Positions 1 through 64,000 of a stretch of DNA of 64,000 bases are shown piece after piece. Numbering within the stretch: position 1 is the stretch's first letter; each line of letters opens with the position of its first letter. A program made the position numbers and the translations under genes. The DNA lies in NCBI GenBank assembly GCA_004764695.1, contig SMSO01000005.1, positions 1,054,001 to 1,118,000 on the forward strand, written 5' to 3'. Source of the stretch: Schizochytrium sp. TIO01. Taxonomy: Eukaryota > Protista > Bigyra: Labyrinthulomycetes. Below the pieces are notes generated by a model. That model worked only from the letters and a program-made list of their open reading frames with translations, ran no database searches and was not told where the DNA came from.

Positions 1-26
1 TACATTTTTACTTTGGCACATTATAG

Positions 27-535
27 GTAAATACAGTGGAGATCGAGAGGTAGAGACTATTATGAAAAGTGTCATGAATGGCTTTGGTAATTCTTTGCAA
101 AATCTGAATGTGTCCGAAGCACTCGAACGTTGCTTTCCGGAGCTTATTGAGAGCAAGCCTCGCAGTGCCTATGACGCAGGTAATGCACTAGTCCTGTCAG
201 GAACATCTGGAGGGCCATCTGCTCATATGCCGAGTGGTCTGCCCCATGGTGACTCTTCTCGTGTAATCTTTAGTGTCGACTCATATCCCAGTTCTACACA
301 CTGGGCAGAAGGTTTCTTGAGCGAGGCTTTTGTTGGACAGAAAATAATCCATGAGAATATAGACGGTGAGATTACGCAGGTCTTGGGACCACTATCACGA
401 ACATCCAAGGAACCCCGCTTCCAGGTCTACCTCGCGAGTGGAGAAAATATCACTTTATCCTGGGATAGCGTTAAACCTTACCTTGTCTCTGGCAGCCAGT
501 GGGGTTCCGTCACATCCCATGCTCAGCATCCTTAG
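27..535 (+). CDS. 3' terminal exon of a gene starting upstream of the window; possible C-terminal Tudor/SH3-like barrel
   Basis: The frame of ORF 62..535 is open back to the window start, and a pyrimidine-rich ...ttatAG acceptor-like site ends at 26. The C-terminus FVGQKIIH..GEITQV..RFQVYLASGENITLSWDSVKPYL has a Tudor-like beta pattern (by eye). Confidence 0.5.
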
Positions 536-1683
536 AATCGAGGTATTTAAGGTACTGATTCTACTGTTATAGTACCTTTCACTCTGATTGATTATCCTTA
601 TCCACATCCCTTTTCTACGTGAACTCCTATAGTAACTGTGTCCTCATTCTCTGCTTTAAATCCTTGTTATAAAATTCTTTTACCTTCTTCGTCTTTCGTT
701 TCGCATCAATCCTTTAGGTTAAGTTCTGACGTTCACGTGCGCATCACTTAACAGATATAAAGAAAACGTGCAAAAGTCAGAAAGTTGTTTTATTAATTTT
801 TTTGTTCATTTGGAGTTTCTTGCTCTTTTTATTATTATGAAAGGCACATATGTATTCTCGAACTCTTTCATGCCAGAACAGTGCATAGCTTTTAAAAAGG
901 TGATGGAAAATAAACTATGAATGCTCAACAATTTCTTGTAGTACTCGATGTTCACGAAAGCAATTCACATGCAACTGAGCGTTTACAATTTCCTTCATGA
1001 GTTAGTTCTCCATGCACGTTTCAAGGTCAGATTTATGCACTGCTAACTAGGCTTTATGCAGATCATAGCAAGTGCTTACTACTTCCGAATGACATTCCTG
1101 AATCGAGACCAAAACCAGCATAGCAGCACAGCTAAAGCACTCGAACCTCTGCTCGTATTTTTTTTTTGCATATTATTCGCCTCGATAGTATTATCTTTCC
1201 TTTAGGGTTGAAGTAAGACAAGGTTTTATAAGAAAACATAAAAGGGAAATACAAATGCACTTCAAAATGAGCGACGCTATTGGTAAACAGAATGCTTCAA
1301 GTCGCCAAATATTTGATTAAATCAACCCACCTCACATCCTTCTGCTTAATCGTGTTCAACCTACGCAGCAGTTGTTCTTAGTTCATTTAGCTGACCGGCC
1401 GCTGAGGTTAGCGATGCGATTGAATGCGACGAATTAACTTAGGCCTAAGACCAATACCTTGCTTGCTCTTGTTGTCTCACTTTTCTTTACTTTTAGTGCT
1501 GCTAGTACTACCACTAATGCTATTACTATTGTTCACCAATCATGACAGCAAAAAAGGATGAGAATGTCTCTTCCTACTATTATGCTTAAATAATAACATA
1601 CTATAGGCATCCTTGCTTCCAGTGCTTGTTTCAACACGAGTCGAATCGCGACAGAGTACGAAGTTGAAGAGATTGTTGCCAGA

Positions 1684-2943
1684 ATGCTTGCGGCGTCTAT
1701 GGCACCTCTTGGCAGACGCGTGCGCGACCTGGCCACAGTCCTGCGTGGCCCCACCTTTGAAAACAGTACTAGTACTGTCCAGAACAATGAGGATATGGGC
1801 ATCTGCGACGGCGAGGGCGTCCACGGCCATAACAACAACAATAACCTCAACCAGAAGAGCACTTCCACCACTGGTAGCAGCAACAACAATACCAACAGCA
1901 ACTTATATAATGTCAATGATTACAACGGCAGTGGCAACAATATCAGCAACAATCAACTCTACAATAATGGTCAAGGCGGGACCAGCGCAGAGAAGGCTGA
2001 CCTGAACAAGCTGGAGCCACCGCCGCTGGCCCTTGTGCTCGCCGACGGCCCTGAAAGTTTGCAGCCAGACTTCCTTGAGCACCTTTGGAATCTTGCTTCG
2101 CTCCGCGTGTGCGTGGACGGGGCTGCAAACTCCCTGCATGAGCAATATGGATCCCCACAGAAGTTATCCGCAGCGCACTTTACTCCAAACCTGATTATTG
2201 GCGACCAAGATTCCATTGATCCGCGTACGAGAGATCTTTTTGAAGCACGTGGCACTCGTGTGATGCACGTACCTGACCAAGATTCGCACGACTTGGAGAA
2301 AGCTTTACGCGCGATTGCAGAGCTACAAGAAGAGACGATGCCAGGTAAGAGGTTTATCGTGATTGTACTTGGCGCGACAGGTGGCCGTGTAGATCATCAG
2401 TTTGCAAACTTCAGTATGTTGTTCAAGTTTTATGACAAGTTTCATGATCTCTTCTTCCTCTCTGATCAAACACTCTCAATTCTTCTTATGCCTGGAGAGC
2501 ATATTATTGAAAGACCCGAGGAGATCATCGGACCCACGTGTGGACTGGCACCTCTTGCTGGACCTGCCTGCGTATCGACGACAGGTCTCAAGTGGAACCT
2601 GAGCAACCAAGTATTAGCGCTTGGGGGGCTTGTCAGCTCGTCTAACGAAATGCTAGGGTCTATTGCAACTGTGAAAACTGATAACGCCTTGCTGTGGTCT
2701 AGTGTTCCGCTTGGTCTCAAGGAGGATGATCTGGTTGATGCAAATGAAGAAATTGTTAATCATAAGTCAGCTCCCCTTTCTACAACAGGCTCATCGGCAT
2801 CTGCAAATAACTGTTTTGCACCAAGTGAATCGGTGACGATGTCAACGCCATCTACTATGATGGCAGGTTCGGTATCGCCGTCTTCCGCAGTAGTAACAGG
2901 AGTAGACTGTCACCAGGTGCAAGAGGAAAATCCTAGTAGCTAA
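1684..2943 (+). CDS. TPK1: Thiamine pyrophosphokinase
   Basis: Canonical TPK motifs: VCVDGAAN, IIGDQDSI, DQDSHDLEKAL, GATGGRVDHQFAN, CGLAPL, TTGLKWNL, GGLVSSSN. Asn-rich N-terminal and Ser-rich C-terminal extensions. Confidence 0.95.
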   Translation: MLAASMAPLGRRVRDLATVLRGPTFENSTSTVQNNEDMGICDGEGVHGHNNNNNLNQKSTSTTGSSNNNTNSNLYNVNDYNGSGNNISNNQLYNNGQGGTSAEKADLNKLEPPPLALVLADGPESLQPDFLEHLWNLASLRVCVDGAANSLHEQYGSPQKLSAAHFTPNLIIGDQDSIDPRTRDLFEARGTRVMHVPDQDSHDLEKALRAIAELQEETMPGKRFIVIVLGATGGRVDHQFANFSMLFKFYDKFHDLFFLSDQTLSILLMPGEHIIERPEEIIGPTCGLAPLAGPACVSTTGLKWNLSNQVLALGGLVSSSNEMLGSIATVKTDNALLWSSVPLGLKEDDLVDANEEIVNHKSAPLSTTGSSASANNCFAPSESVTMSTPSTMMAGSVSPSSAVVTGVDCHQVQEENPSS

Positions 2944-4547
2944 TGGTTGTGCGCAGGCAACACAGCAAATGTTATTACAAATGGCACAAACCAGGCTGCA
3001 AAGCATGCTGCCCCCATCAGGATCATGTTTATGTATAAAGGTTCATCCTTCTGCTGGAGTCCGGCCATGAGGATTGACAAGGGAATTGGCATGTACGCCG
3101 AGCTAGAAATTGGCGAGAAGTAGCTTCTTGAAAAACAACCAGACAATGCAGAACCAATGTACCCGGCCATATTGATTGCGTAGTGTTCATCCATGTATGG
3201 GTACGCGGCTTCGACCATGTCTCCAAAACACATATTAATTAAGAATCCCTTGCGAGCTAGTGCGTCACCCCGCCGCAGCCATACTGCAGCACATATACCG
3301 CATGAGACGCACACCAGGGTGCAAACATCAAAGAAACCAATTGTGCTAAAATCGCCATGTTCCATTTCTACCAAAATTAGCGGCAAGGCCACAGAGTGGT
3401 AGTACCCGGTCTTGCTACCTCGGCACATTAACATTCCGACAATTGCAAAAAACAACGTATCATAATAGTATACTGAGATTTCCATACTGTTGCTATGAAA
3501 CCTACCGAATGGGTCCTGCAGGAAGGCAATGCCAATGTCACGTACTGGAATAAGTACCAATGATAACAAGTTGCCTAGCAGCACGCCATAAAAGCTGCAA
3601 GCGACCGTCATAATGATAGAGCAAGCTGTGGCGGGTACATTAGCTCGAATAAGCCCAAACAAAACCCCGGGAAGAGCGTGCGCAAGCACCATTCCCACAA
3701 TGAGCCCTGCGATAATAGAGCCTGAACAAGCAAGTCCTGCAATAGCGCTTGTCAACAGTCCCAGCGATCCCATTGCTGGACCGGCACGTCCCTGGACCAC
3801 TGCAATACAACAAAGAGTAGGTAGGCAGTACTTTTGGAGAACCTCATCGAGAATAGGATTTTCCTGGTGTGTTAAGACCAAAAGGCGCCGCAAAACAGTT
3901 ACGGCAATAAATGCAGGGACAGTTGAGTCGAGAATCGATAAGAGTGAAGGTTTGGGCTGTCCAAAATCTGTGCTTGGGTTATATGTACGCCCCAGTGCGT
4001 TGGACAGCGCGTGAGTGTATGACACTGCTCTTGACATTGCCGTGGTGGAAACAGAACCACCTCCACCTACAAAGTTTGCACCAAGCTCCATGATGCGAGA
4101 CACTGAGGAGCCACCAGTTCCGGTCATAGGCACTTGCCGCTTGATACATTCCTCAAGCGCTCGGGCGTTTATATCAACCACATCTGAGCTTACTGTGATC
4201 ATTCCTGCACAAGCTTTAGACTTGCGAATCCATTCAGCAAGGATCTTGTCGTTTGACCGAGCTCGATCATTCACATCCTTGAGACTTCCTTGGTAGGTGC
4301 TTAGTCTAGCTTCTCCTGGCAGTCTTTTGAATAATATAGCAGGTGTACCAGGTCCCGCGTGGTCAAGACCCGTTCCGTCTGCAGTTGCAACAATCTGCAC
4401 TGCTCCTAGGCAAAGGCCTGCTGCCCCAAGTTGCTTCTCTAGCATAGCTACGAATGAGGCTGGGTCGCTATGGCCTTCTGTAGCGCCACCGCCACCACTA
4501 CTGCCAATAAGTACAATCTTTCTGTCATTGAGGTCTGACGTTGTCAT
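2940..4547 (-). CDS. Multi-pass membrane protein resembling bacterial PTS EIIC-type sugar permeases, with an N-terminal soluble alpha/beta domain
   Basis: Intact, intronless 535-aa ORF. The N-terminal ~190 aa are soluble (IVLIGSSGGG, PMTGTGGSS), followed by roughly 8-10 hydrophobic segments. GYYH..LPLILVEM and FGDMVEAAYPY resemble the EIIC His motif and GITEP/EGAIPF motif. The CDS is secure; the family is recognised by eye. Confidence 0.7.
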   Translation of the reverse strand: MTTSDLNDRKIVLIGSSGGGGATEGHSDPASFVAMLEKQLGAAGLCLGAVQIVATADGTGLDHAGPGTPAILFKRLPGEARLSTYQGSLKDVNDRARSNDKILAEWIRKSKACAGMITVSSDVVDINARALEECIKRQVPMTGTGGSSVSRIMELGANFVGGGGSVSTTAMSRAVSYTHALSNALGRTYNPSTDFGQPKPSLLSILDSTVPAFIAVTVLRRLLVLTHQENPILDEVLQKYCLPTLCCIAVVQGRAGPAMGSLGLLTSAIAGLACSGSIIAGLIVGMVLAHALPGVLFGLIRANVPATACSIIMTVACSFYGVLLGNLLSLVLIPVRDIGIAFLQDPFGRFHSNSMEISVYYYDTLFFAIVGMLMCRGSKTGYYHSVALPLILVEMEHGDFSTIGFFDVCTLVCVSCGICAAVWLRRGDALARKGFLINMCFGDMVEAAYPYMDEHYAINMAGYIGSALSGCFSRSYFSPISSSAYMPIPLSILMAGLQQKDEPLYINMILMGAACFAAWFVPFVITFAVLPAHNH

Positions 4548-6185
4548 GATGAACGCTACAGGTTTTTACTTTCCTTTTTTATTGTTTATGTGACTTCGGA
4601 CTGGATCTGGCGAGAATAATTCTAATGGACTTTTTAAAAAGCTAGCCGCTCTTGCAACAACCTAGGTATATATGTATAACCAAAGGATCCTCAGTTCTCA
4701 GCCTAGAAACCAAAAATGATAAGGGCTTTTCAACCTAAAATCAAACTCAACTCAAAATTATAGATTTCCAGCTCAGCTCTTGTCCTCAAACGATTGGCGT
4801 TTGTTTGACGAGTTGTGTCCGATTGTACTTGCTCCAATGAACCACACCGAAACCTCTTTGCTTGAAAAGTTTAGGAGCTCAATCTCAAGGATACTCGCTG
4901 AAGGATACTCGCTGGTTTCTGAATATTGCAACAGCGCTCAGGAAGGTGAAATAGTCAAAAACCACGAAGCTGGCGTATCCTTAGTCACGCACACTCAAGA
5001 GCAAACGATTAAGTTCTTGCAAAGTATAGCTTCCCTGCTCTCAGTTGACTCTGCTGATGCCAATTTGTAGGAGTGGGACTGTGGATAGATTTTAGTACCG
5101 CGTGCCATCTTAAAATTTAAAGATTTCAATTTATTATCTTTTAAGTTGATTTTTTTTTTTAATTAAAGAAAACATATCATCATGTTAACTATATTAATTA
5201 AAAAAGCTAAACTAAAAAGTAAAATTTGATAACTTGAGATGCGCCTGGGCAGAAAGGTTTAAGGCTTGGGCAAAAACGACCATACTCTTTCATCAGGGTG
5301 ATGCAGTTCGGAAATTCTTTTCTAAAGAACTTGACGTTGTTTACTTAATTGTAATCCTATAATGATATCTTTTGCGATGCTTTGAGGAAACAATCTTCTT
5401 TATTTATCTCTTCTTTCAATAACTCGAATGACTCGGCCAAAGCGAATTTGCTTGCAATGCCAACGATATATGTATCAGGTTGCTAGTTTAGCTCGTCTGT
5501 TTGCTGTTGTAGGGTTTCCAGCGCCAGGTTAAAGCCTGACTTTTGCTCAATTTTGTTTTGTATAATTCTCTTCTCGCACAAGTATTTCTACCACTGGTAT
5601 TTTGATGTTGTTTCATCATAACTACAAATAGAATGAACTACTGTATTGAAACATGCCAGCTTTCAAGAAGCCCTGGTTTTGAAAGTATGGGTTAGATATG
5701 CTTACAACCTGATAAACACTCGAGGTGCCTAAAGTTAAAAAGCCAGAAATAAAAATGAAGACAAGGAAAGATGATACAATGTGGCTACTTTGGTAGTTAG
5801 TTACCTTACCCTTATTGAAAATTTAAAATTCTTCGGTAAAAATATTCTGAAGAGGGTGGGCGTTATGGATTCTGATGCCATGTTCAGAGTACCAGCAGTA
5901 ATTTTTCACATTGACTTTCGCAAAACCTCTCAATAATTTGTGGCTCCTTTCTCCCTCGGGGGCCTCATTTCTAAACTCGATCAGGATTAAAATAATTAAA
6001 AAACTTTCAGGTTGTCTTTTTTATTTATTTATTTAATTTATTTTTTTCCCCCTAAAAATGGCCATTGACTATGATTGCTTGAGTGAATGGCAAAAGAAAA
6101 AAACAACCACGGTACAAATGCCAAACCGAAATAGGATCAATCAATCTCCACAAATACAAATTGATCAAACCCGGTGTCACAGGTC

Positions 6186-6857
6186 ATGTCTGCTCTAGAA
6201 GAGGGTGCTGAGGCGCGCCTGCGCACGCTACAGGCTGTTGAATCAGCTCTGCGGGCAGAGGTGACAGCAGCTCAAGCGGATCTGGCAGAGGTGAGCGCAC
6301 GGGTGCGAGCACCGCCGACATCTGGGCTCTCTGGGCCGGAAAAGGAGTATGAGCTTGCAAGATGCCGCGTTCGCGAAATAAACTCCAAGACCATTGCACA
6401 GCTCCGCGAAACTGAATATTTATTGGAGATGCAGCTTGAAGAGACACGGCAAAGAATTAAAAAACGTAAGAATGAAGACCATGATCTCAAGGCTCTCGTT
6501 GAAGAGCTCCAAAAGGACAGCGACTCTGAGGAAGCGAGAAATCTTGTGTCTGCAATATCTACTGAAGGGAATAATGCAAGCGCCCCCCCTACGATATCTC
6601 AAACTGCAGCAGATGAGAATGCAAAGCTGCAGCGCATTGCAAAGGTATTTCTGAACAACCACTTTAATGTACCTGGGGATGTTGGGTTTTGGAAACGATT
6701 TCTGCGCATGCCAGAATCAGTCACATTAGCAGGGGCAGATGATGCCACCAACGTTGTAAATAGTCTCCTTGCTTCGGGAGTATGCGTGGAACCGAATGAA
6801 GATGAAGAGGAGGATCTTCCACCTGTGGGCGCGAAGCGTTTTATGATTGTGCAATAA
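6186..6857 (+). CDS. Coiled-coil protein, possibly a divergent CENP-K (inner kinetochore)
   Basis: First ATG at 6186. N-terminal heptad pattern; the C-terminal VFLNNHFNVP and VNSLLASGVCVEPNED..RF resemble CENP-K FLxxHFPxP and LLRxGIAxxHPxD..R. Confidence 0.55.
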   Translation: MSALEEGAEARLRTLQAVESALRAEVTAAQADLAEVSARVRAPPTSGLSGPEKEYELARCRVREINSKTIAQLRETEYLLEMQLEETRQRIKKRKNEDHDLKALVEELQKDSDSEEARNLVSAISTEGNNASAPPTISQTAADENAKLQRIAKVFLNNHFNVPGDVGFWKRFLRMPESVTLAGADDATNVVNSLLASGVCVEPNEDEEEDLPPVGAKRFMIVQ

Positions 6858-7235
6858 TAGGACTTGCCAAGCCAAAATGGAACCAATAATGTGGTTTTCC
6901 CAATGCTTGGTCTAGTTAATTAATCTATAAAGAGGTATAGTTGAGGTTTTGAAGTGGCGTTATCCAAGAGAAATCGGTTTTGCGGACTGGTGTAATGACT
7001 TGGGACTACTATTGTATTATGGGAATTCGTTATAACCCGTCTTCTACTTCGTCTTCCTCAATTTTCTAGAATGCAGACAAGTATATTCCAGAATGGTAAA
7101 TATGGCTTTCATGGCAAACTAGCTTGCACAAGGCCCCTTGTCAACGAAGGAACTGAATGAACCGGGCGAGACACTTAGTTAATAATGAAAATCGCTTTTA
7201 AAAAAATTCGTACATGCAGGATCTTCTTCTTGTTT

Positions 7236-8921
7236 TCAATTTGTTTCCATGATATTGCCATAAGCATAAACACCGGCGCAATCCATAGTAGCTTCAAGCT
7301 GTGGCGCGCGATGATCAGCGGCAATAAGCTTTACGCAAAGAAGACGAGCGACTCGAGGTTCTTCAAATTGAAGTTCGAGCCGTTGAATTGCCGAGCCTCG
7401 GGGCAAACAAAACCAGGCTGCGGGGTACAAAGCTGCATCCAACTGCTTAGGTTCTGGTCTTTCAAAAATGATGATACACGCTGAGTCTTGCAATGTTTGA
7501 ATTTCTTCAATGGGAGGCAAGACGCCTTGGCTCGAAAGATGCTGCACCTGTGCTAAACTCGTCAAGTCTGTAAAAGCAGATACCATTGCTGCTGCTTTTA
7601 GCTCCTGGATTTCTCTCGCAAGAGAGTCTGCAGCATCTTGCCCCTCTGGAACTCGACTAGCTGTCTCAAGCTTGATCACATCACACCCTAAAAAAACTGC
7701 AGCACATCGAACTGGGCTTGCAAGATCCATAGTGCGATCAATTACCAAGCGATGCAGTATTGCGTAAGATTGCACACGAGATCGACTCAAAAACGTTACG
7801 GGACGAACAACCTCAGGGTATTCTCTATCTTGAGCATGGTTGGAGTGAAATGCGTCTTGGAAAACCATCTTAGTACCTTTCATTGAGGTTTTATTTGTTG
7901 GGTTACGCGCCTTACGATCTTCAAGCTCTAACCTCTTGGATAATTTGCGTTGGAGCATGTATAGGCCTTGACGGTATTTCCCTACACTTTGTTGCTCTGA
8001 ATCAGGCAAAGCGCATTTTTTTTGTTTCATTGCTAGTAAACTTTGTACTCCAGACGAGCTCTGCATAATACGAAGGAACATCTTCTCAAGTTCATACGTT
8101 GTTACACTTGCGTCAAGCCGAGATGAGTGGCCAGGTAGACTTGGAAAGAAACCCTGGAGGCATGCCGAAAGAGCTGCAAATCGTCTGTTTTCTTCTCGTT
8201 CGATTGAATTCTCCTTGTTCAGCGATTCATTGTGCTGCATAATGGTTTGCTCATGTGTAGTGAATGACAAAATTCCGCATAAAAATACATTTGAGGCTTT
8301 TGCACTACAATAAAAGTTTCTATTGTCCGGTCGAAAGACAACGCCAGCCCAACACCGTTCTAAAGGTCCTCCACCTGGCGTGTGGCCTCCATCAGTATAG
8401 AATCCAGAAAAATTAATTGCATTGCAGTTGACTCTGCTTAGCTTCATGCATCGTTGCCAGCCATTTGGAGAAAGCAAGATACTTCTACGTATGGCATATT
8501 TCCGGTCTCGTACTTCCGTGTATAGTTTAACGCGTGTCACACTGCGTTGCAATGGGCCGTATTCACTAGCCATTAATTGTCGTAGATAAATGCGTTTCCA
8601 AAGTTGCTCATCTTGGGCGGCACAATGCAAATATCTGCAGACTAAACACAGGTTAGCAAGATCCGCAGCACATGTCACTACATAAGACAGTATCTCGCGA
8701 AGAATCTCAGAAGGTTGATGAATTATAGAATTCAGACGCGACTTCATAGCCGAGTCGTCTGCAAGAGTAGTTGTAGCAAGACTTGAATCCTCTTGGAAAA
8801 CATAACTTTGCTTGCAGACCGATCTTTCGGTGAAATATTCACAGCCTTCTGCGTCATAGAAATACTCTGCATCGGTAAACCCTAGACTTCGCAACACGCC
8901 ATTGTGCGTGAACAACATCAT
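7236..8921 (-). CDS. F-box protein with a probable beta-sandwich C-terminal region
   Basis: 561-aa ORF. F-box consensus IHQPSEILREILSYV..DLANLCLVCRYLHCAAQDEQLWKRIY at about 8726-8586. Confidence 0.85.
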   Translation of the reverse strand: MMLFTHNGVLRSLGFTDAEYFYDAEGCEYFTERSVCKQSYVFQEDSSLATTTLADDSAMKSRLNSIIHQPSEILREILSYVVTCAADLANLCLVCRYLHCAAQDEQLWKRIYLRQLMASEYGPLQRSVTRVKLYTEVRDRKYAIRRSILLSPNGWQRCMKLSRVNCNAINFSGFYTDGGHTPGGGPLERCWAGVVFRPDNRNFYCSAKASNVFLCGILSFTTHEQTIMQHNESLNKENSIEREENRRFAALSACLQGFFPSLPGHSSRLDASVTTYELEKMFLRIMQSSSGVQSLLAMKQKKCALPDSEQQSVGKYRQGLYMLQRKLSKRLELEDRKARNPTNKTSMKGTKMVFQDAFHSNHAQDREYPEVVRPVTFLSRSRVQSYAILHRLVIDRTMDLASPVRCAAVFLGCDVIKLETASRVPEGQDAADSLAREIQELKAAAMVSAFTDLTSLAQVQHLSSQGVLPPIEEIQTLQDSACIIIFERPEPKQLDAALYPAAWFCLPRGSAIQRLELQFEEPRVARLLCVKLIAADHRAPQLEATMDCAGVYAYGNIMETN

Positions 8922-10110
8922 TGTCAGTCTAGCCTATCATCAACCTTGGATCCTTTAATCTAATAATTAAGTAGCACGTGGGAATCTATATCCTTCCGCG
9001 ATTCTTGAACCAAATTACTGCTCCTTGCAAGGAATGAATTGATTAACACTCTTGTCCATGCGCTTCCTACTATTGGGGCTTGCGTCTGGTTCAACACTGG
9101 CACTCTTGAAATGCGACTTTCTTCAGCCGGATACGTTCCCTCGCACCACGCTCTTCAACCTGCTAAAGTCACTCTCAAATCAGATTTGCTTGCTCAGCGA
9201 CTTTTGAATCGTCATATCCCCAGAGCAACGTTCTAGTTTCCGTTCCAAGGGTGAAGAGAACGTACCATGGTGTTACACTAGTAGTGCATATGTAGCACTG
9301 TTTGTTCTATCTATAGATTCACATTTATTTACCTGGGGAAGGAATCGACGTTGTTGCCTATGACCTAGCAAACATTGACGGCCTTTCGAGTTGTTTAGAC
9401 AAAAACCGCACCTTACTCTGCGCAGTTCCAATTCAAGTGTTTATTGAAACATGATCCTAAATTCGCCTTGATAATATACATTCATCTACCGTAGTATTCT
9501 GCTGCTTTCTCATCACGTGTGTTAAACATCGATGCCATTGCTTTGAGTGCAGGCATAACTTGAACAGCTGGACATTGTGTTATCTATTTGCACTGATCAT
9601 TGTGCTTCATCGGCTATGCTAGAAACTCTCTGTCCACTGACATACTTAGTAGCATCGTTACGACCCATCGCGGACAAACCTAATTCCAGTTGAATATTTT
9701 AATTTGTTTCTCGATTACAGTCATGTTGGCAACGACACGAATATCTTTCTCATTCTTCAAATTTGTGCTTCGCGGCTCTACCCCGTACCCCATACTTTTT
9801 ATATCCTCGCAGATATAGGTAACCGTGAAAATCTATTTGACGCAATAAATACAAATACAAACAAATACCTACTACTACCAGCAAACCTGAATGATCTGAG
9901 AAGCATCACTTATCATCTTCATTGGGACGCTCAAGCACAGCTAACCCAACAGTACCTCCCGCACACGTCCTAAACTTATTACCCATTGACACTGAAATAC
10001 CTGAAAACTTCACTGCAACTTAGCTCCTAACCTCATAAAGATGATGAAACCGCAATTGCGGATTTTACCTTCACGAATCCTCGGACTCGCTGAGCCTTAC
10101 TTCGAGCTAT

Positions 10111-10180
10111 ATCCATCTATCCATTCATCTACCCATCCATCCATCCATCTACCCATCCATCCATCCATCCATTCATTCAA
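10111..10180. repeat. Imperfect (CCAT)n microsatellite
   Basis: Directly visible tetramer array. Confidence 0.9.
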
Positions 10181-12954
10181 TTATTCTCGCGTCATGATGC
10201 ATTTTGAGGGGTCTCTCAGAGCCTCAAAAACGGAAATTATGTGCGTCCTTTCAAAACATTAGCAACATGAAATGCAGTAGCAGCTACACATTGACTATGG
10301 TAGCATACTGTGATTGATGCAGTGTGCTGTGTTTGCTCTTGAGAGTCTGACGTTGACCCTCAAACTTTGTTAGCAATTGGACAGACATTTCGGAGATGTG
10401 ATGGTCATTTTCGCAGCAGACATGAAAATAACAGGTATCGAAAAGATTCTCCTCACTACTATATTATGTCATTGGAAGATCCACTCGTAGAGTTACTTAG
10501 GTACCTAGTACCTTACTAAGCTAGCTAGTATGGAGAGACGAGGTCAACTAGAACTAAGATAGTAATCTTTTATCTTATTTTAGAATTGAAGACTGGGGCA
10601 GAAATATTTTCGAAAGCGTACCCTGCGATGCAATTCGCGAATCCTTGCAGTCCCTGGCACTTCACAGTGCAGTCAACGATACCTTACTACCCATACAGGC
10701 CGAAACTTGTACGTTGCAGAGTAGCAACAGAGGGGAGTCCTTGTAGGTAGATAGGTCAGGCAACAATCGCTCGCGAAGATCCTGGAGACCTTCCGGCAAG
10801 GGCCTTTGCACCTTACGAAGACGAAAAGACTGAGCCGTACACGTTTCTGGTGCGAAGAGGCAGGAGATCTTTATACAAACTGCATAGCGGCTGTCTTATT
10901 TGAGAAGGTAGAGACGACTGAAATTGAGATAATCTGTGGCTGCGACGTGTAGTCTGTGGCAATTGTGGAGACTATCATTTTGGAATCTAAGTTTGCCCCT
11001 GTCAAACACACTACGCGAATTTTCGAGAGCGCCGTGCAAGGCCAGTCGATCCTGGATACACCCGACTGAGGGATTGAGAAGGTTCTTTCGCTTGCTCTGT
11101 GCACCCTGTGGTCATCGTTGATCTATCTTTGGGGAGCGCGGAACCTGCCGGCGAGTGCAGGCGGTCACAAGGAACCTGCTTTGCAGCTGACTGTGAAATT
11201 GACCTCAGCAAATCTCTAACTCATCGAAGTTGAACTGGCGTGGATTCTCCATAGTCTGCAAGTAAGTACCTGATATAGGCAACCACGCCTCACCTCGCGT
11301 CACCAAACAAATCACGCCATCCATCAATCAAAAGTCAACGAGATTTGACAAAGCGCCTTTCCTATTAAAATCCTGCAGTTCATTGGAGCCATAGCTCTGC
11401 TAGCCTCTTTCAGGATTCACCATCGCTCTAGTCTAGTCAGTTGTCTCTAAGGCTATCCTTCAAAGAGCGACGAGCTGTCAACTCGGTGCGGATCTAGGGC
11501 TCCGAAGTCACCACAACACTGGGACCCCAAGGCGTGCCATAGAAGTTCCGCAGAACCTCTCATTGTACCCAGCTCCAAGCTTGCCTTCTTTCTCTGTTGC
11601 CTCCATCGTTTTCTCTCCCCCGGCCAAGCCAACGCAGTACCTCGTGGTTTCAAGATTTCATCTGCCGTTCCAGCGAGCGCAATCGACTGGCTAGCGAAGC
11701 CAGCAGCACCTCCAGTTCACAGGCGAAAGGGGTTGTGAGCGTCTTCTGGTATAGACCATCTGTCCTCATCGATCTCTCTCAGAGCAACTCCCGGGTTGGC
11801 CACATAAACCTCATCTTTCTCACAAGTGTTAATTTTCATTTGTTCTAAATTTAAAACCGCCAAACAGGGAAGAAGTATAGGAAGCAGGAGTATCTCAGGA
11901 GTAGGGACCAGCCGGAACAGAACGCGGCAGAAAGAACGGAGGCCATTGGAACGGCACGAAAGGGAACGGAGCGTCGATCGATCATTGAAGATTTGTTCAT
12001 TCATTCATTCGTTGCCGGCAGGCGTTGAGAGCGTGCGAGGCGCCGCCCAAGCCGCATCCACGCCCGGTCTCACAGGCGAGTAGGCAGGCAGGCAGCCAGC
12101 CAGTGGCGGAGGGCGCCGAGCTTACAAGAGGCCGTGCCTTGCCGAGGAGCAACGCAGCAGGAAGCGGGCTCGAACGCGGCGCCACCTGCGCAGTGTATCA
12201 ACTAGCCGCTGAGCAGAGCAGCAGAAGTGGGACTTCCACCCAAAGGTTCCCTCGAGCATCCTGAGCAGGCAAGCAAGCAGGCAAGCAAGCAGCTCCAGCA
12301 GGCCCGCGACTGCTCAAGCTCGCTCTCGAGCGCTCGACCTCGACGTCACTCGCTCGAATTGGCTCTGCTCTGCGCTCAACTTTCTGTACGTACGTACGTA
12401 CATACGGATTGAAGTGCTCATAAATAATCTTCGCAACCGGCCGCTGGCTAGGCCTCGCTAGGCAGAACCGCTAGCGCTTGGAGCGCCGGGCGTTCCGTTC
12501 CGCGTTCCGGAGTGACTATTGTGGAGCGGGTAGGGAGGCGCTAGGGAGTGCTAGGCGGAAGAACCAGCTGCTTGCTGCCTTCTTCTTTGGTGGCGGCAGT
12601 AGAGGAGGGGTTCTGGGTTCTGGGGTGTGGCTTTGATTGGCTGGAGGTGCGTGGCAGGCGAGCTTCGTGCGGGAAACCTCACGGGGTGACGGTTTGGGCG
12701 TGGTGGTTGCGGCCGTGGAGGTGGTAACCAGGGAGGGAGCCAATAGGCGAGGAACCGAGGCACAGAAGAGAACGACAGGATAAGGAGGAAAAAAAAGAGA
12801 AGAAAATTGAAGAAAAAGAAAATACTTCGGCGGGTAGGGAGTGCCTAGGTAACTGCTATTTGGTAGGTACCTGTATTGAGATTGAGATTGAGAAAGGGTT
12901 TCGAAGAACGGCACTAGAGAACGCGAATTTGCGGAGAATTAGAACAGACAGAAA

Positions 12955-13042
12955 CAATCGATCAAACGATCAATCAAACAATCAATCAAACAATCAAACA
13001 ATCGAACGAACGGACGAACGGACGAACGGACGAACGAACGGA
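12955..13042. repeat. Compound microsatellite: (CAATCAAA)n followed by (GAAC/GGAC)n
   Basis: Directly visible. Confidence 0.85.
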
Positions 13043-13919
13043 CGCCACAAGAAAGAATCTCACCGTGCAAACCAAGCTAGAAATCAGACAAGAAGGACCT
13101 GGCCGCAGGCTGCAGGCTGCGCTCACAATTGTCGTAGCAGAGGTCTCTGAGAGCTGGAAGCATAGGAAGAAGTCCTGCTCAATTCGAAGTTTTCTATTTC
13201 TCGTAATCTTTTCTCTAACAAAAGCCAACTAAGTAAGAGAAGGTGAGCGAGACGCCATAGTAGCCAAGGGAATAGCAAGTCGCGGGTTGAGAAAGGAAGG
13301 CAAGGCAAGGAAAGGCGGAGAGCGCCACAAACCCGCGCGTGGAGGACAGCGAGAGCTGTACTGAGAGCGTCGGATACGGCGATAGATCAGGGAGGGCTGG
13401 GCATGGGCGTGCCCTGGTAGGCGATAGGAACCTCGCCACGTGTAGAGCAGCCGTCGGGGGTCCCGACAGCACGCTCGCCGTTTTTGCGTAGTAAATAGCT
13501 GGCTAGCTATATCCTAGAACTGCTTATCCGCGACCTTTGACTTAACCCGCCGCACCTCGTCGACTCAAATCGTGAGCGAGGTGAGGAACCGCGGAAAAGC
13601 GCACCAGAAGCTCATCTTCGAATTGTATTTACTGCGGTCATTAGAGTCCCGCGCCTGGCTCATCTGCTGTACGGCTTGGCACGCGTGCCTAACCTTCCGT
13701 CGAATCTCAATTTTCAAAAATCTGCCTCGGTAACGCTCTGCATCAACCCATCAGAACCCTGCGAGGTTCCTGGAGCCCTCGGCATCCTCGTGAGGCGGCC
13801 CCGTAGGCAAAACCAAGCGGCCCGCGGCGGCCCGCAGAGGGTCTTTGGCGCGGGCCCCGGTTCGGCATCGGCAGAGCCGTTGCGGTATCTATCTTCAAAG
13901 ACCATCCCTTGCCTTGGCG

Positions 13920-16900
13920 ATGGAGCCCGAACTAAAGCAGCTGTTGCTCAAGGATGGCCTCGTGCTTGGCCCACAAATTGGGCAGGGTAGCTTCGGAACA
14001 GTGTTTAGGTGCACAGATGTGAAGACTCAAATCGCATATGCGGTGAAAAAGGTGGACCTGAGGGTCCTCCGCATGCAACCGCATTTCATGATGGAACGGC
14101 TAAAGCGTGAGTGCTCAGTGCTGCAGAATCTCAATCACCCTTCAGTGATCAGGCTTTACAAAGTAATTGAAGCACAGGATGCACTTCTCATGGTAATGGA
14201 AATGGTTCTTGGTATGGAGCTCTTTGAGATGATCCTCGCTGTCTCAGGTCTGGATGAGGGAGAGGCATGCGCTGTCTTCATTCAGCTAGCATCAGCGCTC
14301 GCGTACATGCATAACCTGGGTATCGTTCACAGAGATATCAAACCAGAAAATATTTTAGTTCAAGGATCTACGAGCACAGAGGCAGAGACTGACCGCGCAG
14401 GGATTGTCTTCCAAGACGCGTTCAAACACCTCAGACCGCGCGTTAAACTTATCGACTTTGGACTTAGCAAGGTACTTGGCTCAGACAGAGGGGGGTCCAT
14501 GGCAAAGAGTCTTGTAGGCACACCGAGGTATGTGGCGCCGGAGATCATTGAGGTAGGAGAACGCATGCGCAATCAGACACGAACATTGGGAGAGGCGCCG
14601 CCACCGCACTTGGACAGATCGTTCTATAGCGAAAAGGTAGACTGCTACTCGACAGGAGTCCTGCTGCACGTGACTCTCTCTGCATGCTTTCCTCAGTTTG
14701 AGGCGGGCCAGCGTGTTATTTTCTCGGACCAGCGTATTGCAAGAGTCTCTAACTCGGCCAAAGACCTGATTGCTCATCTCATGGATCCAAACCCCAATAC
14801 GCGATACTCTATTGTGCAGGCTCTCAGACATCCATGGGTGGTCAAGCACCACCCAAGGGCTGCTCAGGCTGCCCTTACCATTGCAAATGTGCAATGTCCT
14901 CCGAGTCCAGAGGCTTCGCCGATGAACTCACCTTCACAGTCACCTACAGCTGGTCCTTTTCCGCATGGACCAATGCGTATCAGCGTGGTGGACCATATGA
15001 ACGGAGCACTCTCACCCGAGAACAGCTCACAGGACGTGACGATGGACTCCGCTCCGTCGGTCACTACACCTCCCCCTCGTGGCGATGCTGGGAGTAGGGG
15101 CAGCACCAAGAGTGCACCAACACCTAACTACAATTATTCCACACCGACCAATACTGGCGCGAACAAAAAGGGGGGATCAAATGGCCATAGCGCTGATGTG
15201 GATCGCTTCATGGACAAGGTCTCTGCTGCAGCTGCAGAGTTTGATCGTATGACCAGCTCAACATCTATGGAGTCCCTGCAGTTGGATCAGTCTACTGAAG
15301 ATGTTTCGCAGAAGACTAGCAATGCTTACCATGGTGACCGTATCACTGGCATGAAGCGGCAAATTTCAAGGCCAGCACCTCGTAACGCAAGCCAGACTGG
15401 AAGTGAACTTTTGGAGGGTACCATGTATGGAAGAGTGGGGGGAAATCTACGGACTCGGAATGAATCCGATGCCTCAACACGGTCAAACTCCAAATCCTCC
15501 ATCGAAATCCTTAACCTTCCTGGTGGGGCTGCCAAGGGCGTATGGGGTCCTCTGAAGGAGGCTAGCTCCCGCGCAGGTAGCATTAGCTCAGAAGCTGATT
15601 CAAGCAGTACTAGTGGTAACGACTCCCCCCCCGCTGACTCTCCTTTGGGTAGTGATGCTGGTTTTTCGTATGGCCAATCCAGCACATCATCGCATCGCTC
15701 ACCACGTGCGCATTCTGGTACAGGCACGCAGCAACATCAGCATCACCATGTTGGAGCTGCTGCACATTCTCATGCACAAGAACAGCCTAAGCAACAGCAA
15801 CAACATCAACAACAACAACAATCGCATACTCAACAGCAAGAACCTCAATATACTGGTGGAAGCCTAGTGCCGCGCCCTCCCGTGGATGTTGTGAATGTGG
15901 AAATACCTACGGGGGAGAACAACGCTATCATCAACCCAGATCTGTTGCTGCAGTTGCAGACTCAAATCGCCCAGTGCTTCCGGCAGTCTTTTGATGCATT
16001 TAAAGATGATGATGTGGTATCGCCTGGAATTGTTTCCAGTGCAGTGGCTAGCCGAGAGCTCCTTGGCGCCTCACAAACAATTTTAAAGAAGCTTGAGCAG
16101 ACCTCAATTTCTGTCACAGATCTACTGCCGGACATGCAAATTGCCGTTGAAGAAGGTGAATTTGGCATGGCGGTGCAATGTTTTGATACAATTAAGGAAT
16201 GGATTCGCGGAATTCAAAATGAATCCCAAGATCTCCTCAAGGCGAACGTCAAGGTTATTGCCGCAGTCAACAATACCCTACAGCTGGCGCGCCGCCGACA
16301 TCGCGTGCTTGCTGCCGCCGCAGCTGGTTACCGCGTGTCAGATGCAGTGGCTCTGGAAAAGAGCAACATGCGAGCGAGTATTCATCCATCGACCCCACTT
16401 CGCTCATCCGGAACTGGGGCTAGTGCTGGCGCAGTGGAGGCAGCCGAGCAGGGTCAAATGGAATCAACCAAGGCTCTCGAGCGTCAGGAGCAGGCCAAGA
16501 TGGATCTTGAGACCTCGGACTACAAGGAGTCATTAAGTGACCAGCGTAAACTTGCTCGTGAGCAACGGAAGAACGAGCGTGCTTTGGAAGAGCAAATTCA
16601 AGCATATAACGAGGAGATTGCCTCGGCCAACCGTCGCAATGCCGCTCGGCGCAAGGCAGAAGAGGAGGAGAGCCCAGATGCTTCTGCAATTGTTCCTGGC
16701 AATTTTGGTGTAGTAAGCATCGAAAGTAATATTGAGAACGACGTCGACATGGATGCCGACGAACTCGAGCCTATTAGTAAGGCCCTCGCCATGCTGAAAG
16801 AGATCGACCGCCTCTTGCAAAAGCATGCATCATTCTGGTCCCACATGGAAGTAGTGGTTGATGTTTTGCTACAACGTGCGAACCACGTGGAAACCATGGT

Positions 16901-17066
16901 AAACTATTCTCGCAACCCCCGACTTCGTGGTCGCTTTCTCGAAAGAGTCAACGACTACGGACAAATGTGGTCACAAATCATGCGCATGTGTCAACAGTTT
17001 CATAACAAGCTCCACACTGTAGAGGGGTCTAATATGTATGGCTTTTTGACCGATACGATTGGATGA
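13920..17066 (+). CDS. CAMK-group Ser/Thr protein kinase with a disordered linker and a large helical C-terminal domain
   Basis: First ATG at 13920. Complete kinase motifs: GQGSFG, AVKK, HRDIKPEN, DFGLSK, GTPRYVAPE, HPW. Followed by an S/P/Q-rich linker and a ~370-aa helical C-terminus. Confidence 0.92.
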   Translation: MEPELKQLLLKDGLVLGPQIGQGSFGTVFRCTDVKTQIAYAVKKVDLRVLRMQPHFMMERLKRECSVLQNLNHPSVIRLYKVIEAQDALLMVMEMVLGMELFEMILAVSGLDEGEACAVFIQLASALAYMHNLGIVHRDIKPENILVQGSTSTEAETDRAGIVFQDAFKHLRPRVKLIDFGLSKVLGSDRGGSMAKSLVGTPRYVAPEIIEVGERMRNQTRTLGEAPPPHLDRSFYSEKVDCYSTGVLLHVTLSACFPQFEAGQRVIFSDQRIARVSNSAKDLIAHLMDPNPNTRYSIVQALRHPWVVKHHPRAAQAALTIANVQCPPSPEASPMNSPSQSPTAGPFPHGPMRISVVDHMNGALSPENSSQDVTMDSAPSVTTPPPRGDAGSRGSTKSAPTPNYNYSTPTNTGANKKGGSNGHSADVDRFMDKVSAAAAEFDRMTSSTSMESLQLDQSTEDVSQKTSNAYHGDRITGMKRQISRPAPRNASQTGSELLEGTMYGRVGGNLRTRNESDASTRSNSKSSIEILNLPGGAAKGVWGPLKEASSRAGSISSEADSSSTSGNDSPPADSPLGSDAGFSYGQSSTSSHRSPRAHSGTGTQQHQHHHVGAAAHSHAQEQPKQQQQHQQQQQSHTQQQEPQYTGGSLVPRPPVDVVNVEIPTGENNAIINPDLLLQLQTQIAQCFRQSFDAFKDDDVVSPGIVSSAVASRELLGASQTILKKLEQTSISVTDLLPDMQIAVEEGEFGMAVQCFDTIKEWIRGIQNESQDLLKANVKVIAAVNNTLQLARRRHRVLAAAAAGYRVSDAVALEKSNMRASIHPSTPLRSSGTGASAGAVEAAEQGQMESTKALERQEQAKMDLETSDYKESLSDQRKLAREQRKNERALEEQIQAYNEEIASANRRNAARRKAEEEESPDASAIVPGNFGVVSIESNIENDVDMDADELEPISKALAMLKEIDRLLQKHASFWSHMEVVVDVLLQRANHVETMVNYSRNPRLRGRFLERVNDYGQMWSQIMRMCQQFHNKLHTVEGSNMYGFLTDTIG

Positions 17067-17182
17067 TCTGTGTCAACACCTAAAAATTTCTTCATTGAAA
17101 AATTCTGTGATGCTTATCCACCTTCCCTTAAACCTTTTATTTGACTAATCATCCTCATTATCACTCAAAATTTATAGTTTAT

Positions 17183-17183
<1 letters not shown>

Positions 17184-17211
<28 letters not shown>
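17184..17211. repeat. Poly(T) tract of ~28 nt between the convergent kinase and REV7 genes
   Basis: Directly visible. Confidence 0.9.
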
Positions 17212-17215
<4 letters not shown>

Positions 17216-17405
17216 GTAAAAATGTACACCTTGAATGCAACGTTTCCCTGGTTTTTGGCCTTCGTGGACTTCTACATTTTTTCTGATTTTTTACACATTT
17301 AAATATCCTATTTTACCTGATCGAATTTTCTACTTTTCACTAGTGATATTGGATGAGGTAACTCAAATATTCTCCTCTTCAAAAATGAGCACACTGCGTT
17401 ACAAG

Positions 17406-18790
17406 TTATTCTAGTGGGCTGTAATCGAACTCCTCTTCTTCGTGTCTAAAGCCATGCTCGTGCTCATCTTCATCATCTTCGGCTTCAAGTCGGTGGGTCT
17501 CCACGAGTTCTTGCCGAGGTTGTTGATGGGGAGAGTTTGTTGGTAAGTGCTTATTATCGTTTCTTTCGTACTCCAAATCAAGTTGTCTTGCACCTAAGCC
17601 ATGTCTTTGTTGTTGTTGTTCATCTTCATTGACGAGCCCCAATTCGCCCGTTATTACTTGAACACCCCTGTCATCTTGGTTTCCTATTTGGGATAAAGGG
17701 GCAGCTCCATCCAGATCTTCACCGACAGCAGTACGAGGGGGGTTATCTCGCTCCGAGGCATCTTTTGGCGGTGATGTTTGGCTAAGTCGCGAGAGGTCGC
17801 TCGAGTGAAGACTATATCTGGGCTCAAGTACCTCGTTTCGAAGCTGACTCTCTCCAGAAATACGCAACAACTCCTTATTTACCTTTTCCATATGACTCAG
17901 CTCTACTTCATTGTACTGCGACTGTCGTTTTGGCTTGATAAGAGAAGCTGGGCCTGATTCAACACCATCTCCACTACTAAGAGATGCCTGCGAGTTTCCA
18001 AACTCTGGACTACTATCTGGGCGCGTTGTAAAGGAGTGTACAAGTGCTTCCAGTTCGAGGCCTTGAGATACAGGCACAGAAAGGATAGGGTCGATCTCTT
18101 GCACAACCTCCCCGGGGCTGCGCAGAGCGTTTGAAGCTTCGCGAATCCAGGTGGCCGTGTATGACTGCGGTTCTATATCATGGCAGACAAGGAGAAGTGT
18201 AAATGAGAGTCGATTGGGCTGCCTTCGAAAATCCTTGCACATCAATTTCTCGAAGAAGCATCTGCACGAGTCTGCTGTAAGCACCTCTAGGTGTAAATTT
18301 CCGCTCGTCTTAAACCTGAATCTGAATCTTTCAACTGGAACAGCTTCCTGTGGCTCGTTTAGCACAATTTGCAACTCCTGCAACTTTCCCTTTAGTAGCC
18401 ATGCTTCCGCATCCCGAATATGCGTTTCGATATACCTGTGACCTCGAATAAAATCATAAGAGTGGTCGCATAGCGGTTGAGGTTCCACCATTCAAAGGTA
18501 TTAGATTTGCATCCATTGAGCATAAACGAAAGGCACATTTGCACAGAAAAGTTATTTTGGTGACATATCCTGTGATGTTAGAAATTCCAAACTTGCTTCC
18601 AAAAAACATTATCCCTATAAGAAACAACGTACTCGCACAGACCTTTGTGCATGCTTCTCCAAACAACTGTTCCCCATCGGATTGTGCGCTCGAAGGTTTC
18701 TCTCGGGTAGACCCTTCTACGCCAGAGCACCGTATGCACAGCCGTTGAAAGGAAGTCGCCGAGGTCCACGGATGTCTCAGCAGAAGACAT
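17406..18790 (-). CDS. REV7: REV7/MAD2L2 HORMA-domain protein (Pol zeta subunit); exons 18790-18633 and 18435-17406
   Basis: Exon 1 DFLSTAVHTVLWRRRVYPRETFER..VWRSMHKGLCE joins YIETHI..PVERFRF in frame across a GTACGT...CACAG intron (18632-18436, 197 nt). This gives the REV7 pattern FLxxAVHxILYxRxVYP..F..H.xL..YI..P.ERF.F. Confidence 0.88.
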
Positions 18791-19891
18791 GATTCTGTAC
18801 GAGCCGCACTCCTCTGCAAGCCTACAGGTCCTTCTTCCGCTGCAACAAAATTGATCCCTGTTTCTACGTTGCTATTGTCTACCTCCGGTCTAATAATTAG
18901 GTCATGCACGTGCATGAAGCATGATCACGACGATCTCAAACTGACGATCAACACATGTTCATAACCATCACCGTGATCACATTAATTTTTTTGTTTTGTA
19001 CAATTTCAAAAAAAGAATATATATTTTTTTTAATGAAAAATCAAATTCAAATTTCTAAATCATAATATAAATATAAATATGTGCCTACATCAAAATATAT
19101 ATAGCCTAAATAGTTATTACGAGTCCTATAGTAATAATATTATGATAGTGTAAAAGCTTTTTCCCTCCTAACCTTGTATAGTTTTTTAAAGGAGGATACT
19201 ACTTTACCTACTAACTAGTACTAGGGAGGAGAGTTTAGGAAAATCACCAATAAAAATATTTCATACTTAACTTGGATTTGTCTCTAGCTAGAGCTACCTT
19301 CGAAGTTGCTCTCGGATACGATGGCGTGATTAGTTTTCCCTTCTCATACGTGGAATTCGGACGATCTCATATAATCTTGATGAAAATAAACGTGAATATT
19401 TTCTTCTCGAATCCCACGATTGGCTATTTGCCCTCTTGCTCCAGAACCTATCCCTACGTACCTCTTAATCCTATCTTTATTTAATTTTTACCTTTCCATT
19501 GTACCATTCAAGTTATTGAAAGCTTCTTCTTTGTAAATTAAGAACTAAAAAGAGAGCATTTCCCATTCTCTCTTTTCTTGATTGTTCTTTCTGAGGAGTG
19601 CTATTGACCAGATATCCTTTTCCATAGTATGTGACAAATGGGATCAATTGAACATGGAGCAGGTGCCTCTTTTTTTATTTCTTTTTTCTTTTTCAATCGT
19701 TAGAATAATTGTTATAGTTTTTATTATTGGGATTAGTCAATAAAATAGAAGGGAAGAAAGATCAATTTCTAAACCACGAGGTGATTGACCTCTTTGCGGC
19801 GCCCAAGGTCGCGCTCCAGACGGAGACGCGGCGGCGCGGCGGGAGTCAAGGCGAAAGGCAGGCAGGCTTTGCCAGGCCGGCCGAACCCGCG

Positions 19892-22800
19892 ATGGCACCT
19901 GCCACGAGCGGGCCAGAGTTCGCAGACGCTGGGCCTAACACCGAGTCGGCGACAACTTCAACATCCACAATAACGACATCGACGACGGCAATAAGGACGG
20001 GGAAAAGTGCTTCAGAAAGTAAGGTCAAAGATAAAGACGAATATGATACGAGAGGCAAAAATGACGAACACATCAAAATAACCAAACGAAATAGCGATGG
20101 CGGAGCCACTGAAGAGGATTCGACAAAAATCACTGCCGAGGAGAGCGCCGGCAAGAGAGCCAAGGACAAAGTCAACGCGAAAGACTCTGAATCGAGAAGT
20201 GGCGCCGATGACGATGCCAAGCCCGATTCTGAAGACATCGTGAAAATTAAGGCCGAAAATAACCATGGGGATGGTGGGCCCAAAGACAATGTCAATGGTG
20301 AAGAAGATAATGACACCATGGATAAAGGTAGCCGCGAAGAGGCCGAAAAGGTTGACGTGGAGAAGTTGCAGCAGCTGGATCTAGAAAAACTAGACGTAAC
20401 AGAACTTGTTCGTTACAAAGATATGGCACAAAGAAGAATACATGAACTGGCGCCAGTTTCGACACAGAGGATTGGCAAGACTCAAGATGATGTGCGCATG
20501 AATACAGCACACTGGGCATACTTGCTGCAGGAGATGGCGTGGATGGCAGAAGACTTCAAAAAAGAGCGTGGGTGGAAGCAAAAGCAGCAGAAGATTATTG
20601 TAAAGTCGGCCTTGAGGCAACGCGAAAAGATGTTCAATAAAGACCTACAAAACTCAATTGTTATGCGCAAAACGGCCAAGAAGATCTGTGCCAAAGTCGC
20701 GAGAGAGGTACGGACATTCTGGGAGAAGGTTGACCGCATCGTGGTCTATAAGTACAAGACCGAGTTTTATGCGCGACAACAGGCAGCCATGGACAAACAT
20801 CTTAATTTCCTCGTGGACCAGACAGAACGCTATTCGAACCTTCTCGCTACAAAACTCCGCCACGAAGCCCAGGAAGACGAACGCCGCTACATAGCCAAAA
20901 GTCCCGCAAGCTCCCGCACAGGTTTCGCTAGCGAACGGAGTGATGAGGGTGAGGAGGAATCGGGTGACGACCAGGACCATGAGGAGGATGAAGATGAAGA
21001 TGAAGATTATGGCGATCGCAGCGTGCCGAGCTCGCAAGCGTCTAGTGCAGGGGATGCACTCGTGGACGACCAAAGCTCGGCACCCTCACAAACCTATTCT
21101 TCAGGACGTGGTAGGTCACAACGGCGTCGTCGACGTACCACTGCAGGGTTTCTTGAGAATCGAAGTGACGACGGCCATGATCAGAGAGAAAACATTAAAG
21201 ATGATGAATACGAAATCAAAGCACGGGATAGTGATGCTGAGTCTCGAGAGTCATTTACGTCCATGTTGTACAAAAATTCATACAAGCGCCCTCGGCCTCG
21301 TGGGCGTGGGACCCATCACTCTGCTGCTAACATTCGAGACAGTGACGAGGATGAGGAGGAGGATTGGGAGGAGAGTGATGCAGAAAACGCACAAGATGAC
21401 GAAACAACCATTGAAAAGACCGGAGAAGGAACGGCTGAGGATAATGCTTTAGAATTGGAAGCGCTTCGAAGAGAAAGTGAAATGTCTCGCGAGGAACTTT
21501 TGCGTCTATATGGGTATCCTCAAGAGATTGCTGCGACTTCTTCCACGGCTGTGATGCTTGATTCCAGAGTTCGTAAACATGGAAAGGACAAACAATCTGA
21601 TGCTTCTGGCGACGAAGATAACAGTGATGAAAACGAGGATCTAGATTGGGAGGGAGACGAGGAGGAGGATAATGAAGAGACACTCGATGCTGAAGGAGAG
21701 CCTTCTCGGCAGGTGCTAGATTCTGAGCTTGACCAACTGAAAGCAGAAGGCGAAATGTCTTTGGAGGAACTTCGCGCAATGTATGGAATTCAAGCTCAGG
21801 CAGTTGAGGAGGATGAAAATCCGATCTCCAGACAACACCAAAGTACGTCCAGCGCGGAGATGAGTGGTAAATTGCCTAAGCACAAACCGAACAGCGACGA
21901 CGAAAGCGATAGTGACATTGACTTTGTTGCACGCGAAGAAGAAGATAATGAAGAAACCCTTGATCAAGAAGGCGAGCAAACTGCCACAGAAAACAAACAG
22001 GAGCTGGATGATCTTAGAGAGGAAGCGGAGATGTCAGTGGAAGAACTGCGTCGCAAGTATGGTCTTGCAGACGAAACCCAATCCAATCATAATTCTGATA
22101 GCGACCAAGACTTCGTAGCTGAGGACGAAGAAGATAACGAGGAGACTCTTGAACAAGAAGGTGAGCAAACTGCGACAGAAAACAAACAAGAGCTCGACGA
22201 TCTTAGAGAGGAAGCGGAGATGTCAGTGGAAGAACTGCGTCGCAAGTATGGTCTTGCAGACGAAACCCAATCCAATCATAATTCTGATAGCGACCAAGAC
22301 TTCGTAGCTGAGGACGAAGAAGATAACGAGGAGACTCTTGAACAAGAAGGTGAGCAAACAGCTATGGAAAATCAGAAGGAGCTCGATGATCTGAAAGAAG
22401 AAGCGGACATGTCTGTGGAAGAACTACGCCGCAAGTATGGCCTTGTCGATGCTGCGCCATCTTCTTCCATTAATGCCAAAAGCAACAAAGACGATGAAAT
22501 GGATAGTGACCAAGACTATGTTGCTCTGGAAGAAGAAGACAATGAGGAGACTCTTGAAGCAGAGGGCGAGCAAACCGCTACGGAGAACAAACAAGAGCTC
22601 GACGACCTTCAAGAGGAAGCAGAGATGTCTGTGGAAGAACTGCGCCGCAAATATGGTCTTGCAGACGAAACCCAATCCAATCATAATTCTGATAGCGACC
22701 AAGACTTTGAAGCTGAGGATGAAGAAGATAATGAAGAGACTCTTGAGGAGGAAGGTGAGCAAACTGCTACAGAAAATAAGCAGGAGCTCGATGATCTCAA

Positions 22801-25800
22801 AGAGGAGGCAGAGATGTCCGTGGAAGAACTCCGCCGCAAGTATGGTCTTGCCGGTGAGACTCGGAGCAGTCCTGCACCATCTAAGTCGAATCTTATGTCG
22901 ACTCTAATGAGTAATCAGGATGAAGGCGGAGATGATGATGACGATGAAGAGTTCAACTTTGAAGAAGAAGAGGATGAAGAAGAAACGATGGAGCAAGAAG
23001 GAGAACCTGATGAAGCTGAAGCAAAAAGGGAGCTCGCTGATTTGGAGCTGGAGGCCAATCTGAGCCGCGAGGAACTAATGCGGCGTTATGGCTATTCTTT
23101 GTCTGAAAGCGACGAAGAGGCTGATATCGGGCGTTCTCGTGGCGAATGCGAAGGGCAGGAAAGGAATAAAGGTAACAACGGCCTTGTAACATCTAGTGCT
23201 GCACAACCGCCACAACATGATACTGATGGCCAGATCCGCTTCCAGGTTCCTTTCCTCATGGAAAAGGACCTCATGCTTCGCGAGTACCAGCGCCTTGGAC
23301 TGGATTGGCTAGTGTCCATGTGTGAGCGCCGTTTGAATGGTATCCTTGCGGATGAGATGGGTCTTGGCAAAACTGTCCAGACAATTTCCTTATTAGCACA
23401 CTTGGCTGCTGAGCGAGGTATTTGGGGTCCGCACTTGATTATTGTCCCAACTAGTGTGCTGCTGAATTGGGAGATGGAGTTTAAGAAGTTTTGCCCTGCT
23501 TTTAAAGTTCTAACGTATTATGGAACAACCAAAGAGCGCAAAGCAAAACGTGTTGGGTGGACTCAACCAAATGCCTTTCATGCCTGCATTACTTCATACC
23601 AACTGGCAGTCCAAGATGCTCACATTCTGCGACGGAAGAAATGGTTTTACATGATTCTTGATGAAGCGCACAACATCAAGAACTTTAGGTCCCAACGCTG
23701 GCAGACTCTACTCACCTTCAACACCAAACGCCGTCTCTTACTGACTGGTACACCTTTGCAAAACTCCCTCATGGAATTATGGTCGCTCATGCATTTTCTA
23801 ATGCCGCATATTTTCCGCTCACAAACTGAATTCAAGTATTGGTTCTCGAATCCTCTGAATGCAGTAGTGGAGGGTCGAGGTAAAGCCTCTGCTGCGCAGG
23901 CCGCACTTGCTAGGCAGGAGCAGGATCGGCACAATGCAAAAGTGATCAAACGGCTGCATACCGTCATTCGTCCTTTTCTTTTGCGTCGTCTTAAAGCAGA
24001 TGTAGCAACTCAATTGCCGGGAAAGTACGAACACATTGTTCGTGTTCCCTTATCGAGGCGTCAACGATTTCTTTACGAGGACTTCATCTCGCGAAGCTCG
24101 ACGCGTAAAGCACTGACTAGTGGTGGATATCTCGGCATGATGGCAATTCTCATGAAGCTTCGCATGGTATGCAACCACCCAGACATCTTTGAGCCTCGCG
24201 TCATTGAATCACCCTTTGCGATGGAACCTCTTGCTATTGAGGCTGCTGCGTGTACTTTAGGTATTCGCAAGCAAATTGGAGCTTCATTCTGTGGAAGCAA
24301 TCCGGTGGCTGGCTTGGAACTTGACATCGGAGGTCCATTCGGACTAGCGACACGCGAAGCAGGGCACATCCCTGGCTTGCTTAGAACATTATGGCAAGTT
24401 GATCGAGTTGCTCAGCTTCGTCCACCAAAGAAGGCACTGATTGAAGTTCTTTCTTCTGAGGAGTTTGATGTGCACGACGATCGCCTCGATTCAATGGAAC
24501 TCTCGTCTGAAGCACAAGCTGCTGTGGATGTAGAACGTAAACGTATGCGGGAAGAAAACTTGGTGGAGCGTGTAGCCATCGCTGAATGCGCAGATCGTCG
24601 CATGAATAACGTTGAACGGTTAGGCCCTGTGTACGGTGAAGATCTTCGACGCGCAGTAACCATTGGGCCAGCGCCAGGGGCCTACAATGCATGCTTTGCT
24701 TCTCAATGGCTTAGACAACACGACAGGGCAGATTTGGCCACGCCCAACGCACTTCGTAATTGCGCACCTCTGGTTTCTGAACGAGTTGCTCGCCTGCGCC
24801 CTGTATTGGAACATTTTGTTTTTGCTACACCACCTGCCATTGTCGCAACCCCTGTGATCAAATACACGGGACGATGGTCGAAAGATAGTCTAAATACCCT
24901 CCAAGAGGCGCGAAACTTTGCAAAAGAAACAGAGCGCCTTGTCCGTGCAATTAATTCTCCGGATCCGACTAGTGTTTTCAGCGCGGCAGTCTTACACCCT
25001 GCGGCAGTACGACTCAAACTATCTTTCCCGGACAAAATGCTGGTCCAGTATGATTGTGGCAAACTACAATATCTTGCAGCGAAGCTTCGAGATCTCAAAG
25101 CTGGAGGTCATCGCGTTCTTATATTTACACAAATGACAAAGATGCTTGATATTCTTGAACTCTTTCTTAATATCCACGGACATGTCTATTTTCGCCTGGA
25201 CGGCGCCACAAAAGTCGACGCAAGACAGCGGATGATGGAGAAGTTCAATCGCGATCCGCGCATATTTGCTTTTATTCTTAGCACTCGAAGTGGAGGCCTG
25301 GGTATTAACCTGACGGGTGCTGACACTGTAATTTTCTATGATTCAGACTGGAACCCTAGCATGGATGCCCAGGCGCAAGATCGTGCTCATCGTATTGGCC
25401 AGACACGTGATGTTCACATTTATCGTCTCATTAGTGAGCACACAATTGAGGAAAATATCTTGATTAAAGCAAATCAAAAGCGTGAGCTCAATAAACTTTC
25501 GGTGGAAGATGGAAATTTCACGGTGAGCTCATTCCTTTCCAATGGAGGGCAGGTGAAAGATCTTTTGGGTATTGCAAATAATGGTGACAATGAAGAAGGT
25601 GGTGCACCTTTTCTTGATGATCAGGCACCCCTTGCACAGGATGAAATTGAAAGAGCGATGGCGGATGTCGAGGATGAGTCTGATAAGGCAGCAGCTGCTC
25701 GAGCTCAGCAAGAAGCGCAAGACGACCTAGATGAATTTGATGAATCAAAACCGTACCAAGCGCCTGTTGCTCCTTCCACCACAGGTGGTTCTAGCCGTGC

Positions 25801-28800
25801 TCCGTCACCCACGCCAAGCACTGCTGCAGACTCCAAAGCAGGTGGTGACGGTCCTGGTGAGGATGTAGTGGAAGGTGAAACAGAAGATGGTGGTGAAAAT
25901 GGAGGTGTCGAATCTGCAGAAGCGGGCATGACTCAAGATCAACTTAAGGAGATTGAAGCAAGGTTAGAAAAAGTTGAACGCTTAGCCATCACCTTTCGCA
26001 TGTACTGGTTTCCCGTCGTAGATACTCTCTCTGCACGTCTTGAAATGCAAGCCATGGAAGAGGCACAACAACAGACCTGGGAAATGGAAAAGCTGGAGGC
26101 CGAGCGGGAGGAAATGGAAGACGATGCAGAGGAGGAGCTCATAATGGCAACTGATGGAAGTAAATTTGATGTTAGCTCTTACCATGCTGCGAAAAATGCA
26201 ATTACAAACGCAAAGCGCATTCGTTTGATGACTGGTAAAGACTGGCACGAATATAAAACCCCCTTTGGCCGTGCATATTATCATAATCGGGAGACAATGG
26301 AGACAACCTGGGAGCAGCCAGCTATTCTCCGAGCTATGCATAATATTAAGCAAGCTCGTCGTCATGGTTGGTCTCGTTTGGTTCCAGATGTCCTAGTACG
26401 CGTTATGCACTTTTTGGAGTCTCCCGAGGAACGGTTCAACGTAGGGCGAGCTTGTAAACGGTGGCTGCGTGCTTCTCGACACCCAACATTGCATATTTGG
26501 GTTTCAAATGTTTCTGATGTATTGCAAGCAGAGAATGTGACAAACGCTCCCTTTCTGAAAGATTGGATTAGCGTTGGCACTCAGGTTGAAACGTTGTATC
26601 AGTCTGGTGAGATTTGGTACCCTGGTATTGTTACTGATGTGGCATCTGACGGGACCTACGAAGTGACTTACACTGATGGGTTTGTGGAGCCAGGTTTGCG
26701 AAGATCGATGATGCGAGTTGACTCCGGAATTCGCTACAACTTTATCAATCCAGAAGATGAAGCTACAAGCCCGTACGGCGTATACAGTAAACATCATGTT
26801 GGCCGCCTTGGCCTGGGCCCGCGCTTACCAGACCCTAAGCAAGTAAACACTCTGGAGGAAGCCCTTTCGCTTGCCAAGCCTGGTCAAGTTATTGTACTGC
26901 GTGCTGGTCTTCACCGTGCAAATACAAGCAAACTCTCTATCAAACGTTGTGTTCGCATTGTAGGAGAAAGATTTTTTGCAGAAGCTTCTGGTATCCGAAG
27001 CCGTGCAATGGCAGTATACGCGATGTTACCTTCGTCTCCTGCTGGTTTAACTCGGGCTCGGGCTCGGTCCTCTTCATCAGGCAGTGCAGATCTTGGTCCT
27101 GATCTTACAACAACTATGACTGCAAGCCCAACCAATGCCCTGGAGTCTAGCTCCTCTACAGTCATTCGATTGAAGCGACAGCTATCAGCATCATCTCTTG
27201 CGGACATAAAGAGACAACCTAAACAGCCTCCTGCCGTGGAAGTCATCGGCGTAGAAAGTACAGATAATGACTGCCTTGAGCTCCGACGAAGCATGCAAAC
27301 CTTAGAAGAAAAGGCTTGCGAAGACGATGTACAGGTGCGCTCACCCGTAGCTGAAGCGAACCGCAAGATGGACAAACACATAATGTGGGCGCACCCCCAG
27401 CAGACTGCAATTGAATGTTCAAGCTGTTCGGCCTTAACTCTTGATGTTGAGGGTCAGATAATGATCCAAGGCATCGTCGTGATGCAAGAGCGTGCTCTGA
27501 TGAAACCCGAGGTGAAACCTTTCAGCAGCGTTTGCATCTCGGGCAAGACCCAAGCCATGTTTGCGGATTGTACAATCTCCCATATGTTTGGGTTTGGCAG
27601 TGCAGTTTCTGTGTGCAGTGATGATGTTGTGGCATTCTTTTTGCGAAGCACTGTGTGCAGTGCGTCTGCATATGGACTCTTCCAGGACCATGGAGCTCTG
27701 GTAATGATAGCTTCTGAAGTTTGTAACAATGGGCTAAGCGGCATTGGGATTAAGGAGGGACTTCTCCTGGTGGAAAGGTCACGTATTCACGGTAATGGTG
27801 AGTCCGCTGTTGATATTCTCGGTGCAAGCTCTGTAGTGCGTTTACAAGGTAATGATTTGCGTAAAAACGGTGACCGGCCCATTCACTTTACCGTAGATAT
27901 GGCAGAAGATCTTTTGAGCATTTCCAATAATCTTCTTGGAGATAAAGAGCGACGATTTCGTGGAGAAGATCCATGGGTTTCCGCTGCAGACCGCTTGAAA
28001 GAATGGCGTGCGGGTCTTTCTCAACGCATGAAACGCAAAGTAGCAGACGAGCGCAAAGCACGGCGAGCTGCCGCTGCACAGGCGAAAGTATATGCACGCA
28101 TGCATTTGGAGCTCCATGCGCGTTTGAATGCTCGCCCGAAACGTAAATCAGCCCCCACGGACCTCTCGGAATCTGTTCTTGCTGGAAGAACTGGAGGTGA
28201 CGACCCGTTGGCAAAGAAACGAAAGAAGACGAGTTTGGGTGAGCAATCGTTAACTGAAGACGGCGCTGAATCTGGACAACAGAATGGATCTGAGCTGGTA
28301 ACAAGTGACGAGAAAGATGCCCAAGAAGATCTGCAATCCGTGGAATCCAGAAAGAAGACCTCTGCTAAAGATAGCCATAAGACAACGCAGACTGAAGAAG
28401 AAGGCAAGGGGTTAGAAGCTACCTCAAGCCCTAAAACGAGTTCGCTTGCTCTTTCTTCTACAAGCAGTGCTGAAGTCGAGAAAGACTTGGAGAATGAAAC
28501 CCAGAAGACTGAGTTGAAGACAAAGACACCTATGGAGGGGGACACCAAAGATGATGGCTTGTCAGAAAGAAAGATTCTGTCAACAGAAGATGAATGCTCT
28601 GCAATTCACAAAGAAAACAAGAAAAACGAGCCTGAATCATTGGCGCCACCAAAGAAGTCAATGCGCACAAAGAAGGAGGGAGACGATAGTAAGGAGCCCA
28701 GTCAAAGCCTGCCAAGATCGTCGAAGAAGAGGAAGGTTGGGTCTCCCGTGAAAGAAAAGGATACCAATGAGGAAGAAGATGAAGTGAAATCCATTTCAAA

Positions 28801-29830
28801 GGAGGCAAACCCGAGTATGGAAGGAAAAGGAGAGGAGAAGAGGAGTAAAACCAAGTCAAAGAAACGGAACAAGGCACAAGCGTCTTCCACAAAAAATAAA
28901 GAAAGTAACGAGGACAAGGATAAAGATTTATCCAACTCTACTAGGCAGTCGCTAAAAGAAAAGACTCTTACTGAAAACAATGCGAAGCAAAAAGTTTTGA
29001 GTAAGGAACCTCTGACTAAAGAGAGCGGAGATGGGTCCAAGGGGAAGAGGAATTCTGTAAAGGGGAAAACGAAAACACAGTTTGCTGAAGATAAAGGAGA
29101 GCCAAATCACGACGAAAGTAGCGCCACACTTGAGACCATTGGAGCGGATGACGCCACAAATCTAACTGAGGGCCAGACCAAGTCTGAGTCCAAGGGTGAA
29201 GAAGGTGCTACAACGTCTGTACCAAGCGGGGTAGAAGCACCAGTCACCCCAGTGCCAATCAAGCGAAAGCGAGGTCGCCCTCCAAAATCGGCTCGGGCAA
29301 CCTCGGCCACCTCATCTCGAACATCTCGTTCGATCAAGAAGGAGGCAATTGACTCAACGGAACCTGAACCGTTGTTAATTGCTTCATCTCCAGCAAAGCG
29401 AACACGGAGATCTCTTGCTGCAGCAGCTGCACTGGCGACTATTACGAAGGATGGTGATATGTCATCCGAAGCAACGTCACCAGCAAAGAAACGATTGCGG
29501 AGTTCCCCAACAAGAGCTGCTGTTGCTGCCGCTGCCGCTGCCGCTGCTGCTGCTGCGGATAATACAGCAACAGCTGAAAATTCTCAAGAAAGTGAAGCCC
29601 CTGGAGCAGACGCGCGAAGCACAACTTCTTCTCAAAAGTCTTCTTCGACCAAGAAAACCCCAGCTAAGCGAGGTCGGCCACCTTCGTCAGCATCGTCTCG
29701 CACGAATCAAGGAGCAAATTCCTCTGACGTTCGGAGCTCCATTTACACTACAAGTACAGACAAGGAAGTCCTTATTGCCCAGTCTCAAGATCGTGCAAGC
29801 CGAGCCGCGCGTCGTCGGCGGCGAGCATGA
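19892..29830 (+). CDS. SWR1: SWR1/SRCAP/PIE1-type H2A.Z-exchange chromatin remodeller ATPase with an extra C-terminal WW, F-box, Tudor, beta-helix and AT-hook region
   Basis: First ATG at 19892. HSA domain (HWAYLLQEMAWMAEDFKKER). Split SNF2 ATPase (LREYQ, NGILADEMGLGKT, LDEAHNIKNF, LLLTGTPLQN, LRMVCNHPD; after the insertion QYDCGKL, HRVLIFTQM, STRSGGLGINL, DAQAQDRAHRIGQTR). AT-hooks KRGRPP at ~29267 and ~29666. Confidence 0.95.
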   Translation: MAPATSGPEFADAGPNTESATTSTSTITTSTTAIRTGKSASESKVKDKDEYDTRGKNDEHIKITKRNSDGGATEEDSTKITAEESAGKRAKDKVNAKDSESRSGADDDAKPDSEDIVKIKAENNHGDGGPKDNVNGEEDNDTMDKGSREEAEKVDVEKLQQLDLEKLDVTELVRYKDMAQRRIHELAPVSTQRIGKTQDDVRMNTAHWAYLLQEMAWMAEDFKKERGWKQKQQKIIVKSALRQREKMFNKDLQNSIVMRKTAKKICAKVAREVRTFWEKVDRIVVYKYKTEFYARQQAAMDKHLNFLVDQTERYSNLLATKLRHEAQEDERRYIAKSPASSRTGFASERSDEGEEESGDDQDHEEDEDEDEDYGDRSVPSSQASSAGDALVDDQSSAPSQTYSSGRGRSQRRRRRTTAGFLENRSDDGHDQRENIKDDEYEIKARDSDAESRESFTSMLYKNSYKRPRPRGRGTHHSAANIRDSDEDEEEDWEESDAENAQDDETTIEKTGEGTAEDNALELEALRRESEMSREELLRLYGYPQEIAATSSTAVMLDSRVRKHGKDKQSDASGDEDNSDENEDLDWEGDEEEDNEETLDAEGEPSRQVLDSELDQLKAEGEMSLEELRAMYGIQAQAVEEDENPISRQHQSTSSAEMSGKLPKHKPNSDDESDSDIDFVAREEEDNEETLDQEGEQTATENKQELDDLREEAEMSVEELRRKYGLADETQSNHNSDSDQDFVAEDEEDNEETLEQEGEQTATENKQELDDLREEAEMSVEELRRKYGLADETQSNHNSDSDQDFVAEDEEDNEETLEQEGEQTAMENQKELDDLKEEADMSVEELRRKYGLVDAAPSSSINAKSNKDDEMDSDQDYVALEEEDNEETLEAEGEQTATENKQELDDLQEEAEMSVEELRRKYGLADETQSNHNSDSDQDFEAEDEEDNEETLEEEGEQTATENKQELDDLKEEAEMSVEELRRKYGLAGETRSSPAPSKSNLMSTLMSNQDEGGDDDDDEEFNFEEEEDEEETMEQEGEPDEAEAKRELADLELEANLSREELMRRYGYSLSESDEEADIGRSRGECEGQERNKGNNGLVTSSAAQPPQHDTDGQIRFQVPFLMEKDLMLREYQRLGLDWLVSMCERRLNGILADEMGLGKTVQTISLLAHLAAERGIWGPHLIIVPTSVLLNWEMEFKKFCPAFKVLTYYGTTKERKAKRVGWTQPNAFHACITSYQLAVQDAHILRRKKWFYMILDEAHNIKNFRSQRWQTLLTFNTKRRLLLTGTPLQNSLMELWSLMHFLMPHIFRSQTEFKYWFSNPLNAVVEGRGKASAAQAALARQEQDRHNAKVIKRLHTVIRPFLLRRLKADVATQLPGKYEHIVRVPLSRRQRFLYEDFISRSSTRKALTSGGYLGMMAILMKLRMVCNHPDIFEPRVIESPFAMEPLAIEAAACTLGIRKQIGASFCGSNPVAGLELDIGGPFGLATREAGHIPGLLRTLWQVDRVAQLRPPKKALIEVLSSEEFDVHDDRLDSMELSSEAQAAVDVERKRMREENLVERVAIAECADRRMNNVERLGPVYGEDLRRAVTIGPAPGAYNACFASQWLRQHDRADLATPNALRNCAPLVSERVARLRPVLEHFVFATPPAIVATPVIKYTGRWSKDSLNTLQEARNFAKETERLVRAINSPDPTSVFSAAVLHPAAVRLKLSFPDKMLVQYDCGKLQYLAAKLRDLKAGGHRVLIFTQMTKMLDILELFLNIHGHVYFRLDGATKVDARQRMMEKFNRDPRIFAFILSTRSGGLGINLTGADTVIFYDSDWNPSMDAQAQDRAHRIGQTRDVHIYRLISEHTIEENILIKANQKRELNKLSVEDGNFTVSSFLSNGGQVKDLLGIANNGDNEEGGAPFLDDQAPLAQDEIERAMADVEDESDKAAAARAQQEAQDDLDEFDESKPYQAPVAPSTTGGSSRAPSPTPSTAADSKAGGDGPGEDVVEGETEDGGENGGVESAEAGMTQDQLKEIEARLEKVERLAITFRMYWFPVVDTLSARLEMQAMEEAQQQTWEMEKLEAEREEMEDDAEEELIMATDGSKFDVSSYHAAKNAITNAKRIRLMTGKDWHEYKTPFGRAYYHNRETMETTWEQPAILRAMHNIKQARRHGWSRLVPDVLVRVMHFLESPEERFNVGRACKRWLRASRHPTLHIWVSNVSDVLQAENVTNAPFLKDWISVGTQVETLYQSGEIWYPGIVTDVASDGTYEVTYTDGFVEPGLRRSMMRVDSGIRYNFINPEDEATSPYGVYSKHHVGRLGLGPRLPDPKQVNTLEEALSLAKPGQVIVLRAGLHRANTSKLSIKRCVRIVGERFFAEASGIRSRAMAVYAMLPSSPAGLTRARARSSSSGSADLGPDLTTTMTASPTNALESSSSTVIRLKRQLSASSLADIKRQPKQPPAVEVIGVESTDNDCLELRRSMQTLEEKACEDDVQVRSPVAEANRKMDKHIMWAHPQQTAIECSSCSALTLDVEGQIMIQGIVVMQERALMKPEVKPFSSVCISGKTQAMFADCTISHMFGFGSAVSVCSDDVVAFFLRSTVCSASAYGLFQDHGALVMIASEVCNNGLSGIGIKEGLLLVERSRIHGNGESAVDILGASSVVRLQGNDLRKNGDRPIHFTVDMAEDLLSISNNLLGDKERRFRGEDPWVSAADRLKEWRAGLSQRMKRKVADERKARRAAAAQAKVYARMHLELHARLNARPKRKSAPTDLSESVLAGRTGGDDPLAKKRKKTSLGEQSLTEDGAESGQQNGSELVTSDEKDAQEDLQSVESRKKTSAKDSHKTTQTEEEGKGLEATSSPKTSSLALSSTSSAEVEKDLENETQKTELKTKTPMEGDTKDDGLSERKILSTEDECSAIHKENKKNEPESLAPPKKSMRTKKEGDDSKEPSQSLPRSSKKRKVGSPVKEKDTNEEEDEVKSISKEANPSMEGKGEEKRSKTKSKKRNKAQASSTKNKESNEDKDKDLSNSTRQSLKEKTLTENNAKQKVLSKEPLTKESGDGSKGKRNSVKGKTKTQFAEDKGEPNHDESSATLETIGADDATNLTEGQTKSESKGEEGATTSVPSGVEAPVTPVPIKRKRGRPPKSARATSATSSRTSRSIKKEAIDSTEPEPLLIASSPAKRTRRSLAAAAALATITKDGDMSSEATSPAKKRLRSSPTRAAVAAAAAAAAAAADNTATAENSQESEAPGADARSTTSSQKSSSTKKTPAKRGRPPSSASSRTNQGANSSDVRSSIYTTSTDKEVLIAQSQDRASRAARRRRRA
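21395..23095 (+). repeat. Eight intragenic acidic repeats in SWR1, consensus DNEETLEQEGE..ELDDLxEEAEMSVEELRRKYG; the central copies have an exact 189-bp (63-aa) period
   Basis: Counted from the translation. Near-identical DNA units start at ~21942, ~22131 and ~22320. Confidence 0.93.
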
Positions 29831-30810
29831 GAAATGAATTGATAACTCTGGTGAAGAAAACCATCATGTATTACTGCAAAATAATGAAATCAAGACAAAT
29901 TCTATCTACTATCATAGTAGGTACTTCCATCATTTTTTCTTTTCTACAAGGTCAGTGCCTGGCCAGGTGCATGCATACATGATAAATACACTACCTAACT
30001 CTAAATAAGTTTGTGATTGTAAAACTCGGCACCTCTCCCCGCCTGCGACAAATGTGAATCAGCTGCATGATTTGAAATTAGAAATGTGCATTTGGTCAAG
30101 AGAAAAGACTTACTCTAATTCAATATAAAGCAGAAGCCATATTCGGATAAGTAAGTCTTTCTACTCGGAGTCTGGGGAAACCTCAAGTAATTAGACTTTG
30201 AGGCAGGCGCTCTTCGTTGGGGCAGCGAGACTCAAAGCCATTGCAAGATAGGGACTCGGGAGCAGAAACCTTGCGAAACCAGAATCTTTGAACACAACGA
30301 CAGCAGGAATGCATGCACCCAGCTAGGCACCTGGGTGGGTTGCGTGTAGTTTCTCAAGGTACGTACGTAGTAGGTTAGCAGGTGTCTGTCTGCCTACATT
30401 GTGGCAGATAGCTAGCTAGCTGCGTACCAAGTGTCGCTTATCCGCGCAGGTCTTTGTCCTTTCTAGCTGTTGAGCTAGTTCCTATTGCCTTAGCCATAGG
30501 TAGCACTCACTACCCAGTCTTTCAGAATCACAGATTCTTGGTAGTAGCAGCAGTGTAATAGGCTACCACACTTGTGGCTCGCGGGTGGCGTCAGATCCAG
30601 ATTTCACAAGCAAGCGCCTTTGGAGCCTTTGGAGCCTTTTCGGAGTCGTCTTCGAAGTCTTCGAAGTCTTGGTTTTGCAGAGGCTTGCTTAGCTGCCGCG
30701 AGCTCGAGACCTGCACAGAAGCACAGCATTGACAGGCAGGCAGCACAGTCAGTCGATCGTTGGCTGCTGACTTGCGAGCTTGCTGGGTTTGCCGTCAACG
30801 TAGGCGAGTA

Positions 30811-30871
30811 AGTGAGTGAATGAGTGAGTGCGTGAGTGAGTGAGTGAGTGAGTGAGTGAGTGAGTGGGTGA
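30811..30871. repeat. (GTGA)n microsatellite
   Basis: Directly visible. Confidence 0.9.
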
Positions 30872-31036
30872 GCGAGGGAGCGAGGGAGGGGTGCCAAAGC
30901 CGACCTCTTGGCCGCTCTTCATCAGCTTCTTCTACGCGGTGTCCTCCAGGCACTTCCGTAGCTTCACATCGCCGACAGTTCTGGTGCCCATCTTCCTAGC
31001 AGGTACCTGGCACAACTTGAGTGAAGCCCTCGTGCA

Positions 31037-31178
31037 ATCCATGGAATCCATGGAATCCATGGAATCCATGATTTCCATGAAATCCCATGAAATCCCATGA
31101 AATCCCATGAAATCCCATGAAATCCCATGCATGGGTCCGAATGAAATACCGTGAAATCCCATGGATCCGAATGAAATC
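31037..31178. repeat. Minisatellite: (ATGGAATCC)x3 grading into (ATGAAATCCC)x5 plus degenerate copies
   Basis: Directly visible. Confidence 0.9.
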
Positions 31179-31220
31179 AGGTGCTACCTAGCAACAAAGA
31201 GCACGAGCATAGGCCAAGTT

Positions 31221-31222
<2 letters not shown>

Positions 31223-31252
<30 letters not shown>
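31223..31252. repeat. (GCT)n microsatellite
   Basis: Directly visible. Confidence 0.9.
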
Positions 31253-31965
31253 ACTGCATTCTTCTTGATTGTTTGTTGTTGCTGCTGCTGCACTCCCACG
31301 AGTCAGTCAGACCCGACATTCTCAGATAATCACTGCAAAACAAACTATTTACTACGCCTCCATACCAATCTACAGCCTGCCTGTCTTCTTTCAAAATTAA
31401 TCGTAAGTAAACAAGAGAATCAATCATCTTTCAAAAACCATAACAACAACACTTTCATAAACTAATTTTACTTACTTATTAACAAGAAACGAAAGAGAAA
31501 AGAGCGAAGAATAGAGAGGTATTTATTTACAAATCGGTTCTTGTCTTTCGTTAACATTTGTTCTTCTATAAAAGTTTTACTACAGCACCCAAGAAGACGA
31601 AGAAGAAGACGAAGAAGAAGAAAGAAGATCTTTTTCTTCTTCTTCTAACTACGTCGCTCATTACGCACCTTCCTACTGCTTGCTTACTTACTTACCTACT
31701 TACTCATTTGCTTACCAGTGGTTAGCAAGCCACTAGCTAGCCGTCTGCTAGGACCTGCTAGCGGAGGAGAACCGGCTCGAAGGGCGGAGAAGGCTCTGGT
31801 GACGATGGTGCAGAGCCCGAGCAGAGGCGCCGCGGCCACGAGGCGGAGCGATGGCAGCAGGAGAGCGCCGAGGGATGGATGGTATGACGGCATGTGCGTG
31901 CACCGTCCGCTGCCTGCGAGCTCGCACGCTCGTGAGCGAGCCCACATGAGTTGAAGGTCAAGACG

Positions 31966-32092
31966 CAGCGGCAGCAGCGGCAGCGGCAGCGGCGGCAGCA
32001 GCGACAACAGCTGCAAGAGCGGCAACAGCGACAGCGAAAGCGACAGCGACAGCGACAGCAGCAGCGGCAACAGCGACAGCAGCAGCAGCAGC
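31966..32092. repeat. (CAGCGR)n/(CAG)n compound repeat
   Basis: Directly visible; it generates spurious low-complexity ORFs in several frames. Confidence 0.88.
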
Positions 32093-32526
32093 ACGTCAGC
32101 AGCCAGCTTGTGCCCGAAAGCGGGCGGGCTCGAGAGCAGATGGAGCTTCTCTGAGTAGGGATTCGTCTCACTCAGTCTTGAAGATACCGTGTGCCATTTT
32201 TTGATCTTTGTTTTGGCTACTTTTGGCAGAGAAGAGAACCTCGACGATACTGTTTTCGAGGTAGGCAGCACTAGCAGTAGATAGCATCTCGCTAGGCTGG
32301 GCTCTGCTGTCTATCCATCTGTCTCCAGAAACACAGCGAGTCAGCAAGCTCGCAGATCCACGGGCGGAGGGGAACAGGCGTGTGCAAGCTGGCCTCCATG
32401 TCTCCTTCTCGGCAGGCTCCAGTGCTGCTCTTCTTCTTCTTCAGGATTCATTCTCCAGGATTCATTTTACAGAATTTATTTATTTATTCATTTATTTATT
32501 CAATCTTTAATCCATTCTTTCATTTA

Positions 32527-32645
32527 TTCATTCATATTCAGTCTCCAGAATCTATTCATTCACATTCATTCGTATTCATTCTTCATTCATTCGTATTCAT
32601 TCATATTCAGTCTCCAGAATCTATTCATTCACATTCATTCATTCA
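32527..32645. repeat. ~45-bp direct duplication (TTCATTCATATTCAGTCTCCAGAATCTATTCATTCACATTCATTC) within (ATTC)n-rich DNA
   Basis: Two copies visible at ~32527 and ~32596. Confidence 0.85.
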
Positions 32646-34110
32646 TGCTTAAATTCTTGCTTTCGCTGATTTCCTTTTCTCCACGATAGGAAAGCTTTCA
32701 AGAAAGTCAGTTTGTCTTCATGTCATTCGATCTTTCATGTCATTCTTTCTTTCTCTCTCTCTCTCTCTCTTTTAAAAATGTAATGGAACATTAGTAAGCA
32801 GGTACGTACTCCGTGTACTTCCAACCGAATCGACTAAATCGAATGAAAACTACGATAACCTTCTCAATAATGATCCCAAACTAACTTTTTCCATTTCACA
32901 ACTCACCACAATACTCCTAACACCCCTTATGAAACTCCTACCACATCTGCCGACGACCGCGAATTTCTCTTGGCGGCCCAAGTTTCGCCGACCGGGAGAT
33001 CATGCGCCCCTGAGCATGAGGAGAAAGCAGGCGCCAGGATCCTCTTGGCGGCAAATCGGGGAAATTGGGGGGGGCGCTGCTGCACTGGGTAATATAAGGG
33101 GGAAAAGCGAAAGGAAACGAAAGGGATTAATAAATTAAATTGACGAAGAAGAGTGAGCGGAAGAACTCGACAACTCGACTCGAGAATCGGACCTCGAGAC
33201 CGGCGCCGGAGGGAGCGACGATATAGCTGAGGCTGGTCTATTGCATCATCATCCTTGCGTCCGGTTTGGGTTGGCTTTTTCACTGTGCTTGGATTGAGTA
33301 GTTTCAAGCGGTGAAAGTTAGAAGTTGCTGTGAAAGTTACTCTGGTAAAGAGGCATGCGTAGAAGCACCTAAGGAATAGAGTAGGAGTAGTTTGTGCTTT
33401 TAAAAGAGAGAGAGAGAGAGAGAATGAACGATCGAGTTGACGATTTCTTCGAGAGACTTTGACGCAACAATCATCGATTGACAGAGAGCACAGAATCTAA
33501 GACCGTACGTAGGCCGAGGCCGCTATTGCGACGCGGGGCGGGGGCGCGGCGTGGGGAGGAGAGGTGAAGACTGGTTTAGCTGCAGAGAACGGTGACTGAC
33601 GCTTGACGAATTGCTAAATGAACGAACGAATTGATGCACGCACGCATGGATGATGCTTTCGATGTTGGATGAACTTTGGGGTTTGCTTGCGGTGACACTG
33701 TGCTGGTGAATCTATGGGGACCGCCGCCATGATGATTGGTTGATGGACTGATCTGGCTCTTGGCGATGACAACTGCGTGTGCGCTTGGAAATTGCTGCGG
33801 ACTTGGATCTGATGATCTTTGTTCATTGAATAAAATATGTACAATTCGTATTGCTTGCACGTATCTTTAATTGGATATTGTTACATGACGCAATGTTACT
33901 CAAACATGCGCTGTAAACATGCACGGTAATCATGACCATATTGGTATTGCATGCCGGAGTACAATTTTGACCCTCTTGTGAAATTATATGATCAACCCCG
34001 TGGAACGAATTTCGTGACTTCCGGCTGATGTGTTGATGGATATCTATTTACACTATTTATTTGTGTGATTGACAAAACACAGAGTTCTTTTTTACAAACC
34101 AACTAGCACT

Positions 34111-35052
34111 ATGAGCATCGCAGAAAAGCTTGAGGGCTTCACCACCGGCCAGCTCCTTGAGGAGCTCCGCAACCGTGTGCGCTGTGCCGAGAAGACCACC
34201 AAGACCCGCGCTATCCTCGTCGGCCCCCCCGGTACGTATTTTTTGTTAATGAACAGCTATCATGGCGATACTCAAGGTCGCTCTTGGCTTCTGTAATAAA
34301 TTCTAATACTTGCCAGCGAGCATAAAAAGACATGAGTACTGTTGATGATGTGGACCTTTTAACTAACATGAGCGGATGATATCTGAATCGCAACCATTTG
34401 TCTACGATTGCCTTATATCATGCAAAATTGAACAGGATGTGGCAAGGGTACCCAGAGCCCCAAGCTCCGCTTCCACTACTGTGCCTGCCACTTGGCTACC
34501 GGTGACATGCTCCGCGAGGCTGTCGCTGCTGGCACCCCGCTCGGCCTCAAGGCTAAGAGCATCATGGAGGCTGGCAAGCTCGTCGATGATGACCTTGTCG
34601 TCGGTCTCATCAAGGAGAACATCAACACCCCTGCCTGTGCCAAGGGTTTCCTCCTCGATGGATTCCCCCGCAACGTGAAGCAGGCCAAGATGCTCGACGA
34701 GGTTCTTGCCGAGCAGGGCGAGAAGATCGATAACGTTGTCAACTTCCAGGTTGACGACGAGGTTCTTGTCGAGCGCATCACCGGCCGCCGTATCCACAAG
34801 GCTTCCGGCCGCAGCTACCACGTCAAGTTCAACCCCCCCAAGGTTGAGGGCAAGGACGACATCACTGGTGAGCCCCTCATCCAGCGCCCGGATGACAACG
34901 AGAACACCCTCCGTACCCGCCTCGAGACCTTCCACGAGCAGACCCGCCCGGTCCTTGAGCACTACGGTGACCGTGTGGCCAGCGTTGACGCCATGCAGGA
35001 CATTAACAAGGTCTTTGCTGACATCAAGAAGGCTATGGGCTCCAACAACTAA
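34111..35052 (+). CDS. AK2: Adenylate kinase (long, LID-containing AK2 type); exons 34111-34231 and 34436-35052
   Basis: Removing the GTACGT...AACAG intron (34232-34435) restores the P-loop GPPGCGKGTQ. Further motifs: HLATGDMLR, GFLLDGFPR, RITGRRIHKASGRSYH, TGEPLIQRPDD. Strong C-ending codon bias, as expected for a highly expressed gene. Confidence 0.95.
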
Positions 35053-36365
35053 ATAATTTACACTCCCTTTTTACACTATGCATCTTGATATCTTCTTCTC
35101 CTCATGAGAATTATCGTTTCATGATGACCATGACGTTCTGCCGTCTCAAAAAGATTAGAATATGAGAATTCACTGCGGCAGACAAGGTGGCTATTGCAAT
35201 TCATGTCTGTCCTTGCAAATATGAGTCGTGCTTGGTTTCGTTCGCATCACATCCAGCCCATGACGGCTGGTAACGTAAGGTTCCCTTTCGTCTCCCAAAA
35301 CCTTTTCATAATCAGTTTATCAAATGTCGCGGCTGGCCATTCGTAATTACCTAACTTACGTAAAGTCTTAATATAGTTAATTATTTGGACGTTTGCTTCA
35401 CATTTTACAAGTTTACAAGTTTTATGCTTCGATAAGTTTTATTTATAGCGATGGTTGCATGAGTTTCTTGGTCTTATTTCTTACGCACTGGTGCAGCATA
35501 TCTTCAAGTCTAGATCAAGTGTCTTTTCGTATCAGTAGATTGACATCACTGGCAAGATTCAATTGTATTATAATAGAGCTGTCTACCCTAGGCTGTTGTT
35601 GAATTTGGTTTCTATTGTAGTGACTACTGCAAATTTGGAAATATGTTGAACCTTAATACAAAAAAATGTCAGAGTTGCACGTTTCCTGGCTATTCTTTCA
35701 TTCGGTTTAGAATTTTGACTTTTGCACATCGGAAGTGCCCAAAAGACGTTACTAGTTTCAAGTCCAATTCAACAAATTCATGAGAAGTCAGTGGGCAAAA
35801 GCGTCCCCGCGTTTTCTGTTTCACTGCTTCACCTGCTTAGTAGTGGTCGAGTCACCAAAGGTTTGTGATGGTCGGCTATCTATGGAAGGCCGATTCTTTT
35901 CACAGCCAAATGCTCAGCTCGTTCTCAAGTGATGTGCAGCACTGTTTTTGCAAAGCTCCATCAGGTGCGGACCGTGCTCATGGCAAAGCTCGCTTTTTTT
36001 CATGCTTCTGGTAGAGCAGCGAAAGCCTTGCCCTCACTCAGTACATGAGGTTTTTCTCAGCGCTTTGCTACTTGCAGCTGAATTTAAACTTATGAATATG
36101 TAACAGCACTTACGTGCTGCAATTGCCGCATAACGCCTAGCAATGCCCTGGCGGATCGGCTAATGCGTTGAAAACCTGTTTGCGGCAGTTTCCTCTTGCC
36201 TGGCCTTGTCTTGTCAGGTTTGTGTTTGTGCATGAGCTGCTCTGCTCTGCGAGTATCGGCATTCTCTTCAAGGAACTCTGTTATCTGTACGATCTGACTG
36301 GACGCTTCTTCTCACCACCTGCTAGCTATTACCGGTGTCTGGAGATAAGATTTTAACCATCAATG

Positions 36366-36430
36366 TTTAGTTTTAGTTTTAGTTTTAGTTTTAGTTTTAG
36401 TTTTAGTTTTAGTTTTAGTTTTAGTTTTAG
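36366..36430. repeat. (TTTTAG)n hexamer microsatellite, ~11 copies
   Basis: Directly visible. Confidence 0.93.
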
Positions 36431-37740
36431 TTTATTTATAACAGGTCCTACTACATCAGTAACATGGTGTTTTCGAGGGACCTCACCTGCAAAGGCTTGA
36501 AGAACTTCATCGGAACTAATAGCGCCTGCACACAATACTTTCTTGCTCGCAGAAAGCAAACGTGCCATAAAGCGCGAGTGTCTGTGCATAGAAAAGCTCA
36601 CCTCGCCTGTCTTTTTATAAGTCTAGTAGTCTTTTACAATAAGATTAAAATCATTACAAATTTCTAAAATAGCAAATGGTAAATAATAAACGAAAAGTGC
36701 GACCAAGCAAAAGATCGGCTGAGCCTAATTGAACACCATATCTGCATAAATCAGTCGCTAATTATTGAAAGATTAGGGGCCCGTGTCGCGCTCTGTCTCC
36801 AGCCCGGCTCGATTATCGAACTAAAGTGATAATTTGATATTGCCAGATTTATTCTTAACCCACCTACCTATACGAAGCGATTAGGGGTCTTCCTTTGTGA
36901 GTCATAAGTTAGTCGATTGTGGAAACTGGAGAGCCTCGTGGTTCGGCTATTCAACTTCTGAAAATCAATGATGGCTGGCTGGAAACCATGCGTTTGGAGA
37001 CGTTTTATAATAATAGCGGCCGGGTCTTGAAGTTATTGTTTGTCAACTTGCCAATAGAGGATAAACTTTTGAAAGGTATTCATTCTGTAACAATTCTCAA
37101 ATTTAAAGATGAAAGCGCCACGAAATATAATTAGTAACTCCTGCAAACGCCTATTTTCTAATTTCTCGCATCAAACAGAAGGATTGACGCTAGACTCTAG
37201 CTTCGTCACTTTAGGCCTGCTGATGGTGTCTCCACATCTTTTTATCTTTTCTCATAGCTAAGAAACTGGGAAGTCTCAAGAAATATCAATAGTATTTATT
37301 ACCATGTTCAAAGATAAAAAAGATGTGGAGGCCCCCTCTTTTTCTTTTCATTTTTTCAAATTAACATTGAAAAATAATCAAATACAATGAAACACGATGA
37401 AATAGAATAGAATATAATTATAAATAAAAATTCAATTTATCTTTTTAATTAAAATACTTATTACTATTAAAAATGGAGCCTTCTGTTTCGTACGTGACGA
37501 AACCGCTACCAACATCTTCAGGAATGGACATCACTCGCTCGCTTTGCAGCAGACCACACCAGAGTCAGTGCGGCTTCTTCGGTTTCTGAAGGCATGAGGC
37601 GTGCACACATTCATTTAAGAATAACTCACGTACACATGAAATTCCAGTCGCCAATTTAATGTAAAGCAGCATTTAGATGCACACAGCGAAGCAGAACCGC
37701 AAAGTCCCTTTCTCAGGACTGCAAGCAATTGATAGGTATC

Positions 37741-39459
37741 ATGCTGTCCTTACAGCAAGAGGGCGACGTAAAGACTGCGGAAAGCGGCAGAGGCGATGTC
37801 GAGGGCAAGGAGTCTAGCACATTCGACTCGCCTGATGACTGTTGCCTTCCGGTGCCTCCACGTGCAAAGAACGCTGGAATGCAAGATTTCAACAACAATA
37901 ATGCAGTTATTGTAGACGCGACTACGAGCGAGACAAACTCAAAGAATAGCATCACTCTGAAAAAGTCGTTGTCCACATCCTCGACTAACTCCGCAGGCTA
38001 TAAATCACGCCGACGCTGCCAGAATCTTGATGTTCCTTGTGAAGAAGAATTTGAGTCTGCGATTGACTTCGACTTTGATGGTGATTTTGAAGATCGTGAA
38101 AAGGAAGACATGACTGCGGAGCACATTCGTAGACTCTCTGATTACACTTTGCGAAAGACCAAGGACAATTCTGTTGAGAGCAAAGAAGAAAGCCCTAGCC
38201 GGCCTCAATCTTGTCGCGGTTCTGTAATCAGCCCTGCCTCCGCTTTGGCATCTCGCTTGGCCAATCTTGGTGGCCTAAACTCGGAAATCGATGCACTCTT
38301 GCAAGATTCTCAGATGCTTACTGAGCACACTCTTGCGGATCCAGAACTCCAGGCCGAGCCTGTGCAGCGACACTTGTCGATCCAACAAGAGATCAAAACG
38401 ATCCGTGATATCCAACATGCGAGTACTCAAAAGTACGTGGAAAAAATCCTTGAGCTCGAGCGATTTCTTAATACTGAGCAAGAAAGGCGTAAGACTGCTG
38501 AGCATGCGCTTTCTAAAGCCCAGGAAAATTTTGATAACACTCTTCAGGAGCTTGAGAGAGAACTCTCCGATCTGCGCCTCAACGCTGCCATGTTACATCG
38601 ATCTCTTGTGCAGCGACAGAAACACATTGAAGCCATTACTACGAAGTTCAAGAGTGTTCAAGTGCAAAAGGACGAGCTTCAAACCAAATGCCAGGCCGCT
38701 GAGAAGGAAATCAAACATCTTCGTCATGTCATCGCGGTAAAGAATTCCCTCCAGCAGCACTTGTCAGTTGACACATCGCCTATGACGTCAGAATCTTCAA
38801 AAGCCTCCTCTAAAGGCTCCCGTAGCAGTAAGCATGATTCTGATGGCGGGGAGCGTCGACGCAATGGGTTGCGATGGCTTCCACATTTGCGCCGATCTGG
38901 CACCAAATCGGGAAGTCAGTCTCCCACATCCCCAGCGTCCTCTCAAGATCGCTTCAAATCCCTCAATTTTCTTGGACGAAGACCATCCACTCCAGCATCT
39001 TCAATGTCATCCATGTCGAACGAAATAAAGTCTCTTGGTCACATGAGTCGTAAGGCCACAACCCCAATGCCGAGTACGACATCTTTGATGGCAGAAGATC
39101 AGCCTGAAGCCAAGTCCCTAGGCTTGCTTGGCCGTAAGTCCACCACACCTGCGCGTACAAGTGTAGGTACCTCTGCTGGGGAGAAGTTCAAGTCTCTTTC
39201 ATTCTTGGGTCGCAAATCTACAACTCCTTTACCCTCAACTTCGTCCACAATTCATGAGAATACACCTAAATCTCTCGGCCTCATGGGTCCTAAGGCCACC
39301 ATGCCTGCGCGCACCTGGTGCCTCCCAGAAGAGGTATTGGAAGAGGAAGAAGAACCCAAGTCTCTAGGTTTACTTGGTCGCAGGCCATCCTCCCCAGCTA
39401 AGATGCTGACTTCTGCTCGAACCAGCAAGCACAAAGCAAGCAAGTTTCCGTTTCTCTAA
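37741..39459 (+). CDS. Uncharacterised protein with a central coiled coil and six C-terminal basic KSLxxLGR(K/R)xxxP repeats
   Basis: Uninterrupted ORF from ATG 37741, heptad region at about aa 215-340, repeats visible in the translation. Confidence 0.85.
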   Translation: MLSLQQEGDVKTAESGRGDVEGKESSTFDSPDDCCLPVPPRAKNAGMQDFNNNNAVIVDATTSETNSKNSITLKKSLSTSSTNSAGYKSRRRCQNLDVPCEEEFESAIDFDFDGDFEDREKEDMTAEHIRRLSDYTLRKTKDNSVESKEESPSRPQSCRGSVISPASALASRLANLGGLNSEIDALLQDSQMLTEHTLADPELQAEPVQRHLSIQQEIKTIRDIQHASTQKYVEKILELERFLNTEQERRKTAEHALSKAQENFDNTLQELERELSDLRLNAAMLHRSLVQRQKHIEAITTKFKSVQVQKDELQTKCQAAEKEIKHLRHVIAVKNSLQQHLSVDTSPMTSESSKASSKGSRSSKHDSDGGERRRNGLRWLPHLRRSGTKSGSQSPTSPASSQDRFKSLNFLGRRPSTPASSMSSMSNEIKSLGHMSRKATTPMPSTTSLMAEDQPEAKSLGLLGRKSTTPARTSVGTSAGEKFKSLSFLGRKSTTPLPSTSSTIHENTPKSLGLMGPKATMPARTWCLPEEVLEEEEEPKSLGLLGRRPSSPAKMLTSARTSKHKASKFPFL

Positions 39460-39749
39460 ATAAGCCCTTGAGAAAACCTATGATCTCCTTGTTGCTCTGC
39501 TGAAAATTCAACAATCATGCTCTCAACGGGTGAAAGCAGTCATCATGCTAGGCATACAAAGAAGGAGACCTTCTCCGTCAATGAGAAAGAAAAAAATAAT
39601 CTGCTCGCACAAATAAATTCTTCCACGCACTTTTGTCGATGCCTATATAAACCATAAGAAAACTTCGTAAACTACCTGTTTCTTACACCTATTCTTGCTC
39701 GTTCCTGTACTTTTGTAAAGCTATTAGCTTGTTTGTCATTGTGGCTTTT

Positions 39750-40500
39750 CTCACATAAGCTGTGTCTACCAAAAGAGCTTGAATTACCCCATCACAAGGC
39801 TTCAAGCTAGTAATAATTGCTTGAACCTGCGACCTGATTAGCCGAGGGCTGGTCCAGAAGATAAAGGTAAAAGTAAAAGAGTGTTTGAACCTGCAATTCA
39901 AACTATGTCAATTAAATTGAGCAATCTGCTGACCTCGACTTCAAATTAAAGCAATTAATTGTCTAAATTAACGTCAATGCCATAGGGAATCTAATTCTTT
40001 GAGGATAGGCAATGTACATGATCAAAGTTTCGGTTACGCCTTGTTCGCATGTTCCATCGCTTGAATACCCCATCATAGTGAATGAAGAAGACATACTTGA
40101 TCGTATCGCACAGAAGCATCATACATAATTGAAGTGGTAAGATTAATTCGTTTTCTCACCCTGACTCAAATCTCACCCTTACTTACTCCTCAGACAAAAG
40201 GAAGTTCAACATTGAAAGTGTTATGTATCGTCAAGACTTATACATGTACAACCTAAATTAATGGTCACAGAAACGAATCAATCGAATCCCTTGAGTTCTG
40301 CGTAATAACAGATGAAGCATGTCTTGATCTTCTAATCAGAATGAATTAAAATATGAATCATCACCATTAGATCGCTGACTTCATCTGCAAATGTAGTGAG
40401 GAGATCTTTTATGTTAGTTTTCTTGAGAGACTGCATTGTAAGATTATGTACAGCTACTTTTCCCTCAAGCACCAGCAATGAAGCACAAGGCATGTGCACT
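39750..40500 (-). pseudogene. Heavily decayed paralog of the neighbouring VWA gene, in two fragments
   Basis: TNIKDLLTTFADEVSD (40418-40371) matches TNMKELFTTYADKVSD of the 42562 ORF at 11/16 positions. SPRLIRSQ..LKPCDGVI (39850-39782) matches APRVLCYQ..MKPCDKVI. The fragments are in colinear order. Confidence 0.7.
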
Positions 40501-40892
40501 TCAGACACTTCAGATTGTAAACGCTCTTGATTTAAGTATATATTTATATAGATACATGCATATGTATGTATGAAGTGCACATGCTTTGTGCTTCATTGTT
40601 GGAGTATTTGAGTAAAAAATAACATGTACGGAGCAACTATCTAGCAATATATGAGAGGGGTAGCCGTGATTTTACGGATTTTTAAACTTTTATTGAGATC
40701 GACGATAGGATCTATTTGTGTTAAAGTATAGCAACACAACCAACTAGACTAGTCTACATAGTGAGTTATTGACCAGAGTTAGGGGTATCCTGAATGTTTA
40801 GTCTTGTTGTATACATAAAATGTAAACAAGTTCCTTTGACTACTTTTCTATTTTGCATAACTAATGAGTTTTTTAATATTTAAAAGTTGAAG

Positions 40893-41243
40893 ATAAAATC
40901 AGCATAGAAAGAAGGATATTTCTCAGTTTTTTTCCTGTTCCATATTTTCTGCTCACTTGCAGTGATAGATTCTACAAACTTTGCATTCTAAAACTCACCA
41001 AACCTCACCTAGTTCTCTACATGTTAGTGGCAAGCATATATTAACTATACCCTATCGTTGAAATACTACAAATGTAGAAAGTTTACTATAAATGTAAAGT
41101 GTAGAGTTTGTAGATAGTAAAAATAGCACAGAATGAGATACGCTTCTCACTGATTTTCTGTTTCATAGTTTCAGTTCACTTATATTTAGATTCTTCATAT
41201 GTCTTGCATTCCAAATCTCATACACGAACCTAGCTCTTTGCAC
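40893..41243. repeat. Degenerate ~125-bp direct repeat (~40893-41020 and ~41118-41243)
   Basis: Alignable by eye: AGCAYAGAA..TTCTCA..CTGTTYCATA..TCACTT..TAGATTCT..TTGCATTC..AAA.CTCA..ACCTAG.TCT. Confidence 0.65.
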
Positions 41244-42144
41244 TGACCTTGCAAAATTATTGCAGCTTCACCCAGTCGTAAAATTGTTGAGGTCTTCCCC
41301 CGAATTCACACTACATGACATTACCCTTTATTGCCACGCATTCCCAGATATAGCACCTGCAAAAAGTGAGAAACTCCACATGTTTCATGGCAGAGGAACG
41401 CAACGCTTGGGACTTTCCAAGTCATGTTTACAGGGACAAACCGAAAGAGTCCTGTGCATCGAAAAATGTTGCTTCTTTTTAAAAGTGCTGAAAGGTGATA
41501 CTGATTAGCGTGAGGTTGACTGTAAAAATGAAGGCAAGAAGCTTGATGAAGGTTATAAGAAGGTTGATTTAAGTGTTAGCGAACTGCTGTCCTGGGGAAT
41601 GAATTCCAGGACAGGTGGATTCATGTAGTAGTTAGGGAGATAAAGACATTCTTGAATGTGGTTAGAGATAATCGATGGGGTTAGGTTATCCAACCTTCTC
41701 CAACCATCGATTCAAGCTACACCAAGCTTGGGTGTCGGTAATGTGTATTCACACTTTCCGAATTGTCTTTCTTTTTTTTTAATGGAAAACTTTACTATTT
41801 GATTATATATTCAATTTACTATTGAAATTTCCACATATAGCCACAAAGGGAATCCCCACATGATCATCAGCACACAGGCCACAGCATTACGACACTCTCA
41901 ACTATGACAGTGATATCTTCCTTTGAAGAATCAGTCAATGATGAGTTATAACAATAACCAAAAGCGAATCAACAATATGCAGGAGCTCATCCAACAAATT
42001 GTAATCTCCAATCAAACCAAACAGGGGTCTAAGACCCCACCACGTTGCCGACATGGTCCTTCTCCTCCACGTAGGGAGGTCAGCACTGTCGCAAAATTCA
42101 GCAAGGCTCGTAATATCTTGCAGTCCCTAACCAAAGCCTCATGA

Positions 42145-43152
42145 ACTCTCTTCGCGACCCTGAGCCAGAGTCATTTAGGCGTAGATTTCGCTTACTATAC
42201 AGGACTTGGAGATCGTGTAGAATGTTTCGCTCTTTGTGTACAATATCGGAATTGCATTGCTTTAGCAGCAGCAAGTGACGTCAACGAACAATCACAGTGC
42301 AGGTTATACTTCAATGATGGCACGCTACCTACAACCATGCCTCAGCTGTATGGCGGGGCTCCGACTTTGTTCAGGGCGGGATATAGTAATTCTTTCTATG
42401 AATATAACTAGGACGGGTACACAGAGGATGAAGCAGGAGATTACTCACACAGAACTGTATACGGATGCTTCAAAAGAACTGGAACTTTAGCTCCTACGCA
42501 AGCACCTACTCAGAAACCAACTGGTACGCAAGCGCCTACTCAGACACCTACTGATACGCAAGTGCCTACTATGAGCCCCACTAATGTCCAATCTACTTGC
42601 TCCGCACGCATCATCACTGCATACGATGCCACATACACTAGAAAGACCAACAGCGGAATAAAAGAGGCAAAACAGATTATATCAAAGTTTGTAAACGCAC
42701 TCCCGTTGGATTCTGGAGTCTCCATGGGCTTTCTTGTCCTTGATCGGCATGCTACCCTTGAGATAGTAGATGTTGACTCAGCAAATGCAAACGATCCTAC
42801 GATTCTTCTTAATGTGATCTCCAACCTTTACAAAAGAAACAGTAACACCACCAACATGAAAGAACTGTTCACTACTTACGCAGACAAGGTTAGCGACGTG
42901 TCCATTCCGAGTTACATTGTTTTATTCACTGATGGCAAGGCGGAAGGAGCGGCCGGAAAGAACTCTGATTTCGTGGAGACAATGAAGAATCGTCTCGGAT
43001 CTGCTGCGCCTCGAGTATTGTGCTATCAAACTCTGAACTGGCGCAAGACAGACTTTTTGATGAAGCCATGCGACAAGGTCATCTTCCGAGGCAAACGTGA
43101 CGTATCCTATGATACGCTTGCAGCTAGGATTGTAGATGAAATTTGCCCTTGA
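42145..43152 (+). pseudogene. PAN/apple-like + PT-repeat + VWA-domain gene interrupted by in-frame stops (probably a secreted or surface protein originally)
   Basis: One frame reads ECFALCVQYRNCIAL..QCRLYF (PAN-like Cys spacing), TAG at 42409-42411, an APTQ/TPT linker, then a VWA domain (IITAYDATYT..YIVLFTDG) ending at 43152. A further TGA lies at 42142-42144. No clean signal-peptide start was found. Confidence 0.7.
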
Positions 43153-45315
43153 TGCTTCAAAGTTGGTGCTACTACGATGAATTCATAGTATAAATAGAAA
43201 TCAGTTTGTTGAATCAGTGGCCTGTATTGGGTTTAAATGTTGTCTCTGATTTTGCATAACTTCATATTGTCACGCATCAAAATAATGAGAGTCTTTTGTT
43301 TTTCTATTGTTGAAGTGTTTACGCTGTTTTAAGAGATTGCCCGATGCCTTAACCATCATGGTAGTGAAAGTAGTGAAAGTGAACCCGAACAGAAATGCAC
43401 CAAATTGCACCCATGATTTGCTTCATTCCTTCCTTTAACTCTTCAAATGAGATCCTGATAGAAAGAGATTAACACAATAAACAATTTGGTCTGTCGAGGA
43501 AATGTACTTTATATGAGTTCCGATCAATTTTCTAGAAATATTTCATGACTAGTTGAAAAGTTCATCTACCATTCCCTTCCCAAATCTTTGAATAGAAGAT
43601 AATATTTGATCAGTCCTCTTTAGGTGCATACAAAGCCTAGGTTTGCAAGACTTTCTTTAGGCATTAGATATAAGGAAATGTTTTCTTAATCTTGCAAGTC
43701 AACCGCTATATGTACTTTAGCATTAGCATAATCGGCAGATTATAAAGAGAGCATATCTATAGAAATAACCCGCAAATACTTTGGAAAATACCGCAAGCCA
43801 AGTAACAGCTGAAGTCATCTTTTAAAAGAGAAAGGAAAAAGAAATTATTTACTCTGGTTCTAAGCAAGCAACTTCTTCATAACCATTAAACTAAAAAACA
43901 TCTTATTTCTGATATCTCGTAATTGAGAAGCAAATCTCCATTGATTGACGATGGAGTTCGACGAACCCACAGTTAATGTCAATAGCAGAATTTGAACAGG
44001 ACACATTACTATAAAATATGCGAAACCGTGCTTCACTAGCCAGATTACTTCACCATCCATGTTCTCTTATAGATAGGAAAGTATCTTACTCCCAGATACT
44101 TCTCTATTTACCATTCAGGGGCATACTAGTGCTCAGTAATTTTTCATCTTTTGCAATAGAAAAACATTGTAACCTACTATACCCCAATTTAGGCATACTC
44201 TGGTAATCATTCCAGGTCCACCTGCTCGACCTGACTGGGTGTATGCAGTCCCTCCCCCACCCACCTAACAAACGCAACTTCTTTTAGCCGCACTCTCTGC
44301 TTCACTACTATCTACAAACTCAAAATCCGTGCAACCGCCATTTTTGATCGTGCAACCCCTCTCACATGAAGATGTTACACTATATATTTCTCATATTACA
44401 GAGGGACTCTGTCCCCATCCTCTCCAGCAGCAGCGTCGTCGATTTTTTTCCATGAGGGCCAGAACCTTGCCAGAGTCGTGTGTCATGATCAGCAGATCCA
44501 CTGGTGTCAGACTTTCTCTTCTCTTTTCAAAGAAAGCGCTCTTTGATAGAAAAATTCATCACGAAAGGGCTCTGCCATCACCATACATTGCCACCCCAGT
44601 ACACACCTGATGATCCTGCGCACCCCCATACCCAACGCCCAATCTGCGAAACCCATTTTCTAACTTTCAAAATTTTCCATAGGAATACCTAAGTAGCCAT
44701 TAAGACACCACCACCCTCATCCGTTTTACCCCATTTTACTATGTAAATACTAAGAACTCCTAAAGACACCCCGTTTTGCTCGGCGGCACCTCGTTTCTGG
44801 ATACTCCTAGTAGATACCTCCTATTATAAACTATAATAATATTGAGACTCGTGTGATCTGTCTCTCAAGCTTAGTAAATACTGGGACTGGCCCGTTGCAC
44901 ATTTTTTGCAATTTCGTATAGTTCTGGTAAAGAGTGCTGCAGGTTGGAGCAGCAAAATTGCGGAGAAGCCATAACTGCTCAGCAAATCCGATTTGACACA
45001 TCTGCCAGCCTACAAACCCTGCCTGCGCTTGCAGTGCGACCCTCAGCCGTTGCTTGAGCGACCGTCCGCACTTGCACTTGCATGCAAGCGAGCAACAGCA
45101 ACAAGATAAGAAGAATAAACGGTGGAGCTCTGGAATAAATCATAGAACTCTGAAGGGCTCGAGACCAACGGCGACAATATTGAAGAGTCCTGAAGGCAAG
45201 CCATAACGTGCAAATCGACATAATTTACCTGCTTACCTGCACCGTGTGATCGTGTTTGTCATAGTAGTATTTGGTCACGCGTGTACAAGGAAAGTACTTC
45301 AAGAACAGAAGAACC

Positions 45316-48300
45316 ATGTCGTGCGAAGACGGCGAAGGTATTGAGGAGTCTATCTCCGTATCGGTGCGTGTGCGACCCCTTAACAGTAAGGAAATTAAAC
45401 AAGACTGCCAAAACATCTGGAAAGTGGTTGACGATAACTCGATCTTCTCCACAAATGAGGGCCAAAACAGCATGCACACCTTTGACAACGTCTTTGATAG
45501 TAACACAAGTACTCGGCAGGTCTACGACAAGGTCGCAAACGGCCTAGTCTCATCCGTTCTCCAGGGTATGAACGGCACTGTTTTTGCTTACGGTCAAACA
45601 GCATCAGGTAAGACGTACACAATGCAGGGCGAGCCAAACTCGCCGGGTATCCTCGAGTTGGCCGCCACACAGGTCTTCGAGGAGATCGCACGTCGTCCGC
45701 ACTATCAGTTTCTCATGCACGTCTCGTACATTGAAATATTTAATGAGCAGGTCAAGGATCTTCTCACTGACACCGACACCAACCTCCGCATCCGTGAAGA
45801 TCGCGACCGTGGTTTCTTCGTAGATAACCTCGAGATGAAGTCGATTGTCTCCGTGAAAGAGCTTCTTCAAGCCAAGGAAGAAGGAGAACGTCGTCGTCAT
45901 GTTGGCGAGACTAACATGAACTTGAAGTCCTCTCGGTCGCATACGATCTTTACCCTCAAGATCGAGATGCGCGATACGCGTGCCATGCAAAGTGAAAATG
46001 AGGAAAACGAAGATTCCATGAACGAAGCCATTGTCGACCGCCGTGCTTCATCCGAGAGTGACTACAGGTTTGGTATTCTCGTCGGCAAGCTTAACCTTGT
46101 CGATCTTGCTGGATCTGAGAATGCCCGAGCAACCGGAGCAGAAGGTGGCCGTCTCAAGGAGGGAGGTAACATTAATCGTAGCCTTCTCTCGCTATCTCGA
46201 GTAATCTCAGTTCTCGCCAACGCTCGTAGTAAAGCCGGAGGCTTCATCAATTGGCGAGACAGCAAGCTCACACAAATTTTGCAGCCCTCCCTTGCTGGAA
46301 ACTGCCGCACAGCAATCGTTTGTTGTATCACTCCTGCTTCAAGGTACGCTGAAGAAAGTCGCAGCACCCTTAACTTTGCCAGCCGCGCAAAACAAATTCG
46401 CACTCGAGCTGTTGTTAATGAGGTCCTCGATGGCGAAGGAGAGATGCGCAAGCTGCGTCGCACCATTCAGGAGCTCCGGGATGCACTGGCATCTCAGCAG
46501 GCGGCAAACGCTGAACAAGATACGCTACAGAATAAGATACGCAGCCTCAAGCGTCTCTTGATTCTTGGTGGAGGTGTCGCTGCTGGAACTGCAGACTCTG
46601 ATGACGAGGAGGAAGCAGCTGCTCTTGCTGCTGCTGCTGGAGACGATGTTGAGGCTGCTGTATGCCAGAAGATGCTCAAGAAAACTCGCCGTAAGCGCAA
46701 GCAACGCGAGACATGGTGCCCAGGAGACTTTGGCCCCAAAATCACTGCGTCTATGAACAAAGACACCAAACTTATGCCATCACCAGCAGGAAAACACCGT
46801 CGCTCGTTAGATCCAAAATTCATGGAAGAAGAAACCACCGAGGACCTCGCCGAGACTGCTGAGATTGCAGTCGGTCCTGAGCACCCTTTTCTAAACGATG
46901 AACACAAGGCTGTACAAACACAAATGACGAGTGAAGAACTTGATAAGGCAACAAACCTCTTGCGAGAAGAGATCGAGGTACTCCGTAATGAAAAAGCAGA
47001 ACGTGAAGCCGAATGCGCTGAGCTAAAAGATGCACTCGAAGAGACTGAGGCGCAGTTGGAGCGTGAATCTGAACAGTATAAGGCATCCAAGGAGCAAATT
47101 CGAGGCCTTTTGGAGGAACGATCACTTCAATCTCATGATCTTAGCGAGGAGATGTCTGAACTCAAAGAATCTCTTGTTTTGAAGGATCGTAAGATTGAGA
47201 GTTTAGAGCGTGATATTAAGCAGATGAAAGAAGACGAAGCCGCATTGTTGGAGTCCATCAAAGAAGATCAAAAAGTTGTACACCAGAAACTACTGGATCA
47301 GGCTAAGGAGACTGAGGCTCGTGAAGCAGAAGCACGTGCTTTAGAAATTACTTTGCAAGAGCAAAGAGCCGAGATCAAGGCTCTGCAAGCCCAGATTCAA
47401 GATATGGAATCAACAAGCCAGGAAGAGTCTAGTGCTCTTGAATCGACCTCCAAAATGTCTGAGGAGAGACTCAAAGAGGCTATTGCTGAGCAAGAATCAT
47501 TGCGTGCAAAGCTTACACATATGGAAGATGTCCTAGTTCAGTCTGAGATGGACAAGGAAGAAAGCATTGCTGCTCTTGAGACTGCCAAGACAGAAAGTGA
47601 ACAGATTCGTGCAAAGCTCGGTTCAGTGAAGTGTGCTCTCTTTGAGTGCGCTGGTTGGGCTGACCAGAGTGAGGTTGATATTCAGTCCATGGATGAGGCT
47701 GCTTTGGTAAATGCTGTTCGTGAAACTCTTGAAAAGCAGATTGAAGAACTTAAGTCTGAAACAATTTCTCTGAAGGAGAGTCGTGCTGAACTGGAAGAAA
47801 AGCTTAAGTCTTCTATTTCTCAGCATGAGGGGCTTCAGTCTCAGCTCGCATCAAGTAACGCAAGAGCTGATGCTCTTGAGGCCGAGTTCAAAGAGCTTGT
47901 GAGTGCGCATGCGGCACGCGCCAGCCAGACTGAGGAAACTGCTGAGCTTAATATTAACAACGCTGAAACACCACAGTCTCCAAGTGTTACATCAGATCTT
48001 GGCGAGGGCAGTGATGGCGAATCTGTTCAAGATAAGACAGTTGCCCAGACCCAAACTCAGCTCGACCTTTCCAAGCAAACTTTGGATGCTCTGGAAATTC
48101 AACTTACTGAGAGCAAGAAGGAATATGCTAACCTCCGCGAAAACACCGATAAGGAACTCGAGGAAGCTTATGAGCAGATCGAACAGCATGAGGAATTTGC
48201 AGCACGCTTGCGCTCCGAGAAGAATGCTCTCGAAGGACAGATTGAAGCCCTTCGAAGTGAGCTCAATACAGCTCATGCGACTGCCGATGATCTCCGTCAG

Positions 48301-51300
48301 CAAATGAAGGAGGCCTCAATTACAATTGCCGAAGCGGATGCTTCTCATCTTTCCGTCGGAGAGGCTCAGAAGCGCTTTGGGCAGCTCCAAGTTAAGTTTG
48401 ACCTTACTTCACAGGAACTTGAACAAGCAAATGCCAAACTTGCAGAAACCGAAGCTTCTTTGACCCAGCTTCGTAATCGTGCTGAAAGGGATGCCGATGA
48501 GGCAGCCACCTCTCTTGAAAAACTCGAGGTCGAGTTAGTGCAAGCTCGAAAGACCGAGGAAAAACTCCGCGTCGAACTTTCTGATGCGACCTCGCTATCG
48601 AACCGCGCTTCTCATGAGAAGGATGCAGCTGTGAAGGCACTTGAGGAAAAGCTTGCGGCTGAACGCGAGTATTTCGAAGAGAAAATTGAGGAGACCCTGA
48701 CACTCTCTTCTAAGGCTGGCTCTGCCGACTCAGCGGAGGTCGAAGCAATGCGCACGTCTCTACAGGCCTACGAAAAGAAGGTCGAGCAACTCAAAGAAAT
48801 CATTACTGAGGAGCGTGAGGCAGCTGAGAACCACCGGGAGCGATCCGCAGAGCTTCAGGAGACAGTGGAAAAACTCGAGGCGCATGTTGAGTCTATCTCA
48901 AGCGCTGATCAAGAAGAGCTGGTTGCCTCCTTGAAGCAACAGATTTCTGAAGCCAACATTAAATCTGCAGAAGCCAAGGCCGAAGCCGAAGAGGCTCGCA
49001 ACCGCCTCGAGAAACAGCGTGAAAACATTAAGATGCTGGAAGAGGAGTGTAGCTTGCAGAGCCAGATGGCTCGGGAGCTTGAAGAGGCGGCAAAGATTGC
49101 AGAGGAGTCTCTTGCTACTTCAAAGGCTTCGTGCATCGAGCTCGAGACTACCAACGAAGAACTCACTAAGCAGCTCACAGAGCTGCACTTGGCCTCAAAG
49201 GAAAAGGATTCTGTTATTTCCGAGCTCGAAGAAGCAGCTGTTGCCCACGCTGACTCTGATGCTCTCGAGAAAGAGCTTCAAATTCTTAAGAAGCAACTTG
49301 CCCATGCTCATCGTTCATACCCCGAAGACGTACAAGCTGAAATTGCTATTCTTACCGCTCAGCTTGAAGAGTCGAAGGACACAAGTGCTTTGGAAGATGA
49401 AATTGCCGATCTTCGTTCTCAGCTCAAGGCTGAACACATGACCGTTGATGTTAGTGCTTTTGAAGCAGAGATTGCAACCCTTAAGCGCGATCTTGAGAGT
49501 CGTGAACGTGCTATGATTGATCAAGGCGCTCTTGAATCTGAGATATCCACCTTGAGAGCAGAAATCGAGTTGAAGCCAGCTGTAGATACTGCAGTCTTTG
49601 AAAGCGAAATCGGAGCGCTCAAAGCTAAGCTTGAATCTGTAGCTGAGAAAGAGGCCGCCTTGGAGACCATGGAAGAGGAGCTTCTTTCTCTCAAGGAAAA
49701 GCTCGCCAGCGCCTGTGAGCAGAACGAGGCTGACAGTGTACGTCTTTCCTCCGAGATTGATTCTTTGAAGGCAGAGGTTGAGGCCAACGAGATGGAAATA
49801 GAGTCCCTCAACGAAATCATCGCAAGTCTGCGTGCGGATCTTGGAGCAAAACCTGAAGTCAATATTGAAGCCATGGAAAGCGAAATTGCTTTCCTTAAGG
49901 AGCAACTCAAGGCAAAGCCCGATGTTGATGTCGAGGCCATGGAGTCCAAGATCGAGGAGTTGGAGGCTGAACTTGAAGGTGCAGTTGAGCTGAAGGTCGA
50001 GGCAGATGCACTCAAGGCAGAGATTGATCACCTCCAGGAGAAACTTGACTCCAAACCTGAAGTTGATGTCGAGGCCATGGAAAGTGAAATTGCTTCCCTT
50101 AAGGAGCAACTGGAGGCTAAACCTGAGGTTGATGTCGAGGCCATGGAAAGTGAAATTGCTTCTCTTAAGGAGCAACTGGAGGCCAAACCCGAGGTTGATG
50201 TCGAAGCCATGCAGTCTAAGATCAAGGAATTAGAGGCTGAAGTTGAAGCTGCAGAAGAGCTCAAGGTTGAGATAGATGCACTCAAGGCAGAGATTGATCA
50301 TCTCGAGAAGCAACTCGAGGCCAAGCCTGAGGTTGATGTCGAGGCAATGGAGAGCGAGATTGCTTCTCTTAAGGAGCAGCTCGAAACAGCGGCTGAGATT
50401 AAGACCGAGTCCGATGCACTCAAAGCAGAGATCGATCATCTTCAGGAGCAACTCGAGGCCAAGCCTGAGGTTGATGTTGAGGCCATGGAAAGCGAGATTG
50501 CTTCTCTCAAGGAGCAACTCGAGGCCAAGCCCGAGGTTGATGTCGAGGCAATGGAGAGCGAGATTGTTTCTCTTAAGGAGCAACTCGAAACAGCGGCTGA
50601 GATTAAGACCGAGTCCGATGCACTCAAAGCAGAGATCGATCATCTTCAGGAGCAACTCGAGGCCAAGCCTGAGGTTGATGTTGAAGCCATGGAACGCGAA
50701 ATTGCTTCTCTCAAGGAGCAACTCGAGGCCAAGCCTGAGGTTGATGTCGAGGCAATGGAGAGCGAGATTGTTTCTCTTAAGGAGCAGCTCGAAACAGCGG
50801 CTGAGATTAAGACCGAGTCCGATGCACTCAAAGCAGAGATCGATCATCTTCAGGAGCAACTCGAGGCCAAGCCTGAGGTTGATGTTGAGGCTATGGAAAG
50901 CGAGATTGCTTCTCTTAAGGAGCAACTCGAGGCCAAGCCTGAGGTTGATGTCGAGGCAATGGAGAGCGAGATTGCTTCTCTTAAGGAGCAGCTCGAAACA
51001 GCGGCTGAGGTTAAGACCGAGTCCGATGCACTCAAGGCAGAGATTGATCATCTTCAGGAGCAGCTTGAAGCAAAGTCTGAGATTGATGTCAGTGCTTTGG
51101 AGGATGAGATTGCATCATTAAGGACAAAACTTGCTGCTGCGGAAGAGTTGGCTGGTGAGGTCTTTACTCTCGAGACAGAGGTTCAGGTTCTTACAGAAAG
51201 ACTCGAGGGAAAAGATGAAGTAGATGTCGGGGCCTTGGAGTCAAAAATCAATTCGCTCGAGGCAGAAATTGACGCAATGAAAGAGTCTGAGGTTGAAGCA

Positions 51301-53874
51301 GCATCTTTGAAGTCTCAGATTGCCAGTTTGACCGCTGAGCTTGAGGATGCAAAGTCACTAAACGAAGGTAGAGAGGCTCTAGAGACAGAGCTCTTTGCAA
51401 CCAAGGCAAAACTTGAAGCCGTTGAGAACGTAGACAGTGATGCCTTTGCAAGCGAGATTGCATCGCTCGAAACTCAATTAGAGGCCGCTGCTGCAGACAA
51501 AGTGCGCGAGACAGAAGCTCTGCACAAGCAGATTGCAGTTTTGGAAACTACCCTCAAGGCCAAGGAAGATATTGATGCCGTTGCACTTGAAAATCAGCTT
51601 TCTTCTCTTCATGAGCAAGCTGATCTTGCAACTAGTGCAAAGGCCCAAGTGGAGTCCTTGCAAGCTGAAGTTCTATTCCTTAAGGGGGAGCTTGAGTCAA
51701 AGGAGGGTGTAGAGAACCTCGAGGTAGAAATTGAAGCATTGAGAGAGCAGCTGAAGGCTAAGGAAGATGTGGATGTAGAGGCCTACGAAGCTCGACTTGC
51801 ATCTCTCAAGTCTCAGCTTGAGGTTGCAAATGAAGCTGCCGCAGAAGCCTCTGCTGCTCACACTGATGCTGTTTTTGCAAAGGAGCAGCTCGAAGTAAGA
51901 ATTGAAGCTGAGGTCGATGCCGCACGTGAGGCTAAACAAGAGGGTTCTGCGCTGAAGGCTGAGATTGACTACCTTCAGGAGCAGCTTGCGGCTAAGCCGG
52001 AAGTCGATGTTGATGCAATGCGCGCCGAAATTGTTACCCTTAAGACGCAACTCGAGGCCAAGGAGGATGTTGATGTCAGTATTTACGAAGCACGAATCTC
52101 AGACCTTGAGAAGCAAGTTGAAGCGGCTTCTGAGCACCAATCTGCCAATGATGAGCTCAGGGAGGAATTGCTCAACCTTCACTCTCAGCTGGGAGATTCT
52201 GCTGCTCAAAAGAGTCAGCTCGAGGCTGCTCAAGCAAAGGTTGAATCACTTGCTTCCGAACTTGCGGCTGCTCGTGAAGCTGGTAACCACGTTAATGCAC
52301 TTCAGTCTGAGGTTGCGTCCTTGCAGACAAAGCTTGAGCGCATTGAACTTGAGGTCTCTGTCAAAGAAAGTGCTATGATTCAAGAACACGACTCAATTGT
52401 TTCCAGGTTGCAAACTCAGCTTTCTGAGTCTAATCAGAATGCTCGCCTGGTAGACGACACTCTCCGTAGACAAGTTTCTGAGCTTGAAGAACAACTTGAA
52501 GCCGCTGCAGCTTCATCTGGTCAGCGCGTGCAAGAACTACAGCAGGAGGTGTGCGGTCTCAGATCTCAGCTTGAGTCGATGACTATGCAAAATAGTCGTG
52601 CTGATAGTCTTGAAGAAGCACTTCTTGAGAGGCAAGAAGCAATAAGTGAATTAGAAGAGGCTCTCCAGAATAGCACTGCAAAGGCTGAGCAGTATGCCAA
52701 GGAGATCGAGACTCTTGAGAACAAACTTGTGTCTCAGGGAGAGTCGATGCAGGGCATGCAACGTAAGGTTTCTGAGATGCGGGAGCTTGAAAATGAACTT
52801 GCTGCCGCTAAGGCAAACGCTGGATCGAGCGAACAGTTAACTTTGGCTGTGCAGAGGATCAAACAACTTGAGGCCGAGGCCGAATCTGACAAGGTTCGCA
52901 TTGCTAAACTCGAGAAGGTCAAATTGACCAAGGAAATTGCAGATCGTTACAAAAAAGCAAAGGATGATGCCAAATCGTACAAGGAGAAGGCCAAGCAGAA
53001 GGCTCAGGAGCTCGAAAGTTATGTCGAGAAGAACTCGGAACTTCAAGAGAGGAACGAGGACCTTACAATGAAATTGAACGAAGCTTCTGCCAGGACCCGC
53101 GAGCAAATGCGCACTGTGAGTGCTGCTGCCCGCAAGGCTGCTTCACGCTTTGGTATTCACGAGGATCTCAATCCTCTCGAGCTCTTTGAGATGATTTCGA
53201 AGAAGCTGAAGAGAACTATCAGCGAGAAGGACGAGTTGGAATCTCGTGTTTACAGTCTTGAGCGTGCGGAGTCCAACTCAGATGCACTTGACCGTCTCGA
53301 GGAGGTGCAAGCCAAGTATACTGCTGCTGAGAAGGGACGTAGGGCCTTGCAAGCCAAGCTCAACGAGATGTCGGAGGTTGCAGCAAAGGCCGATGCTACA
53401 TCCAGCCGTCGGGAAGATGCTCTTCGTGAGGCAAATGCGGCACTTGAAGCTCGCATCGCTACTTTGGAGGCGTCTCGCTCTACAAGTGATGAAAGCGATC
53501 GCAACAAGGAAACCCTTCTGTCTGAAATTGAGGAGCTGAAGTCCAATACCCGCTTCTTAGAGAAGGAAAACTTGAACCTTATGGTCGAAATGCGTAAGCT
53601 TCGTGAGCGCGCCTCTGGAGCCGATGGTATGCCACCTTCTAGCGTTACCAAGTCAATTCCAAAGCGTGGTATGCCCCTTGCAGGTATTGAAGCAAACACT
53701 TTGCCGGCCGGTCCTTTCAGTCCCGTGGCTCCTGGCCCGTCCACTCGTAAGCCCCGGACCAAATCATTTTCTTCCGAGTTTAGCACTCGTACTCCCGCAT
53801 CAATTGCCCGACCCAACGCACGCAACGAAAACCAACCCTTGAACGACAACACTGCTGAATGCGCGCAGCAATAA
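45316..53874 (+). CDS. CENPE: Kinesin-7 / CENP-E-like kinetochore motor
   Basis: ATG at 45316. Motor motifs VSVRVRP, FAYGQTASGKT, NLKSSRSH, LVDLAGSE, INRSL, RDSKLT..LQPSLAGN. The kinesin-7-typical RETWCPG lies at 46705. About 2300 aa of coiled coil follow, ending in a CaaX-like CAQQ. Confidence 0.92.
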   Translation: MSCEDGEGIEESISVSVRVRPLNSKEIKQDCQNIWKVVDDNSIFSTNEGQNSMHTFDNVFDSNTSTRQVYDKVANGLVSSVLQGMNGTVFAYGQTASGKTYTMQGEPNSPGILELAATQVFEEIARRPHYQFLMHVSYIEIFNEQVKDLLTDTDTNLRIREDRDRGFFVDNLEMKSIVSVKELLQAKEEGERRRHVGETNMNLKSSRSHTIFTLKIEMRDTRAMQSENEENEDSMNEAIVDRRASSESDYRFGILVGKLNLVDLAGSENARATGAEGGRLKEGGNINRSLLSLSRVISVLANARSKAGGFINWRDSKLTQILQPSLAGNCRTAIVCCITPASRYAEESRSTLNFASRAKQIRTRAVVNEVLDGEGEMRKLRRTIQELRDALASQQAANAEQDTLQNKIRSLKRLLILGGGVAAGTADSDDEEEAAALAAAAGDDVEAAVCQKMLKKTRRKRKQRETWCPGDFGPKITASMNKDTKLMPSPAGKHRRSLDPKFMEEETTEDLAETAEIAVGPEHPFLNDEHKAVQTQMTSEELDKATNLLREEIEVLRNEKAEREAECAELKDALEETEAQLERESEQYKASKEQIRGLLEERSLQSHDLSEEMSELKESLVLKDRKIESLERDIKQMKEDEAALLESIKEDQKVVHQKLLDQAKETEAREAEARALEITLQEQRAEIKALQAQIQDMESTSQEESSALESTSKMSEERLKEAIAEQESLRAKLTHMEDVLVQSEMDKEESIAALETAKTESEQIRAKLGSVKCALFECAGWADQSEVDIQSMDEAALVNAVRETLEKQIEELKSETISLKESRAELEEKLKSSISQHEGLQSQLASSNARADALEAEFKELVSAHAARASQTEETAELNINNAETPQSPSVTSDLGEGSDGESVQDKTVAQTQTQLDLSKQTLDALEIQLTESKKEYANLRENTDKELEEAYEQIEQHEEFAARLRSEKNALEGQIEALRSELNTAHATADDLRQQMKEASITIAEADASHLSVGEAQKRFGQLQVKFDLTSQELEQANAKLAETEASLTQLRNRAERDADEAATSLEKLEVELVQARKTEEKLRVELSDATSLSNRASHEKDAAVKALEEKLAAEREYFEEKIEETLTLSSKAGSADSAEVEAMRTSLQAYEKKVEQLKEIITEEREAAENHRERSAELQETVEKLEAHVESISSADQEELVASLKQQISEANIKSAEAKAEAEEARNRLEKQRENIKMLEEECSLQSQMARELEEAAKIAEESLATSKASCIELETTNEELTKQLTELHLASKEKDSVISELEEAAVAHADSDALEKELQILKKQLAHAHRSYPEDVQAEIAILTAQLEESKDTSALEDEIADLRSQLKAEHMTVDVSAFEAEIATLKRDLESRERAMIDQGALESEISTLRAEIELKPAVDTAVFESEIGALKAKLESVAEKEAALETMEEELLSLKEKLASACEQNEADSVRLSSEIDSLKAEVEANEMEIESLNEIIASLRADLGAKPEVNIEAMESEIAFLKEQLKAKPDVDVEAMESKIEELEAELEGAVELKVEADALKAEIDHLQEKLDSKPEVDVEAMESEIASLKEQLEAKPEVDVEAMESEIASLKEQLEAKPEVDVEAMQSKIKELEAEVEAAEELKVEIDALKAEIDHLEKQLEAKPEVDVEAMESEIASLKEQLETAAEIKTESDALKAEIDHLQEQLEAKPEVDVEAMESEIASLKEQLEAKPEVDVEAMESEIVSLKEQLETAAEIKTESDALKAEIDHLQEQLEAKPEVDVEAMEREIASLKEQLEAKPEVDVEAMESEIVSLKEQLETAAEIKTESDALKAEIDHLQEQLEAKPEVDVEAMESEIASLKEQLEAKPEVDVEAMESEIASLKEQLETAAEVKTESDALKAEIDHLQEQLEAKSEIDVSALEDEIASLRTKLAAAEELAGEVFTLETEVQVLTERLEGKDEVDVGALESKINSLEAEIDAMKESEVEAASLKSQIASLTAELEDAKSLNEGREALETELFATKAKLEAVENVDSDAFASEIASLETQLEAAAADKVRETEALHKQIAVLETTLKAKEDIDAVALENQLSSLHEQADLATSAKAQVESLQAEVLFLKGELESKEGVENLEVEIEALREQLKAKEDVDVEAYEARLASLKSQLEVANEAAAEASAAHTDAVFAKEQLEVRIEAEVDAAREAKQEGSALKAEIDYLQEQLAAKPEVDVDAMRAEIVTLKTQLEAKEDVDVSIYEARISDLEKQVEAASEHQSANDELREELLNLHSQLGDSAAQKSQLEAAQAKVESLASELAAAREAGNHVNALQSEVASLQTKLERIELEVSVKESAMIQEHDSIVSRLQTQLSESNQNARLVDDTLRRQVSELEEQLEAAAASSGQRVQELQQEVCGLRSQLESMTMQNSRADSLEEALLERQEAISELEEALQNSTAKAEQYAKEIETLENKLVSQGESMQGMQRKVSEMRELENELAAAKANAGSSEQLTLAVQRIKQLEAEAESDKVRIAKLEKVKLTKEIADRYKKAKDDAKSYKEKAKQKAQELESYVEKNSELQERNEDLTMKLNEASARTREQMRTVSAAARKAASRFGIHEDLNPLELFEMISKKLKRTISEKDELESRVYSLERAESNSDALDRLEEVQAKYTAAEKGRRALQAKLNEMSEVAAKADATSSRREDALREANAALEARIATLEASRSTSDESDRNKETLLSEIEELKSNTRFLEKENLNLMVEMRKLRERASGADGMPPSSVTKSIPKRGMPLAGIEANTLPAGPFSPVAPGPSTRKPRTKSFSSEFSTRTPASIARPNARNENQPLNDNTAECAQQ
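49850..51110 (+). repeat. Intragenic tandem repeats in the kinesin stalk: 22-aa KPEVDVEAMESEIASLKEQLEA units arranged in a 68-aa (204-bp) higher-order unit
   Basis: Visible in the translation. The antisense ORFs at 50442, 50646 and 50850 are spaced exactly 204 bp apart. Confidence 0.93.
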
Positions 53875-54474
53875 TTATTCGGAAATACAGTTTTTGTACT
53901 AAAAAATTAAACACCATAACTGAGGAATATATCGATTTATATAATTTCCTATGACATTGAACATTCATTTAGCTCAAATATAGGAAATCCCATTTGAGGA
54001 GAGCCATCGCCATTGCCTTGTTTTACACGCATGGAGATCAAACTAATTTTACATACAAACCTGCTGGAGTCCTTCTTCTCATCATCTTGTCATGTCCCGC
54101 CGTTTATTTTGTTGGGTTGATTTCCTTGTTGTAATTAAAATAAGGAAACGAGATCTTGCGATGCTCCGATGAGAGAGGGCCATAACGTTCAGACTGATGC
54201 GAATTTAAGGGATGCTAATTCGATCTGTCGAATGGAAAAGGTCTTTCATAATGCCTCGTTTTCTTATGTTAGAGTTATTTTGTAGTAATATTCTGATGGG
54301 TTCAAAATATATGAAGGTCCTAGAGTAAACTTCAAATCTTAAATACATTTCCCAAAATACGCTGGTGCCTAACGGGAGATACGAAAATTGTTGGAGAAAA
54401 TCACACGAAAGTTATCATACCCTCACGCAACAAGAAACAAAGTCAATTCTTGCTTGCCTGCGCACCTCAAGAGC

Positions 54475-55634
54475 ATGAGCGACGCTGACGGAGGCGCTTC
54501 CAAGCGCAAGCGACAGCGCTATAAGGCCGAGGCTGTTCGGAATCGCAAGAAGCGCGCTGCTGATGATAGTTCTACTACGAAGTCTGGAGCAGAAGATGGT
54601 CTGGGGGCCTCGAGCGCCGACATTGGTGGTGCCGGCGCCCCAAAGAAAGGCGAGAGGAAGAGCTCCAAGAATGGACGTCTTAAAGCAGCTTCTTTGACGG
54701 ATGTAAAAGGTGGCCCTGCATTTTTCTTCATGTGCAATGCAGGCAGCGAAAAACGTACAGCTGGGCAAATGCGAGATTGGATTGAAGAGATCGTGGAGGA
54801 AATGGGAGTTTCTGATGACGAAGAAGAAGATGTGAAACAAGGTCATGATGGCGACGGCAATACGGAACAAGCGACTGAAAAAAATCAGGCGGAGAAACAG
54901 TCCAAAAAAAATCCAGTTTTGGATGTGCAGCAGGCTTTGATGGCAGAGATTGAGTCGTTTAAGACAAAGGTGCCACCCCTGCAGTTTGTAAATGTGGTAC
55001 GTTATATAAATTTTGTGTGGTAATCATTAGGCTGAAGGCTTGTGTTTTAGTTTCGGATATGACTAACATATTCGACATCACTTTCTTTGAAACGTTGGTA
55101 TGACAAATTGTTTGATTTATTTTGGGGCTCAAATAGCCAACAAAAGCAAGAGCACTTGCGATATTGAAGTTGAATAAGCGAAAGGTTGACCCTGTAGATG
55201 TTGTGAAGCGAATTTTGAATCAATGCACAGGGACCAGCTCGAATCGTGTGCCATCATGTGTACGTGCAGTTCCTGCACAAATGTGCTGTCACTCTCGTGA
55301 GCAGGATATCAAAGCTGCTTGTGAACCCCTCCTGAAGCGCTATTTTGCTGCGCAGTTGGAGCAGGAAATGCAAACTTTTGCAATCCAATTACGTCGTCGA
55401 TTCTGTGAGCACTTGGACCGCGACGAAACAATTAAATTAGTTGCTGATTCTGTTGCAGCACTTGCGCCAAAGAATGCTGAAGGAAAGCCTCTGGTGAAGG
55501 TGGACCTTAAAAAACCCTCGTTCTCTGTGGTTATCGAAACCTGCGCAGGTCTTGCAGGCATTTCAATTATGGATAATGTCGAAGATCAATGGTACAAGCT
55601 CAATCTAGAGGTAGCAGCTGAAACTGCGAATTGA
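54475..55634 (+). CDS. TAN1: THUMP-domain tRNA-binding protein (Tan1/THUMPD1-like); exons 54475-54996 and 55137-55634
   Basis: A phase-0 GTACGT...AATAG intron (54997-55136) joins the two ORFs in frame. Motifs: GPAFFFMCNAGSE, acidic loop, ALMAEI, CVRAVP, TFAIQLRRR..LDRDETIK.VA..KVDLKKP.FSVVIE..GIS..YKLNL. Confidence 0.85.
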
Positions 55635-55924
55635 GCGGCTGTGAGGGCTTCAAATAATAAATTAGAAGGAAGATAACTAGATCAGGTAGGAAAGCCTTCT
55701 TTATTCACTACGGTAATGATTGTTGTTTTCCAAAAATATTTCCCTCAACGCACAGTATATTGCGCGCTTTGAAGGATCATTAGAAGTCCTAATGTTTTAC
55801 AAGTAGCATTGCTAGTTTGCACGGATGACCTTAATAGTACAGTTCTGCAGCTGCATTTAGCAATAATTGAAACAATTAAAGATAACCTGATAGTTTACAA
55901 AGAGAAACATCTCTGTGTTCCTGC

Positions 55925-58441
55925 CTAAGATTGATGAACAGCACTGTCCTCAATGCTTGGACTTGGGCTCTCATGTGCCTTTGGCATTGGGTGAGCCTTG
56001 ATCAATTCATACGAGTCTTCTGATGTTCGGCGTATTGTCATGATGAGTTGATTGTCATCACTCGAAATTGGCGGTTGACGCTTCCGTTTGGATTCAGATC
56101 GAGCCTTCATTTCAGATATTTCGTTTATTTTGTTTTCTTGATCTTGACGATTCAAGTCGATTTTGGGTGTTGCTTTGGATACATCTTCACCTTCCCGAAC
56201 GAACTTGGGTATTTCATTGTTCCGAGCTCGCAGCTTCATCCTCATAAATTCCTTTTCATCGGATGTTGCATAACCTTCGTTTGAGGCAAGATTGCTAAGA
56301 TCTTGAGGATGTTGGGTGTTAGTATACAACTTGTTTTTGTCGCTGTGTCGAATTGCTAATGATTCCGCATTAAGAAACGCAAGTTTCTCTGTCTTGTGCT
56401 CAAGAAACTCAAGGCGAGCTCTATTCACATCTTGGTGACTAATTCCAGCGAGCTCGGCGATCCGTTTATTTCGATCCAGAAGATTACTTGCGATTTGTCT
56501 TTGGTAAATTGCTGTTAATTCTTTTTGTTGAAGCTCACGCTTGTGGACACAATCATGAGTTTCGCAGTCTCCGCATCGTCCAAAGAGTCTTTTGAACATA
56601 TTGTCCACTTGCTCACTCTCTGGGTGTGGCTCTGATAAATAGGTTTTGTTTTCAGGGGCTTGTACACGAGCACGCAGGTCTGCAAGAGCGACATGTGTGT
56701 CCATAGCAACGATGTTTGCGGTATCCTGGTCGAAAGTGCCAGCTATGGGATTGTGAACCTCGCCCTGATTGTTCACATTTCGAATATATGAGTACTCAAG
56801 ATTAACCTGTGAAGGATGGGGGCCAATCCTAAATCTCATAACACCAACAGGAAATTGGTTTTGATCTACGGCGGAGGATGGTGCCGCATCAACAATTTCG
56901 CTATCTGATGTAGAAACTCTTATAGTGCAGTCACTTATGTGGCGACCGCGAGGTTCGTGCCGAGTTGAGGGATGGGGCGGCCACGATTTCAAATCGGGGT
57001 CACGGGAAAGAATGTCATAGAGTTTTTGAGTCTCTGGAAGCCTGGCGTGAGTTTGAGTAGTTTGCCAAGGCTCATTTGATAGAGTGGTTCTCTTTTCAGC
57101 GTGCGCAGATGGTATTTCGAACGTATTATGAGGCGCAATTAGAGTATCTGAGTTACGCTTGATTGGGCTTTGGTCACTTTCTCTGCTTAAATGAGTCAAT
57201 ATAGCTTGATCTTTCGACGTTGAGAATTTTGAATTCGGCAACATTAGATGCTGAAAAGAGGGGGCGCTTGTGATGTTATCCAAGCGAGCACCTACATCAC
57301 GCCAAAGGTCTGAACATGTGTAAGTGCTGACTGAACGGATTGGATCACGTGCGATGCAATCCTCAAAGTTGCCTGGTTGAGTCAGTCCAGAAGCTGAGGT
57401 GGCCAAGTCTGCCTTTTCACGTGAGGATGTCAAAGTAGGTCGAAAGTTTGGTTCAACGAGCTCATCTTCCGCCAATATGTGTGAATGAGTAGCACACATT
57501 GTGGGTTTATTAGCTGCACTTCTGATGTGCGTAAAGGTTGCACCAGCATGTTGTCCACATCGAACATGATAAGATACATCACACCCACGAATCGAACAAG
57601 TAAGACAGACTCCTGAAATGCGTGTGCAAAAGGAGCATTGCTGTTTAATGCGATATTGCAAACTTGGCGAATTTAAACCGTACAAATGTTGCCCTCGGAG
57701 ATACGTTTCTGGTATCGATAATACACAAGAGAGGTGAGCCCACCGAAGCCCTTGATGGCGTACTTGAATAAGCGCACCATCTTTTCCATTACAAATGGTA
57801 CACACCAATTCATGACGCGGGCGATAGCAATTAATTCCCTCAATGACCATACCATTCTCAGCTTCTTGGGCGGCAGAGCATGGTTCACAAAACCACTCGT
57901 CTGCTGGGATGCTCTTTATTCCATAACACGTTTGGTGCACAGCAACATTGCAGCCCGGGCCTTCACAGAAAACGATGAGGTTTTTCTCTGTCCAAGTTTC
58001 TTGTCCACAAACGTCACACGCCGCGTCTTCGGCATCAACGTTTTGCTCGGTAGTGACATTTTCAAACTTTACAGGTTTGTTCCCAGCGTTCAAGGTGTTG
58101 CTTGTACTTGCTTGGAGTTGTAACGTGGTGGTGTGGATACTTCTCCCATCATCATTAGGATTGGAGGCTTGCGGTTCTGTTGTTGATAATTGTCGTAGAT
58201 TTGTGTCTTGCGAAGCATTCCCGTTTTGGTTCTCGCGTTGTTTCTTATTCTGCCTTTTTGAACATACGGTCGTCGCATCTATTTCGCTTTTAGATTTGGA
58301 CCTTGGGCTCTTTCGTATTGCAGTCAGCCTCATGTCTTCAGCTGCCCTGTGTCCCTCTGCTATTGGTTCGCCACCTTCCGAGCTTTTGGTGGTTGGCAAG
58401 CCCCTCGGTCTCCTGCTTTTTCGCGCAGAAGGATTTGCCAT
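55925..58441 (-). CDS. PZP (PHD, Zn-knuckle, extended PHD) chromatin reader, AF10/JADE/BRPF-like
   Basis: First ATG at 58441 (58585 is GTG). PHD1: CDVC..NLIVFCEGPGCNVAVHQTCYGI..WFCEPC. Knuckle: CTIC..GAL..WAHLSC..IPE. PHD2: CSFC..GVCLTC..CDVSYHVRC..CATH. Confidence 0.9.
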   Translation of the reverse strand: MANPSARKSRRPRGLPTTKSSEGGEPIAEGHRAAEDMRLTAIRKSPRSKSKSEIDATTVCSKRQNKKQRENQNGNASQDTNLRQLSTTEPQASNPNDDGRSIHTTTLQLQASTSNTLNAGNKPVKFENVTTEQNVDAEDAACDVCGQETWTEKNLIVFCEGPGCNVAVHQTCYGIKSIPADEWFCEPCSAAQEAENGMVIEGINCYRPRHELVCTICNGKDGALIQVRHQGLRWAHLSCVLSIPETYLRGQHLYGLNSPSLQYRIKQQCSFCTRISGVCLTCSIRGCDVSYHVRCGQHAGATFTHIRSAANKPTMCATHSHILAEDELVEPNFRPTLTSSREKADLATSASGLTQPGNFEDCIARDPIRSVSTYTCSDLWRDVGARLDNITSAPSFQHLMLPNSKFSTSKDQAILTHLSRESDQSPIKRNSDTLIAPHNTFEIPSAHAEKRTTLSNEPWQTTQTHARLPETQKLYDILSRDPDLKSWPPHPSTRHEPRGRHISDCTIRVSTSDSEIVDAAPSSAVDQNQFPVGVMRFRIGPHPSQVNLEYSYIRNVNNQGEVHNPIAGTFDQDTANIVAMDTHVALADLRARVQAPENKTYLSEPHPESEQVDNMFKRLFGRCGDCETHDCVHKRELQQKELTAIYQRQIASNLLDRNKRIAELAGISHQDVNRARLEFLEHKTEKLAFLNAESLAIRHSDKNKLYTNTQHPQDLSNLASNEGYATSDEKEFMRMKLRARNNEIPKFVREGEDVSKATPKIDLNRQDQENKINEISEMKARSESKRKRQPPISSDDNQLIMTIRRTSEDSYELIKAHPMPKAHESPSPSIEDSAVHQS

Positions 58442-59058
58442 CTGCTTCGAGAGCGGGTGATACCAGGTAGCCAGCCAGTTGCCTCTTTGGCTCTGCCCCA
58501 ACGTTCGCTGCACTGAGTAGCACGGTGGCAAGCTATGGTTTTCCCTTTTCGGTCTTGCACTCCAGAGCGCAGGATGGAGTTCCACGGTTCAAAATATTTG
58601 GCTTTGTGTGCTGCTGTTATAACTCGCAAGCTTTCGTTTTCTTGAAAGTGTCTACAAAGGTGGTTGTACCTAATACTATTACTATTGGCTACTCAGATAA
58701 GAAGCAATTGCACAGAGGGGGTTGTGATACCAATGCTTTGTTGACGGACCTTTATCAGGACAATGGATATCAGATGGATAGATTGACTCTTGTCGAATGC
58801 AGGTGCCGTTAGGTATGATATGCGTGATGATGCAGCAGAATAAAGGAGTATATAGTTAATTTCCCGGGCAGAATTAAGAGTCCAGGGATTTGTTCGACGA
58901 CACAAGTTTGGGTTCTTCTAGTGTTGGAATGGTCGCGTTTCTTAAGATGTTTCAAGAGTTAAGAAAGGAGAAAAAGAGAGGGAGAGAGAGAGAGTACATG
59001 ACAATATCAAACAGGGTTTTTCATTTACTGGTAGAGGATCAAAATAGGGAGTGGAGCT

Positions 59059-61092
59059 TTACTTTGGCTTTGGTGGCAAAAATTGCTGCAATCCAAGTGC
59101 GGCTGCAAGAAGAAGGTTGGCTGTGGATGGCTGCACTTGTTGTTGTTGCTGCAGTTGCTGTTGCGGCGGCTGAAACATGTGCTGCTGCATACGTTGTTGC
59201 TCCATGAATTGGTGTGAGGTTAATTGTGACAGGTCAGGATGTTTCATCGAGACAAAAGGTTGTGCCTGTGGTTGCTGCAGCTGCTGGAGTTGCTGGAGAG
59301 GCATAGATATTTGAAGGGGAAGTTGTACTTGCTGTTGTTGTTGTTGGTAGTGATGTTGCTGTTGTGAAAGAGGTTGTTGTTGTTGTTGTTGTGTTTGCTG
59401 CTGCTGTTGAAGCGGGGGGAGCTGGGAGCTGCTACTTTGGATTACATTACGGAGCACGGACCAAAAGGCACTCTGGTCAATCTTAAAAAGAAGCTGCAGT
59501 TCGGAAGTACAGTGAGTTGCAAGTTGTTGAATAAGCATGTGTTGGTTCGGGGGTTGCATCTGGTGAGTGTCAGCAGCAGGAACTTCAACGGGTTGCGGCA
59601 GAGTCAAGTGAGACATTGCTTCATCTTTAACAAGCGGCAATTGCTGCTGTCGTTGCTGAGCGTCCCAGGTGAGAGATGCACGGTGTTTGGCGTTGGTAAG
59701 CATCTGCGCAGCTTCGATGCAGCTCGGGTCAATTTGATCCATTGTTGAGGACATTTTATTTCCTGCGTTTACAGCTGCAACTGCTGCAGCCGTGATGGGG
59801 CTCTTAATAATTTGAGCAGACGGGCCTGCATTAGGTGACGAGGTTGTGGACTTCTTGCGAGCCTTTGATGGTGATTCATGTTTTGTTGATGCCACAACAG
59901 TGGCTGTTTGTACAGGCGATGATGTCGCAGTCGGCGTTTCGGTTTGAGGATCTGTCGGCCTCGGGCGTTTCGTGCTTTCACGACGTGGGCGTTCCTTGGA
60001 GATAGAGTTGGAGTTAACTGAAACAGAAATGGTTTCGAGAAGCGATTTTGGGGTAACGTTGTTGTTTGTAGTAGAAGTAGGGAGGTCCACAGTCTCATCC
60101 GAGGAGGAAGCTGGCGACGGTGAAACTTCTGCAGCGGCATGCGAAGAAGGGGCAGGTGATGCTGAGCCATCGCTGTCTGCGTCACTGTCCTGGTCAGACT
60201 TTGAGCGAATTTCTTCTATCTCTGTTTTTTTAGTAGACCCCTTGATGACGTCTGCAAAGAGAGGAAGTTCATGCACGCTTTCTGCATCGTCTTCATCGTC
60301 ACTGCCAAGGGGAATGCCTAGTTTATCTGAGAGGCGCACGGTGTCAGCTTCGCCACGCATGAGCGCACGGCAGCGAGTTTTGACAGCGTTCTTAGTGCGA
60401 TTTTTAAGGGAGCTAGCAATGAGACCCCATCGGCAGCCGTAGTTGCTGTGGAGGCTAAGAATTGTGCGATCCTCTGCAGGTGTCCACTCACGGCGTTTGG
60501 CGCGTAGGAGAGATTTGTAGCGCGTTTTCACCGAGTTTTCAGTTCGACCAGGAAGTGCTTGTGCAATTTGAGCCCAGCGGTTGCCAAGGTCGTTGTGCAT
60601 GGTCATGAGCGTGCGGTCCTCATCGCGGGTCCACTTTGACTTTTTAATATTTGGGTCAAGGTTATAGCACCAGCGTTCGCGGCACTGTTTTGCCGTGCGT
60701 CCCTTAACATGGCGAGCCACCTGGCTCCAGCTAGACGAACATCCTCCTTTGACATTAAATTTGAGCTTGTTGAGCACTGATACAAGGAGTTCGTCTTCCT
60801 CCGGGGACCACGCACCCTTGCGTTGTTCCTTTTCGTCCTCCTCATCAGCTCCACTTACAGACCCTTCCTCTTCATCCATATCTCGTCGTGCAGTGCTTTC
60901 CTCAGACCATGAAGCCTCGCTTGGCGAGCCTGGGAGCGCCATATTTTTGTTTTTTGTCAAATCAGAACCTGCAGTTGTGATAGCACCAGCTCCGGTCTTC
61001 CTGTTGCTTTGGCTGCTGCTCCTGATAGCTGCAGCAGCAGCTGGGCTGGAAACAGAGCTTACCATGTGGTTGCTTTTTTTCATTGCCACCAT
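59059..61092 (-). CDS. Myb transcription factor with three repeats and a Gln-rich C-terminus
   Basis: Repeats: WSPEED..WSQVA..GRTAKQCRERW; WTRDED..GNRWAQIA..LPGRTENSVKTRY; WTPAED..GCRWGLIA..NRTKNAVKTRC. PolyQ tail. The start is uncertain (first in-frame ATG is 61092). Confidence 0.92.
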   Translation of the reverse strand: MVAMKKSNHMVSSVSSPAAAAAIRSSSQSNRKTGAGAITTAGSDLTKNKNMALPGSPSEASWSEESTARRDMDEEEGSVSGADEEDEKEQRKGAWSPEEDELLVSVLNKLKFNVKGGCSSSWSQVARHVKGRTAKQCRERWCYNLDPNIKKSKWTRDEDRTLMTMHNDLGNRWAQIAQALPGRTENSVKTRYKSLLRAKRREWTPAEDRTILSLHSNYGCRWGLIASSLKNRTKNAVKTRCRALMRGEADTVRLSDKLGIPLGSDDEDDAESVHELPLFADVIKGSTKKTEIEEIRSKSDQDSDADSDGSASPAPSSHAAAEVSPSPASSSDETVDLPTSTTNNNVTPKSLLETISVSVNSNSISKERPRRESTKRPRPTDPQTETPTATSSPVQTATVVASTKHESPSKARKKSTTSSPNAGPSAQIIKSPITAAAVAAVNAGNKMSSTMDQIDPSCIEAAQMLTNAKHRASLTWDAQQRQQQLPLVKDEAMSHLTLPQPVEVPAADTHQMQPPNQHMLIQQLATHCTSELQLLFKIDQSAFWSVLRNVIQSSSSQLPPLQQQQQTQQQQQQPLSQQQHHYQQQQQQVQLPLQISMPLQQLQQLQQPQAQPFVSMKHPDLSQLTSHQFMEQQRMQQHMFQPPQQQLQQQQQVQPSTANLLLAAALGLQQFLPPKPK

Positions 61093-62270
61093 CCACTGGT
61101 GTGTCAGGTTTTGTCTCTGCAAAAGTCTTGCTTCCTGTGGATTTGATCGATCGATACCTTGGAGACGAATTCGGGAGAGATGGTCAAGTGGTTGTGGAAC
61201 TCACGGAGCCCCTCACTAGAACCACCTAATATAATCTATAGGGTAACCCACCCAAACCAAGTCTGGCCCTTGCCAGCTACGATTTAGGTGTTGACTTTGA
61301 TGAGGTTCAATGGGTTGATTATCAGCAATCGCCCGATCGACGAGTCGCCGAGTCGTTCGTTGTGGGTCTGATCCCTAGGTCGAGCCACGCGGTTCAGAGT
61401 CAATTAATTCCAGAGATCTACGAATAGAAGCTAGCTCGCTATTACAAGCTATTACAATCGTGAAATGATGCTCTGCTTCTTTGAGTAGACCGAGAGTCTT
61501 CAATATTGTAGAAACGATTGAGTCAACCAATGCCAACCAGGAATGCCAACCAAGAATGCCAACCAAGAACAGATGAGAGTGCTTCCGATAATTGAGCTGT
61601 TCGATCTATGCCCAACACAATGAGGGATCGAGTGAAGATAGTAATTGGTTGATCGACTGATTGATCGACCGAACAGCCAATTGGGTGATTGCTTTCGGCT
61701 CCTCGCCTAAACTTCTTTCTTTATCCTTTTTCTCTTTCCTTTCTCAATCTCTCACTTTGTTTTCTTTTATTATAAAAAAGAAAGAAAGTAAGTTGTATAT
61801 TCCTGTTCTGGTTTATATTTAGTTAGTTACTTACCTACTTACCAATTAAAGTTATTTGGAAGAAGGTAAATTATTTTTTAGTTGAAAGTCATTTAGTTAC
61901 TTTGTCGAGTTCTTCCTTTCTTGCTCTATTTCAAATAATTAAATTGAGAAGGTTTTTCAATTTAAAAAAAGAAATCGAGTTGAGTCGACGTCAAAACTTT
62001 TGAGAGTTTTAATCGGTTCTTCTCCCAGGAAAAGTTCCTAGTAGACCTGCCTACTCATCGAGACATTGGCTATTTTGATAGCGTCGGTGTTTCTGGTCGC
62101 GATTCTCATAATTAAGCAAAGAGTTCGAGGTGACACGATACTAGTAGACATAGCACATGAATTAAATATAGTAGTTATGGTTATGATTCTTCTTTATATT
62201 ATTAAGACGTAAAATAAAATTATACTGTAAAAAGTAAAATTCTAATTGTAAATATAAATAATAAATAGAT

Positions 62271-62318
62271 GAGAAAGAGAAAGAGAAAGAGAAAGAGAAA
62301 GAGAAAGAGAAAGAGAAA
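62271..62318. repeat. (GAAAGA)n microsatellite
   Basis: Directly visible. Confidence 0.92.
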
Positions 62319-64000
62319 GGAACAATTTATAAATTATACCTTCAAACGATTCGCTTCTCTTTCAATAAAATATAGAAAACGAGTACTTTAGAAATCTGAG
62401 TCTCTCACATAAAATTATCCCACGGTATTGAAAGCTAGCGTTCTTTAAGCTGGGTGCCTACGTATTTGTATGTATTCATTCTTCAGTCTTTATATTTTGA
62501 TTAGAAATATAGAAGAAAAGAGAACGAAAACCTCTCCTCTCAGTGCCCATCATTAATCGTAAACGCGTGAGATATTGAGGGACAAGTTCTAACTATTCTA
62601 TACTTCCCTACGAGCCGCCAATCATAGAGAAGCTTTCAAGAGGCAAAGCAAGTTAGTAAATGACCAAGAATAAAGAAAAGAACAAAAAAAAGAATTCGCT
62701 GTCTTCAGAAGAGCGAGTCGGACGGGTGCCGGAGGCAAGGAGGCAATTAAAGCAAGCCTCTAAAGAAGATACCTCCATGCTCCCGCGTCATGTTCATCGC
62801 TGAAGGGGAACTGGCATTCATTCGTGCATCTCTATCTATTCGCGCATGTCTCCATCCATCCACGCAAACACGGCTGTTTCATTAGACGTGCAAACAAGCA
62901 CATGCTTTTATGCTACGATCCTTCACGATTAGTTTATTTCGTGTAATTACAAAATTTATTTTATACAGCGTGTTGGAACCATACTTTAAAAACCTTTCTT
63001 CTACAACTACTTTAAAAATGAGAAGAGTGTTTTTAATTCTGAAAAAGAAGAGTTGAAAACAGTCGTTGGCGATCGAGTAATAATTAAGCGGCAAAGAGCA
63101 GATGGAAGAGGGAGAAAGCCAACCGCGAAGGGAGAGGAGGCCGCTCTGCGGAGTAGTAGATCTGACTAAGCGAGTGCTCTAGCCATGCAAATGCACAGAT
63201 ACATTCAGACAGTCACTCCGTAAATGAGCCTGAAGAGCTGGCGAGAGGCCGCCTCCTCCTGCTGCTTTGTGGCTTTCAACGGCGATGAATGATAGACGTA
63301 CCTACCTATCACTCACTCCATTGCGTACCTTTGTACTGGTTTTCTATGTTGATGATATTAATTTAAGTATTAAAATAGAGGAAAATCAGTGACGAAAATA
63401 AAAATAAAAGGAAACGGAGATAGATAGAGATAGGAGATAGATGGAATAGCACCTCCTTACTACAAATGGGTAGAGTTCACTCATGATGCAGGTTTTATTA
63501 TTATTATTATTTATTTTTTAAATAAATAAATTTAAATTAAATGTTAAAACTTAAAACTTGTGTTTCAAAGTATACAAAATGGAGAAGAAAGAGTCGTCAC
63601 TCTTTACAGAGTTTATTTGTTTCTACGAGGAGTGGAACGATTTGGTACAGCTCGTGGCTAGCACCTCTACGAATTCCAAGCGAATCGTTTACTACAGACA
63701 CGTGAGTACAAACGAACAAGCCGAAACGGGCAATGAGAATTAGCACAATCCTCTGTGCTTGTGCTCTGCTAATTGGTGCTATGTAGGACTCGCCTGGCTT
63801 CCCCTCGAGCTTCGTCCTGTTTGATTTAATATTTGCTGATTCTGTTTTCTCCCTTCTTTAAAAAATGTTTTAAGAAGAGCATCAACTTCTAAGCATTCTT
63901 TCGCGAGAAGGAAACCAGTCGTGATGGTGGCCCCAATAGCCGTCAAAAGTCATTTATAGGTACTTCAAGTACCCGCACACCGGAGAGGAGCCTGGCAAAT

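Follow-up and report, generated by a model that had tools for sequence, protein, structure and literature searches.

The EIIC-like gene and its locus

The window analysed here, a 64,000-nucleotide stretch of the Schizochytrium genome (C4:1054001-1118000 of the assembly), contains a gene whose product resembles the EIIC permeases of the PEP-dependent phosphotransferase system (PTS), a system that, to our knowledge, is regarded as prokaryotic and absent from eukaryotes. The EIIC-like gene is a single ATG-initiated open reading frame of 535 aa on the minus strand, and occurs once in the 64-Mb, 37-contig assembly. Its frame is closed by a TAA that lies 18 nt ahead of the ATG (Table 1). Its neighbours are eukaryotic in type. 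A thiamin pyrophosphokinase gene (TPK1; PF04263 and PF04265) adjoins at 1684-2943 on the plus strand, converging with the EIIC-like gene so closely that their stop codons overlap by two bases, while an F-box protein gene lies on the other side at 7236-8921 (minus strand). The GC content (0.49) and GC3 (0.46) of the EIIC-like gene fall inside the range of the neighbouring genes. Thus the open reading frame, the upstream TAA and the Pfam content of the neighbours confirm the original prediction of an intact, intronless 535-aa reading frame among eukaryotic genes. The four motifs it named were likewise all found (IGSSGGG at aa 14-20, GTGGSS at 143-148, GYYH at 381-384 and FGDMVEAAYPY at 441-451) and, because they are invariant or almost so over about 100 relatives, they are not there by chance.

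Contigs from four runs, each from a different study, span about 1475-5054 without joints and leave 5055-6150 uncovered. The 'RNA' label of these runs is a guess, so that their nature as transcriptomes is presumed; read in this way, the coverage has the pattern of a transcriptome without an intron, and the gene appears to be expressed, a point on which the original prediction had called for confirmation. One strain variant carries a 19-nt indel behind position 4580 and differs at 14 sites in the reading frame, 11 of the 14 being synonymous. The gene is under purifying selection.

Table 1. Features of the EIIC-like gene, with positions in the window and residues of the 535-aa protein
Feature	Position	Strand	Basis
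Complete intronless coding sequence, 535 aa, with TAG stop at 2940-2942	2940..4547	-	Open reading frame, upstream in-frame TAA, single copy, no joints in contigs
EIIC-fold membrane domain, aa 198-535	2943..3956	-	VIA-align and family HMM
FGDMVEAAYPY, aa 441-451, putative counterpart of the GITEP hairpin motif	3195..3227	-	HMM alignment
GYYH, aa 381-384; H384 is the counterpart of the pocket His, PtsG H212	3396..3407	-	hhalign and HMM alignments
Modelled homodimer interface, within aa 208-326 (first membrane helices, scaffold part)	3570..3926	-	Complex prediction
Cytosolic alpha/beta N-domain, aa 1-195, flavodoxin/Rossmann-like, family-specific, no signal peptide	3963..4547	-	AF2, alignment
Conserved polar stretch: D62, N93, D100, S120, D122, N127, G164, T168, R173	4029..4364	-	Alignment columns, per-clade counts
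Gly-rich loop 2, GTGGSS, aa 143-148	4104..4121	-	Conservation
Gly-rich loop 1, GSSGGG, aa 15-20, after strand beta-1	4488..4505	-	Conservation
Probable 5' leader; RNA-like contig ends between 4914 and 5054	4548..5054	-	Contig ends, four runs

The membrane domain has the EIIC fold

The AF2 model of the full-length protein has a pLDDT of 92 and a pTM of 0.89, and its confident linker suggests that the two domains would be docked in a fixed manner. With VIA-align, between 306 and 314 residues of the membrane domain could be aligned to each of four EIIC structures: PtsG (8qsr; Z 17.6, 310 aa aligned, rmsd 4.5), MalT (6bvg; Z 17.0), V. cholerae IIC (9lgt; Z 16.5) and ChbC (3qnq; Z 13.7), the next unrelated fold reaching only Z 9.7. 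The best Foldseek matches of the whole model were also PTS permeases. The protein therefore shares its membrane fold, the ten-helix elevator with two re-entrant hairpins, over some 310 residues with the glucose-glucoside EIIC proteins (TCDB 4.A.1, PF02378; PtsG, MalT, IIC-Glc), and ChbC, a lactose/chitobiose EIIC with the same superfamily fold, lies further off than the glucose-family structures.

Homology to the glucose family is also detectable in sequence. The family HMM scored 43.8, 36.4, 30.7 and 29.7 bits against four canonical EIIBC proteins; PF02378 was matched by 10 of 54 bacterial members (best E 8.3e-7), and TIGR01996 by one member over the whole IIC part (E 3.7e-7). Unlike the canonical proteins, the EIIC-like protein itself has no Pfam match: PF02378 (gathering threshold 30.7 bits) did not match it even at E ≤ 1 and matched its relatives only weakly, and single-sequence searches with it against Pfam, NCBIfam and PDB gave no useful match. 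Family profiles run against PDB sequences found only ChbC (3qnq; E 0.03-0.05). Although hhalign aligned the His motif, it returned a probability of just 4.9% against PtsG alone and 2.1% against a four-sequence glucose-family alignment, and the case for sequence homology rests on the HMMER scores and the structure rather than on hhalign. Residues 198-535 are an EIIC fold of the glucose family and a remote homologue of canonical EIIC; the VIA-align Z scores and family HMM bits support the original assignment to this superfamily.

Pocket residues and the modelled dimer

Canonical EIIC and the EIIC-like protein both have a His at the start of the hairpin-1b helix, and H384 is aligned with GLHH of PtsG and with the H of 'GL-HW' in Bgl/Scr-type EIIC. 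The roles of the pocket His (H211/H212) and Glu are taken from work on PtsG, in which H212 touches OH-6 of glucose (PMC11393339). Across the four groups compared, H384 is present in 31/32, 10/10, 41/42 and 19/19 sequences; for Y383 together with H384 the counts are 31/32 and 41/42. In hairpin 2, the Glu-bearing G-x-x-x-E motif is the putative counterpart of GITEP, with G-t-f-v-e-a-a-Y of the family standing opposite G-I-T-E-P-A-I-Y in the HMM alignment. In this ungapped alignment, however, E446 is paired with the Pro of GITEP and so comes one residue later than the canonical Glu (PtsG E298). The family motif reads G-[DT]-[FM]-[VI]-E, its G442 and E446 being retained in every group. By alignment and per-clade counts, the His and Glu motifs originally singled out are indeed the conserved ones.

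Glucose-family EIIC proteins dimerise through their N-terminal helices, and the same arrangement was modelled here. Complex prediction with two copies of aa 196-535 gave a symmetric interface and a score of 0.41, compared with 0.01 for the best control, on a scale whose mark is reached by 21 of 30 solved homodimers and by none of 23 monomers. Three runs had at least 93% of contacts in common, with partner pLDDT of at least 72. The score may owe something to solved EIIC dimers that the model has learnt.

The N-terminal domain

Modelled alone, the N-domain has a pLDDT of 89.5 and a pTM of 0.88. Like EIIB domains (Glc, Chb/Lac, Man, Gat), it is predicted to be a three-layer alpha/beta domain on the cytosolic side, preceding EIIC in the chain as EIIB does in IIB-IIC permeases, and it has in common with EIIB, flavodoxin-like domains and type I periplasmic-binding-protein (PBP) lobes a Gly-rich loop after strand 1. 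Its likeness to flavodoxin-like and PBP lobes (Z 8-9.8) is that of a generic three-layer fold, for which the best Z was 9.8. Foldseek gave no match at E ≤ 0.001, the EIIC-like protein matched no Pfam family in this region, PDB sequences gave nothing significant (best E 0.068), the ESM Atlas held no named look-alike, and a profile search returned only fragments of the same family. The alignment contains no Walker-type motif, nor any Cys or His conserved among relatives. The domain thus differs from EIIB in having no conserved Cys/His phospho-acceptor and no EIIB Pfam match and, with no EIIB structure among the top 50 fold matches, a known EIIB was rejected. A type I PBP/LacI fold was rejected as well, only one lobe being matched (Z 8-9.4 over 117-132 residues); Peripla_BP_4 was found in 8 of 30 members at E values of 1.5e-4 or above, and in 4 of 54 with a best E of 1.5e-6.

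Conservation within the domain is nonetheless high. All 32 sequences of the EIIC-like protein's clade and all 42 of the bacterial clade keep loop 1 (GSSGG), bearing out the Gly-rich loops of the original prediction; in loop 2, G143, G145, G146 and S148 vary little or not at all in any group. In the EIIC-like protein's clade GSSGG, D62, N93, S120, GxGGxS and G164 are all invariant (32/32), and the loops and polar residues are almost invariant from bacteria to protists. Within this clade the two domains are about equally conserved, with mean identities of 48% (N-domain) and 48.5% (membrane domain). Because it sits in the position of EIIB, carries Gly-rich loops and invariant polar residues, and is conserved as well as the membrane domain, we regard the N-domain as an integral working part of the protein. 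It is not a eukaryotic addition, for the alignment shows it to be part of the family in bacteria too. 'Phosphate-binding', as the domain had been described, is a function that no fold or family match assigns to it, and the term is used below as a proposal.

Relatives and PTS components

Genomes of at least 145 bacterial species contain the two-domain architecture, under the automatic name 'PTS sugar transporter'; the bacterial locus search used Bacillota-type patterns, and other prokaryotic lineages are possibly under-sampled. Bacterial homologues therefore exist, as had been expected, and those of Sporolactobacillus (WP_093673450.1) and Fastidiosipila sanguinis (WP_106012651.1) have the same end-to-end architecture, with 25-31% identity and identical invariant residues in both domains. 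We know of no characterised member of this bacterial family. Among eukaryotes, the protein was also found in other labyrinthulomycetes, in diatoms (some with long insertions that bring the total to 600-750 aa), in Phaeothamnion and in a diplonemid.

The tree was built without a canonical EIIC root, since identity to such proteins is just 11-14%. Named bacteria form one separate, well-supported clade, from which a single branch with strong support divides the named eukaryotes. Because the two-domain protein is widespread and the eukaryotes fall outside the bacterial clade, any transfer must be old, and it may have run in either direction. Of the horizontal acquisition originally proposed, transfer as such stays plausible, but a recent or private event does not, as other eukaryotes have the protein too and the named ones are not nested in the sampled bacteria.

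Bacterial hosts of the family nearly always encode EI (28 of 30 genomes) and HPr (29 of 30). In 13 of the 30, a phosphate-binding TIM barrel (PDB 4ML9 family) accompanies the gene, usually as the next one and often in an operon with a GntR/UTRA regulator, and regulators of two types that commonly respond to sugar phosphates, GntR/UTRA and DeoR, lie near family members. The open reading frames called in the bacterial operons of the family included none for EIIA, EIIB or HPr, and Rfam detected no riboswitch ahead of the gene at the eight bacterial loci scanned. Neither the barrel nor such an operon was found in the Schizochytrium genome. The partner barrel sometimes passes the TMP-TENI model, which with the TPK1 neighbour raised a link to thiamine; this was rejected because the barrels have a generic phosphate-binding motif and no barrel is present in the genome.

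Family searches with positive controls confirmed that the Schizochytrium genome has no EI, HPr, EIIA or EIIB. EI and HPr (PF05524, PF00381) had no match in the 64 Mb, the positive controls matching in 7 of 14 control genomes; nor was there a match to the EIIA and EIIB families of other than mannose type that were searched (PF00358, PF00359, PF00367 and PF02302), and again the positive controls matched. The genome has no canonical EIIC, and Pfam finds no EIIA or EIIB domain within the EIIC-like protein. In contrast to glucose-family EIIC, then, this protein is encoded in a eukaryotic nucleus, has no Cys-bearing EIIB fused or nearby, and carries another, family-specific N-domain. With EI, HPr, EIIA and EIIB absent, it must work without the PEP phosphorelay. 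Bacterial members may still be PTS-fed, and the role could have changed in eukaryotes.

Discussion

We propose that the protein is probably a homodimeric, elevator-type transporter in which a divergent glucose-glucoside EIIC is fused to a working N-domain and acts without the PEP phosphorelay. Its EIIC-fold domain would be a divergent member of the glucose-glucoside PTS branch, located in a membrane. The pocket would keep the His and the Glu shifted by one position, residues that in canonical EIIC hold the hydroxyl to be phosphorylated, and their retention suggests a small hydroxylated substrate, sugar- or polyol-like. The N-domain, permanently fused where EIIB sits in IIB-IIC permeases, would most likely bind an anion or phosphoryl group and, on the cytosolic side, act on the substrate by capturing, modifying or gating it.

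One way in which it might modify the substrate is built-in group translocation, with the N-domain as a phosphoryl-transfer module of a new kind, either a kinase or a phosphocarrier, with ATP, PEP or some other small molecule as donor. It would phosphorylate the substrate leaving the EIIC pocket, in place of EIIA and EIIB. We hold this to be possible but doubtful. The AF2 model docks the N-domain confidently in the position of EIIB, its Gly-rich loops come with invariant Ser, Thr and Arg typical of phosphate sites, and of the residues that hold the acceptor the His, and putatively the Glu, are kept. The bacterial loci point the same way, with their TIM-barrel partner, regulator types and operons free of EIIA, EIIB and HPr genes. 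However, no kinase or phosphocarrier fold or family was matched, the N-domain has no conserved His or Cys, the barrel partner is missing from Schizochytrium, and nearly all bacterial hosts possess EI and HPr.

A plain facilitator or secondary carrier, which would leave its solute unmodified and use the N-domain for ligand sensing or gating, is an equally tentative reading. What the N-domain resembles most closely, though weakly, is a single lobe of the sugar-binding PBP/LacI proteins (Peripla_BP_4; Z ~9), and the lack of both PTS and barrel partner in Schizochytrium is consistent with such a carrier. A single lobe, however, cannot form a PBP-type cleft, and the invariant Ser, Asp, Asn and Arg set looks catalytic rather than sensing.

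It is improbable that the protein has ceased to transport and now reports an external solute to the cell as a sensor or transceptor. Loss of the phosphorelay could have freed it for signalling, and the long insertions of some diatom relatives would fit such a role, but conservation of the pocket residues, and of the elevator architecture throughout, is no weaker than in bacteria, and no signalling domain is attached. More improbable by far is that the locus is a contaminant, a mis-assembly or a pseudogene, or the protein a member of an ordinary eukaryotic transporter family: nothing was found in favour of these, and they are refuted by a locus 1.05 Mb deep in its contig with eukaryotic genes on either side, the bases shared with the TPK1 stop codon, the recurrence of TPK1 and EIIC joined in one piece in contigs of four studies, a composition matching host genes, strain differences of 11 synonymous against 3 non-synonymous, and a fold search topped by PTS EIIC proteins only. 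When the original prediction's own grounds for doubt were checked (contamination, an ordinary eukaryotic family as best structural match, no bacterial homologues), none was borne out.

Returning to the proposed transporter, full-text literature searches turned up no description of it. In several protist lineages a conserved and apparently expressed nuclear gene encodes the EIIC-fold protein, always with the N-domain attached, and diatoms and thraustochytrid-like labyrinthulomycetes carry ecological and industrial weight. The findings also give a handle on the bacterial proteins that carry the automatic name 'PTS sugar transporter'. Conceivably, though we think it unlikely, the family as a whole performs self-contained, PTS-independent group translocation, the N-domain module having replaced EIIA and EIIB and so enabled EIIC to leave bacteria; if true, this replacement let EIIC spread through marine protists (labyrinthulomycetes, diatoms, other ochrophytes and diplonemids). 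The protein offers a natural experiment in what EIIC does without EI, HPr, EIIA and EIIB, and it is a candidate nutrient-uptake route in osmotrophic protists.

The EIIC-like gene, its neighbours and its transcription

In the ORF listing of the window the EIIC-like gene is a single ATG-initiated ORF, closed on its 5' side by an in-frame TAA 18 nt before the ATG, and its translation contains all four motifs named in the original prediction. The assembly (64 Mb in 37 contigs, with the window at C4:1054001-1118000) holds one copy only, and the GC and GC3 of the gene lie inside the range of its neighbours. The ORFs on either side are of eukaryotic type, a thiamin pyrophosphokinase (TPK1) and an F-box protein, as had been claimed for this neighbourhood. 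TPK1 and the EIIC-like gene converge, the TAA of the former (2941-2943) and the minus-strand TAG of the latter (2940-2942) having two bases in common.

Coordinates of the gene, its motifs, its neighbours and related bacterial genes
Feature	Position	Strand	Remark
EIIC-like gene	2940-4547	-	535 aa
IGSSGGG	aa 14-20		translated ORF
GTGGSS	aa 143-148		translated ORF
GYYH	aa 381-384		translated ORF
FGDMVEAAYPY	aa 441-451		translated ORF
TPK1	1684-2943	+	PF04263 + PF04265
Coiled-coil ORF	6174-6857	+	227 aa
F-box protein	7236-8921	-	neighbouring ORF
Composition profile segments	12001-14000, 20001-22000, 28001-30000		local GC peak (0.57), strong AT skew (0.30)
279-aa TIM-barrel genes	L009:7030-7869, L028:1837-2676, L032:9603-10448		bacterial loci; 13 further loci
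Histidine/imidazole-metabolism genes	L002:9697-11172, L016:6328-7902, L028:3780-4370		bacterial loci

The stretch is present in 24 public runs from 9 studies, and the contigs of four runs, one from each of four studies, were aligned to it. In every one of the four a single contig without joints spans TPK1 and the EIIC-like gene, starting at 1475-1795 and ending at 4914-5054; 5055-6150 has no contig cover, and the next contig begins at about 6160-6200, the start of the next ORF. This pattern is typical of transcriptome assemblies and argues for a gene transcribed without an intron; the expression that the original prediction looked for is favoured to that extent, but the RNA nature of the runs rests on a guessed label ('RNA?'), and the gap in cover alone is not proof. 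Because the RNA-like contigs carry both genes in one piece, the 3' ends of TPK1 and the EIIC-like gene must overlap. The coiled-coil ORF, for which no family match was found, is apparently expressed as well, since RNA-like contigs begin at its start in all four runs. One diatom relative of the protein is a sequence from the MMETSP transcriptome collection.

A strain-level variant differs from the window ORF at 14 sites, 11 of them synonymous and 3 conservative. In sequencing runs X8 and X13 one strain variant has a 19-nt insertion behind 4580, in the 5' leader of the gene, and about 23 substitutions over 1633-5037.

The membrane domain has an EIIC fold

No Pfam or NCBIfam model matches the protein. 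The AF2 model, made from 40 relatives, is confident (pLDDT 92, pTM 0.89), and comparison with 48,161 PDB representatives by VIA-align gave PTS permeases, matched to residues 198-535, as all of the top four: E. coli IICB-Glc (8qsr; Z 17.6, 310 residues aligned, rmsd 4.5), B. cereus MalT (6bvg; Z 17.0), V. cholerae IIC-Glc (9lgt; Z 16.5) and ChbC (3qnq; Z 13.7). The remaining matches, at Z of 9.7 or less, were all to the N-domain, and Foldseek with the whole model likewise found PTS permeases best. A profile of 54 bacterial relatives recognised canonical EIIBC proteins of the same bacterial genomes at 43.8, 36.4, 30.7 and 29.7 bits; PF02378 was matched by 10 of the 54 and other membrane families by none, one relative matched TIGR01996 (3.7e-7) over the entire IIC part, and ChbC was the sole PDB sequence picked up by the family profiles. 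The sequence evidence agrees with an EIIC fold, and with VIA-align and Foldseek it upholds the EIIC reading originally proposed.

H384 aligns with the EIIC pocket histidine, which is H212 of PtsG (within GLHH) and, in a Bgl/Scr-type protein, the His of GL-HW; G-D-M-V-E falls on the canonical G-I-T-E-P, except that its conserved glutamate is shifted by one residue towards the C-terminus. In PtsG, glucose OH-6, the group that is phosphorylated, is held by E298 and H212 (PMC11393339). Almost all of roughly 100 relatives keep Y383, H384, G442 and E446, which bears out the His and Glu motifs first picked. For residues 196-535, modelling with two copies gave a symmetric dimer joined via helices within 208-326. 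Three runs have at least 93% of their contacts in common, the partner pLDDT is at least 72, and the score is 0.41 (best control 0.01), a level attained by 21 of 30 solved homodimers and by none of 23 monomers, though the predictor may here be reproducing solved EIIC dimers already known to it.

The genome lacks a recognisable phosphorelay

A six-frame search of the whole genome with seven Pfam families gave no match for HPr (PF00381), EI (PF05524) or canonical EIIC (PF02378), nor for EIIA (PF00358, PF00359) or EIIB (PF00367, PF02302), the last two covering families other than the mannose type. The same searches found matches in 5 to 7 of 14 control genomes, and the premise of an EIIC without EI, HPr and EIIA stands. 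In recent literature the PTS continues to be described as lacking in eukaryotes (PMC13106763), and our literature searches turned up no account of eukaryotic EIIC-fold proteins.

Family spread and bacterial gene context

An exhaustive HMMER search returned 329 cluster representatives (208 at E<=1e-10, 71 at E<=1e-30). Bacterial members from Sporolactobacillus and Fastidiosipila carry the NCBI name 'PTS sugar transporter'. A pattern scan of species-representative genomes found relatives in 145 stretches, mostly of Bacillota, with some of Actinomycetota, Chloroflexota, Planctomycetota, Spirochaetota and Mycoplasmatota. Named eukaryotic members come from Hondaea fermentalgiana, a 565-kb contig of the diatom Epithemia clementina, MMETSP transcripts, Phaeothamnion confervicola, the diplonemid Namystynia karyoxenos and one EukProt entry. 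One partial homologue, P0369, is labelled Salmonella enterica and stands for 160 member sequences; it shares about 58% identity with the versions in Bacillaceae and Paenibacillaceae and could reflect contamination or transfer.

In an unrooted, quick-search tree of 103 sequences, many without a taxon label, all 32 named bacterial rows form one clade (SH-aLRT 100), and the four named eukaryotic rows of the tree lie on the opposite side of its branch, as do the Phaeothamnion and Namystynia rows, named later. The window protein and the diatom sequences belong to a 32-row clade (SH-aLRT 96). The tree shows a gene of old standing, widespread among protists, and no recent import. The proposed horizontal acquisition gains from the existence of bacterial homologues, but the nesting within bacteria expected of it was not seen for the named eukaryotes among the sampled bacteria. 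With a larger EIIC superfamily that belongs to bacteria, parsimony favours a bacterial origin; the tree itself gives no direction of transfer.

About half of the bacterial homologue genes are solitary. At 16 loci the adjoining gene, nearly always directly downstream, encodes a 279-aa TIM barrel that matches PDB 4ML9 (titled 'uncharacterized protein') at E 3.9e-137, with a weak likeness of phosphate-binding-barrel type to ThiE/TenI, class II aldolases, HisA and hexulose-6-phosphate synthase. The names that sources give to this usual operon partner vary ('histidine biosynthesis protein', 'cyclase', 'thiamine phosphate synthase'). Of 30 bacterial host genomes, 13 have the barrel; the protist's genome lacks it. 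A GntR/UTRA regulator often follows, or a DeoR regulator precedes; none of 45 further operon members is an EIIA, EIIB or HPr gene. Since EI occurs in 28 and HPr in 29 of the 30 hosts, the bacterial members could nevertheless depend on the PTS.

Histidine/imidazole-metabolism genes recur beside bacterial homologues, including a histidine-ammonia-lyase-like gene in Sporolactobacillus and Nesterenkonia and imidazoleglycerol-phosphate dehydratase in Lachnospiraceae; they may hint at the substrate.

The N-terminal domain

Residues 1-195 are modelled as a three-layer alpha/beta fold (pLDDT 89.5), whose best structural matches are generic (Z 8-9.8: flavodoxin-like domains, single PBP/LacI lobes, uroporphyrinogen synthase), with no outstanding fold match and none by Foldseek at E<=0.001. 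Pfam offers no fitting family, and the Peripla_BP_4 or DAGK_cat matches given by a minority of members are weak; the ESM Atlas held no named look-alike, and a profile search with the domain recovered fragments of the same family only. All 32 sequences of the clade that includes the window protein share GSSGG, D62, N93, S120, G-x-G-G-x-S and G164 without variation, and each of these is kept in at least 41 of the 42 bacterial sequences; within that clade, mean identity is 48% for the N-domain and 48.5% for the membrane domain. By this conservation the N-domain is highly constrained. It starts at or near the N-terminus, and the protist homologues have no signal or transit peptide; a cytosolic position is therefore expected, as for the EIIB of IIB-IIC permeases.

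The role of the N-domain may be phosphorylating, binding or gating. A built-in phosphoryl-transfer module and a regulatory or binding head are two about equally probable candidates, each less likely than not; other chemistries and a sensor role jointly take up the remaining probability. A known EIIB is ruled out, because the domain has no conserved Cys or His. Our results support the reading of the protein as an EIIC-type elevator transporter, in this organism necessarily without a PEP relay, with the fused N-domain as a conserved working part.
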